From contig CM082592.2 in the NCBI GenBank assembly GCA_040954595.2, positions 9,721,677 to 9,785,676 on the forward strand: DNA of 64,000 nt, written 5' to 3'. This DNA comes from Balanoglossus misakiensis (Eukaryota; Animalia; Hemichordata). A model generated the notes under the pieces. That model did not search any database. It had not been told where the DNA came from and saw nothing but the letters and a program-made list of their open reading frames with translations. Shown here one piece after another: positions 1-64,000 of this stretch; the stretch's first letter is position 1, and every line of letters starts with the position of its first letter. Both the position numbers and the translations under genes were made by a program.

Positions 1-878
1 CTATATTTACAAATATGTATCGCAATTAACTCAACCGAAGGATATTAACAGACAAAAAGATATATTATTACCTCAGGATAATTTGTGTTGTTTTTCGAAA
101 ATAATTTTACAAATCTTCGAGCTAATTGCAACACTTTGTCGCTTATAATGCAACTTTACAAAACACCAACTTGGAAGTCAAGATGCTTGAACAAAATACC
201 CTGAGAAAACTGCTGCTTTCGCACATATAAATGTATCATAATGATACACTATTACTTTTTCTGATCTAAAGACATATACTGCTTGTGACGTGCTTTTTGT
301 ATTTTTGGCCGGACGGCAGAAATCCTAAAATAAAGCTTACATTTCCGAGTAACAGTAGATCTGAATTATTTGCTAATATATTTATATAACAGCAATGTAA
401 GTTGATTGATACAAAATTATATTTGGTTGTCGAGATATGGTTTACGTAAATGATAATGTACGAGTGGAGTGCAATCGTTCAGATATTGAACGGCTTACAA
501 CTTCTCAATCATATCAACCAATCACAAGCTACATCGAACAGCTTTTCAACAAGGATAAGTTTCACACCATCAAGCCCTCATAGACAGTGGGTATTTCGGA
601 ATGTTATTACTGTGCGCCATTTCGAAACTGCAGACCGATTTATTTTGGTGATGGTGCCTTGTTAAATCTGAAAAGGTATGTTTACTGCAAATGCCAGCGC
701 AATCCCCAGCGCAATCAGCCATTTTGATTTTCCCGCTATACAGCGCCATCTGTAGTTCACCTTTGTAAAGGATTCTCCTATTTGACTATTCAAAATGGCT
801 GACCTCGGCAGATGGTGATTTCGATTTCAAACAGAATTTCTTCATTAATTTGACGAAGTTGCGTCGACCACTAGCACC

Positions 879-3800
879 ATGCGTCTACTCAAACCAGCAT
901 GGGTATCTCATGATGGTAAGTTTGTCTCGGCTCTCGTATTTCCGACCCGATCGCTTGCCTGTGATTGCAGAGAGTAAAGACGCCGACATTTTGTGACAAC
1001 TGACATGTGCGTACGCTGTTGCATTATATTGAGTCTACAGGTTCCTTTCACGTCTGCACATCACAATGCATTGACTCACATCCCATCTCTCCGTAGGAAA
1101 GCCGATCTTTTCCATAGATATCCATCCGGATGGTTCGAGGTTCGCAACGGGTGGGCAAGGTACAAAATTTTACCTTACTTATTCTTGATAACACTGCGTA
1201 AAATAACTTTGTTTACATTAATTATTCCAACAAATCGGGTCAGCTGATAGTGAAGGATATTTTGTTGTCCACAGGAGATGATTCCGGTAAGGTGGCCCTC
1301 TGGAACATGGCACCGGTGAAAAGTGAAAAAGACGAGAAAGATGAAAATGTGCCAAAATTACTTTGTTCAATGGACAATCATTTAGGTTTGTATTTTTGCT
1401 GTTGTCTTGTAATGAAAAAAGTGGTGTAGAAGGTGTTATTTTAGGTCCCAGTAGCCCAAACAGTTTTTTGGCTGGTATTGTACCCAAGGTATCTCTATTA
1501 ATAAAAGAGTCAACTCAGCTATGTTGGGTACATGCAACTTGACCAATGATGTTACCAAAATGTTACTATTTTGTCGGTTTGTTTATAGTCAAGCCTACAT
1601 TGTTTAAATACTGATATGCCACCGTGTAATTTACGAAACATCTCTCTTTCAGCCTGTGTCAATTGCGTGAGGTGGTCCATGAATGGCAAGTACCTGGCCT
1701 CTGGTGGTGACGATAAACTCATCATGATATGGCAATTTTTCGGCAGGTAATTACTGTAGCTAAGTGTCCCAGTATGCAGTTTTGTAGCTGCTTTATTCAA
1801 TTTAAACTTGTGTTGCATGGGAAGATATTGCATTGTATCATGGCTAAATAGGCCACAACTTACTTTTATGACAACCATAGCAGTCTTATGTCAGGTCATC
1901 TGACAGGAAACATCATTGATTAATTAAGAGTTGGTTAATTTTATCACAACAGATATGCCGGAGGCACAGCAACAGTGTTCGGTGGCAAGACAGTAAGCAT
2001 AGAACAGTGGAGATGTGTGTGTACTCTTAGAGCACATTCTGGAGGTAAGGCATCCCTTCACTGCACTGCATGGTACAGTCCGATCATTTTTTAGGGGAAT
2101 GGTTGCAACCATTTACATGGACGTGGGGGTTACCCCCTGGACACACCCAGACACCTTCCAACCATCAGTTAGGTCTTACGGCCAGGTGTCATTTGGGTAC
2201 AATGTCCAGGGGATAACTCTCCTAGAATCGTCCAAGCATTATAGAGAACCCTTATGAGATTACTTCATACATCATACATTGTGTATTTTGCTCAACTCCA
2301 GATGTGTTGGATTTGGCCTGGTCGCCCCATGATGCGTGGTTAGCATCCTGCAGTATAGATAATACAGTTGTTATATGGAACGCACTCAAGTTTCCCGGTA
2401 AGTGGTAAAAAAAATCACAGAGAATCAAGTGTTCCGAGGATGAAAGTGGATCACATTTATTCTGTCTCGTTTGGTTCAATTGGCCCAGGACAAGTCAGTT
2501 TCCACAACCTATACCATGGCATATCTTTTTCAGAGGTGTTGTCAGTGCTGCGAGGCCATACAGGTCTGGTGAAGGGCATCACATGGGATCCAGTGGGCAA
2601 ATACGTAGCATCACAGGTAAGCTTGAGACATAGTGAATGTGTCTTCCATTGGCTGCTGAAAACAAAAAAAACAGAAAGTGAAACTGGTAGTTTTGACAAG
2701 AAAACCAGTCCTAAGTTAGCCCAGTGCTTTAGCTTCTCAAATGTCGTTGTATATATTTTCAGTACAGTGTAAGTACATTCATTAGGTAAACTAGGAAGTT
2801 GGAACATAGCACTGGGAACAGTATGTTTTCAGTTCGATTGAACTCTTCAAAAACAAAATCGTGACCTCTGCTTCATTTTCAGTCGGATGACAGAAGTCTG
2901 AGGGTGTGGAGAACACTAGACTGGCAGCAAGAAGTCTCTATCACAAAACCATTTGAAGAGGTGAGTATTGTTGAGCCGTCCTTTCCCAAATAAGCCCTAC
3001 CGTATATAGATAATAGAGGGCTGCACCTCTTGTCATCAAGATCAGACAACTTGGACCGAAGTGCATTCACAACACTTGAGCTTCATGCTTGTGTTTTCTT
3101 TCAGTGTGGGGGAACGACACACGTTCTGAGGCTGAGTTGGTCGCCTGACGGACACTACATCGTCTCCGCCCATGCCATGAATAACGCCGGTCCAACTGCA
3201 CAGATCATCGAACGAGACGGATGGAAAGTAAACATGGATTTTGTAGGACACAGGAAAGCAATCACATGTGTGGTGAGTCATTAAAAAGGGGAGTTTTGGC
3301 ATTTGATTTTGAGCTCGTCTCTGCTTAAGAACAATCAGTGCAACTTCTGAAGTCTTGAAACAGCAGCACAAACTGTGTAGAGTATGGCTGGCAACTGTGC
3401 TGTATTAGACAGGGCGACACCTACCCTTTAAATACACATTTTAATATAAGAAATTGTATCGTTTTTCTCTCTCTCCCAGCGATTCAATCCCAATATCTTC
3501 AGCAAAACATTCAAGAAAGGAGGTACTGGGAAATCACAGCAGTATTCGTGCTGTGCGATTGGTAGCAGAGACCGTTCACTGTCAATTTGGGTAAGTTTAT
3601 CTAGGTGCAATTGGAGAGAATTCATGTTGTCAAAGATTGTCTGACTTTCCACCCACCCTCCACTATAAAGCTGAGTGTTTCTACATGAAAACCATGAGAC
3701 ATATACAGATGACTAATTAGAATATTATGTCTTTGTTTGTAGTTGACTGCCTTGAAGAGACCATTAGTTGTAACCCATGATCTGTTCAACAACTCTATCT

Positions 3801-6800
3801 TAGATATATCATGGTGAGTTTCTGGCTACAGAGCATTTAATGTTGTCAATGTAATCCTTACCAAAAAAAGCCTTCAGAAATGAGAACATGTGTAAACTGT
3901 GATACGGGAATTTCTTTACATATGTTGGTAACATTATATGAAAAATGCAAGTTTTAAATAATCCTCCACTTTTTTACGACAGGAGTAAAAGTGGTTTTGA
4001 GTTGCTGGTATGTTCGTGGGATGGTTCAGTGGCCTTCCTTGATTTCACAAAAGAAGAAATTGGAGACAGGCTAACAACAGATGAAAAGGTAAGATGGGGT
4101 TTGTTTGTGGTTCTGAAATTTGTTGCGTTGTAAACTGTACTGATTTATTCACTTTTTACAGAAGTTTTGTGTTACTACTAAATGTAGAACCTGTTATTGC
4201 ATTAGACTGCCAACCTTTGTAAGATCCAGCAACTTTTATGTCTTTTATTTCCCCCCAGGTCAAGCTGCACTTGAAGATCTATGGCAACAGCCTGTTGTCG
4301 ACCGACCGCAGTAGCTACGGCAACACCATCATCGAGACGCCGGCCATGTTGAAAATTCAGCAGCAGAAACAGGAGCAAAATGCCCAGAAGGCCACACAGC
4401 AGAGCAGCGTCAGCACACCAAAGAAAAATATTCCCATCATGGAGAGTGGCGACAAACCGGTATGTGTGTGGACATGTCCCTGAATCATTTACCCAGCATG
4501 CCTCAGTGGCAGTAGCTATGGCAACACTATCATTGATATGGCGGCCATGTTAAAAATACAACAGGAGAAGCAATTGTCATGTTTATGAGTTTCTATTTTT
4601 TTCCCCCATATTAAAGGCTATTGACCAATGCCTTCCTAACACTTCCATTGTGATAAATTTCCTGATTTTTCTTCCTTTTTAGAATCCATTAGCCAAGCAG
4701 ATTGAGACAAGGACAGCTGATGGTCGGCGGAGAATCACACCATTATGCATTGCACCACAAGTGGACCTGGGGTAAGACTTCTCAGAATGAATAATCCCTT
4801 TCTGTTAACCAGCTTCCCTGCCTTTCTTGAAAAATCAGTTCCTTCAGCATGGTGGCCTGTGCTGAGAGCACTAGAATGGGTGCTCAATACAGGAAGGCTT
4901 GAAGGGAGGAAGATTTTAAGGTTTGACGATCTGGTGACTCTGGCGAGAGTTAAATTTCATTGACCAGTGTGTCATTTATGTTACTTACAGAAGTGTACCC
5001 GAACCCTTCATCACCACATCGTTTGGATCACCAACATCAATGTCGGAGCAGAATGCAGACAGCAACCAAGGAAAGCCTCTGGACTCGAGCATTGCACTAC
5101 CACCATCCATACAGGTAAGTCAAAGGTCTATGACACAGCAAAACAGACCCCAACAAAGGAGGCCAGAACAGAGATGTTTCAAGTTCAATGTGGACAGGGA
5201 GACATTTGTCAATTGTGACTGGGAAGTAGTTAAAAGACAAATCACTAGGACATACATATCATGTACACTTTTTTCTCTGTACATGAATGGGACTCTAGGT
5301 GGCTCTCTATGAGACGCAGACACTTACATGTACTTATTGATGCCAACATTCTTCCTTTCAGCCGATGTCGGCACTCGATTCCAGACTGACTGGCAAATCC
5401 AAGACCAGCAAGACCAAGACCTCAACTTCCAGTGACAAAGAGAAGGAAAAGGGCAAGGAAGTGACTCCGGATAAGGAAAAGGAGAAGGAAAAAGAAAAGT
5501 AAGTTGTCAAGTAAGCTTTGAGATGTCTATGGTATATGGGAATAACATATCTCATATAAAACTTCATTAAATCATAATCATTAAATCATTATTTTTGAAA
5601 TGTGTTATACTCTATGGGAACATTTTCATTTCATTTCTTGCCCAGGACAAAAGAAAGTACCAAAACCAGAGAATCGAAGTCAGCAAGTACTACGTCGACT
5701 TCCGCCATTTCGGTCAAGAGAAAAACAGAAGCAACAACACTAGGAACCAAAAGACCAAGAAAAGATACTCTGGCCAAGGCTGCAGCAGCCACCTTGGCGA
5801 CCCCTGTAAGTGACCAGTTAGATCTTTATATGGCCTCCTCTTGAACTAGTATTTAATCAAATTGATAATTGTCACAACTGTTATTCTTTTGTTTTTATGT
5901 CACACCAGACTACTCCAGATAAAGAAAGTAGCAGACACGCGATTATACTCAGCTCAACTCTTCAGCTGCCTTCACCACTGCCACAGAAGACACTTTCCCT
6001 TGAGGTAAGTTGACAACGGTAATGTAGTCCTGGCTGCCTGGTTCTTGAACTGGACACTGCCCTTTGCTCTGCCATTCTGAAGTGAATATATATGTGGTCT
6101 GTTTGGTCTGTGTTGTAAAAGATCCAGTAACTGTCCTTTTTTTCTTGAGAAAAATGTAAAACTGACTTTCATGATACGAGCAAGTTTAACTGACGAAATA
6201 GTCTGCTTTTCCTGCCAATGTGGTCTTATTTCATGTGGTCATTTAATCTTTCTCTTTTTTACAGATACTTGGGAAAACAAGTACTGATCCGTCAACTAAT
6301 GTGCAGCTGGAAAATAATTTTACTTTAGCAGGTAAGGTTGGACAATGTCTTTTGAAAGGTCTTTCCCAACACAAGCTGGATTGGCACTGTCTTACACTGG
6401 ATTTGATAATAATTTCTGAGATTTTTGTGTGTGTTTTTTTTTCTGTTCTCCATTCAAGGTGTTACAGTTCATCGCGTGAAATGCCACCGAGAGAAACAGT
6501 TGGCTTGGGAGTCTGTCTTAACCAGTAGAGGACTTGCAATCGCTGGAAATAGGTGAGGCACAGAGAGAGCAGGACACAGAATTGCTTCTGAAGCATGAAA
6601 CATTGTACTTTGGTAAAACTCGGTTATATTGCATACATAGATCTAGATTTTCAAATGTTTCTATTTCAGTAATATGGTGTGTGTGGCCTGTGAGGACAAG
6701 AGTGTGTATATATTTTCACCGAGTGGACGTCGTCTTCTACCAGGCCTTGTTCTTTCTTCTGTACTAAGTACACTTCACTGCACCGGCCATTTTGTTATGA

Positions 6801-8290
6801 TAATTACTTCTACTGGAAATTTACATGTATGGTGAGTTCAGTCAGATATGCATTTTGCTGTTTGTGATGGATGGCAATTTTAAAAAAAGTAGCCATTAAC
6901 CAGTTTGTATGTGAGTTGCATTGAAAATAAGTAGCACCGTATTTCATTGCGAGACTTCATCCATCTCTTTTTTTCCGCAATACAGGAATATCAAGAAATC
7001 AAGAGCAATAATCCGGGAAGAGTCTTTGTCTCCCATAATGTCAGGTAGGACAGTGATATTGTGATGTTTCTTGCACCGGGAAGAGAGGGTGCCAATATAT
7101 ACTGTTGATTTTGTATTTTCCTGAAAATTCCCGACTGACTCCTCATTGTCTGTTTTCCAGGAAATGATGTAACAGTGAGTAGGTCCACACTGACAGAATT
7201 GGGATCGCCGATAATCACACTGTCCACAGGGAAAACGTTCACTTTTAACGCTGAGCTGTATTGCTGGTAAGCTAAACAAAATTGGGATGACTGGCTTGTG
7301 TGTCAAACATGGAGTGCATTGTACTGTCATGTGGGTGTCTGTATATCTATCTGTCTGACTGTTCATCTGTCTTTTGTCTATGCCATCAGCAAGCATCTGC
7401 AAACTGCAGATCTGAGCGACCACAGACCTGTGAACAGAAAGCCGTAACTGACTGTAACGCTGTCATCTGTTTTGTCTTCCTGTAGGACGCTGCTACACCA
7501 TGCTGACGACCCACTTCTGCAGTGTTCAGATTTCCATTCCTGTTTACCGTCTATGCAAGCATTACAAGTATCTGGTCCACTTTCTTCACTTCAAGCACCA
7601 ACTCAGAGGTAATATTACTTTGCCCTATCTTTTATAGTCAATGAGTTTTTGTGTCTCTTGTGGTCGATACTAAAAAAAGGTCAGTTTATGATTATTATCT
7701 TTGATCGTCATCCACAGGCCCAGACAGGCTGCCAAGATGTACAACATGAATCATAATCTTCAACAAGCTGCCACACTGAGCCATCTGGAGAACCAGGTTG
7801 CAGCAACACTGACCATCAAGTCCAATAAAGAGTACAGGTTTTGGCTGATGACCTACGTCAGGTACCTCGTGCAAGAGGGTAAGTGGTAGATATTTTTATG
7901 ATCTGGCAGGGGACTGTACTTTAAATATGAGGCATCCAATAGTGTACTGATGTCATTTTCATTGTTTTGCAGGTATTGAAAATAGGTTACGCGAAATTTG
8001 TGATGAGTTGCTGGGTCCCTTCTACAGAGGGGATGTGGAAGACAGCAAGTGGGAATCACATGTCTTGGTGAGCAATTTTTAATACATGCACTTGAGATTT
8101 CAGACATTCTACCATTTCCCCTTGGTGTAGTCAAAACATAATGCTCACCTGACCAATCGCGTCTCTTCTTTCACAGGGCATAACAAAGAGAGACATGTTG
8201 CGAGATATACTGCCAATCATTGGCTCCAACGTTCGACTACAGAGGTTATTCACAGAATATCAGGAGCAGTTAGAAATGACACGAAAATAA
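879..8290 (+). CDS. HIRA: Histone chaperone HIRA (multi-exon; span from ATG to stop)
   Basis: Spliced exons read MRLLKPAWVSHDG/KPIFSIDIHPDGSRFATGGQ; WD40 repeats (LRGHTGLVKGITWDPVGKYVASQ, CGGTTHVLRLSWSPDGHYIVSAHAMNNAGPTAQIIER); ASF1-binding B-domain KQIETRTADGRRRITPLCI (~4695-4752); C-terminus IGSNVRLQRLFTEYQEQLEMTRK* with TAA at 8288-8290. GT-AG introns. Confidence 0.97.
2119..2233. repeat. Intronic fold-back (imperfect inverted repeat), MITE-like relic in a HIRA intron
   Basis: GGGGGTTACCCCCTGGACA (2125-2143) versus TGTCCAGGGGATAACTCTC (2203-2221) matches 16/19. Inner arms ACCCAGACACCT / AGGTGTCATTTGGGT; outer GGACG/CGTCC. Confidence 0.6.
4509..4573 (+). other. Diverged intronic copy of part of the preceding HIRA exon (4308-4372)
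   Basis: Ungapped 65-nt alignment, 53/65 identical; translates SSYGNTIIDMAAMLKIQQEKQ versus exon SSYGNTIIETPAMLKIQQQKQ. Confidence 0.85.
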
Positions 8291-8969
8291 GACCATAGAA
8301 ACCGTTGCCAGTGTATTTATTTCTATCTCAGATATGAACAAAAGTTGATGTATATTTTCGTATGCTTACTGTTTTTACGTCAATCATGAATGTCGCAGGA
8401 TTGATGAGAGAAACATTTGCACTGTAGCAGTGTATGTAATGACGAGATTTGTCAGGATTTAATTATCGAGGTCATTGTTCTGATTCCCAACTCTCAATGA
8501 CAGGCCCGTCCTTCTATAGATTTTTTTTGCTCTGAGCACCTGTCATTTGGAAGTGCTGTAGTTTTGTGAATGCCATGTTTGAGTAGTTGGGGGATAGGCT
8601 TATGATCGTACTTCAAACATGGTATCTGAATGTACTATGCACTTTAAAAGTACTGGCTTGTCTCATCATTAACTACAGTTTACATGAATGTATTATATGT
8701 CCAACTTGTAAATATAGATACTTAACTTTAAAACATTTAGGTTTCTACTTAATTATCCGTAGTTTTGTATGCATATATTAATCCATTAAAATGATGATCA
8801 ATGGAAGATATGGATTTGTTTATCTCTCACTGCCAATTGCCACTATTGGTAAGATTCTGCTGATGTTCGAAGCATTTGTACTCTTTATTGACATTGTAAA
8901 ACAAAAATGATAAATTTAAATTACATCAAAAATGACATTTTCCAAGAGTAACATGATATTTTCAAATTG

Positions 8970-11261
8970 TCAAATCTCTATTGCTGCAACTTTTTTCTTC
9001 TTCTTTGCTCTTATGGGAGGTCCTTTGAACTTGAAGGCAGTGCTGTAGAATAAGTAATACATTTACCATTAATGATGTTAAAGTTAGCAAATGTCCCTTC
9101 AGACACAGATGCACTTTCAATTCACATCTGGTGTCCTCTAGTGAAATACAAAAGAGACTTGTATATATCCTTTTTCTGAAAAGTAAACCATTTTCAGTAA
9201 TACAGGAAAACACTTACTGACATGTGGAACAGATTGGACTGTAATTACAGAAAACTGCAAGAGAACGAGAAAAGAAATTAAGTAATTCAAGCTAGCAATT
9301 CAAAATGTTTGAGGAGGCCAATTTTTCTATCTAGCTATTGGCAAGAAAACTGTTCAAAAGATGTATTAAACTGACTTACTTGAGAGGCAGACTGAGCAGA
9401 CATAACCAATGTCTATGAGGGTTCTGTGGCAGAAACAGGCAGCTCTGTAGTCAACGTGAATGGCTGGAGGCAGTGCTAGATTGCCACGTGTTCCCACTGG
9501 TGGCAAGAAAACCCACTGTGAAGAAAATGACAAAATATCGATATTAGAGTGATGAACACTTAAACACAAATTCACAGTGAAGTACACATTATAGAAATAG
9601 AAGAATGTTTTGTCGCAAAACTGTCACCTACCAACAGATACTGAAGAAGCCCTGTCCTTTGAAGAATTCTCAAGTAAGTACCTCCAGTGATGTCACAAGC
9701 CTGAAATCAAAGAGTGGTATGGTAACTTCGCGTTGTTTGAATACTACAGCAAAGGATTTTCCCACAATCTGTACATGTTCACAGGATTAAGATGCACTTA
9801 CCTGTTGCAGTAATCCCGACTCTTTATCTAGAATGCAGGCATCAATGACAATGTTCTGAAAACAGAAACCAACATTCGTTGTACTGCAGTTGATAGGAAT
9901 ATTTATGAATATACACTCAAAATGTTCCTGGCTACTTACCACAATATGTACCATTGTTTAGTTTTTAAACAAAAACATTGATATCTTGATTTGTTACCTG
10001 CTTCTGTGCTGTAAATATAATGTTCATGAAGTCCATGTACTGCGAGGCACTGTCATCTGCTGCTTTGACGACCTTTGACATTAGAGATTAATAAATAATA
10101 ATATAATTAGCTGAGCATTTCCCAACACTGGCAATTTATGATTATATCAATACTCCTACTTTCCGTAAGAGATTTTGTTCACAGATTTCATGGGACATGC
10201 ACAAATCATTTTCCCTTATGTATACTGCATGATCCATTTCATTAAGAACTCTAGTGAATAATTAACTCACCAAGACTCTTGGTTTCAACTTTTCTCCAGC
10301 TGAAACAGACATGAAAATGCTATTTTACAAACAGTTTTGACACAAATGCGGAGATATCATGAATAGTTCTTTGGTTGTTTTGGCGAGACTAATGATCTGA
10401 ACACTGCTATACTTACCAGCTGCTTCTTTTTCAAGTCTATGGATATCTAACATAGTTAAAGAAAAGGGTCAGAGTGTTCATGTACATTTTACATGCATGA
10501 GTACAACTAATAAGCATTAGTTATGTGTAGTGATATATGGATGTTATGGACATATGTGAAGGATACAACAGAGAGCCATGGCGAGTGAACCAGCCAGTAA
10601 AGTGTCTGAGTGGAGCTCCTCTTCTTGTTCTGAAAGTTGAATGACGATAATTTTGTCAGAAAAATTTATAGTCTGCCGAACAGAACAACCATTCCAAAAG
10701 CTAACTTGGTCAAGGACGTCAGACACAACACTGTACAAACTTTCGACGTGGAGATATGGCTGAGCAATTTTACACACAGAATGAGATGAACTTAGACCTG
10801 TCATCAGCTGTTTCACTTCCTTGAAAACAGTAGTATCCACTTTGGCAAAGTGTTCGTATTTTCCATCTCTGGGTATATCCTGATATCTCGACTCTTCATC
10901 AATCTCTTGTGAACTTGGTAAAGGCTCTCTTGTCGGGTACAAAAATTGACTGCAGAGGAAAAACATAATCAGTGGTTTTACTACAACACTTGCTGAAACG
11001 TTGCATGCTTAGAAATGTTCATAAGATGAAGCATTTGATAGAGAATTCACTGACCTTCTATTTGTGTGACTTGCAATGACAGCAACTTTGTTCAGGTGGT
11101 GCAACATCAGATGTGAGTTGATGAAAATCAGGAGACTGTCTACACATTGAGCAAACGTCAACTTTTGGAGGAAAGAAAAAAATTATACAATGGATAGCTA
11201 GATATGTTAGATTAAAAAAATAACACAGATGTGCATCTCCTTCATGTTACAACTGGACAGC

Positions 11262-11312
<51 letters not shown>

Positions 11313-11689
11313 CCGTCATCAATTACCCTTAAGGGAGTTCACTTACATCATTTTCGTCTTTTAGTTTTCTCTGTCCCCACCACACTGGATTTACATCAAT
11401 TATTACCACCAGTAAACTTGCTTCTTCCTCTGTTAAAAGATGCATGAAATAACAGTGACATTGACATTATATCGCATACATTAGCATGGAGACACCGCCA
11501 TGGCCTATGGGTAGCGTCATATCAGCGGTGTTTCCATGGTTACTGTATGACGAAGTAAACTGAATCACGCTTATCCGCAGCACACACTATCTTACATATA
11601 AAAACAAAACACGGAAGGACTGAAGAGCAATCTGTCGTGCTTTTACAAACAGAGATGAAACGCACGCTTTTCTACTTACCAGCTGCCAT
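8970..11689 (-). CDS. GTF2H3: General transcription factor IIH subunit 3 (p34/Tfb4), multi-exon
   Basis: Exons read [60 protein letters not shown]...[25 protein letters not shown] (zinc finger), and [23 protein letters not shown]. Confidence 0.96.
10447..10566 (-). other. U12-type (minor spliceosome) GT-AG intron in GTF2H3
   Basis: Donor GTATCCTTC; branch TTTCTTTAAC 8 nt upstream of the 3' splice junction (…CTATGTTAG|); no polypyrimidine tract in between. Removal joins ALC-Y-IHR. Confidence 0.88.
11265..11312. repeat. (TCA)16 microsatellite in a GTF2H3 intron
   Basis: Directly visible trinucleotide run. Confidence 0.95.
11475..11549. mobile_element. Small palindromic element (Tc1/mariner-type MITE-like) in GTF2H3 intron 1
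   Basis: Arms CATACATTAGCATGGAGACACCGC / GCGGTGTTTCCATGGTTACTGTATG form a ~24-bp stem with one mismatch and one bulge. On the minus strand it reads TA|CAGT...AATG|TA, i.e. TA-flanked. Confidence 0.5.
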
Positions 11690-11842
11690 TTTGGTTCACG
11701 TGGTCAAAACAAACCCTCGATCGTGAAACACGTAGTGTGATTGGTCTGAGAATCACAGCTGACCAATAGAAAGCTGTGTACTGAAGTGTTCATTGCATCA
11801 GCTGAAGTTAGGAAACAGACGTTCCAAGAAGATTGCTCCAGG
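11690..11842. promoter_or_regulatory. Bidirectional promoter shared by GTF2H3 and EIF2B1
   Basis: Only 153 bp lie between the divergent ATGs. E-box CACGTG 11697-11702; opposed CCAAT boxes ATTGG 11740-11744 and CCAAT 11763-11767; YY1-like AAAATGGC over the GTF2H3 ATG. Confidence 0.85.
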
Positions 11843-14363
11843 ATGGAAAAAGAAGGTACGTTGTTCAAATAACTTTCGCAGGATGAAGGTAAATAGTAAG
11901 AAACGTTTATCTAAAACGTGTGAAACTATGGGCCATGTGCATTTTCATAGATTTCATGTGAGATTGCGCTGAGCAGCCTGGTATCTGTGTACGTGAGTGG
12001 ATGTCACTGGACTGTGAAATGAAGCAGACGTGTCAATTTTGGATATGTGTTTTATGTTTGATGGCCATCAAGATATTTTCTATGTTGTTTCAGACGTCGT
12101 AGCATTATTATTAAACGTCTTTCTCTCTTATTTCTTTGTTCTTTTCCCACGACAGAAGTCGTAGGTTATTTCATGCAACGCATGGAGGAAGATCCAGACA
12201 TGTCATCAGCTGTTGCGGCCATACACACATTGATCAATTTCATGAAAGTGAATACAGGTAATAATTCTTACAAAAGGAAATCATCAAATGCACAAAGAAT
12301 GTGGCTGAATGATATAAAGAAAAAAGAGGACCAAACAACTGATTGATCGAGATGAAGATTCTCACTTTACAATACAAATAAATTATGAAAACGGCACTAG
12401 TACATTTTATAATATTTATTTGCAGCTGAGACGTTATCTGGACTGAGGGCACAACTGAAAGACTGCATTGACTGGTTGACACACACGGATAGCATGGTGA
12501 CATCGATATCATCAGGATGTGAACTTTTTCTCCGATTCATCACATTAGCTTCATTGGAACATTCAGTGAGTGTCTGCCTGAAGAATAAACATTGCAGCAT
12601 CTGTCTGGACAAGTCTAGTCACATTGGTGACAGTTTTATGACAACATGAACAGTCATGGGAAGAGCAATAATAGCTTGTGCATTCCATGTAATTTGATTG
12701 GCTGACAAACATCACATGACATATGTGTGACGTTTAATGCTATTGGTCAAGAATTTGACAGCACAGGTGAAAGAATCCTTTAAGAAAAAATATCTTACAG
12801 CTTTACTGGAGTTGTTGTATTTTCTAATCTTCTATCCAGAATTTTCAAGAGTGCAAGAAGATCCTGATAGAAAGAGGAGAACTTTTTCTGAGCAAAGTTG
12901 CAAAAGCGAGACAAAAGATTGCCAGGCTGGGAAATCCATTTATTCAAGATGGTTGTGTAAGTATCCACTGAGTTCAAACCTAAAAGTGTCTTGATGCATT
13001 TTAAAATCAACCATATGCTATCTAATACCAGGTCTTTCATTTTATTCACAGACGATTTTAACTCATTCTTTTTCAAGAGTTGTATTGACATTATTGGAGG
13101 AAGCTGCTGCTTCAAAGAAAAGATTCAATGTTTACGTCACAGAGTCTTGTCCGGATAAATCAGGGTAGGTTTTATCAGCATATTGTGCATTGTCACAGAA
13201 TTGTCCAGACAAAATTAAGGATGCATTGCCAATATTTTTGTCTAGGAGAGTCAGGGTAATTTGTAACAGTTTTGCCAAAGTCACAGACAGATCATGGTAG
13301 GTGTCACTTGTTGTATTGTGGAGATAAAATTAATGCTCATCATTTATATCGACAGACTCATCATGGCCAACAAGCTCAGAGAATCAGGCATTCCTGTAAC
13401 AGTAATTCTTGATGCAGCAGCTGGGTAGGTGGTACTTTGACCTTTGACCCATGTCAGCCAGGAGCATTCTGTTCTTGATCATGTGATATTGCTCAAGTAA
13501 TGTTTATCTTGGATATTACCTGTGGTTTTGGTGACTTGGGATTTGTGAACTTGTATACGTCTGGTTTTCATACAAGTGTACATCAGTCATAAACAGTTTA
13601 TCATGTATGTCTTCTATTGTAGCTATGTGATGGAGAAAGTCGACATGGTAATTGTCGGTGCTGAAGGTGTTGTAGAGAGTGGAGGAATTATTAATAAGGC
13701 AAGTCTATGATGTTCGTTTCAGACCAGTTTTGTCATTTCTTTCGGGGCTATCTGCATCATTTGTATTCAAACCAAGTTCAGTGTGACCTTTCTAAAAGTA
13801 GCACGGTGACTACATACTCGCAAAGTTTCATCACAAATTCAATTTGACATATTTTAGCTGGTACTGGAAGTGTTAACAGGTACTGAAGTACTTTCCTTGA
13901 ACACAAAATCATCAGTTGATGTCTTACCTGTTCTGCAATTTCATTCCAGATTGGCACTTACCAATTAGGTGTGTGCACAAAGGCAGCCAATAAACCTCTG
14001 TATGTGGTATCAGAAAGTTTTAAATTTGTCAGATATTATCCGTTAAACCAGGAAGATGTCCCAAACGAGTTTAGGGTGAGTGGCAAAAAAAATTCCATTA
14101 ACATCCCATATATAAGACTGTGTAAATTGCATTTTGCTACTGCTAATACTGAGTGTTGGTTCTTCAGATTAAATTTTAATATGTTGCTATTAATTACATT
14201 TTTACAGTATCGTGCATCAACACTGAGGGATATTCCAGATCTGAAAGATGAACATCCATTGACTGACTACACACCACCAGCATTCATCACCCTCATCTTC
14301 ACTGATCTGGGAGTTCTCACGCCGACTGCCATCAGCGATGAACTAATCAAGCTGTATCTTTGA
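11843..14363 (+). CDS. EIF2B1: Translation initiation factor eIF2B subunit alpha, multi-exon
   Basis: Exons read [81 protein letters not shown], and [32 protein letters not shown]. Confidence 0.97.
13699..13949 (+). other. Non-canonical GC-AG intron in EIF2B1
   Basis: Donor AAG|GCAAGT and acceptor TTCCAG|ATT restore the conserved GGIINK-IGTY motif in phase 0. Confidence 0.85.
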
Positions 14364-14814
14364 TGTACGCCCAAAAAAATAACTGATCAGATGCAGGAAT
14401 ATTGGGTCCACAGAGCTGTGGAGGTTTCTCAAGTGGATCAGGACTGAAGCTTTCTGAGTGGAGGAGTCAGTGCGTTTTGTCTGCCTCAGAAGACCCCATG
14501 AGAACTATATTTCAGCTCTTTATGTCGAGTTGAAAAAATTGACATGTTTGGACTCCCAGCATAAATGTTGACACCAGTGACTATTGAGTTCTTATCCCAA
14601 AAGTCTCCATTCTGGCATAAACAAACAAATCATTACCGCCACACCTTTGCATACTTGAGAACTAGGCTATTTATTGAAAGTATAAATTTACAACGAAAAA
14701 ATGGTGTCCATGATTCTAACATCGTTCTGATTCTGACACGTAACAGAGTCTGCTGTAAACATTTCCTCTCGTTGAGATCCAGCTGTTGGTTACATGAACC
14801 AAGGTGTCTGCACA

Positions 14815-15960
14815 TTATTGCCAGTTGATTTTCAGATTCCTTGGCAAGTCCTGCTGGATAAGTTCATCAAATGCACTTGTGTCTTTCACTTCAGTCTCAT
14901 AAAAGTTCACAACATCATTTATTGTTTTGAGTTCATTCAGCTGGTAGCTTGTCGGGCAATGCTTGAATACTTCCATGCACTGTGCGAGAACCTGAAGAAA
15001 AAAACACATCAAATATACATATACATGACCTATGTTTGCATGGTTTTATTCAATTCTTTATAAAAAAAATTCAGATGCTCTATGCTCAATATGTAATCAG
15101 ACCCCATGTATGCATTAGTAAATAAAGTACATGAAGTATGGCTTTTAATTTTGAAAACGAAAAATTGCAGAAATTACCTTGTACTTCAGAGTCGGATCAG
15201 TAAGTGCAACGTTTCTCCAATCAGCAGTATCTGGATGGTGAGACTTGGTGATCATTTCTAGTTGTGCCACTGTGTCAGCTGTAGGTTTGTAAGCTCTCTT
15301 TCTGCAGCGTGGTCTGGGAAAGCAGTAGGACAGAAAAATGTCAATAAATACATCATGAAACTGACAGTATGTGATATGAACAAACCATACCATGGGATGC
15401 ATGTCATTAGGAAGTTGAACTGGTATTAAAATATATCAAAATGCTGTACACAAACCCTTTACCTGACTATAACATAAGGTTTCTCCTGCACGCCTGGGAT
15501 AGCCATATACTTGGCTTCAACAACATCTCCCTCTACATCATCCAGATCATCACTTGCTGGTTGACTCCCATACAGGATTCTTTTCAGCCAGGTCCTATCT
15601 TGGTGGCTAATGTCATCTGCATAATGCCTTGACTGGATCTTCGAAATTGCAATCTGTTTGAATACCATGAAAATACATGTTGATTGTGCCGTAATAAACT
15701 GAAGAAATGTAATGCATTGCATGGGCTGTGGGTTGTTAGTGTGTGTTACACACGTGTGTGGTAAACACCGTCCAATGTTACCGACCCTACCACCATGCAT
15801 GCTGGAGCACATAAACCGAAAGATTGTTGCTAATCACAAAACTTACCACAGAATTGAAATATATTTTGTTTCTTATCAATAAAAAGTTCCTGACGATATG
15901 CGTTTTCCCAGAAAACAGAGTTTGTGCCCCTTTGGCACAGAAACACAAGGACGTCGCCAT
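14815..15960 (-). CDS. MRPL50: Mitochondrial ribosomal protein mL50, four exons
   Basis: N-terminal presequence-like MATSLCFCAKG; conserved domain AYKPTADTVAQLE...WRNVALTDPTLKYKVLAQCMEVFKHCPTSYQLNELKTINDVVNFYETEVKDTSAFDELIQQDLPRNLKINWQ* resembles the mL50 C-terminus. Confidence 0.85.
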
Positions 15961-16363
15961 TGCTATCCCAGGGATCAATATTGTGTCAAAGGTTACATGA
16001 ATGTTCTATTTACGTGGGAAGGGGAGATTCCGCTTACAAGTCTTGGAATTCAGCAAATATTGCATCTGCCATTGAAAACTACATACACTATTTGTCTCTC
16101 CGCATTCAGTAGCGAAATAAAATTCATTTAATAAATATATACTAGCTATCGTCATCTGAAACGCTGTTACAAAATCCTATGTAATAAACCTGTCTGGAGA
16201 AATGAAATATTCTAAGCGTCCAACGCCCAAGAAGAAGCGATGTCGGTGGGTTTTATCGGGCTATCTCTCGTCGTTTTTAACAATTTTGTCAAATCTGAAG
16301 TAGGAAGAAAGGGGCCAAGTGTTCATCTTTGAACTTACTGAAGTTGGTTTACACTGAAACGAG
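15961..16363. promoter_or_regulatory. Probable divergent promoter for MRPL50/DGCR8, including a non-coding first exon of DGCR8
   Basis: Head-to-head arrangement; CpG-rich patch 16200-16640; donor-like GAG|GTATTT at ~16363; acceptor-like TTTTACTATTAAG| at 16763. Confidence 0.5.
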
Positions 16364-16828
16364 GTATTTCATTTGTCTTGTGCTTTATTGACCTACGTGT
16401 CGGCTGCTCTACTGCCAGGGTACCGGTACGTAGCCTTCAAATCATCATAGCGACGTCGCGACGCACTGTGTCTGCGATTGTTTTATTAAACCAAACGATC
16501 AGATATCAGACGCCCAGGTTTAAGTAACTGTTAGAAACCACGATCAGCTGATTTTGCAGAAAATATATAGATTTAATGCGTCTCTGATCGAAAAAATATC
16601 CAATTTAATCAAAATGCGATGGCGCCCTCTACCGTCCTTGTCAATGATCAAAGTTCACCCGTTTTGTTCATATATATTGCTTTAAAAGGACTCTATCAAA
16701 TTGGTGCCGTACTTTGTTTTTTTGTAATGATCGGACAAATTAATTTATAATTTTACTATTAAGGACATGTTGGAATGTGAAATGAGTTGTTGATTTTTCT
16801 TTTCCCCTTGGAGTATCTTTGGCCTGAA

Positions 16829-16931
16829 GAGTGAGCGACTGTTTGTACTGTTGTTTCCAATAGTGAAGACAGAGTTTTATGTGCACTGTCTGTCTTTGTT
16901 AATGAAAAGCACAGTACATGCGGCCGTACTC
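16829..16931 (+). ncRNA. pri-miRNA-like hairpin in the predicted DGCR8 5' UTR
   Basis: TGTACTGT (16844-51) pairs with ACAGTACA (16911-18). TAGTGAAGACAGA (16861-73) pairs with TCTGTCTTTGTTA (16889-901), 13 bp including G:U. 15-nt loop contains UGUG; basal GAGTG/TACTC; CCAC (CNNC) at 16931-34. Confidence 0.75.
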
Positions 16932-17329
16932 CACGCCTGTCAAGATTCAAGGTCAACGGAAACTAGAAATTTTGTCTTTTGATTTGTGTGTGTGTGAGTT
17001 GCTCTTGTATGTTAGTGCCTGAACGTCCTATGTGTTTCATGAGAGTCTAACTATATACCGTAGATGCCTTGTTCTTACCAAATAATGGGTGTGACTTTTT
17101 GCTCTATCACAGATAATCACTTGTCACCTTAAAACACAGACATACAGTATTGAAGCCGTTTGATTCACCACCAGTGAGCCTGTACATAGAATCCATCCAT
17201 GTTATTAGGCCTATCCTGCATTTCCACACTAAAGACACTGTGTGTGTAGGTAACTTTTAGTATGTTCTGAATGTACCTAGTAAATTGTACACAACATACA
17301 GGGGAGACAGACTTGGCCACGGCTCGTGG

Positions 17330-20300
17330 ATGGATGACAGTTCTGACTTGTTCACTGTGGTGCCCGGTTCGTACCCGGCACTGGACAGTGGGGGGTCACC
17401 TCCCTCGCTACCACAGCATCTGTCCAGTGAGACAGGAATGGACGACAGCTCTGGTAGTGATGGGAGCCAGCCAAGTGTAAACGCTGATGCGGTACGTCCG
17501 TACGAGGAGAACCAAGGCACGGCCAACAGCACTCGCGTGTCAGATATCGCAGAGGTCGAGAACGTCCACCAGGGTATCGCAGCCGAATTCGAAGAACTAT
17601 CCAAGGCTGTTCAGTCCTTAGAAGATTTGGGAGATATTGGAAGTCCTCGGGGCTCAAATAACGGTGTAATGTCTGATGAAGGTGCACAAGACCTGTCAGG
17701 TGCAGATTATATTTTAGGAACAGGGATATTCCAGTGTGAGACGGAAGAAATGATGCAGCTGGTTGGGAATGGTGAAGCGCAGGATTTTTCTGTCGATGCA
17801 TCGCTTACTGTAGATGGGAAGCAACTGTTCAAATCATCACAAGAGCCTGGGGATGACGGAAGTGGGAATTTCAGCGATGATCTGGCGTCCTGTGAAGAGA
17901 AGAAAGATGGGTTCAGTGCTGATCATTTTACTGATGATATGATGGATTTTCTGGATGAAGGGAGTCACCAAGACTCAAACGCAGGTTTTCTGTCACCCGA
18001 GTTCACAACAGAGCACTCATCCAGCGTCACTCAATCTCCTGACAATTCCACAAATGATGGCAGCCGTCCTGATCAGATCGGCCAGCCGGCAGCGACAGAA
18101 GCAAAGGAACATACATCGGATACTTCCTCTCAGGGTGGAATTGAAAACGCTGCTAATGATGGCGGCAGTGGTGAATGCTCGGAGAATCCCTCGAAAAAAT
18201 CAAAGTTGGACTCCGGGGGTTTTGATATGGACTTATCATGTTTCAAAATAAGTTTTAATGCAGGATTAAGCAAGCTGGGCTGCCGTGAAGTGGTATTCAC
18301 AGGTGATGGAGACCCTGCAGCTGAGGAAAGAAGTGCGCTCGACACAAGCAGAGAAGAAGGTGAACCCAAAGAGCAAGATCAACAAAATGATGTAGAACAG
18401 GATAACGAACTTGAACATGAGGATGGTGAGCTTGAATACAACATTGTGGACGACCTTGAAGACGACGCAGCAGACAAAGATGAAATGGCTGATGATGGAG
18501 AGTATGTCGCCGGGGCAACGGATGAGGAGGATGAAGGTGCAGAGAGCCTGACTGAAGAGATTGATGCCATGCTGGATGAAGGGGTATCGGATTACAAGGC
18601 AAGACGGAAGAGAAAACGCGACGAATCAGAAGGCGATGATCAGAGAGATCCAGGTGCTCCAGAAGGATTGATAGGAATCACCAACAAAAAGATGTTGAAA
18701 AGTAAGTCAAATTGTGACTGGTAAGTTTCGGCAAGGAGTTTAAATGATTCTGTAGGGTTTGGTATCTGTACACTAATCCTGTCTGTATTTTTAGAAAAAG
18801 AATAAAGTGCCCAGTTTCCCAATAGGTACATGTAGACTTGTAAATATGAGTGGAAATGCGGAAACAATAGACAGTATATCAGGTCAGCACTGATATTGTC
18901 ATATCATTATAAAGGTCTGATGTGGTGTTGATTACAGGTAGGGGTCGTGCATCCTTAGAGCCTCTGCCAGAAGGCTGGGTAGAGATCGCCCACAGAACAG
19001 GAATGCCACTGTATCTGCACAGAGCTTCTAGAGTGGTGACGTGGGCAAGACCTTACTTCCTGGGAGTCGGCAGTGCTAGGGTAAGTTACCGGTAACATCA
19101 CACACACGCACACACTGGATAAGTGGACTCCCACAGCAATACAATCAATATGGTATTAATGGTTTTCATTACTTCTCCGTGTTCAGAAACATAAAGTCCC
19201 ACTTCGGAGTGTACCATGCTTGCACTATAAAAAGGAATTAGAAAGAGAGAAAACAGGAGTGGTATCTCAAGACAGTGCAGTGGATGGAGGAACTGTAGAG
19301 GACAATGCAGGTGTGTGTATGTATCATTTAAAGGATAGTGACCACTATCCTTTACACTATCCTACATTTTGTCCTGGCCAATGAATGTCATGCATTGTTT
19401 TATGTTTGTTTGTATGTGTTTGTGTGTCTTAAAGAAGATGGTAATATTTACACATATCACGTTTGTAATTATTTCTTGTTTTGAACTTTGAATTTACTTG
19501 TACTGTTTTAAGGTGAAGCCACAAACTCAAATAATGCAAATGAGAATTCCAGTCAAACTGGTGAGGGCGCTGAAACTCAGGCCGGGGAGGAGAAGAAAGA
19601 TGAGATGAAGTCTAAAATTGAAGTTTGCAAAGACGAATCAGTCAGTAAGTCAGTTTACACCATATTTCATTATTAACATCAGTAATCTGTCTCATCGGGA
19701 TAAAATTGACAATCGGTATTTTTCTCTTTTCTATCAGGTCCTGAGGAGTTTGAATCATACCTTGAATCATTATTTGAATTTGAAAATATTTCCATCAAGA
19801 GATTTAAGTAAGTAAGATTTCACACCCTCATTTCCTGCACTTTTTATTATTGGAAAGCACTGTTGTTTGTTAGGGTACCCTTAAAGCAAAGCCAGTTTTG
19901 CTATCATGGATGACACCTGATATTTCTGAACATATAATATGGAATGTTCTGTCATTTCTGTTTTCAGATCTTGGGCTGCTAGAAGAGCACACAACAGAGA
20001 CATGAGACGGAAACAGGCAACAGAGAGACCCACCTTTGTGAGTGATTACTCAAATTGTCAGCTTTTTGGCTAGGTCGCCACAGAGGAATGAAATATGACT
20101 GTCAGTGGGAATTTCAGAAATGACCTCTTTATAGATTGGGACAGAATTTATACACATCTGTAATTATTCATACCGGGTAATATTTTTATCAAGGTATAGC
20201 TCTAATTTGACTTTGTTGTTCTTACAGCCTGGTAGTTCAAATGTCGTCACGTTGAAATTACCCGACAACGGACCAACGCACAAAGGCAAAAAAGGTAATG

Positions 20301-22262
20301 CATTGTAAAAAGGGCTTTGGGATTCTGTTACTTGATGTCTTAGCTTGCGTGTTCCAAAGCCGATGTTTCCCTGTCTTGCTTCTTTCAGAGATCACACTGA
20401 ACCTCCACGGCAAGACCAATGTCTGCTTACTCCATGAATATGCACAACGTGTTCTCCGAGCTCATCCAAAGTATATCTTCAATGAAAATGGTGAGTAGAT
20501 CCACTTCATATCAGCATGTCATTTTCATGATTTTAGACAATATGTCTAGCATCCTTTAGTCACGTTCAAGGATGATATTTTTCGAGTATTTTTACCAATT
20601 TTCACGCAACTTTCACATTGCAGAAAATGCCAATGCACCATTCCAGGCGGTTATCAAAATCAATGATGTGAAATACGGATCAGGGTTTGCTGCGAATAAA
20701 AAACTTGCCAAAGAAGAAGCAGGTAAGTTCCTACATTACAATGGTACATGTTTTGTAGACATGTACATTTGATAACATTCATTCTCATATTATTCTAATT
20801 TTGAAATGAACTAACTGGAAATTGCTTTTCGTTTCAGCAAAGAGTACCCTGGAAATCTTGGTTCCTGAACTGGTAGCCAAGAAACAGGAGCAGAAATCAG
20901 AACCAAATGATCTCGAGGTATGTCTTCATGATATTCACTGATAATAAAAATTCAGTCTGCATGTCTGGCCCTATGTTTATGCTACAAATTATACGAGCCT
21001 AGACATTTCCCCATTATAAGGACAGTCTATCAAAATCCCTTTTCTCTGTTTTCAGTACTTTGATCACATTCCAATAGAAGATTCCAGATTCTACGATCTA
21101 TGTCACAAAGCAGGGCAACTCACGCCATGGCAGATATTACAAGAATGTTTAAAAAGGTGAGTGTTCTCCAGTAGACTAGAATAAGACACCAAAGATATAC
21201 GGCAGCTCTGTTGATTAAATTCAAATAATACTTGTGCTCAGTATTAAGGCAGACAATTGATATTTCCACTGTACATTTGAGATTTCAATCAGTCCTGGTT
21301 GACAATCTTCAACTAACTGTTTAATTTTTTACAGGAACCATGGGATGGGTGATACTAATGTGAACTTTGATGTCAAAGTCGGCAAAAATCAAAAGAGTGA
21401 ATACACGATGACCTGCGGGAAGCATGTGGCAAAGGTTGGTTGAAACTGTGACATTTCTGCAGTCAATCTAAAATTCAAGAGCAAAGAATGAATTAGAATG
21501 AAACACTTGTAATGTGCTTGAGTCGATATGAAGTTAAATATCCAAATCCACACACACACAGACACTCACAATCTGTGGCCTTGTTCCTGATAACATGATG
21601 TCACCATTACAGGGTTTTTGCAAGAACAAGATTGTTGGTAAGCAGCTGGCAGCACAAACTATTTTACAGGTAATTGCATTTCCTTTACTGAGTTTTCTGT
21701 CAAACATGATAGTTATTTCTCAAGCTGGGTGCATGATTAGTTTTTGAACTATTGCCCGACCAGGCAATAGGTGAATGTGCTGAACGACAACATAATGTAT
21801 TGAGTCACTTGCGCTTGTCTGCAGGCTGTATGTCTTGCTGCAAAAATAAAAGTAGATTGCATAAACGCTCTCCTCTTCCCATTTTCCAGAAACTGCACCC
21901 GCAAATCAGGAACTGGGGCTCGCTGATCCGGATGTACGGGAAGGGAACGTGCGGCATCGAGAAAGTGAAAGAGCAGGAAGAACAGAGTGTGATGGAACTG
22001 CAGCAGCACGCCAAGAAGAACCGACCCAACATGCACATCTTGGAAAGACTGAAGAAAGAGATGAGGAAACTTCACAGTCAGGAGCAAGTAGGTGGAACCA
22101 ATCCCGCTGCTTCATGCATTATTTGATTCTGCAGTGAAAAGACCACACATCTACATTGGCTTTTTTCTTCTCTTTCCACAGGAAAAGAAAAAGAAAGTAA
22201 AGAAATTCCATCCGGGCAATATTGAGAAGCCATCCACCGCATTGTGTCCTCTTGACGTCTGA
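17330..22262 (+). CDS. DGCR8: Microprocessor subunit DGCR8/Pasha, multi-exon
   Basis: Long acidic N-terminal exon; WW/Rhed region [58 protein letters not shown] (heme-ligand Cys codon 19217-19219); two dsRBDs ([16 protein letters not shown]...[17 protein letters not shown]; [18 protein letters not shown]...[14 protein letters not shown]); C-terminal tail WGSLIRMYG...[16 protein letters not shown]; ends LCPLDV*. Start codon inferred. Confidence 0.96.
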
Positions 22263-24381
22263 AACCCCTCGCAGTCTGTCCACACCTTATCCAATGAATG
22301 GGATCGCCCATCAACAATGGAATCAGGGCCTACCCATTCACAATTCAGGGGTGGTGCACTTCTCTGGTATGCTGGATTTGCACAACTTAATGTAGAGTAC
22401 AATAATAATTCAGATTTACAGCTGTCAAAATTGTACAAAAATTCTGCAATATATTTCTTGTACTATGTTTAACGACCGTCCATCCAATATACAAGCCATC
22501 ATCTCATGAACTATGGCATTCATATGGGCAATATGTCTTTAAAAGACTAGAGAAGTCCAAATTTTACTTACTAATGACAAATTTTACTTACCATAACGAC
22601 AAGGATGCTAACTATACAAATCATGATTAAAGAAGAGTTTCAGTTCTTTCGTTCTTTCTGATAAAAGTTTCTAATGCGCACAAGTGCTACCAACACGGGA
22701 AATAGCTTTTTAAAAAAGGGGGGTGTATGAATTTTACTTGGTCTGCAAAAAAATCTAGCTTCGTGATTTCTTCCATCTTCAACATGAAAAGACAGTTGGG
22801 TGCTCAAACCACCGAACAAGAGCGACTATACTTTATTTCGTATATATATGCAGTGCATTAGACAAAGTAGATATCAGATTGGTTTTGAATTTTGAGGTGA
22901 ACCTTGGCGTACTTGAAATTAACCTGAATACTTCATAATATAATGTGACGTCCATGTTAATGTTACCTGAACACTGGATATATCACCTGGATATTTGCAA
23001 TTGTGATAGCTAGGAATATAACACGTTCCTGAAAAATCTGAACAATTTTACAAGAATATCTGTGTTTCTTAATATTACATTTTAATGAACTGTGCAGCTA
23101 TTTATGTTACATGTTACCTGATAATCTGTTCAATGCAACACAGATTCTTGGATAAGTTATTTATCTTGGATGGCTTTTGGTGAAACGTGTGTCATTGATG
23201 ATGATGCATGTAAGAATACTTGCCTGCTGTCTGGTCTACCAGTACTGTACCGTTGTATGGTGTATGTAACCAGGACATCTACTCACTTCATGTTTACATT
23301 ATATATACTGGATGTGTGCAAGGTGTGCCTTTTGCAATGTAACATGAATGACTGAGTTTTGTGTTCTGAATACTGTACAGTGTGGCAGCAAATTTGCAAT
23401 CATTGTACACTGGATATCGAGGTGTAATGTAGCGTAATGTAACGTGTATGTCATGTGTTGTGTAATCTCCAGTACTGTGCAATGTATTTTGTTCTATTGT
23501 ATTGCATGGCTGTATTAATGGAACATTGGTATAGACTTAAATGTCCATGCAATAGTGGAAATCATAATTTTATTCAGTGGGAGAGTAAGAATTTTTTTTT
23601 AATTTTTCTGAAAATGCCATGTAGGTCAGTCACAGAATGTGTACCATGGTGCAGCTGAATTTTGATATCCGCCCCAGTTTGTGTCACTCATGAAATGAAT
23701 GACATTAGGGCAAACAAGAAAAAAATCTTAAAGATTAATCAAAAAGCAGAATTCCGTGATTGTCCTTGTGCATGAGTATTGTTAACAAATGAACTTTTAA
23801 ATTCTTGATTGTTATTATTTTATATACAGTTGTATTTGAACCTCGCTAGGGAAAACATGATGCTGCTACAAATGTACAGTTATTAACCATCAATTAAACA
23901 TCTTCTAAGAGCAAGAAGTTTATCAAATCCCAAATTGGCAAAACATGTGGCAATAAGAAATATGCAAAAACATTCTTTTAGCAGCAGCTGTCAGTATATT
24001 TAACTCGGATCATTAGACCCCTCGTTTTCCCACCTGGTCAGTTTGAAAACTTGCAATTTTGTTTGATAAATGACAGGACACGAATAATATGATGAAATTG
24101 TAACTGTTGATGAATCATGTAAAATCACAGGTCGTTTCGTTTACAATCATGTGGCAAAAATCTGTTGTTCTGTTTCACAATTATGTGCCTGAGGTTTTGT
24201 ATGAGCAGCTCTTATTATTAGTTTATCATCAGAACTTGTACAGTTTATTGTAGGTTGGAATCGCCTTTTGCTGCCTCTGACTCAATCACGGCCTTTTACA
24301 CGACATAAACTTTTCTTACTACTGCACTTGTCAGGAGCATTTCTGGAAATATTTCAGTTTGTGTTAAAACTGTGTGCGGAG

Positions 24382-24469
24382 TGTTAGTATTGTAACAGTA
24401 CTAGTGAATGGTATGGGTTTCTGGATTCATTCAGGCATAAATTCCATTCACTTAAACTTAATGCTAGTA
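24382..24469 (+). ncRNA. Candidate stem-loop ~2.1 kb downstream of the DGCR8 stop (possibly in an extended 3' UTR)
   Basis: TGTTAGTATTG/TAATGCTAGTA (11 bp with G:U), AGT/ACT, AGTGAATGG/CCATTCACT (9 bp perfect), TATG/CATA and CTGGA/TTCAG. Confidence 0.45.
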
Positions 24470-25694
24470 AATTGTGGCTTTTTTTGGCCAGTTGAAAGAA
24501 ACCAGTTGTAAATGCTTACATATCTTTCAATACCTGAAATTTGATACAGCTAGTTAGGTCAGCCATTGAAGAGCTTTGAAAGTGGTTTAACACTGTTGCA
24601 TTGCCTTGCACATGTTTGTAATGCTTTTCTGGAAGTTACCATTGAATAGGCTTTTTATGTGTATTTTATCAGTGTTTCTATCTTTATGCAGAATATACAT
24701 GTAGAATGCAGTGAAGTGCCAAATTTAACCCTTTCACCACAATGGTTTGGTCCAGATCCATTGTTTTTTATGGTGAAGTTGGATCTCCATAGACATTGTT
24801 GTTAATCATGAAATCATATCCGCTCACTGACTATCTTGCCATTGTATGGAATTGGTTGAAAATGTATTATGACAGGTTTGAGTGGAGCTTACTTGGATGG
24901 ACACCTTTTCCTTGCAGAAAATATATATTAAGTAATTGTATGCATTAGTAGTTTCCTACCAAATGTGGCCATGCCAGTTTGAACGAATGTTAATTTTTGG
25001 CTTGGTCAGTACAGCAGGGCAAAGGTTACGGATGCTCCATCAGTAATGTATTTTTTAGATTGTATTGTTCTGCGCTCAGTACAAGGTCTACATTTATTGG
25101 AGAATGAACATTCAATGGGCACTCTAGACGAACGCTTGTGTACTTTTTGTAAAGTGTAGTGGTGTGTGTGTGTGTGTTTCATAAACCAGCCCTTGGAAGC
25201 TGTTTCTTCATTTGGCACTTGCTCGTTCCGTTGTGAAGGGTTGTGAAGCCTGTTTGCATGATTTTTGCTTTTACTACGGGGTCCACAACTCTAAACAGTC
25301 CTTCCAGAACCTAGAATGCCATACACTGTAGTATTTTGGGGGGATCGAATTCCAACGTGAAGATTGATTTTATGACTGGTACTGCCACACATGGAGCCGG
25401 ACACAAGTGGATTCCAATCAGGGTTTGGCCCATCGTTGTTCAACTTTGTAATGTGTTGTTTACAGTACCACAAAAATTGTGTCACTCACCGTGCTTGCGT
25501 CTCTTCTGTTTACAATTTTGTCAGATTTAAAAAGAAAACTTTTATTACATGAATCATCTCGCACAGTTTTAATACAGAATGCACATTCTTCAAAAAGAAG
25601 CTATTTCAGCTATACATTTACTGCTAAGTGCTAGTTTGATGTTTTGGTATTTCCAGTGCGAAATAACATATATAACTACAGTGTTCCTAGAGAT

Positions 25695-26588
25695 TCAGAG
25701 TTTCCCAAGTTTTAGAGTGATGAAAGACGCTGTGCCATCAACATATAAGATATTTCCATCTGCACTTTTCATGGTGAATGGTACTACAGACTTTCTGTTG
25801 GTGGTATGTGTGACATCTGCCTCGATGAGATATGCACGCATCAAAGGAGTTGGTCTGGGAGGGGAGAGAGAGAGCGAGAGAGAGTGTGTGAGTGTGTAAA
25901 GAAGAGACAAGAGAGAAGCATGGGTTCAAGCTCCAACATGGATGTGGTGAGTCAATAATTACAATGCGGTACGTATAATCATCAGCACCAGATACCACCA
26001 TCTCGTGGCCTTCATTCTTTGATTACCTTTTGTAGTTGAGTGTCAAACTAGCAGTTAAACCAATTTGAGGGTGAATTAAATAATTGAAAAAGGCACTCGA
26101 AGCTATATCAATCATCGTTGCCATAGCACCACCATGGACATATCTGAAATGAAAAATATAAATAAATGTGACCGAAAACCTGGAAATAGGCCTATACATG
26201 TACATAATTATTGTCATCAAGTGCAGCCGACTTCATGACTTTTCACAGCTGAAGGAAATGACCAGTTCCTCGATATGGAAACTTACCCGGGTGGACCTTC
26301 TGTCATTGGTCCAAACTGACAAACTCCTTTTAGCTTGCCTTCCTTTTCGTTTATAAAATGTGCATATTCAAAGACTTCTCCGGGTCTGTCAAGACCTACT
26401 GATCTACAAAATAAGTGTTTTCTATGATCAAGAAATATCGTGGATGTAATTTTGGTGATTTTGACCCATTCATTGGATTCTGTCAACTTGGTTAGTTTGT
26501 GAAATAAATCTTTGGTGTCATCTAACCACCCTTCGTTTGGAAGAGCATAGTCCTTGTCATTGCGGTATTGTACAGCTTGTCTTCTCAT
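25695..26588 (-). CDS. THEM4: THEM4/THEM5-like hotdog-fold acyl-CoA thioesterase (5' end uncertain)
   Basis: Three exons: DYALPNEGW...FEYAHFINEKEGKLKGVCQFGPMTEGPPG / YVHGGAMATMID...LTASLTLNYKR / PTPL...LYVDGTASFITLKLGKL*. The EGPPG-x-x-HGG...D catalytic motif is intact. Confidence 0.85.
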
Positions 26589-27700
26589 TCTTGTCAGATT
26601 TCTGCAAAATAAGCCGGGAACTAGAATTTGGATGGTGTTTAGGTCATGAGTGTTACAAGGTGTCATGAGATATGGAAGATAATTTAGTCCATTGTACGTC
26701 TGAGACTAACGTCAATGTGGAGATTTCAACAAATGATGGTACAGGTGACATTTGTGTTTTATGTATGATTCACAGTTGCTGTAAAAGAATAATCGTGAAT
26801 GATTTGAATGTCAAAAATTAAAGAATACTCATGATGGCATTTAACTAGCTGTGTTTAACACACTGGACCAAGCTTGTCTTCTGTCTGTTAAACACATTTT
26901 GTAAGACTGGGCTGATAGAATTTTTGTATGACCTACTTCAAACAGAAACACCTACGTACTTCAAAAAATTTCCAACTGGCATGCTTCACACCCTAATCAA
27001 GTTAGCGACCAACTTTTAAATCTGTGCAAAAACCCAACGCTGCTTTGCTATGACCCAGCTTCTGTCCAGGATCTGGCTCTAAAGGTACGCCGGACAAAGG
27101 GCAGCATGATAGTTGTTAATGCCATGAATGACGTACCAGGTTAAAGGCCCTAGGGGTGAAGGTCAGATGGAGTATGCTACAAGGGATGGGCCAATTGATA
27201 TTGTGTGTGTGTGGGGGGGGGGGGGGTTGTGTGTGGAAGATTGAGGTGGCCTGATTTTTTTTCAGACTTATATTAAAGATTAGACATATTTTGTTTGTGT
27301 CAGGTGTCTTGAAGGCAAATACATCTTTTACTCTGTTTCCTTCAGTCAAAATTTGTGGACAACAAATATTTCAAAGCCCCACTTTTAACTGTTTTTAGAC
27401 AATGACTACAGGTTGCCTTAGAATGTACATGCCTTTAATTGTATCTGTAAGGTATTTTGTGTAATGAAAATGCAGCAATTATTAAATCACACACAAATGC
27501 TTTGTTGCAAAATGATATTGTATTTTACAATATAATCGTGAACTGAAAATTCTACATGGGAAGCCAGAATTCAAAGGTACAAGTTTCTTTGTCTCTGTCT
27601 GTTGACTGTCCTGGTGGTAAATGTTCAGGGGTGATCAGAAGTGGTGTCAGGACTTTGGAATTTGCATGAATAATAATCTTGATTATCGAGTCACTTCTGT

Positions 27701-29079
27701 TCAGCTTGACCTGCTCTCTGCCTTTTCCTCAGCTTCCACCAGCTGCTTTTTCACGTCAGCTGGAATCATCACCTCATGGAGGTTTTCCATCCCTTCTTCC
27801 GGTTCGTCAGAAATGAGCACGGAGATGAGTTTCTGACAGGATTCGGACACTTCCGGACTTGATTCTTGTTTGTCGAGTTCCCGCAGTATAATGTATGCTC
27901 TCTTGTCTTTAATAATCTTCCTTCCTTCCTTGGTTGCACATAACTGCAAAATCAAAAATCAGTTGTTCACTGTATGTTATTGCATTGAAGCATGCATATG
28001 GTAATCTGTGACAACCTGTGCACCTATCGGCAATTTCAAATGACAGGAATACAATCACCCTTAATTTACATATGCCCAAATAAGGATGTTCCCTTGTGAA
28101 TAGAGGGCGCTTTTCAATCACCTGGAAAACTGCTTCAATCAGCATCTTCCTGATGGCTGGATCCGGTTCCCTCTCCTTATCCTCCTCCAGGAATTGAAGA
28201 TCTTCTGGCATCCCATCCATTTCTTCATCTGTTAATTCTTCTGGTCCGGCAAGGGGCAGCAACAGCCTTGGTAGAATGTCAACTTGGCTGCCTAGCAACC
28301 ATAAATGGTAATCTGTTGGAGGCAAGTACAGTATACAAATGAGAGTTGTCATACACACAAGAGCTACTGGATGATTATCAGCTCATTGCGAGATCTCGTG
28401 AGACTTGTTTATTACCATAGCAATACAATATATTACCCATTTCAAAACAACAATTTTTCAGAATTCCAATGATGCCACCTCTTCTGGTGACCGAGTCTTC
28501 GTACTGTATAAAAGGCAGCAGTCTCTGTATGACGCATTTATCTTTGTCGAGGATGAATTTTCTGGCTTCAGGAAGTTGGGTCAAATTCGACAGAAATTGA
28601 GCTAAATAGTGGAGATTGTTTTTCGGGTTAAACTTATCGTTACAAAACACATCAACAAATTTTAAAAGGCCCAAGTCGCTCCTTTCAATTTCGGCTAGCA
28701 CTTTCTTACAGCAATATTCATCTCGCGTGATGTTGGAAAGTATTGCGCACACAAAATCCGCATATTTGCTATCACTTTTGAGAACATACTGAACAAAGTT
28801 CGAAACTACGTCGTAATCTTCTGTGATGATTCTGGCCATTTTAACATCAGTGGACAAGTTTACGAGTGCGAGATACGAGTCTGTGGCAACAGATTCCTGC
28901 GGATGTCGGGTTAGGGTGAAGATCGCTTCGAGGTATCGTTTGTTCGATTGGAACATGCGGATACCGTCGGGAGACCCGGTCAGCCCGAGGATGTTGTGCA
29001 GAGCGACCGATAAGATGTCCAGTCGAGTCTCTAGCGTTAAGAACTGCAACAACTCTTCCAACTGACTACTTTCCGCCAT
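27701..29079 (-). CDS. HGH1: HGH1 homolog (eEF2 chaperone, FAM203), three exons
   Basis: MAESSQLEELLQFL...ILGLTGS; LHYLAQFLSNLTQLPEARKFIL; RRGGIIGILKNCCFE; DILPRLLLPLAGPEELTDEEMDGMPEDLQFLEEDKEREPDP; LCATKEGRKIIKDKRAYIILREL. Confidence 0.93.
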
Positions 29080-29836
29080 AGTTGATTTATCGGATGAAAA
29101 ACTCAAGTTTCTCTGTTAGTAGAAAACTACTCGATCTGTCTTTTCTAAAAGCGAGGCGGACGTTTTTTGAGACACACACATTGTTCATTTTTCACATGTG
29201 GGCGCAGCCATGTTGCTTTTTGATCTTCACTGCGCCTGCGTGCATCACCGTTGATAAAATATATGATAAAAACAATGCAAAAGAGTCATCGATGAGATTC
29301 GAAATCCAAACAGTACACGGGAACGTGTACTGTAGTATTCACAGCGGCAAAAAAATCGTATTTATAGCTCAATTAAAACAGTGATAAACCCTAGAAACAT
29401 GCGCCTACAGTTTGCTATCGACTCTGTGACCCCTGACCTTTGAAAGCTTTGGCCTTTGACCCGGGGCATGAAAAGTTTTAACATTTTAAAACCTTTCGTG
29501 CTGCAGCGGCCGATATTAGACCAGATTTTGCAGAACCAACATAATACTAAACGATTTTTGAAGGTAGGACACTAAAAATGCAGTCTAAACCAAGCTTTAT
29601 GCATACAATGATTCGACTTCAGCCTCTTGCACGCACGTTTTTCGTGGCTTTTCAGGTGCACCTGTGCAAATATTGTAACCACTGTTACCATGGAAATTTC
29701 AAATACTGGTACTGTATAGCCAATTACAGATTTTAAGTGGGTGGCACACGCGAAAAAAGTGCGCCACCACATGGTCATTCAATCACTCAGACACCCCACA
29801 AACCAAAGAGTGATCATTTCTTTTACTGTCTATTAG
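29080..29836. promoter_or_regulatory. Divergent promoter region for HGH1/FN3KRP
   Basis: Head-to-head genes; NRF1-like TGCGCCTGCGTG at 29231-29242; CpG-rich; acceptor TATTAG| at 29836 precedes the FN3KRP ATG exon. Confidence 0.5.
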
Positions 29837-29872
29837 GTCAACAACACAAAGTTGGCTAGAAAGCAATCTGAT

Positions 29873-31789
29873 ATGGAATCTCTGTTAAAGAAAGAGCTGG
29901 GCTGTAGTCACGTGAAATCGTTTGGTTTTGGAGGCGGCGGGTGTATCAGTTCTGGTCAAAGTTATGAGACTGATAAGTACGGGAAAGTCTTCGCCAAGAT
30001 GAACTCAGAGAGTGGGGTGAGTATAGAGTTCTCTAAGCATCACATGCCTTGTTTTGCAACTGCACAATCAAATCAGTTTAGTTTGCTCAAATGAATTATG
30101 TTTTATCATCAAAAATATAACTGACAGTCTGGTATAATGGTCTCTCTTGTAAGGCTCGTATTATGTTCGATGGTGAAATGGCAGGCCTGCAAGCTATACT
30201 GGCAACAAACACTGTCAAAGTTCCAAAGCCTTACAAAGTCTTGGATCATGAAGGTGGAGCACTGCTTGTGATGGAGCACATTGATTTCAAAGGACTTGGT
30301 GGATATGGAGCAGAACTTGGTGAATTGTTTGCCAAGTAAGTATGGTGCGTTTTGTTTTAATCAAACATGTTCAGTTCACATGTTTTGGAAACACCGAATT
30401 GGCATCTTAGGGATGCTTCCATAATGTAGCCATGTATTGTGATTGCACAGTGAGTACACAAAGGCCCCTTAGTTTGCCACCAATTCAGCAGATTAGTAGA
30501 CTTTGCAACCTTCTGTGTTTGTTCCAGAATGCATCTACACAATGAGGAGTTGGGAAAGAAACAAGACCAGCAGTCAAGCCGAGTCGGGAGTGGTGAAGAT
30601 GGCTATGTCAGTCAATTTGGTTTCCTCATAGCGACATGTTGTGGCTACATCCCTCAAAACAATGAGTGGCAAGATGACTGGGTGGTAAGTGAACAGTGGG
30701 GGTGCTGGATTGGTCTTCTTTGGTCACATGGTTGTCACATGATGCCAGTCGGCCAATCCTGTCATCTGGTTTGCCTTTTGCCTATACTTGATGGTGATAG
30801 TCACACTTTGGTGTTTGACCTACAGAGTCAGACTTGCTTTAGGATTGAACTTTATTGTGGTGTGGAGAAGATCAGTAACCTCTTTCATTCCTCTTTTGAC
30901 TTTTAATGTTTTGGTTTTTATCTTGTTCAAATTATTAGACATTCTACACAAGGCAGAAACTGGGACAGCAGATTGGTCTGGTTGAGAAGAAAAGTGGAGA
31001 CAGAGAAGCAATCGAGTTGTGGTCCAAACTTCAGTTGAAAATACCAGAATTTTTCAAAGGTCTGGATATCAAGCCCGCTTTACTTCATGGTGATCTGTGG
31101 GGCGGCAATGCCTCTGGAACAACAAGTGAACCAGGTAGGAATGGATTGTACCAAGCCTTGTTTCAAGACAAGTGTGTTTGCATGTCTGGCTAAGAAACAT
31201 GCTACGTATACATATTCAACCATGAGTCTACTGATCAGTGTTTACAGTCATTGTTGTGTGTGTCTTTGCAGTGATTTTTGACCCGGCATCCTTTTACGGA
31301 CATCACGAATTTGATCTTGGAATAGCCGGGATGTTTGGAGGATTTAGCAGCTCGTTCTTTTCAGCCTATCACAGCCTGATTCCAAAGGCACCAGGCTTCC
31401 AGAAGAGACACCAACTGTATCAACTCTTCCACTATTTAAACCACTGGTAAGTTTTCTCTTGATTTCAGTATAGGTCACATTCCACAAACATTCCCCTGTA
31501 GAGATATAAGCTTCATCGCACAACAACCCACATGGTCCTGACGTAATACTGCCCTCTAGTGTTCATACCAGTTTGATATCGCATTTCTGCAGTGGCAAAT
31601 CTCGCAAGTAGTTGTTGTGAAATCAGTCTTATACTGCGGACAGAGAAAATCGTCCACATGTACAGCATAAAGTAAGAGGTTTGGGTCATATTTTTAATAT
31701 CTACTTTTTTTTAAATTCATTACAGGAATCACTTTGGTTCTGGGTACAGGGGTCAGTCGCTTGGTATCATGAGGGAGTTGGTGCGATGA
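29873..31789 (+). CDS. FN3KRP: Fructosamine/ketosamine-3-kinase family protein, six coding exons
   Basis: [10 protein letters not shown]...[15 protein letters not shown]...FAKMN; [12 protein letters not shown]; [18 protein letters not shown]; [12 protein letters not shown]; [24 protein letters not shown]; [20 protein letters not shown]...*. FN3K and FN3KRP cannot be distinguished by eye. Confidence 0.92.
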
Positions 31790-34008
31790 AAAACTTCACC
31801 GCCACAAGTTCTTGCATGCAAGGGATTTGATTCAAGGTCGTTCTGGCACGATTCGCAACGGCAGAATTCAAGCCCAATACAACGCTTGGTAATGCGGAAG
31901 ACAGGTGTGAGACACCCCATAGGAAGTGTCAATCATCAAACTGCTAAAATACTGCTGCGAGATAAGCAAAGGATTTGTTCTGTATGATACTAGACGACCA
32001 GTTAACTTTTAAAGAATGGTGTATTAAGAATGCAACATTTTAATTTATTTGTGTGTAAATGTGTAAGTGTTCACATGGTACAGGAGATGGCAAGACTTGC
32101 AATAAAGTTGACTTTTGTCCATGGAACTTTTTTCAAGATATGTACCCTGATTTTGATGTAGGGAAACCAGGCATGTCAGAGAGCAGACCTTTTTAGTTTC
32201 AATTTTTCTTTTGGTATAAATGTCGCTTTAGGCTCCACGCATAAAGAAATGCTCACTATGCAACCAGAAACAGAAAACGTGGTTGTGTGAGACTTTAAAT
32301 ACACTCAGTGTATTTTCATGTAATCATAAGCCCCCGATAGCCTTGTACTGTAGTTAGGAAATTGAGACTTTAAAAAATGTAGACCACGACGGCTTTGCTC
32401 AAAATCAATGGCGACCACCTGTTGATGGCGTAGAAACTGAAAGGCGCCTGTCCTTCCTCCCAGTGTGACGTTCCGGGGAATACTCGCTCCCCGCTGTAAA
32501 TCCTTTACGTCATGCTGTGAGGGCATAAATAAATCTGCAGTCACATTTTTGTGTCGTCTTTCAGATTCAAATGCGCAAATCCCTGTCATTGAATGTGGAT
32601 ACACGAATCTGTCTTTTCTGTGCACATGCAGTTGACACCTCGAGCTCAACAATAGCATGAATAGCGAGAATGAAAAAAAAACGCGACCTCATTTGGCAAT
32701 CGTCGATTTGCCGGATACCTCCCGTGAAATGTCGTTGATTTTGCAATTGACACGTGTTGCTGGATTTGCAGTAATCTGGTTTTTAACAAATTATCGAATA
32801 AAACATTTTCAAAGCGATTCGCCAATGACATATTGAAGGGAGGACGTTCAATCCCCATTCTGGTGATGAAATTTTGAATCTGTCTGACCAGTAAGTTCTG
32901 ATCGTTTGGATTCGCTAGTACTGTCCTGATAACATTGTATGGAAATTTTATTAGCGATGAATGCCAACCTCTTTAATATATATTGTCGCGTTTGGTGTGT
33001 TTAAAAAATCTCCCACGGTAGCAGTATAGACCAATCACAATGTTGGGGGTACCAGTAGATACTTGTAAATAACACATATCATCCATTCATCATATACGAC
33101 GTCGACAATTAATTTACTTCAGGATCCACTAAATATCACGGATGACCAAATCATGCCACTTCCTGAAGTGCGAGAGTGATCGATTTTACATGCGCAGTGC
33201 ACGCGTGTCGTGTAGTAGAGCAAATTGATATTGCATTGTAACAAATACACGACGATTTATAACCCATAAAAATAACCATTCATGTTGGATTTAATTCATA
33301 AATGTGGCGCAAGACCACCGGCCCCGTCTTTGTAGATTTATACATGTTCAACTAGGCCAAGGTCGGCGAGGTGCTTTGCTCTCATCACTTATACGCGTCA
33401 CTGGTGGGGATGGAGGGGGAGGGTATCATGCACACAAGGAGTGGGTGTAGGTGAGGACGTGTGAAATCGAAGAGAATGGTGTTTCTGTGATAATTACTGG
33501 TGTGATAATAGGACAGCAATATTTCCATAAAATGCTCAATGACTGATCTCCGAGCTTTAACCCCCTTTACTGCCACATACATAATTCACCAAATCCACTG
33601 TCGCTGCGTGATGAAAACTAGCTGGGGGGGGGGGGGGGGACAAAAAACGTGTGTTAAATCGTATATGTGTTGGCAGATGGGAGAAAATTTGAATATTGGA
33701 TTTCGCGACTTAATCCCATCCCAAGTCTAATGATGACCAAATCTAATTATCTTCCAATGTTTTGTCAATACAGTAAATGGTATATGGATTAAACCTGCCT
33801 AAAATAACAAACAAAATTCAGTTCCAGAAAAAACAACATCGTTTGGCAACGCAGAGTTGTGGAAACCTAGAGAGTGTCCTCAACAACCACTCAATTAGTA
33901 TTTGTGGTCGAAGAATGGTTAATTAGTGCGAGATATGGTCATATTTAGTATCAATTAAGCGGCGATAATGACATTGACACAGTATCAGGGCATGGTGCGG
34001 GTTTCCAG

Positions 34009-34034
34009 CACGTGATCACGTTGCCCATATAAGG
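34009..34034. promoter_or_regulatory. E-box plus consensus CArG (SRF) box in a CpG-rich patch
   Basis: CACGTG 34009-34014 and CCATATAAGG 34025-34034. Confidence 0.4.
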
Positions 34035-37000
34035 CACCGCAGTGGTCGACAGTCGCGTGCGGCGTCTTGGTCGCGTCACAATGCTGCTTTCACTTATAGG
34101 TTGCCTAGCTGCAGGGGGTCTTTCTTTTCTTCGGCGTCTCAGCGGACGCGATCAACGAAATGATAACAGCTATAATTATGCGTCACACACCCTACCCCCA
34201 CCCGCAGGGAAATCATTCGCACCCACTTGCCCTGGGGGTATATCATGACAATCAATTAGTAGCTGGGTCGGTGACTTCTGAGGGATTTTTTACCCCCTTC
34301 AGTGTCAGTTCCATGGACAGATTTGTCCACCAGCTAGCAATTGTTCTTTTTGTCGCACCGCGGAAATCTCAACAAAAAACACATCAAAAAATAAGAAGGG
34401 CATTTGACAGGGACCCAAAGTGCAAAATAGGAAAAAGAAATATAGTTTTTTTAGTGTTTGTAAAGCGAATAGACGAAGCACAGCGTAAATATATATGCGC
34501 TGAATTTGAACCAGCGCGACGACCTTCACACGCAGCCATTGTCTGCGCATGCACATGTCATTGCATGCCTGCTGTTTTTGTCTTCCACGCAACATTCTTA
34601 ATGAGTTTCGGCAGAACTGTAGATTCACTTTACCTCCACGATTTCTCACGGTTTTACTGCCGTTGCCAATGCGTTTACCCCTTTATGGGCGTTTGACGAC
34701 CATGTTTACAACCTTGAAACATGAACACGAGTGTGACCACCGACAAGTAACCACATCTCTACACAGTTTCTCATCAAGACGCGAGAATCTAAACTGCCCA
34801 GCTCTTATTTTCTGTAAATCCACATAAAATATCGAAATGCACTCTTCTTGTGTCATACATGCGGATTAATGTGTTCTTTAAAGCCATCGTGGGTGTCTGC
34901 GTTCTCCAGTCGTTATATATTTGTACTTTCAGTCATGGGTATTAATTATGGAGGCATATGCTCCCCAAATATATCCTTAAATTAATTCCAGATTGGTGTA
35001 TGCGTTCATTTCCCTGCCTTTTCATTTCATAAGAACACCGGAGATGGCCGACTTCCATCATGTGACAAGCGCCCATTGTTTCGCCCCATCCCGAGTGTTT
35101 GATTACCTGAGCATGCGTCAACACGAAATGTGTTTATGGATATGGTCAAGAAATACATTCTCGCTCTGTTTCGTCGAATGGTCATCTTTGTAGGGGACAG
35201 GCGAGTTTGGGTTTGGTTTGAGAAATTATCTGGTGGAAATAGATGAAAGTACATTCTCATTCAAATTACTTTGTCTGAGTAAAGCTATGTTCTCTCTCTC
35301 TCTTTTTTTTTCATTTTTATGATGAGTGTCAATGTCAATGTCATACACACATGACGAGAACCTGGTGCAGGTTGGCAGCAATAGTGTCATTGACACCTAC
35401 TGGTAAATTTGAGGTGGGTTGTCCGAAGTTCAAGTTCTTCAGAAAAGCCCCGAGGTCAGATTGTCCACAGCTTTTGTCTCCAAATGAACAGAAAAGAAGT
35501 TTGCAAACTTTCTTTTGTCTGAAACTTCTTGTCAATATTGTCGGCTTTCTTAGTTCCCGGCGGCCAATTTGTCGTGCTTGTCTCTTCTTTATCTGGTGAT
35601 GCGACCGTCGCGTGCCGAGCGATGAGCTACGTCACCAAACAAAGCATCTTAAGAAGATCAGAGGACACCGTCACAGCTGCTAGAAATCAAATTATCCATG
35701 CAAATCAATTTCGCCCCTCTGTCGGTGCCTATGATATTCATGAGGGGCAGGGCACATATCGACCCAGCGACCAAATACTCGGGGGCGGGTGAGGAATCCC
35801 ACCACATGAGAACCAAACCTGTCCTGGCACGCGCCCAAGGCCAATAAAAAAACGCATTTCGCTTGGGTGAGAAAAAAATCCGTGGTATTTGTCAAACAAA
35901 AACATTTAACATCACATCTATACCAGAAGCTATTGACATGTCATTGGTGTAAACGCAATCACATCTCATCTTCATGCGTGCATCAGAATGTGTACGTGAA
36001 ATTTAGAGAGAAAAAATACATCGGTGACTCTTTCGTTTGTTAGCATCGTCATCCAAAATGAGTATATTTGCAATAGGCCCAATCGTCATCTTTCATAGAA
36101 AACTGATTTATGTACAATGCAGTTATAAGTTTACTGTTTGGTGTAAGACGATGTTTATTTTTCACTAAAATTACATAAACTGTGACGGTCAACATCGAAT
36201 ATAGCTTTGCGTAATAACGGCGTCTCGGAATAAATTCATGTACTATGAGTTTGTTGAAAACAGTTCCACTAACGAACCAAAGTTGTCATGATAAGTATTA
36301 CAGGCGACAATTTCTGTAAATCAGTGTCGGGGTTGCTTGCGGCGAAAATGTCACCGCGGTCTTCAGGTCATTGCGACCTAGGTCAGATCGCGGTCAATAT
36401 ATATTTGTCATCATCCATTGACCTTTAGCCGACTTAAGACGTTTTCTTTCTGAGGTCACCTGTCACCTGTAAGCTAACATTGGATCATTTCTGACAAACT
36501 TTCACCTAATAGGGAAATTACATGTAGTTTGGAAGAACATCCGACCCACTTCTCTGGTTAGCGCTCACGATGCGTTGAGGGTTTTGTGGGAGATAGGTCA
36601 AGTGCGATTGTGAGACGTGATGAGTCAACATTTATTAACACTTACACCCTTGAATACATGTATGTTTCAAATATGAACTTCTTTATCGCGACTGTCAAAT
36701 AGCAACCCCGGAGATGTTGGTGGTTGAATGGATGTTACAAAACAATGACAATCGAATATGGGGCATATATGTCACCCTCAGCTTTGACATATGACGCAAA
36801 TATTGAGATGCAGTTAGTGTTCGAGAAAACCCAAATAACACCTTTGATTTGCCTGGATACAGGGTTTACATTCTCTGCTTGATAAAAACATTCTACTGTC
36901 CATGGTAAAATTTGTGCCTTGTCGCCGTTCCAGACCCGAATTGTCTCCTATTCACTGTGCGGACAAAATTATCTCGCTGAGTTTGAGAGCTAGAGAGAAA

Positions 37001-38019
37001 TTAGGCCAAAGGGCACGTTTGTTTCCGCTTGATGAATCAAGAAAAAGTGAATTGATTTTACTATACATTTTTTGCTGTGTCAAGCGTAACTTCAGCGACC
37101 CTTGCATGTTACAACATATAGCGGAGACACATGCAAGCATTGTTGGTTTGCACAACACGATTCCACGTGAGGTGTTTTGTTACTGAGTGGACACTGCATT
37201 GCGACACTCAGTCCGTTTTGCACCTACCAGCAAATTTTCACGTCAGGGTAAAACTTCTAAGAAAAGCGATTTTCTTGTCTTGACCTGAAGTGAATTAACG
37301 GGTACCCAAAGACAATGTCATGGATTCGTATTTTTTTTAATTTGGTTAGAACAGGTACAAAACAGAAAACAAAATTCGTCAAATTTGACTGATGTGTCGA
37401 ACTAGTAAGTATGGTTCCTCATGGCGACCAGGGTTTTAAAAAATTCAATATTTTGTGTGGATTTGTGTGTAATTCCATCCTCCATTTCTCGGCAGCTGTT
37501 CTCATATTAACTGCTGTGCGCTGCGTTCAATATGGATTTTGTGTTTGTGCAGTGTTAACGGGGAAGAAATACCCAGCATCTGACCTTTGACCGAGACAAA
37601 TTGTTGAATTCGCGTTGATCACGGTTTCTGGTAACCGTGCGTTGATCAAATCACGGGGTTTATGTCTGAATCTTATGCTCACAGCTAGCTCGAGAATTGA
37701 ATATCTCTGTGGACTAACGACAAAGCATGATAAAGACTTGATGACAGTGAGACAAGACCATCGCCTTTGTCTTCACCACCACAGTAAAACAAATTGTACA
37801 GTATTTCGGCGTAGTTACATGACATTACTTTTCGTCTAGTATGTGATTGAATAAAAGTTAATATGTGTTGCAGTGTTCAATGTGTCGTACGCTCTTTTTT
37901 GGTCGTTTTCCTGTGCACTCCATTGACATGTCTCTCGTTAGAGTGATGAGGCGCTCATGCGATTCGCTTTTCACGGGATTTCATTCATTTTATTCAAAAC
38001 CCCGACTATACCGCAGCTG

Positions 38020-38283
38020 TGAATGACGTCGCAGAGCCCCGCCAATCAGCGCGCGCGCTTCGCCTGGTTCTCTTATTGGCGTACTATTAGGGGCGGGGCT
38101 AGTGGGCGTGGGATTTTTAGAAGGAATCCCTGCTTTGAGTAGGCGAAATGACACACTGGCGTTCAGTGTTTAGAATGAAGCAGTGAGAACCAGGACCCGG
38201 TTACAACGCACCCCAGCGCCAACAAGGAGGAACTGTGTTTGTGTGCGTGTATCAAATGATGGACGGGTATCTGATCGTGAAGG
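38020..38283 (+). promoter_or_regulatory. Pol II promoter-like motif cluster with a probable non-coding first exon
   Basis: CRE-like TGACGTC 38024; CCAAT 38042; (GC)n run; ATTGG 38075; Sp1 GGGGCGGGGC 38090; KLF GGGCGTGG; Inr TCAGT 38163; donor AAG|GTATTT 38283. Confidence 0.65.
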
Positions 38284-41200
38284 TATTTATTACGTGTTAA
38301 GGATCACAGCACGGTACGAGAAAGAAACTGTGTTTCGCCGGTCTCTGAAAGGAAGTTGACCCACAGGGCTATCGATTTACCGGGAATCGTGAGCAGCAAC
38401 TGTCAAGAGGTATACGCGGTGCCGGGCGAGCAACAGTACTCCAGAGTTTCAGCGAGCATTCGGACAATCACAGGACATTTCACGCGTGTGGACCGTGAGA
38501 TCGGTTTTAAGCGTCGGGAACGAGCGTTGTTGCTCGGTGACAGCGATATTTTGCTGGTAGTAATTAGCAAGGCATCACCAGGAGGAAACAAAAAATGTTG
38601 AAGTTTGTTGTGAAAAATCCTGGGACGACGGCAGCGTCGACCACGAAGTCGAGACCGAGGAATTACAGAGGGTGGGATTCCGACTCGCGTAAGTTGCGAC
38701 CCATTTTTGGCGTCTTCAATATCTGTGCCGATTTTACTAGTATAGTTCCCAGTCTCAGCTCATGTGTGTCCCCTGTGGTCTGTGTCTTTAGATGTGTGAG
38801 TTTGTACGTGCGACCCGGTCTGCTTCTGCATCAGTGGTTTTTGAATGAATCCATGTGTTCCCTTCTCCCTTTGTTGTGGTACACAGTAAAGCGCCACTGT
38901 AACCACTGCACTGTGACCGAGAAACCGTTCTGAATCGCATGGCCGTGTCTTTCGACATTAATTTCCAAATATGTATTTCTGGGTATAATTACCCGCAGCA
39001 CGGACGTGATAATGTTCTTTTAACAAGTATGCGCTAATTTGCAGAACTGCACGCACGCGCACTTCAAGGCCCCGCGTTTTAAAAGTTTTACTCACTCGCG
39101 AAAGCATTGCTGTATTTAAATAGCTGTAAGCCACTTAAACGTTTATCGACGGTTTCATTTATCAGACAAATGTTGGCTACTGTACACACGCAACGTTTGA
39201 GTGTACACGACAATGGTTCTCCAAATAGATGTACTGTATATGGAAACTGCCCTGGTCCACCACTACCAGCATTTATATTGCTATATTCACCCGAGACTGT
39301 TGCATTTGTTACTTTGGTTTACATTGGGCATGACACCCCGGGAAAATTGTTTTGTAAGGCCGTCACAGAGGGCCTTAACGAGTTTTCCAATTTCAATTAA
39401 GTGGATTTGGACTTTTCAATGGTTAGCACCAAAGAAGGCGAATGGGGTTTTTGTAGACGGGTGATTGTCGAGTCTGACGACTGCTAATTTCTCTATCTAA
39501 ACCACCGCTTTTGTCATGTTGATAGAGTGACTGTGCCTGGATACTTGAAAAACACACCAGGACACGAAGCATTGTCTTCTGACTACAACATGTGCTGTTA
39601 GTCATGCTGTGTGTCTGGGTTTTATTCGTCTGCGAGTTTTCGTCATTCGAATTTGCCCGGCGGGAGGGGAGGGGGTCGCATTCCAAGATCTTGAGAGATC
39701 ATCCGCGCGATTTTTTTTTCCACGCCATGTGCAGACTTATTGGATGAAGTGCTACTTAGCATCAAAAGAGCCCTGTTCACTCGTCTCTAATCCTTTCTCT
39801 GAAAGAGAGACCACGGAGATCAATTCCACGACCGAGTGGTCATCTCCCGTGTCAATTGTAAGGATCATGGCCTGGAAGCGATCGTTACATCACTTGGTAA
39901 TCGCATTTGAGACGCCCCTATCTTTCACATCTATCATCATGTCAGATTACCGACCTTGACAAACCATTGACCGTCACCCGAGCAACATAAACCCCTTCAT
40001 TTGACTTCTTGAATTATCCAAGTACAACTGAAAACAAGTGTATGAATTGGTGACCACAAATGATGACGTCGCGTCGTGTTTGCTGCTGATTATCACAGTA
40101 CCAATTGCAACGGTCCGAAATAATTATCGGTTGCCGGGATAATATAGGCAAACAATAAGATAATCTCGCGATTTCACGATTCCCACAGACAAGTCAATGA
40201 TAGTTTGAAACGGTCACAGCGAATCGATTTAGTCCTACGGTCTTCAACTTCTACCACTCGCTGTCATATGAGCTGTTTTAAATGAAAGGTCACTTTGTAA
40301 CACCGCTGGCTTTGCCCCTCACACTGGTTTTCCTTCCCACTGAAGCGTATCTTAATTGCCCCGGGCTATAGCCGAACCAAGAAAGGGATACGTCGACAAT
40401 TTGTGCCGTCCAAAGGATTTATGCCCCGTTATAGTTTAAGTACGACACTCCGTGTTCGAACCACACAGGCGAAAAATGCATGTAGCTAAGTGTAATCGTG
40501 ATATCGACTCTGAAATGAAATGAAAGTGGATCATATGTAACATGCGATATTTGATCCGCTGCAATTTGCAAACGGTGACGTAAATAGGTACGTCACCAAC
40601 TTATTTCACAGTTCATTTACCACACGTTTTCCTGATGATGGGAGTCAATCTTGGACATTTTCGCCAGGAAATGTTTCACTTTGGTCCGGTGCCCTCATAT
40701 TTTCCTATCTATAAATGTAAACGCCCCTCCCCACAACGCTATACTTAATTAAAAGTAACGAGAGGTATAAGTCTGTGGCAAATATCGAGGATACTTTTCT
40801 GTAGTATACATCGATTTGCGATATTAGCATAATGATTGCATTTGTTTAGAAATTTTATTGCAAATTCTTATAAACCGGAGGTAATTGCGCGGTTGACTGT
40901 TGTCAAACGGAAGAAGGCAAATTGCCTTTCGCCCAAAATGCAAAATTAATTAATATCGATTGCATTTCATTTCCACACACTAATGTCAAGTATAGAATGT
41001 CAATATTGGGAGGTGGATACCGGACATGTAGATTATCGGGTCATTGTGAACGAAAAAAATTCTCACGATCTGTGGAAATAAAACGTTTTTATTTTCTTGC
41101 CATAACCCCAACTAGTACGTGCAAGAATTGATCGGATCAGTTACAATGAAAACGACAATATTATTGGAGTACACACGCGACTGTTATTTTTGTCTTCTAC

Positions 41201-44200
41201 TCAAAATGGCGACATTCTCTGAAGAATACTTAGTGTCCTGGATCTTCATTTATTCAGCTGTTCGTCCGCATTGACACGTTGAATAAACAGCTAGCACACC
41301 TGAAAGCGTTCCATTCCATTAGTTTTAAAATACAAACTACGCTAGTGATGTAAGAATCTACTAGGCTCTGAATCCTCTGCCAATTAATATTGTACTGTAA
41401 CGCAGGTATACATCGAAAGTAGAACGTCATTGTTGGCGTGTCCAATGCGCAACATGCACTGTTTTGATTGTAGAGCACAGATGAAACATATCACCAAGTT
41501 ATCATTTCTAAGACCAGCGCAGAAATTGCCCGACGCCTCTCAGGATCATTTCGGAACAAAAAAGTCGTTTTCTTTTTCGCTGGCGTCACTTATATCATTA
41601 AAGTTCACGGTACTTGAGCATTCACTCTCGCGGTGAAAACGGTAACGAAGCGACGATAGGGATGACCCAGAACCATTGAAGATGCCCGTCTCCAACAACC
41701 TGTTTCTGGGTGCCTGGCACGCGACTGAAAACACCGTAGCCCATTGTTGCGATCGGGGACGGACAAGTAAACGGGTGAATAACGCGAATTTACATTACAC
41801 AGATATAAAATAAATTTACACGACAACGTTACTTTTCAGTTGCGACCTTTGTACATAAATCACACACCGCTGTGTTCATGTGTCGAGTGAAGAAACTTTG
41901 GTGTTTATAGTTTTGGGTGGTTTACGATTGTCCATTTCACGCTTGCGTGGTTTTTTCTCACGCTCGAAATCTAACGGTGCCAACACCTTACACAGAAATC
42001 CAAAGATATAGGCACGCAGCGACAGTGAACGCCGCATCTATCTTGCTTTGAATTCATCGTTGATTTTCACACAATATTCGACGTCGCATCAGAGTAAGAA
42101 GCGCATGCGTGGTGGCCCTCACGATCACAAACTGAACATCAATTTTTGAAGGCAAGCATGCCTGGGCGTTAGATTTGATCCGAGTCCCAGCGTAGTGATA
42201 TCAATCACCCGTATTCTACATTGTATCACTTCGAAAAACCACACACGCGTTAAATTCGCTATTTGATTTATTATTTGTTTCGAAAACTGTGAGAAAATAC
42301 GATTCCACTAGTGCCCTCTAAAACTCGTTCGAAGCTACTGTTGCAGAGAGTTTATATAAATCACTCTAAAGGAAGAGCTATACGAACTCATGGTGCAAAC
42401 AAATCATTTATTTGTCTTCCAATATGCCACATGTGTGTTTGAGTGGTTGTGGAAAGAAAGCGGGTTGTTGGATTACTATACAATCTACTAACTGATTTCT
42501 TAACTGAGTTCATTTTATTCTAGTATGTGGATAAAAAAAGCCACCGCAGCAAATACCAGTGTCTAGCATTTCATTTTATTATTACCATTTAAAAAGTCAT
42601 GTCCAGTCTCGCCGCATTATTAAGTCAATAAATGCTGGTGTCACTCGATCGAAAGCAATCTGACTGAAATTTTCAATTTTCATCTCGTACTCAATATAGT
42701 GGCGATGCTTATTGAATTAATCGCCCCCGTCGACTTTTTATTAAGCTTTAATGTTCTCGCCATGCGCAGTGTGGTACGTGTAAACGAATATTGCGTCTGC
42801 CAACGGGCAAATGACCATCCTATTAACGCGTTCGCTCGAAATGCCTGTCTCGATTGTTCGAATATTCTGCTATATCGCGAAGAAAGAGTAATTTTAGCCG
42901 TAAAAGGTTAGGGGATATGCAAAGATTTTAATGACTATTTCAAACTTTTGTCTGTATATAGAGTATACTTATCATGGTACGTTTGATGTATGTCGCCAGT
43001 TGATATACACATTTCGTTGCAAAGCCGATTAACATTTTGATCAGATATTAAAAACTGCAAGAATGCGTGTGAATAACGATACCATCGCGGCCAGGTGGTG
43101 TTGTCCATTTCACTTAACACAGGCCTCGTAAATCAAGTGTTATCCGTTGTTCATTTCATTAACACGCGTTCCTGTTAAAAGTTGGCATAATTCATGTATT
43201 ACAACGGGTTACACTGCTACGTGACACGTACACACACGCTATATATACACGCATGCAACGGTGCATGTTCACACACGGTGTTTTTTTCTCTTCCCCTCCC
43301 TTCCCCAGCCACCACTTTCGCTTTGCAGATTATTTATGTCAGTTACGATGGCTTTATTTTCTTAGCATCCATTCCAAACAGTATCCAAAGCAAGCTTTTG
43401 GCTATAAACTCCCTTAAAAGACATGATAAAACCGACAGGACTGCAAAACTGCATAAATCTGATAAACTGGAGCGAGGTATAATTCAGCCGTGATTTATAT
43501 GTCCCCCTCAGCTGCAAGTTTTATAGTTATTATTTCCATTAAAAAATCTGAGTACAATGATTGAGTGTACCAGTTTGGCAGCTGATTGGTGCTAAGATAC
43601 AGCGTCTTCCTCTGCCCGCGCATCACAAATTTTACAACAGGATAATCACGTATTGTGTTACTCGTTCGTAAAATGATAGATGCGGTACAGAAAGGAATGC
43701 CCACTGGCAAGTCGGTCATATTACTTTAGGAGCTGCGGTATTGGACCCTGAAACTGTACAGCGCCGAGTATATGTCGTGTTAATGAGTTTCGTCATATAT
43801 AATTCTGGTTTTTCAAAATGCCAGAAATATCACTGAAATAGTTGTTTTAATCCGTGTGATAGCGGGTGGCCTTGATCCAGCCCATTGTCAACTTCTTGTG
43901 CTAGAAATAAATTCGCTGCATTTTGTTCATGATTAGTCGCGTGTCATACAAGCATGCACACATATATTTTTTTGCGCCGCAGGGGTGGCGGTTCGTCTTT
44001 TAAAGTCAGCCGTATAAAAGTAAAAACCTCAGCACAGACAAAGAGAACATGTTTTTTAACCATCTTCACAAGAGGTGTCCATTAACCAGTTAACACCTTC
44101 CCGTGGATCATGTCCAGTTTCGTCCTCACATTCAGTGGCAATTTACAATTACCGGTGTAAGTTTTCGACAATGAGGCCAATATCCGCTTTTCATTTCTTT

Positions 44201-46810
44201 TCCTTTATTTGTTGTCGAGGAGAACAAATTTATTTACTTTGAATTGCTTTACTTCATGCGTGATAGAACTAAACAAAACGATACATGCAAATGACAGCAG
44301 AAAAAAAAAAAACTAATTTTTTCTTGTTTTGTTGTCCATTGTTTTTGTTTACCTCCTTTGCTTATCTCAAGTTTTTGACTACGCCGCCAACCTCGCGGCA
44401 TCGTACTTTGTGACTAGAAGTCCGACAACCATGGCTATCGATTTTCAATTACGCTCGTTATGCGGAAGCGATCGTAAAAAAGTGCTTTATTCGTAAAGAT
44501 CGGTACATGTGTACAACTAATGTGACGTACATAAAACGGAACGTTTATTGGAGTGACTTTGAAGCGAACATTATGTTCATTGATGCTAATTGCGAAGCAG
44601 TAATACACTCGGTACAACAAAGAGGTAACGGCGCAGCTGACAGAGACACCGCTGGTCGGAATTCCATCTGTGGGTAACACTGTACTGGGGTAAAAACTGA
44701 GTGGAAACGGTGTCTGTGAGTCCCATTTTAGAAGATAACCCGCAACAACTTATATTCGTGGGAAAAAGAAATTCCGATATGACGATATTCAAAGCACCGC
44801 TGCCTTTTTGTTAAAGGCTAATTAACGTAGAACTAATTACAGGGAACCTTCGCCGACTCTAACGTATAAAACTCTGCGTCAAAAACCAGAACAGTCCACG
44901 GTACTTTTACGAGTTTAGTTTTTTAGAGTGCGGCCATTTCAGTTCAAGATCGACCGCAATTAGAACCTCATTGCCAAAGCGAACCAATTCACGTCACCGC
45001 AATAATAACAATGACCCATACGCTCTTCAAGTTCTCTTTTGCATGGCTTTTAAATTTCCAGAGATTGTAAGTACATGTACCGCCATTCCACTCGTGAATA
45101 ACAGCATGTTGATTGCAAGCCCAAACGTGACATTGATAGCATTACATCAAAAGCACAAGAATGTCTCTGGTGGCGAAACATCTTCGATTTTTTCGCAGGT
45201 TGCATTGTTTCGAGGGTTAATTGATACAAATAATTGCATTCTTATCGATTGCGAACGATGTCCTGTGTTTGCAAATATTTGGTGTCTCGATTGTTTCGAG
45301 GAAATTAATTAAACCCTTTTTCGGAATCTTCGAAACAGTATAGTGCGTTTGATGTCACAAAAAAACAATGGACACCTGTGGTCACTCTCACGTCTTCCAA
45401 CCTTACCAGATGACGTTTCTCACGCATATGACGCCCTCTTCGGTGTGAAGAGGCACAGCTTGCCAATCCCCTGTTCGCCCAAGTGCAAGTGGCGAATCCC
45501 TTTGTTCTAAAAATACAGGAATTTTTACTTATCACATAAATTGGCGGGAAAGTGTCAACAGGTGGTTGGCTTGATTAACATGGCACACCAAACTGAATTG
45601 ACGCGAGCTCTCTCTCGCAATCAGTAATATGTAAATGTATTTGCAGTGACGAAATGGTCAGTTTCAGAGGTATGATTTAGCTGGATTTAATAACAGAGGT
45701 GCTTCGGGTGTTTACAAAACACGATCACGCTAAGCTGCTCTCTCTACAAACGTCTTTTTGTGGTGCAACCCAAGAGTGTCAGGGGTCACGTGAACCGTGA
45801 CGCTTTCCTCCGTGTTCGCACAAAGCGCGTGTTCGTGAGAGATCCGTCCTTCACGGATTTTGGAAATAAAAGCAATTCATGACATGTCAATATATTTTTT
45901 ATCTGATGCCTGATCCATTTTAGCAATTTCGTGATCTACCAGTAAAATTTATGAAGTGTGTTATACGAAATGTGCAAAGAATTATTTTAATTAAAATTGA
46001 AAACCCGATGAAACTGAAAGGTAAACTTCTGTACCCCCGTGCAGTTTATGTGAGTTTTAACGACGGTTTTATTAGTCCGTTCTTTTTTACACGTGAAATG
46101 TTAACATGGCGCGAACAAGACATACCCCGCGGACAGAGATTATATGATTCTTTTTTTTCCGTCAGCGATTATTTGCATGCGTCATTGCTCCGCTGATAAC
46201 CCCGTCTTTTCGCCACGTCTTTTGTCGGCGGCATAGATTTCCCGCGTTTACATAACAAAGCCCCTCCTTGTCTTGTGCCATGTCGTATGAGTGGGGGATT
46301 TCGGAAAACATCACAAAAGTTGAATAGGCCAGATCGAATGCGATCGATGATCTGTTGTGTTGGGGAGGTTTTCAATTTTTTTTGAATTGCCGCGAACGTT
46401 ACACTTTGTTTCGCACGTCGCCATCGCGGTCCGATCTCAGGCCCCGGTTGGGTTTTCGGAAACTTTGCTGCCGTCCGAATATCGAGTTTCCGAGTCAACG
46501 CCGAGAAAGGCTGCGCGCAGGAGCGGTATGTTGTGATGATTGCGAATCTTTTACTTCCCTGGGGGAATTGTTTAGCTAAAATAATGAGGCGTGTTTGTCG
46601 AGTCGCTCGGAGTGTTTACTGATAAACACAACATACCTAACCAAGGCATGCAATCAAATCTTGGCTATTTTGGGAGGCATTCACCACATATCAAGCTGAT
46701 CGCACTTCGACGTAATTGAGTGGTACTTTCAACTCTCGCATAACACTAAACTGTACAAGTGTTTGCCTATGCTTTTATTCTAGTTTGTATAACGGTGGAA
46801 AGAATTTTCA

Positions 46811-46860
46811 GGGGCGGAGCCAATCTCTTAACTTGTCTGGTGTATTTGCACGTTCAGTCT
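46811..46860 (+). promoter_or_regulatory. Proximal GC-box/CCAAT/Inr cluster upstream of the SH3 gene
   Basis: GGGGCGGAGCCAATC at 46811-46825 and TTCAGTCT at 46853-46860. Confidence 0.4.
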
Positions 46861-47076
46861 CAAATTGGTTTTTGATTGCAGCCAACTCGTGTGTCCACTG
46901 CGATTTTTTTCTTGTCCCACCTGCGCGAATTCGAGCCGTGATCGTTGTTTGCCAACAATAAGCTAACGTTTTCCGTTATTTTGTTCATTGCAGTCGATGA
47001 AGAAAACTGCACGGTGTGCCGCATTCGTCGTCGTTCGCTGAGTAACAGTCGGAGGGGGCATCGATCCAGGACAAAA

Positions 47077-49181
47077 ATGGCGGACACTGGCCATGCTGAG
47101 TCGTTTGAACTTGGGGACGCTCTGAAGGGGCACTCGCTCAAGAATCCCGCCAACGTGCGGGCGACGGTGGCGTACGATTTTGAGCCGGACGAGAGGAACG
47201 AAATCAAAGTCATCAGAGGACAGAACGTGAGGATTATGCACGAAGAAAACGGATGGGCATTTGTGCGAGTCGAGAGCGGAAAGGTTGGGTTTATCCCTCT
47301 GCGGTACTGCGTCAAACCGCAGGTGCGCCGGCTGGCAAGTTCGGGGAATCTGCGCAGAACGAGATCCAAGTCCCCCCAGAGCCAGGAAAGCGGGGCAAAA
47401 CCACGCAGCAGGAGCGCGAATGACCTTCGGCGATCAAGGAAACTTTCTGGCTCCTGCCCGGGACTGAGTGACTTCACAGAGAGCGACAGTGATTACCGAC
47501 ACAACGGTGTCGTATCGTCGTCCACTACCACTTCGGACACCTCGCATAAAGGCCGGTATTCTTCGCATTGTCAAAGTGAGGCTAAACTACTAAAAACTAT
47601 TGAGAGGCGATTGAAAGGGAACTCGAGTGTTCATCTTAAGAAGAAAATAGCAGCTCTGTTGTCTGAACCAGATGCAAACAAGACTAACAACACAGTGAGT
47701 GATAAGACGGTTAATTGCGACCGCCGAGATCGATCGGCAAAGCACGACCCGGCTAAAAGTAAAACCGAATTGGAACACTCCTCCCCGGGTTCCCGGATGT
47801 CCGTCGACACCAGCATGGAGAGCCTGGCGTCTAGTCCGGGTCTCAACTCTCCAAACTCGCCGACAGGTTCAACAATGACAGATTCCGACTACGGCACGTC
47901 CATCGAAAGCGACACGGATTCGTCGTTCGGCAGTGTGCAGATGGGGGCGTGGAAGCGAAAAATGTTGGAGCAGAAACAACTGATCATAGTAAACAGAGTC
48001 GCGGAGACAGCCAGGGACTGCCAAAGCAAAGACATTGAAAATTTGGAGGTAAATTCCGAAGTGCCGACAGACAATGAGAAACTATCCAATTCTGTAAATA
48101 AGGGAGCAAGGGCGAAACGAGAACTAACTAAAGTAAACAGGACTCAGGAGAGTGGTATTTCAAAATCCCCTGAACACAATGCGTGCAATTCTCTGACCGT
48201 TAAAGATGACATTTCGTATTCAGACTGTTCGTCCCAGAAGTACGACACAAAGGAAGGCGCTCCGAACCTGTGCTCGACCATTCGTCAACTCGAGGACCTG
48301 ATCAAACAGAGTTGCTTCGGGGACGAGGATGAATGTTCGTACGGGGAATGCCATTCGGAGGGCTACGGCTCGGATTCTAGCGATTCGGCTGAGCGCTCAC
48401 CCCAAACATCAGGCAAGAGACCTACAAAACCAGCGGGGAGGCCGAGAGAGGGTCACAAATCGACGCACCCCTTCCAAAAGTCGGACAAGGAGACGTTACT
48501 GGTGTTGTTCGACTTCATCGCAACGGAGGAGAACGACTTGACGGTCCGCCAGGGAGAAACGGTGACTCTGTTGAACCACGACGACTATGATTGGTGTTTT
48601 GTTCGTAATCTGCATGGCAAAGAAGGGTTCATCCCTTTCTCGTATGCAGTGTCGCAAGAAGGTATGCACGTCGAGTTTGCTATCCATGTATCACACTGTA
48701 TTCAAACAATATATAGAACGGGTTTTCAGCATCACCAGAATAAACCCTAACGATGTTATTATATTCTGAGCGATATTTACTTTTTTTCTCTCTTTTTTCA
48801 GTTTACAAGGGAAAGATGATCTGCGAAACGAGGCAACGCGACGGCAATAAACGCAACCAGAAAACGAGGTCGACCACAAGGCGCCAGGTAATCTCAGGTA
48901 ACCGTGGCAACGGGATGCAGGAAAACCGGACCCAAAGGTGTCACACTCTTGACGAGTCGGACTATGACGTCACTGAACTGACCACGAGGACCAGCGTGAC
49001 GCACAACCACAAAGCCCTGACGGCCAGCGAGTTAACGGTCAGGCGGGGCGACACCGTTTATTTCAACAGGAACGACTTCGAGGAGAGTTGCGTGTGGGTG
49101 TTAGTTTTTTCCCCGGACAGAGAAGCTCGCGGATACGTTCCCAAGGTGTACCTTGCATGGAAAATGGAGGATCTAGTTTAG
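47077..49181 (+). CDS. Three-SH3-domain adaptor protein, Dlish/Vamana-like (exons 47077-48661 and 48802-49181; N-terminus may extend upstream)
   Basis: SH3-1 VAYDFEPDERNEIKVIRGQNVRIMHEENGWAFV...GFIPLRYC; SH3-2 VLFDFIATEENDLTVRQGETVTLLNHDDYDWCFV...EGFIPFSY; SH3-3 VTHNHKALTASELTVRRGDTVY...WVLVFSPDREARGYVPKVY. Phase-1 GT-AG intron 48662-48801; Kozak-like AAAATGG. Confidence 0.85.
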
Positions 49182-49848
49182 AAACTGACAAATACAGACA
49201 TCCTATTCGTGCGTTACTTATTTCATTAAAACAGTCCCCAAAGTTATGTACATTATATATAATGCTGTTCATTGTGAAACATGCAATATCGTTGAAGTGT
49301 ACACTTGTTTATTGTACTTCACATTCTATTGTCATCCATGGAAAACAACACAGGACTTCTTATATATATATTTTTTTGTATGTTTTTATCATATTTATAA
49401 CATTCAGGAAAAGTGCAAATGCCAAACTTAATTTAATGGTTTTATTTTTAACTTTTTATCGGTTCGATTGAGGCGGCAAATACTATAACACCGATTGGCC
49501 TGAATTCAGTGATTATACATTCAGATGTATCGATTCTCCTTACAGTGATATATTTATTGTTCTGTTTCATAAAACGTTAGATGTCTTTATCAAAGGGATT
49601 GAACTACAAAAGAGATTTAGCTGCCAAAGAAACCCACACGGTGTATTTTCGTTGCATATTGCAATATTGGACGTTATTTATTCCGTGTTGCTATTCATAG
49701 TCAGACAGCGACTTTGTTGTATGTCTTACGTTGTTCTAACACGGTGGATACAACGTGATCTCAGCGAAATGTTGTATAGATAAAATGTGAACGAATTATA
49801 AAGATTATATGGACGTTGTAGCTTTAAGTAATGTTATTGGTCGTCAAC

Positions 49849-49854
49849 AATAAA
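49849..49854 (+). terminator. Probable polyadenylation signal of the SH3 gene
   Basis: AATAAA after an AT-rich 3' UTR, followed by a GT-rich downstream element (TGTATTTGTGGTGT). Confidence 0.6.
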
Positions 49855-49935
49855 CTTTCCCTTTACACTGTATTTGTGGTGTCCGTCGTCTGTGCGTTCT
49901 GACCCCGCCAGATGGGCTCCGTGTCCATCAGCTAC

Positions 49936-50253
49936 TGAAAAATTATAGCTCATGAAAATCATCCAAAAATGACAATTTTTCGACTTTCCGAAATTTCAAA
50001 ATTTCTTCATTTTTTGAAAAAAATCATAGGTGATAGCTATGAAAATCATCCAAAAATAACAATTTTTCGACTTTCCGAAATTTCAAAATTTCTTCATTTT
50101 TTGAAAAAAATCATAGGTGATAGCTATGAAAATCATCCAAAAATGACAATTTTTCGACTTTGCGAATTTTCAAAATTTGGTCATTTTTTGAAAAAACCAT
50201 GGGTTATAGCTCAGGAAAATGTTCAAAAATCGACGATTTTTCGACTTTGCGAA
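49936..50253 (+). repeat. Satellite edge: ~3.5 monomers in forward orientation, the outer ones diverged
   Basis: Variant units GAAAATCATCCAAAAATGACAATTTTTCGACTTTCCGAAATTTCAAAATTTCTTCATTTTTTG grade into the consensus. Confidence 0.9.
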
Positions 50254-53200
50254 CATTTTCCTGAGCTATAACCCATGGTTTTTTCAAAAAAATGACAAAA
50301 TTTTGAAAATTCGCAAAGTCGAAAAATGGTCGATTTTTCAACATTTTCCTGAGCTATAACCCATGGTTTTTTCAAAAAAATGACCAAATTTTGAAAATTC
50401 GCAAAGTCGAAAAATGGTCGATTTTTCAACATTTTCCTGAGCTATAACCCATGGTTTTTTCAAAAAATGACCAAATTTTGAAAATTCGCAAAGTCGAAAA
50501 ATGGTCGATTTTTCAACATTTTCCTGAGCTATAACCCATGGTTTTTTCAAAAAAATGACCAAATTTTGAAAATTCGCAAAGTCGAAAAATCGTCGATTTT
50601 TTAACATTTTCCTGAGCTATAACCCATGGTTTTTTCAAAAAAATGACCAAATTTTGAAAATTCGCAAAGTCGAAAAATCGTCGATTTTTCAACATTTTCC
50701 TGAGCTATAACCCATGGTTTTTTCAAAAAATGACCAAATTTTGAAAATTCGCAAAGTCGAAAAATGGTCGATTTTTCAACATTTTCCTGAGCTATAACCC
50801 ATGGTTTTTTCAAAAAATGACCAAATTTTGAAAATTCGCAAAGTCGAAAAATGGTAGATTTTTCAACATTTTCCTGAGCTATAACCCATGGTTTTTTCAA
50901 AAAATGACCAAATTTTGAAAATTCGCAAAGTCGAAAGATGGTCGATTTTTCAACATTTTCCTGAGCTATAACCCATGGATTTTTCAAAAAATGACCAAAT
51001 TTTGAAAATTCGCAAAGTCGAAAAATGGTCGATTTTTTCAACATTTTCCTGAGCTATAACCCATGGATTTTTCAAAAAAATGACCAAATTTTGAAAATTC
51101 GCAAAGTCGAAAAATGGTCGATTTTTAAACATTTTCCTGAGCTATAACCCATGGTTTTTTCAAAAAATGACCAAATTTTGAAAATTCGCAAAGTCGAAAA
51201 ATCGTCGATTTTTCAACATTTTCCTGAGCTATAACCCATGGTTTTTTCAAAAAATGACCAAATTTTGAAAATTCGCAAAGTCGAAAAATCGTCGATTTTT
51301 CAACATTTTCCTGAGCTATAACCCATGGTTTTTTCAAAAAATGACCAAATTTTGAAAATTCGCAAAGTCGAAAAATCGTCGATTTTTAAACATTTTCCTG
51401 AGCTATAACCCATGGTTTTTTCAAAAAAATGACCAAATTTTGAAAATTCGCAAAGTCGAAAAATGGTCGATTTTTAAACATTTTCCTGAGCTATAACCCA
51501 TGGTTTTTTCAAAAAATGACCAAATTTTGAAAATTCGCAAAGTCGAAAAATGGTCGATTTTTCAACATTTTCCTGAGCTATAACCCATGGTTTTTTCAAA
51601 AAATGACCAAATTTTGAAAATTCCCAAAGTCGAAAAATCGTCGATTTTTCAACATTTTCCTGAGCTATAACCCATGTTTTTTTCAAAAAATGACCAAATT
51701 TTGAAAATTCGCAAAGTCGAAAAATCGTCGATTTTTCAACATTTTCCTGAGCTATAACCCATGGTTTTTTCAAAAAATGACCAAATTTTGAAAATTCGCA
51801 AAGTCGAAAAATGGTCGATTTTTCACCATTTTCCTGAGCTATAACCCATGGTTTTTTCAAAAAATGACAAAATTTTGAAAATTCGCAAAGTCGAAAAATG
51901 GTCGATTTTTCAACATTTTCCTGAGCTATAACCCATGGTTTTTTCAAAAAATGACCAAATTTTGAAAATTCGCAAAGTCGAAAAATGGTCGATTTTTCAA
52001 CATTTTACTGAGCTATAACCCATGGTTTTTTCAAAAAATGACCAAATTTTGAAAATTCGCAAAGTCGAAAAATGGTCGATTTTTCAACATTTTCCTGACC
52101 TATAACCCATGGTTTTTTCAAAAAATGACCAAATTTTGAAAATTCGCAAAGTCGAAAAATGGTCGATTTTTCAACATTTTCCTGACCTATAACCCATGGT
52201 TTTTTCAAAAAATGACCAAATTTTGAAAATTCGCAAAGTCGAAAAATGGTTGATTTTTCAACATTTTCCTGACCTATAACCCATGGTTTTTTCAAAAAAT
52301 GACCAAATTTTGAAAATTCGCAAAGTCGAAAAATGGTCGATTTTTCAACATTTTCCTGACCTATAACCCATGGTTTTTTCAAAAAATGACCAAATTTTGA
52401 AAATTCGCAAAGTCGAAAAATCGTCGATTTTTCAACATTTTCCTGAGCTATAACCCATGGTTTTTTCCAAAAATGACCAAATTTTGAAAATTCGCAAAGT
52501 CGAAAAATCGTCGATTTTTCAACATTTTCCTGAGCTATAACCCATGGTTTTTTCAAAAAATGACCAAATTTTGAAAATTCGCAAAGTCGAAAAATCGTCG
52601 ATTTTTCAACATTTTCCTGAGCTATAACCCATGGTTTTTTCAAAAAATGACCAAATTTTGAAAATTCGCAAAGTCGAAAAATCGTCGATTTTTCAACATT
52701 TTCCTGAGCTATAACCCATGGTTTTTTCAAAAAATGACCAAATTTTGAAAATTCGCAAAGTCGAAAAATGGTCGATTTTTCAACATTTTCCTGAGCTATA
52801 ACCCATGGTTTTTTCAAAAAATGACCAAATTTTGAAAATTCGCAAAGTCGAAAAATGGTCGATTTTTCAACATTTTCCTGAGCTATAACCCATGGTTTTT
52901 TCAAAAAAATGACCAAATTTTGAAAATTCGCAAAGTCGAAAAATGGTCGATTTTTCAACATTTTCCTGAGCTATAACCCATGGTTTTTTCAAAAAATGAC
53001 CAAATTTTGAAAATTCGCAAAGTCGAAAAATGGTCGATTTTTCAACATTTTCCTGAGCTATAACCCATGGTTTTTTCAAAAAATGACCAAATTTTGAAAA
53101 TTCGCAAAGTCGAAAAATGGTCGATTTTTCAACATTTTCCTGAGCTATAACCCATGGATTTTTCAAAAAATGACCAAATTTTGAAAATTCGCAAAGTCGA

Positions 53201-54780
53201 AAAATGGTCGATTTTTCAACATTTTCCTGAGCTATAACCCATGGATTTTTCAAAAAAATGACCAAATTTTGAAAATTCGCAATGTCGAAAAATGGTCGAT
53301 TTTTCAACATTTTCCTGAGCTATAACCCATGGTTTTTTCAAAAAATGACCAAATTTTGAAAATTCGCAATGTCGAAAAATCGTCGATTTTTCAACATTTT
53401 CCTTAGCTATAACCCATGGTTTTTTCAAAAAATGACCAAATTTTGAAAATTCGCAAAGTCGAAAAATCGTCGATTTTTTAACATTTTCCTGAGCTATAAC
53501 CCATGGATTTTTCAAAAAAATGACCAAATTTTGAAAATTCGCAAAGTCGAAAAATGGTCGATTTTTCAACATTTTCCTGAGCTATAACCCATGGTTTTTT
53601 CAAAAAATGACCAAATTTTGAAAATTCGCAAAGTCGAAAAATGGTCGATTTTTCAACATTTTCCTGAGCTATAACCCATGGTTTTTTCAAAAAAATGACC
53701 AAATTTTGAAAATTCGCAAAGTCGAAAAATGGTCGATTTTTCAACATTTTCCTGAGCTATAACCCATGGTTTTTTCAAAAAATGACCAAATTTTGAAAAT
53801 TCGCAAAGTCGAAAAATCGTCGATTTTTCAACATTTTCCTGAGCTATAACCCATGGTTTTTTTCAAAAAATGACCAAATTTTGAAAATTCGCAAAGTCGA
53901 AAAATCGTCGATTTTTCAACATTTTCCTGAGCTATAACCCATGGTTTTTTCAAAAAATGACCAAATTTTGAAAATTCGCAAAGTCGAAAAATGGTCGATT
54001 TTTCAACATTTTCCTGAGCTATAACCCATGGTTTTTTCAAAAAATGACCAAATTTTGAAAATTCGCAAAGTCGAAAAATGGTCGATTTTTCAACATTTTC
54101 CTGAGCTATAACCCATGGTTTTTTCAAAAAATGACCAAATTTTGAAAATTCGCAAAGTCGAAAAATGGTCGATTTTCAACATTTTCCTGACCTATAACCC
54201 TTTGGTTTTTTCAAAAAATGACCAAATTTTGAAAATTCGCAAAGTCGAAAAATCGTCGATTTTTCAACATTTTCCTGACCTATAACCCATGGTTTTTTCA
54301 AAAAATGACCAAATTTTGAAAATTCGCAAAGTCGAAAAATCGTCGATTTTTCAACATTTTCCTGAGCTATAACCCATGGTTTTTTCAAAAAATGACCAAA
54401 TTTTGAAAATTCGCAAAGTCGAAAAATGGTCGATTTTTCAACATTTTCCTGAGCTATAACCCATGGTTTTTTAAAAAAATGACCAAATTTTGAAAATTCG
54501 CAAAGTCGAAAAATGGTCGATTTTTCAACATTTTCCTGAGCTATAACCCATGGTTTTTTCAAAAAATGACCAAATTTTGAAAATTCGCAAAGTCGAAAAA
54601 TGGTCGATTTTTCAACATTTTCCTGAGCTATAACCCATGGTTTTTTCAAAAAATGACCAAATTTTGAAAATTCGCAAAGTCGAAAAATGGTCGATTTTTC
54701 AACATTTTCCTGAGCTATAACCCATGGTTTTTTCAAAAAAATGACCAAATTTTGAAAATTCGCAAAGTCGAAAAATGGTC
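50252..54780 (-). repeat. 87-bp satellite, inverted block (~52 monomers)
   Basis: Tandem reverse complement of the monomer found in the rest of the array. Confidence 0.97.
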
Positions 54781-57700
54781 ATTTTTTTGAAAAATCCATG
54801 GGTTATAGCTCAGGAAAATGTTGAAAAATCTACCATTTTTCGACTTTGCGAATTTTCAAAATTTGGTCATTTTTTGAAAAAACCATGGGTTATAGCTCAG
54901 GAAAATGTTGAAAAATCGACCATTTTTCGACTTTGCGAATTTTCAAAATTTGGTCATTTTTTGAAAAAACCATGGGTTATAGCTCAGGAAAATGTTGAAA
55001 AATCGACCATTTTTCGACTTTGCGAATTTTCAAAATTTGGTCATTTTTTGAAAAAACCATGGGTTATAGCTCAGGAAAATGTTGAAAAATCGACCATTTT
55101 TCGACTTTGCGAATTTTCAAAATTTGGTCATTTTTTTGAAAAATCCATGGGTTATAGCTCAGGAAAATGTTGAAAAATCGACCATTTTTCGACTTTGCGA
55201 ATTTTCAAAATTTGGTCATTTTTTGAAAAATCCATGGGTTATAGCTCAGGAAAATGTTGAAAAATCGACCATTTTTCGACTTTGCGAATTTTCAAAATTT
55301 GGTCATTTTTGGAAAAAACCATGGGTTATAGCTCAGGAAAATGTTGAAAAATCGACCATTTTTCGACTTTGCGAATTTTCAAAATTTGGTCATTTTTTGA
55401 AAAAACCATGGGTTATAGCTCAGGAAAATGTTGAAAAATCGACCATTTTTCGACTTTGCGAATTTTCAAAATTTGGTCATTTTTTTGAAAAATCCATGGG
55501 TTATAGCTCAGGAAAATGTTGAAAAATCGACCATTTTTCGACTTTGCGAATTTTCAAAATTTGGTCATTTTTTGAAAAAACCATGGGTTATAGCTCAGGA
55601 AAATGTTGAAAAATCGACCATTTTTCGACTTTGCGAATTTTCAAAATTTGGTCATTTTTTGAAAAAACCATGGGTTATAGCTAAGGAAAATGTTGAAAAA
55701 TCGACCATTTTTCGACTTTGCGAATTTTCAAAATTTGGTCATTTTTTGAAAAAACCATGGGTTATAGCTAAGGAAAATGTTGAAAAATCGACCATTTTTC
55801 GACTTTGCGAATTTTCAAAATTTGGTCATTTTTTGAAAAAACCATGGGTTATAGCTCAGGAAAATGGTGAAAAATCGACCATTTTTCGACTTTGCGAATT
55901 TTCAAAATTTGGTCATTTTTTGAAAAAACCATGGGTTATAGCTCAGGAAAATGTTTAAAAATCGACGATTTTTCGACTTTGCCAATTTTCAAAATTTGGT
56001 CATTTTTTGAAAAAACCATGGGTTATAGCTCAGGAAAATGTTTAAAAATCGACCATTTTTCGACTTTGCGAATTTTCAAAATTTGGTCATTTTTTGAAAA
56101 AACCATGGGTTATAGCTCAGGAAAATGTTGAAAAATCGACCATTTTTCGACTTTGCGAATTTTCAAAATTTGGTCATTTTTTGAAAAAACCATGGGTTAT
56201 AGCTCAGGAAAATGTTGAAAAATCGACCATTTTTCGACTTTGCGAATTTTCAAAATTTGGTCATTTTTTGAAAAAACCATGGGTTATAGCTCAGGAAAAT
56301 GTTGAAAAATCGACCATTTTTCGACTTTGCGAATTTTCAAAATTTGGTCATTTTTTGAAAAAACCATGGGTTATAGCTCAGGAAAATGTTGAAAAATCGA
56401 CGATTTTTCGACTTTGCGAATTTTCAAAATTTGGTCATTTTTTGAAAAAACCATGGGTTATAGCTCAGGAAAATGTTGAAAAATCGACCATTTTTCGACT
56501 TTGCGAATTTTCAAAATTTGGTCATTTTTTGAAAAAACCATGGGTTATAGCTCAGGAAAATGTTGAAAAATCGACGATTTTTCGACTTTGCGAATTTTCA
56601 AAATTTGGTCATTTTTTTGAAAAATCCATGGGTTATAGCTCAGGAAAATGTTGAAAAATCGACCATTTTTCGACTTTGCGAATTTTCAAAATTTGGTCAT
56701 TTTTTGAAAAAACCATGGGTTATAGCTCAATAAAATGTTGAAAAATCGACCATTTTTCGACTTTGCGAATTTTCAAAATTTGGTCATTTTTTGAAAAAAC
56801 CATGGGTTATAGCTCAGGAAAATGTTGAAAAATCGACCATTTTTCGACTTTGCGAATTTTCAAAATTTGGTCATTTTTTGAAAAAACCATGGGTTATAGC
56901 TCAGGAAAATGTTGAAAAATCGACCATTTTTCGACTTTGCGAATTTTCAAAATTTGGTCATTTTTTTGAAAAATCCATGGGTTATAGCTCAGGAAAATGT
57001 TGAAAAATCGACCATTTTTCGACTTTGCGAATTTTCAAAATTTGGTCATTTTTTGAAAAAACCATGGGTTATAGCTCAGGAAAATGTTGAAAAATCGACC
57101 ATTTTTCGACTTTGCGAATTTTCAAAATTTGGTCATTTTTTTGAAAAATCCATGGGTTATAGCTCAGGAAAATGTTGAAAAATCGACCATTTTTGACTTT
57201 GCGAATTTTCAAAATTTGGTCATTTTTTGAAAAAACCATGGGTTATAGCTCAGGAAAATGTTGAAAAATCGACCATTTTTCGACTTTGCGAATTTTCAAA
57301 ATTTGGTCATTTTTTGAAAAAACCATGGGTTATAGCTCAGGAAAATGTTGAAAAATCGGCCATTTTTCGACTTTGCGAATTTTCAAAATTTGGTCATTTT
57401 TTGAAAAATCCATGGGTTATAGCTCAGGAAAATGTTGAAAAATCGACCATTTTTCGACTTTGCGAATTTTCAAAATTTGGTCATTTTTTGAAAAAACCAT
57501 GGGTTATAGCTCAGGAAAATGTTGAAAAATCGACCATTTTTCGACTTTGCGAATTTTCAAAATTTGGTCATTTTTTGAAAAAACCATGGGTTATAGCTCA
57601 GGAAAATGTTGAAAAATCGACCATTTTTCGACTTTGCGAATTTTCAAAATTTGGTCATTTTTTGAAAAAACCATGGGTTATAGCTCAGGAAAATGTTGAA

Positions 57701-60700
57701 AAATCGACCATTTTTCGACTTTGCGAATTTTCAAAATTTGGTCATTTTTTGAAAAAACCATGGGTTATAGCTCAGGAAAATGTTGAAAAATCGACCATTT
57801 TTCGACTTTGCGAATTTTCAAAATTTGGTCATTTTTTGAAAAAACCATGGGTTATAGCTCAGGAAAATGTTGAAAAATCGACCATTTTTCGACTTTGCGA
57901 ATTTTCAAAATTTGGTCATTTTTTTTAAAAAACCATGGGTTATAGCTCAGGAAAATGTTGAAAAATCGACCATTTTTCGACTTTGCGAATTTTCAAAATT
58001 TGGTCATTTTTTGAAAAAACCATGGGTTATAGCTCAGGAAAATGTTGAAAAATCGACCATTTTTCGACTTTGCGAATTTTCAAAATTTGGTCATTTTTTG
58101 AAAAAACCATGGGTTATAGCTCAGGAAAATGTTGAAAAATCGACCATTTTTCGACTTTGCGAATTTTCAAAATTTGGTCATTTTTTGAAAAAACCATGGG
58201 TTATAGCTCAGGAAAATGTTGAAAAATCGACCATTTTTCGACTTTGCGAATTTTCAAAATTTGGTCATTTTTTTGAAAAATCCATGGGTTATAGCTCAGG
58301 AAAATGTTGAAAAATCGACGATTTTTCGACTTTGCGAATTTTCAAAATTTGGTCATTTTTTTGAAAAATCCATGGGTTATAGCTCAGGAAAATGTTGAAA
58401 AATCGACCATTTTTCGACTTTGCGAATTTTCAAAATTTGGTCATTTTTTGAAAAAACCATGGGTTATAGCTCAGGAAAATGTTGAAAAATCGACCATTTT
58501 TCGACTTTGCGAATTTTCAAAATTTGGTCATTTTTTGAAAAAACCATGGGTTATAGCTCAGGAAAATGTTGAAAAATCGACCATTTTTCGACTTTGCGAA
58601 TTTTCAAAATTTGGTCATTTTTTGAAAAAACCATGGGTTATAGCTCAGGAAAATGTTGAAAAATCGACCATTTTTCGACTTTGCGAATTTTCAAAATTTG
58701 GTCATTTTTTGAAAAAACCATGGGTTATAGCTCAGGAAAATGTTGAAAAATCGACCATTTTTCGACTTTGCGAATTTTCAAAATTTGGTCATTTTTTGAA
58801 AAAACCATGGGTTATAGCTCAGGAAAATGTTGAAAAATCGACCATTTTTCGACTTTGCGAATTTTCAAAATTTGGTCATTTTTTTGAAAAAACCATGGGT
58901 TATAGCTCAGGAAAATGTTGAAAAATCGACCATTTTTCGACTTTGCGAATTTTCAAAATTTGGTCATTTTTTTGAAAAATCCATGGGTTATAGCTCAGGA
59001 AAATGTTGAAAAATCGACCATTTTTCGACTTTGCGAATTTTCAAAATTTGGTCATTTTTTGAAAAAACCATGGGTTATAGCTCAGGAAAATGTTGAAAAA
59101 TCGACCATTTTTCGACTTTGCGAATTTTCAAAATTTGGTCATTTTTTGAAAAAACCATGGGTTATAGCTCAGGAAAATGTTGAAAAATCGACCATTTTTC
59201 GACTTTGCGAATTTTCAAAATTTGGTCATTTTTTTGAAAAATCCATGGGTTATAGCTCAGGAAAATGTTGAAAAATCGACCATTTTTCGACTTTGCGAAT
59301 TTTCAAAATTTGGTCATTTTTTGAAAAAACCATGGGTTATAGCTCAGGAAAATGTTGAAAAATCGACCATTTTTCGACTTTGCGAATTTTCAAAATTTGG
59401 TCATTTTTTGAAAAAACCATGGGTTATAGCTCAGGAAAATGTTGAAAAATCGACCATTTTTCGACTTTGCGAATTTTCAAAATTTGGTCATTTTTTGAAA
59501 AAACCATGGGTTATAGCTCAGGAAAATGTTGAAAAATCGACCATTTTTCGACTTTGCGAATTTTCAAAATTTGGTCATTTTTGGAAAAAACCATGGGTTA
59601 TAGCTCAGGAAAATGTTGAAAAATCGACCATTTTTCGACTTTGCGAATTTTCAAAATTTGGTCATTTTTGGAAAAAACCATGGGTTATAGCTCAGGAAAA
59701 TGTTGAAAAATCGACCATTTTTCGACTTTGCGAATTTTCAAAATTTGGTCATTTTTTGAAAAAACCATGGGTTATAGCTCAGGAAAATGTTGAAAAATCG
59801 ACCATTTTTCGACTTTGCGAATTTTCAAAATTTGGTCATTTTTTGAAAAAACCATGGGTTATAGCTCAGGAAAATGTTTAAAAATCGACCATTTTTCGAC
59901 TTTGCGAATTTTCAAAATTTGGTCATTCTTTGAAAAAACCATGGGTTATAGCTCAGGAAAATGTTTAAAAATCGACGATTTTTCGACTTTGCGAATTTTC
60001 AAAATTTGGTCATTTTTTGAAAAAACCATGGGTTATAGCTCAGGAAAATGTTTAAAAATCGACCATTTTTCGACTTTGCGAATTTTCAAAATTTGGTCAT
60101 TTTTTGAAAAAACCATGGGTTATAGCTCAGGAAAATGTTGAAAAATCGACCATTTTTCGACTTTGCGAATTTTCAAAATTTGGTCATTTTTTGAAAAAAC
60201 CATGGGTTATAGCTCAGGAAAATGTTGAAAAATCGACCATTTTTCGACTTTGCGAATTTTCAAAATTTGGTCATTTTTTGAAAAAACCATGGGTTATAGC
60301 TAAGGAAAATGTTGAAAAATCGACCATTTTTCGACTTTGCGAATTTTCAAAATTTGGTCATTTTTTTGAAAAATCCATGGGTTATAGCTCAGGAAAATGT
60401 TGAAAAATCGACCATTTTTCGACTTTGCGAATTTTCAAAATTTGGTCATTTTTTGAAAAATCCATGGGTTATAGCTCAGGAAAATGTTGAAAAATCGACC
60501 ATTTTTCGACTTTGCGAATTTTCAAAATTTGGTCATTTTTTGAAAAATCCATGGGTTATAGCTCAGGAAAATGTTGAAAAATCGACCATTTTTCGACTTT
60601 GCGAATTTCAAAATTTGGTCATTTTTTGAAAAAACCATGGGTTATAGCTCAGGAAAATGTTGAAAATCGACCATTTTTCGACTTTGCGAATTTTCAAAAT

Positions 60701-63700
60701 TTGGTCATTTTTTTGAAAAAACCATGGGTTATAGCTAAGGAAAATGTTGAAAAATCGACCATTTTCGACTTTGCGAATTTTCAAAATTTGGTCATTTTTT
60801 TGAAAAATCCATGGGTTATAGCTCAGGAAAAATGTTGAAAAATCGACCATTTTTTCGACTTTGCGAATTTTCAAAATTTGGTCATTTTTTGAAAAAACCA
60901 TGGGTTATAGCTCAGGAAAATGTTGAAAAATCGACCATTTTTCGACTTTGCGAATTTTCAAAATTTGGTCATTTTTTGAAAAAACCATGGGTTATAGGTC
61001 AGACAAATGTTGAAAAATCGACCATTTTTCGACTTTGCGAATTTTCAAAATTTGGTCATTTTTTTGAAAAAACCATGGGTTATAGCTCAGGAAAATGTTG
61101 AAAAATCGACCATTTTTCGACTTTGCGAATTTTCAAAATTTGGTCATTTTTTGAAAAATCCATGGGTTATAGCTCAGGAAAATGTTGAAAAATCGACCAT
61201 TTTTCGACTTTGCGAATTTTCAAAATTTGGTCATTTTTTGAAAAATCCATGGGTTATAGCTCAGGAAAATGTTGAAAAATCGACCATTTTTCGACTTTGC
61301 GAATTTTCAAAATTTGGTCATTTTTTGAAAAAACCAATGGGTTATAGCTCAGGAAAATGTTGAAAAATCGACCATTTTTCGACTTTGCGAATTTTCAAAA
61401 TTTGGTCATTTTTTGAAAAAAACATGGGTTATAGCTCAGGAAAATGTTGAAAAATCGACCATTTTTCGACTTTGCGAATTTTCAAAATTTGGTCATTTTT
61501 TGAAAAAACCATAGGTTATAGCTCAGGAAAATGTTGAAAAATCGACCATTTTTCGACTTTGCGAATTTTCAAAATTTGGTCATTTTTTGAAAAAACCATG
61601 GGTTATAGCTCAGGAAAATGTTGAAAAATCGACCATTTTTCGACTTTGCGAATTTTCAAAATTTGGTCATTTTTTGAAAAAACCATGGGTTATAGCTCAG
61701 GAAAATGTTGAAAAATCGACCATTTTTCGACTTTGCGAATTTTCAAAATTTGGTCATTTTTTGAAAAAACCATGGGTTATAGCTCAGGAAAATGTTGAAA
61801 AATCGACCATTTTTCGACTTTGCGAATTTTCAAAATTTGGTCATTTTTTTGAAAAATCCATGGGTTATAGCTCAGGAAAATGTTGAAAAATCGACCATTT
61901 TTCGACTTTGCGAATTTTCAAAATTTGGTCATTTTTTGAAAAAACCATGGGTTATAGCTCAGGAAAATGTTGAAAAATCGACCATTTTTCGACTTTGCGA
62001 ATTTTCAAAATTTGGTCATTTTTTGAAAAAACCATGGGTTATAGCTCAGGAAAATGTTGAAAAATCGGCCATTTTTCGACTTTGCGAATTTTCAAAATTT
62101 GGTCATTTTTTTTTAAAATCCATGGGTTATAGCTCAGGAAAATGTTGAAAAATCGACCATTTTTCGACTTTGCGAATTTTCAAAATTTGGTCATTTTTTG
62201 AAAAAACCATGGGTTATAGCTCAGGAAAATGTTGAAAAATCAACCATTTTTCGACTTTGCGAATTTTCAAAATTTGGTCATTTTTTGAAAAAACCATGGG
62301 TTATAGCTCAGGAAAATGTTGAAAAATCGACCATTTTTCGACTTTGCGAATTTTCAAAATTTGGTCATTTTTTTGAAAAATCCATGGGTTATAGCTCAGG
62401 AAATGTTGAAAAATCGACCATTTTTCGACTTTGCGAATTTTCAAAATTTGGTCATTTTTTGAAAAAACCATGGGTTATAGCTCAGGAAAATGTTGAAAAA
62501 TCGACCATTTTTCGACTTTGCGAATTTTCAAAATTTGGTCATTTTTTGAAAAAACCATGGGTTATAGCTCAGGAAAATGTTGAAAAATCGACCATTTTTC
62601 GACTTTGCGAATTTTCAAAATTTGGTCATTTTTTGAAAAAACCATGGGTTATAGCTAAGGAAAATGTTGAAAAATCGACCATTTTTCGACTTTGCGAATT
62701 TTCAAAATTTGGTCATTTTTTTGAAAAATCCATGGGTTATAGCTCAGGAAAATGTTGAAAAATCGACCATTTTTCGACTTTGCGAATTTTCAAAATTTGG
62801 TCATTTTTTGAAAAAACCATGGGTTATAGCTCAGGAAAATGTTGAAAAATCGACCATTTTTCGACTTTGCGAATTTTCAAAATTTGGTCATTTTTTGAAA
62901 AAACCATGGGTTATAGGTCAGGAAAATGTTGAAAAATCGACCATTTTTCGACTTTGCGAATTTTCAAAATTTGGTCATTTTTTGAAAAACCATGGGTTAT
63001 AGCTCAGGAAAATGTTGAAAAATCGACCATTTTTCGACTTTGCGAATTTTCAAAATTTGGTCATTTTTTGAAAAAACCATGGGTTATAGGTCAGGAAAAT
63101 GTTGAAAAATCGACCATTTTTCGACTTTGCGAATTTTCAAAATTTGTCATTTTTTTGAAAAATCCATGGGTTATAGCTCAGGAAAATGTTGAAAAATCGA
63201 CCATTTTTCGACTTTGCGAATTTTCAAAATTTGGTCATTTTTTGAAAAATCCATGGGTTATAGACTCAGGAAAATGTTGAAAAATCGACCATTTTTCGAC
63301 TTTGCGAATTTTCAAAATTTGGTCATTTTTTGAAAAATCCATGGGTTATAGCTCAGGAAAATGTTGAAAAATCGACCATTTTTCGACTTTGCGAATTTTC
63401 AAAATTTGGTCATTTTTTGAAAAAACCATGGGTTATAGCTCAGGAAAATGTTGAAAAATCGACCATTTTTCGACTTTGCGAATTTTCAAATTTGGTCATT
63501 TTTTGAAAAAACCATGGTTATAGCTCAGGAAAATGTTGAAAAATCGACCATTTTTCGACTTTGCGAATTTTCAAAATTTGGTCATTTTTTGAAAAAACCA
63601 TGGGTTATAGCTCAGGAAAATGTTGAAAAATCGACCATTTTTCGACTTTGCGAATTTTCAAAATTTGGTCATTTTTTGAAAAAACCATGGGTTATAGCTC

Positions 63701-64000
63701 AGGAAAATGTTGAAAAATCGACCATTTTTCGACTTTGCGAATTTTCAAAATTTGGTCATTTTTTTGAAAAATCCATGGGTTATAGCTCAGGAAAATGTTG
63801 AAAAATCGACCATTTTTCGACTTTGCGAATTTTCAAAATTTGGTCATTTTTTGAAAAAACCATGGGTTATAGCTCAGGAAAATGTTGAAAAATCGACCAT
63901 TTTTCGACTTTGCGAATTTTCAAAATTTGGTCATTTTTTGAAAAAACCATGGGTTATAGCTCAGGAAAATGTTGAAAAATCGACCATTTTTCGACTTTGC
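54776..64000 (+). repeat. 87-bp satellite, forward block (~106 monomers; runs off the window end)
   Basis: Monomer GGTTATAGCTCAGGAAAATGTTGAAAAATCGACCATTTTTCGACTTTGCGAATTTTCAAAATTTGGTCATTTTTTGAAAAAACCATG; highly homogeneous, mainly homopolymer-length and single-base variants. Confidence 0.98.

Follow-up and report, generated by a model that had tools for sequence, protein, structure and literature searches.

In mammals, Drosha cleaves both hairpins of the DGCR8 transcript, thereby lowering DGCR8 (10.1101/2025.09.09.675111, 10.1101/2025.09.23.678008, PMC2736397). The question raised by the DGCR8 locus of the acorn worm Balanoglossus misakiensis is whether a hairpin found ahead of its start codon is an element of this lineage or the counterpart of a vertebrate one. 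The stretch of DNA analysed here (the window) is 64,000 nt long, and its initial annotation had proposed a Microprocessor-substrate-like hairpin ahead of DGCR8, with a sequence that was not recognised, as a candidate novel miRNA. The circuit itself is already known; what is new is the presence of counterparts of the DGCR8 feedback hairpins in a phylum in which the catalogues checked score them as absent.

The identity of the gene, proposed from the letters alone, was confirmed by a 15-exon model encoding 931 residues (17330..22264, + strand), including the WW/Rhed region and the dsRBDs. The model was built from canonical splice sites, and among four possible combinations of boundaries the one agreeing with relatives was chosen. 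Its product is 72% identical to Ptychodera flava DGCR8 over the full length, 67-68% to the Glandiceps and Saccoglossus proteins (in the aligned part) and 47% to that of a bird, values which suggest an enteropneust with Ptychodera among its near relatives. One exon reaches 92% identity with P. flava, the WW/Rhed exon matches PDB 3le4 (E 1e-18), and for the N-terminal 100 residues nothing was found among PDB sequences.

The hairpin ahead of this gene (hairpin A, 16835..16927, + strand) consists of 33 pairs closed by a 15-nt terminal loop (16874..16888), and lies in sense orientation 402 nt from the DGCR8 ATG, the distance having been given earlier as about 400 nt. The span originally delimited (16829..16934, + strand) corresponds to hairpin A plus a 4-bp basal extension and a CCAC. 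The long imperfect stem, its 8-bp helix (16844-16851 with 16911-16918), its 13-bp helix (16861-16873 with 16889-16901, including three G-U pairs), the loop, the UGUG, the CCAC and the arm sequences were all found where they had been described. The folding check that had been suggested also gave a favorable result: for the span 16829-16934 the folding energy was -36.5 kcal/mol (z -4.21) and for the wider span 16800-16960 the z was -3.07, none of 200 shuffles being as good in either case, while the 93-nt core alone gives z -3.77, matched by 1 of 200. Folding of hairpin A within two contexts of greater length gave probabilities of 0.87-0.99 for five of the six pairs sampled, its 3-bp helix being mobile (probability 0.4). 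In a scan of the + strand (3321 tiles over 1-49.9 kb, ranked by z), the requirement for at least 22 unbranched pairs and -27 kcal/mol or better was passed by 16 distinct candidates, among which hairpin A ranked second; ranking by pair count did not discriminate, leaving hairpin A outside the top 30 of 312 hairpins. The loop carries at its end a short tandem duplication of 4 nt.

The nature of hairpin A was examined by comparison with Rfam. The mir-3618 family (RF04152) matches 16835-16927 over the whole model (1-88 of 88) with 47.9 bits, E 4.1e-9 and a single non-standard pair marked, so that the notion of a novel miRNA has to be given up: the hairpin matches mir-3618 itself. This score lies below the gathering cut-off of 99, which makes hairpin A a diverged homolog and not a formal member of the family, and at gathering thresholds Rfam gave no match anywhere in the window. 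When 4227 Rfam families were compared with positions 1-49.9 kb, the only matches with E < 0.5 were mir-3618 (one site, on both strands) and mir-1306, each covering its full model and placed around the DGCR8 ATG in the vertebrate order.

A comparator for both matches was obtained from a motif scan of metagenome contigs, which yielded 41 loci, with Rfam applied to 40 of them. One of the 41 proved to be a DGCR8 locus (L021), namely, a vertebrate exon 2 with both hairpins, scoring 110 bits for mir-3618 (L021:2981-3068) and 106 bits for mir-1306. All comparisons below refer to this single vertebrate locus, the acorn worm being the only invertebrate whose DNA is compared with it. In both, the acceptor ahead of the WW exon occupies an identical codon position (18938 in the window and L021:5967). 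Each arm of hairpin A is identical to its counterpart at 25 of 39 positions without gaps (50 of 78 arm bases), and 31 of the 33 pairs are in register: 20 are the same, seven are changed on both sides, four on one side, and the remaining two are unpaired in the vertebrate. The compensatory substitutions for which a search in relatives had been recommended are thus found against the vertebrate sequence, although three of the seven double changes are located at helix ends. The 4-bp basal extension is not paired in L021. In a MAFFT alignment of the two hairpins (31 pairs), 96.8% of cells pair, in comparison with 34-52% when the sequences are slid, and five double changes are retained; a value of 96.8% was reached by 15 of 500 shuffles. 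Being derived from two sequences, these pairing statistics are supportive without amounting to a test of covariation. Hairpin A obtained an alignment score of 61.5, which exceeded those of all 5000 dinucleotide shuffles (maximum 41.5) and all 5000 structure-preserving shuffles (maximum 40), and it was the best of 3194 window tiles. Using blastn, hairpin A and L021 were matched at E 0.91 only, a weakness that can explain why earlier surveys missed the hairpin.

Two blocks are invariant between the acorn worm and the vertebrate: 9 nt in the 5' arm (16854..16862, + strand), two of them unpaired, and 11 nt in the 3' arm (16899..16909, + strand), three of them unpaired. Both hairpins also share the DGCR8 host, the sense orientation, the position ahead of the ATG and the pattern of bulges. 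They differ in that the acorn worm hairpin is 5 nt longer, the near-apex 2x2 internal loop of the vertebrate hairpin is closed into the 13-bp helix, and the distance to the ATG is 402 nt instead of 127. The predicted seeds are also unlike the vertebrate ones: assuming a cut at 16850/16914, two of seven positions differ for 5p and three of seven for 3p.

A second hairpin, missed in the initial annotation, corresponds to the mir-1306 match. Hairpin B (17398..17466, + strand) has 23 pairs and a 12-nt loop and lies within the coding sequence, in frame in the N-terminal region, 68 nt past the A of the ATG. The match to RF01014 has 38 bits and E 3.5e-6, below the gathering cut-off of 70, which again defines a diverged homolog and not a formal member. 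Alone, it folds with z -4.36 (0 of 200 shuffles as good), and it is less well folded within a context of 126 nt (z -2.11, 4 of 200), ranking 10th of the 16 candidates of the + strand scan. Its alignment score (63.5) was reached by no shuffle, whether dinucleotide or structure-preserving (5000 of each), and was the best of the 3194 tiles. Like vertebrate mir-1306 (L021:3297-3368; MIR-1306 in MirGeneDB), hairpin B is a short stem at an in-frame site of the N-terminal coding sequence that specifies a related peptide, and the upper helices are nearly identical. However, only 15 of its 23 pairs are in register with L021, with one double change, because the lower stem is much better paired in the acorn worm, in another register; the loop is one codon shorter, and hairpins A and B are 470 nt apart, in comparison with 228 in L021. 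With the finding of hairpin B, the vertebrate layout of two hairpins around the ATG is complete in the acorn worm.

The coding position of hairpin B allows its conservation to be followed at the protein level. Of ten amino acids shared with L021, seven are encoded by an identical codon (P 0.005, with 2.75 expected if codons were used uniformly), as opposed to five of 14 in the WW exon, used as a control (P 0.41); the excess of the former over the latter is not significant (Fisher p 0.11). The peptide retains 22 of 24 residues in P. flava, in comparison with 12 and 7 in the neighboring windows, and is the best-kept stretch of the early N-terminus. It was found in 106 of 120 proteins, among them all three named enteropneusts; the 14 misses include the four amphioxus proteins as annotated, and the peptide was likewise absent from four of four echinoderm proteins as annotated. 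A scan of prokaryote genomes for the hairpin B motif found none.

Hairpin A occupies the orthologous position (in sense, 5' of the DGCR8 start codon and followed by a mir-1306 counterpart). The two hairpins are almost certainly homologous to those of vertebrates. That the resemblance arose by chance or convergence, or that hairpin A should be assigned to a different family (the ambulacrarian mir-2007, for instance), is extremely improbable. Such a view could appeal to the Rfam scores, which are under the gathering cut-offs, and to a weak mir-2007 match in a narrow scan (24.9 bits, E 0.0025), but two independent matches agree with the gene, order and position expected, none of 5000 structure-preserving shuffles reaches either score, and the mir-2007 match falls 23 bits short of that of mir-3618, derives from the loop and has gapped arms, for which reasons this family was rejected. 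The loop of hairpin A (16874-16888) does resemble the mir-2007 consensus loop, which may reflect a shared loop signal or chance.

The homology of both hairpins bears on the dates that catalogues assign to them. In the available part of PMC4390885, mir-3618 and mir-1306 are both dated to Gnathostomata, with zeros for Saccoglossus, two echinoderms including the sea urchin, amphioxus and lamprey. The accessible portion of MirGeneDB 3.0 (PMC11701709), which samples P. flava and Saccoglossus, places MIR-1306 in Gnathostomata and contains no MIR-3618, and mir-1306 is also dated to Gnathostomata in PMC11848845, as far as the text available goes. Among the matches listed, no report of either hairpin in a hemichordate was found in the open-access articles and preprint texts searched, and the available parts of PMC8728216, PMC12465437, PMC2884542, PMC7996739, PMC12553114, PMC4729200 and PMC5650284 contain nothing on hemichordate DGCR8 hairpins. 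Hairpin A or B could be present in MirGeneDB under another name, among its 13 families restricted to enteropneusts or its five Pfl entries. Since both hairpins are matched in a hemichordate, the pair must date from no later than the split of hemichordates and chordates, and both elements move back to the deuterostome ancestor, well before the jawed-vertebrate date of the catalogues. That ancestor is more than 500 million years old. The blastn result further shows that DGCR8 hairpins can escape ordinary BLAST searches.

How hairpin A might be processed was considered from its stem geometry and the register of L021. Both point to a cut between 16849/16915 and 16851/16913, which would release a pre-miRNA-like product of 63-67 nt (16849..16915, + strand), in keeping with the MirGeneDB size criterion (near 60 nt, with paired arms of about 22 nt; these norms and the CmR definition are given in PMC11701709). 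Human pre-mir-3618 runs as a band of about 58 nt (10.1101/2025.09.09.675111), and the register yielding this vertebrate product corresponds to 16851/16913 in the window. The cut at about 16850/16914 originally put forward is therefore within the predicted range, with an uncertainty of some 2 nt, and does not coincide with the register that matches the 58-nt product. The UGUG and the CNNC invoked in support of that cut are indeed present, but carry little weight. The canonical position of the apical UGU is 21-27, where hairpin A has none; its UGUG (16880-16883) sits in the middle of the loop, at a distance of 31 nt from the cut that was put forward. A CNNC is found at +16 to +18 for all six cut registers tried (the CCAC is at 16931-16934), and therefore does not fix the cut; moreover, L021 does not retain it in the homologous register. 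A basal UG is absent from hairpin A, as is the CmR/mGHG mismatch at the homologous register 16851/16913 (CmR is partial at 16849), where L021 shows a CmR-like arrangement. For canonical microRNAs, each of these processing motifs is optional.

This scarcity of classical motifs at the likely cut could favor a regulation of DGCR8 by the hairpins that does not involve cleavage, for example by means of DGCR8 binding, nuclear retention or scanning slowed together with upstream open reading frames, and the invariant unpaired bases of the mid-stem would suggest a sequence-specific recognition of this kind. However, the compensatory changes keep stem length and lower-stem pairing, which are the features read by Drosha, and the vertebrate mir-3618 also lacks the basal UG and the CNNC at the homologous register and is nevertheless cut, according to the available reports. 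Regulation without cleavage is very improbable.

By analogy with mammals, it is fairly likely that both hairpins let Drosha-DGCR8 cut the DGCR8 transcript as a negative feedback, and that this switch was inherited from the hemichordate-chordate ancestor; the initial annotation was right in proposing negative feedback as the role of hairpin A, as far as the likely function is concerned. In mammals, mir-3618 acts as the main substrate and as a helper, with mir-1306 as a suboptimal recipient, and deletion of mir-3618 in mammalian cells raises DGCR8 (10.1101/2025.09.09.675111, 10.1101/2025.09.23.678008). In the acorn worm, the Microprocessor would crop hairpin A as its main substrate, releasing the 63-67 nt product and separating the cap-bearing leader from the open reading frame; we propose that, for this reason, DGCR8 mRNA would fall when the Microprocessor is abundant. 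Hairpin A would additionally help hairpin B, with its short stem, to be cleaved at a distance of 470 nt downstream, and mature small RNAs from both hairpins would most likely be scarce by-products, because their predicted seeds are not those of vertebrates.

An alternative, that the hairpins were kept for the sake of mature miRNAs that function on targets elsewhere and that their location in DGCR8 is incidental, is very improbable. Both fold like pri-miRNAs, MIR-1306 is included in MirGeneDB and two annotated miRNAs are located in amphioxus DGCR8, which would agree with such a view, but the comparison with L021 shows differing predicted seeds together with invariant mid-stem bases, mammals contain negligible amounts of mature miR-3618 (10.1101/2025.09.09.675111), and mir-3618 is absent from MirGeneDB in the part available. 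Stem geometry that is conserved while seeds drift is better explained if the hairpins serve as substrates than if they serve for targeting, and the fixed stem bases mark candidates that could explain how pre-mir-3618 is cropped without being diced.

The feedback role of hairpin A also presumes that it is retained in the mRNA. While hairpin B is in a coding exon, the exonic status of hairpin A depends on which candidate acceptor is used. Acceptors were scored with a weight matrix derived from the 14 introns of the gene itself, whose true sites score between -3.9 and 15.2 bits. The hairpin lies ahead of the ATG as in vertebrates, in line with the layout suggested previously, but the acceptor at 16763 on which that layout relied scores only 1.6 bits. 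Were the acceptors downstream of the hairpin used, at 17112 (4.7 bits) or 17234 (2.7 bits), hairpin A would be intronic. It might then be homologous and yet reside in an intron or in a mostly skipped leader, cropped co-transcriptionally with the mRNA left intact, its sole role being to help load the Microprocessor onto hairpin B. These acceptors, combined with candidate donors upstream at 16246, 16364, 16426 and 16524, make this conceivable, as do the considerable length of the sequence between 16764 and the start codon (566 nt), its 14 upstream ATGs and the published helper-recipient behavior of the vertebrate pair (10.1101/2025.09.09.675111, 10.1101/2025.09.23.678008). We nonetheless consider it unlikely, given that better acceptors exist upstream of hairpin A (16813, 7.2 bits, and 16559, 6.7 bits; another candidate is at 16509) and that the vertebrate exon is continuous and itself carries nine upstream ATGs in 275 nt.

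Whether the switch is even older than the hemichordate-chordate split was approached through the peptide encoded by hairpin B. In priapulid, chelicerate, nemertean and mollusc DGCR8 proteins, a two-armed motif with a spacer of variable length can be recognized (Q/H-M/T-S-S/N, 5-8 residues, L-D-F) which, on a bilaterian reading, would be the stem kept as a protein motif. It was detected by eye and by pattern, and hints, from peptide sequences, that hairpin B may be older than that split. The pattern Q/R-M/T-S-S/N, spacer, L/M-D-F/V was matched by 9 of 95 DGCR8 N-termini, two of them of vertebrate type (shuffles: mean 0.009, maximum 1), and by 20 of 113 in a second set (shuffles: maximum 1), in which no named insect or crustacean matched. 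A looser pattern was found in 25 of 35 protostomes, none of four echinoderms and none of three amphioxus, in a set of 42 hand-picked named proteins from which insects and crustaceans were left out, and only the two vertebrate proteins scored well with a deuterostome peptide profile. Placed in the vertebrate register, the motif gives a mean of 4.09 expected Watson-Crick pairs out of eight, in contrast to 1.3-2.2 when slid, a value reached by about 1% of random peptide pairs. There is some circularity in this test, given that the residues involved in pairing are dictated by the pattern. The protostome motif might, alternatively, be simply a protein motif.

Two further systems bear on this point. 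Among the entries listed in PMC11848845, bbe-mir-4877 and bbe-mir-4879 lie in sense in the 5' part of amphioxus DGCR8, and in the portion available they are filed as Cephalochordata-specific. As in the acorn worm, there are two miRNA hairpins, here annotated ones, in sense in the 5' part of the gene, but they are about 1.2 kb apart, the comparison being one of description and position; neither name appeared in narrow Rfam scans. Although both are within DGCR8, the amphioxus proteins lack the hairpin B peptide, and both hairpins may be untranslated there. In Drosophila, the pasha 5' UTR contains two hairpins (dme_422 and dme_474) that are cleaved by Drosha as a feedback (10.1101/125997). Two hairpins of Pasha/DGCR8 are common to both animals, cleavage and feedback being predicted in the acorn worm; by description, both fly hairpins are in the 5' UTR, unlike the acorn worm pair, which flanks the ATG. 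Fly and mammalian DGCR8 hairpins have been reported to have their layout in common, but not their sequence (10.1101/2025.09.09.675111). It is quite possible, although somewhat more open to doubt than to belief, that hairpin B dates from the last common bilaterian ancestor, that DGCR8 autoregulation is one inherited switch in which the fly hairpins are replacements, and that amphioxus mir-4877 and mir-4879 are the same pair under other names. With the protostome motif, homology versus convergence of the fly and mammalian feedback becomes a testable matter.

Several features were observed elsewhere in the window. The strongest + strand hairpin, at 11467-11558 (z -7.4 in the scan and -5.75 in a separate fold), is miRNA-sized and gave no Rfam match at E <= 1; located near a Tfb4/GTF2H3-like gene, it is a candidate for an unannotated miRNA. 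On the - strand, a long GC-rich hairpin at 2130-2216 (z -5.43) could be a small inverted-repeat element. The region 49945-64000 is occupied by an 87-bp tandem satellite of about 160 copies, 98% alike and grouped into three rows; near 54780 there is a break at which the GC skew changes its sign. A divergent gene (about 14700-15960, - strand), whose upstream region is common with that of DGCR8, shows a weak match to Ribosomal_L50 (MRPL50) below the Pfam cut-off. An exon of the eIF2B subunit family is found at 13920-14363 (+ strand), and an HGH1-type (DUF383) gene at 27909-29115 (- strand).
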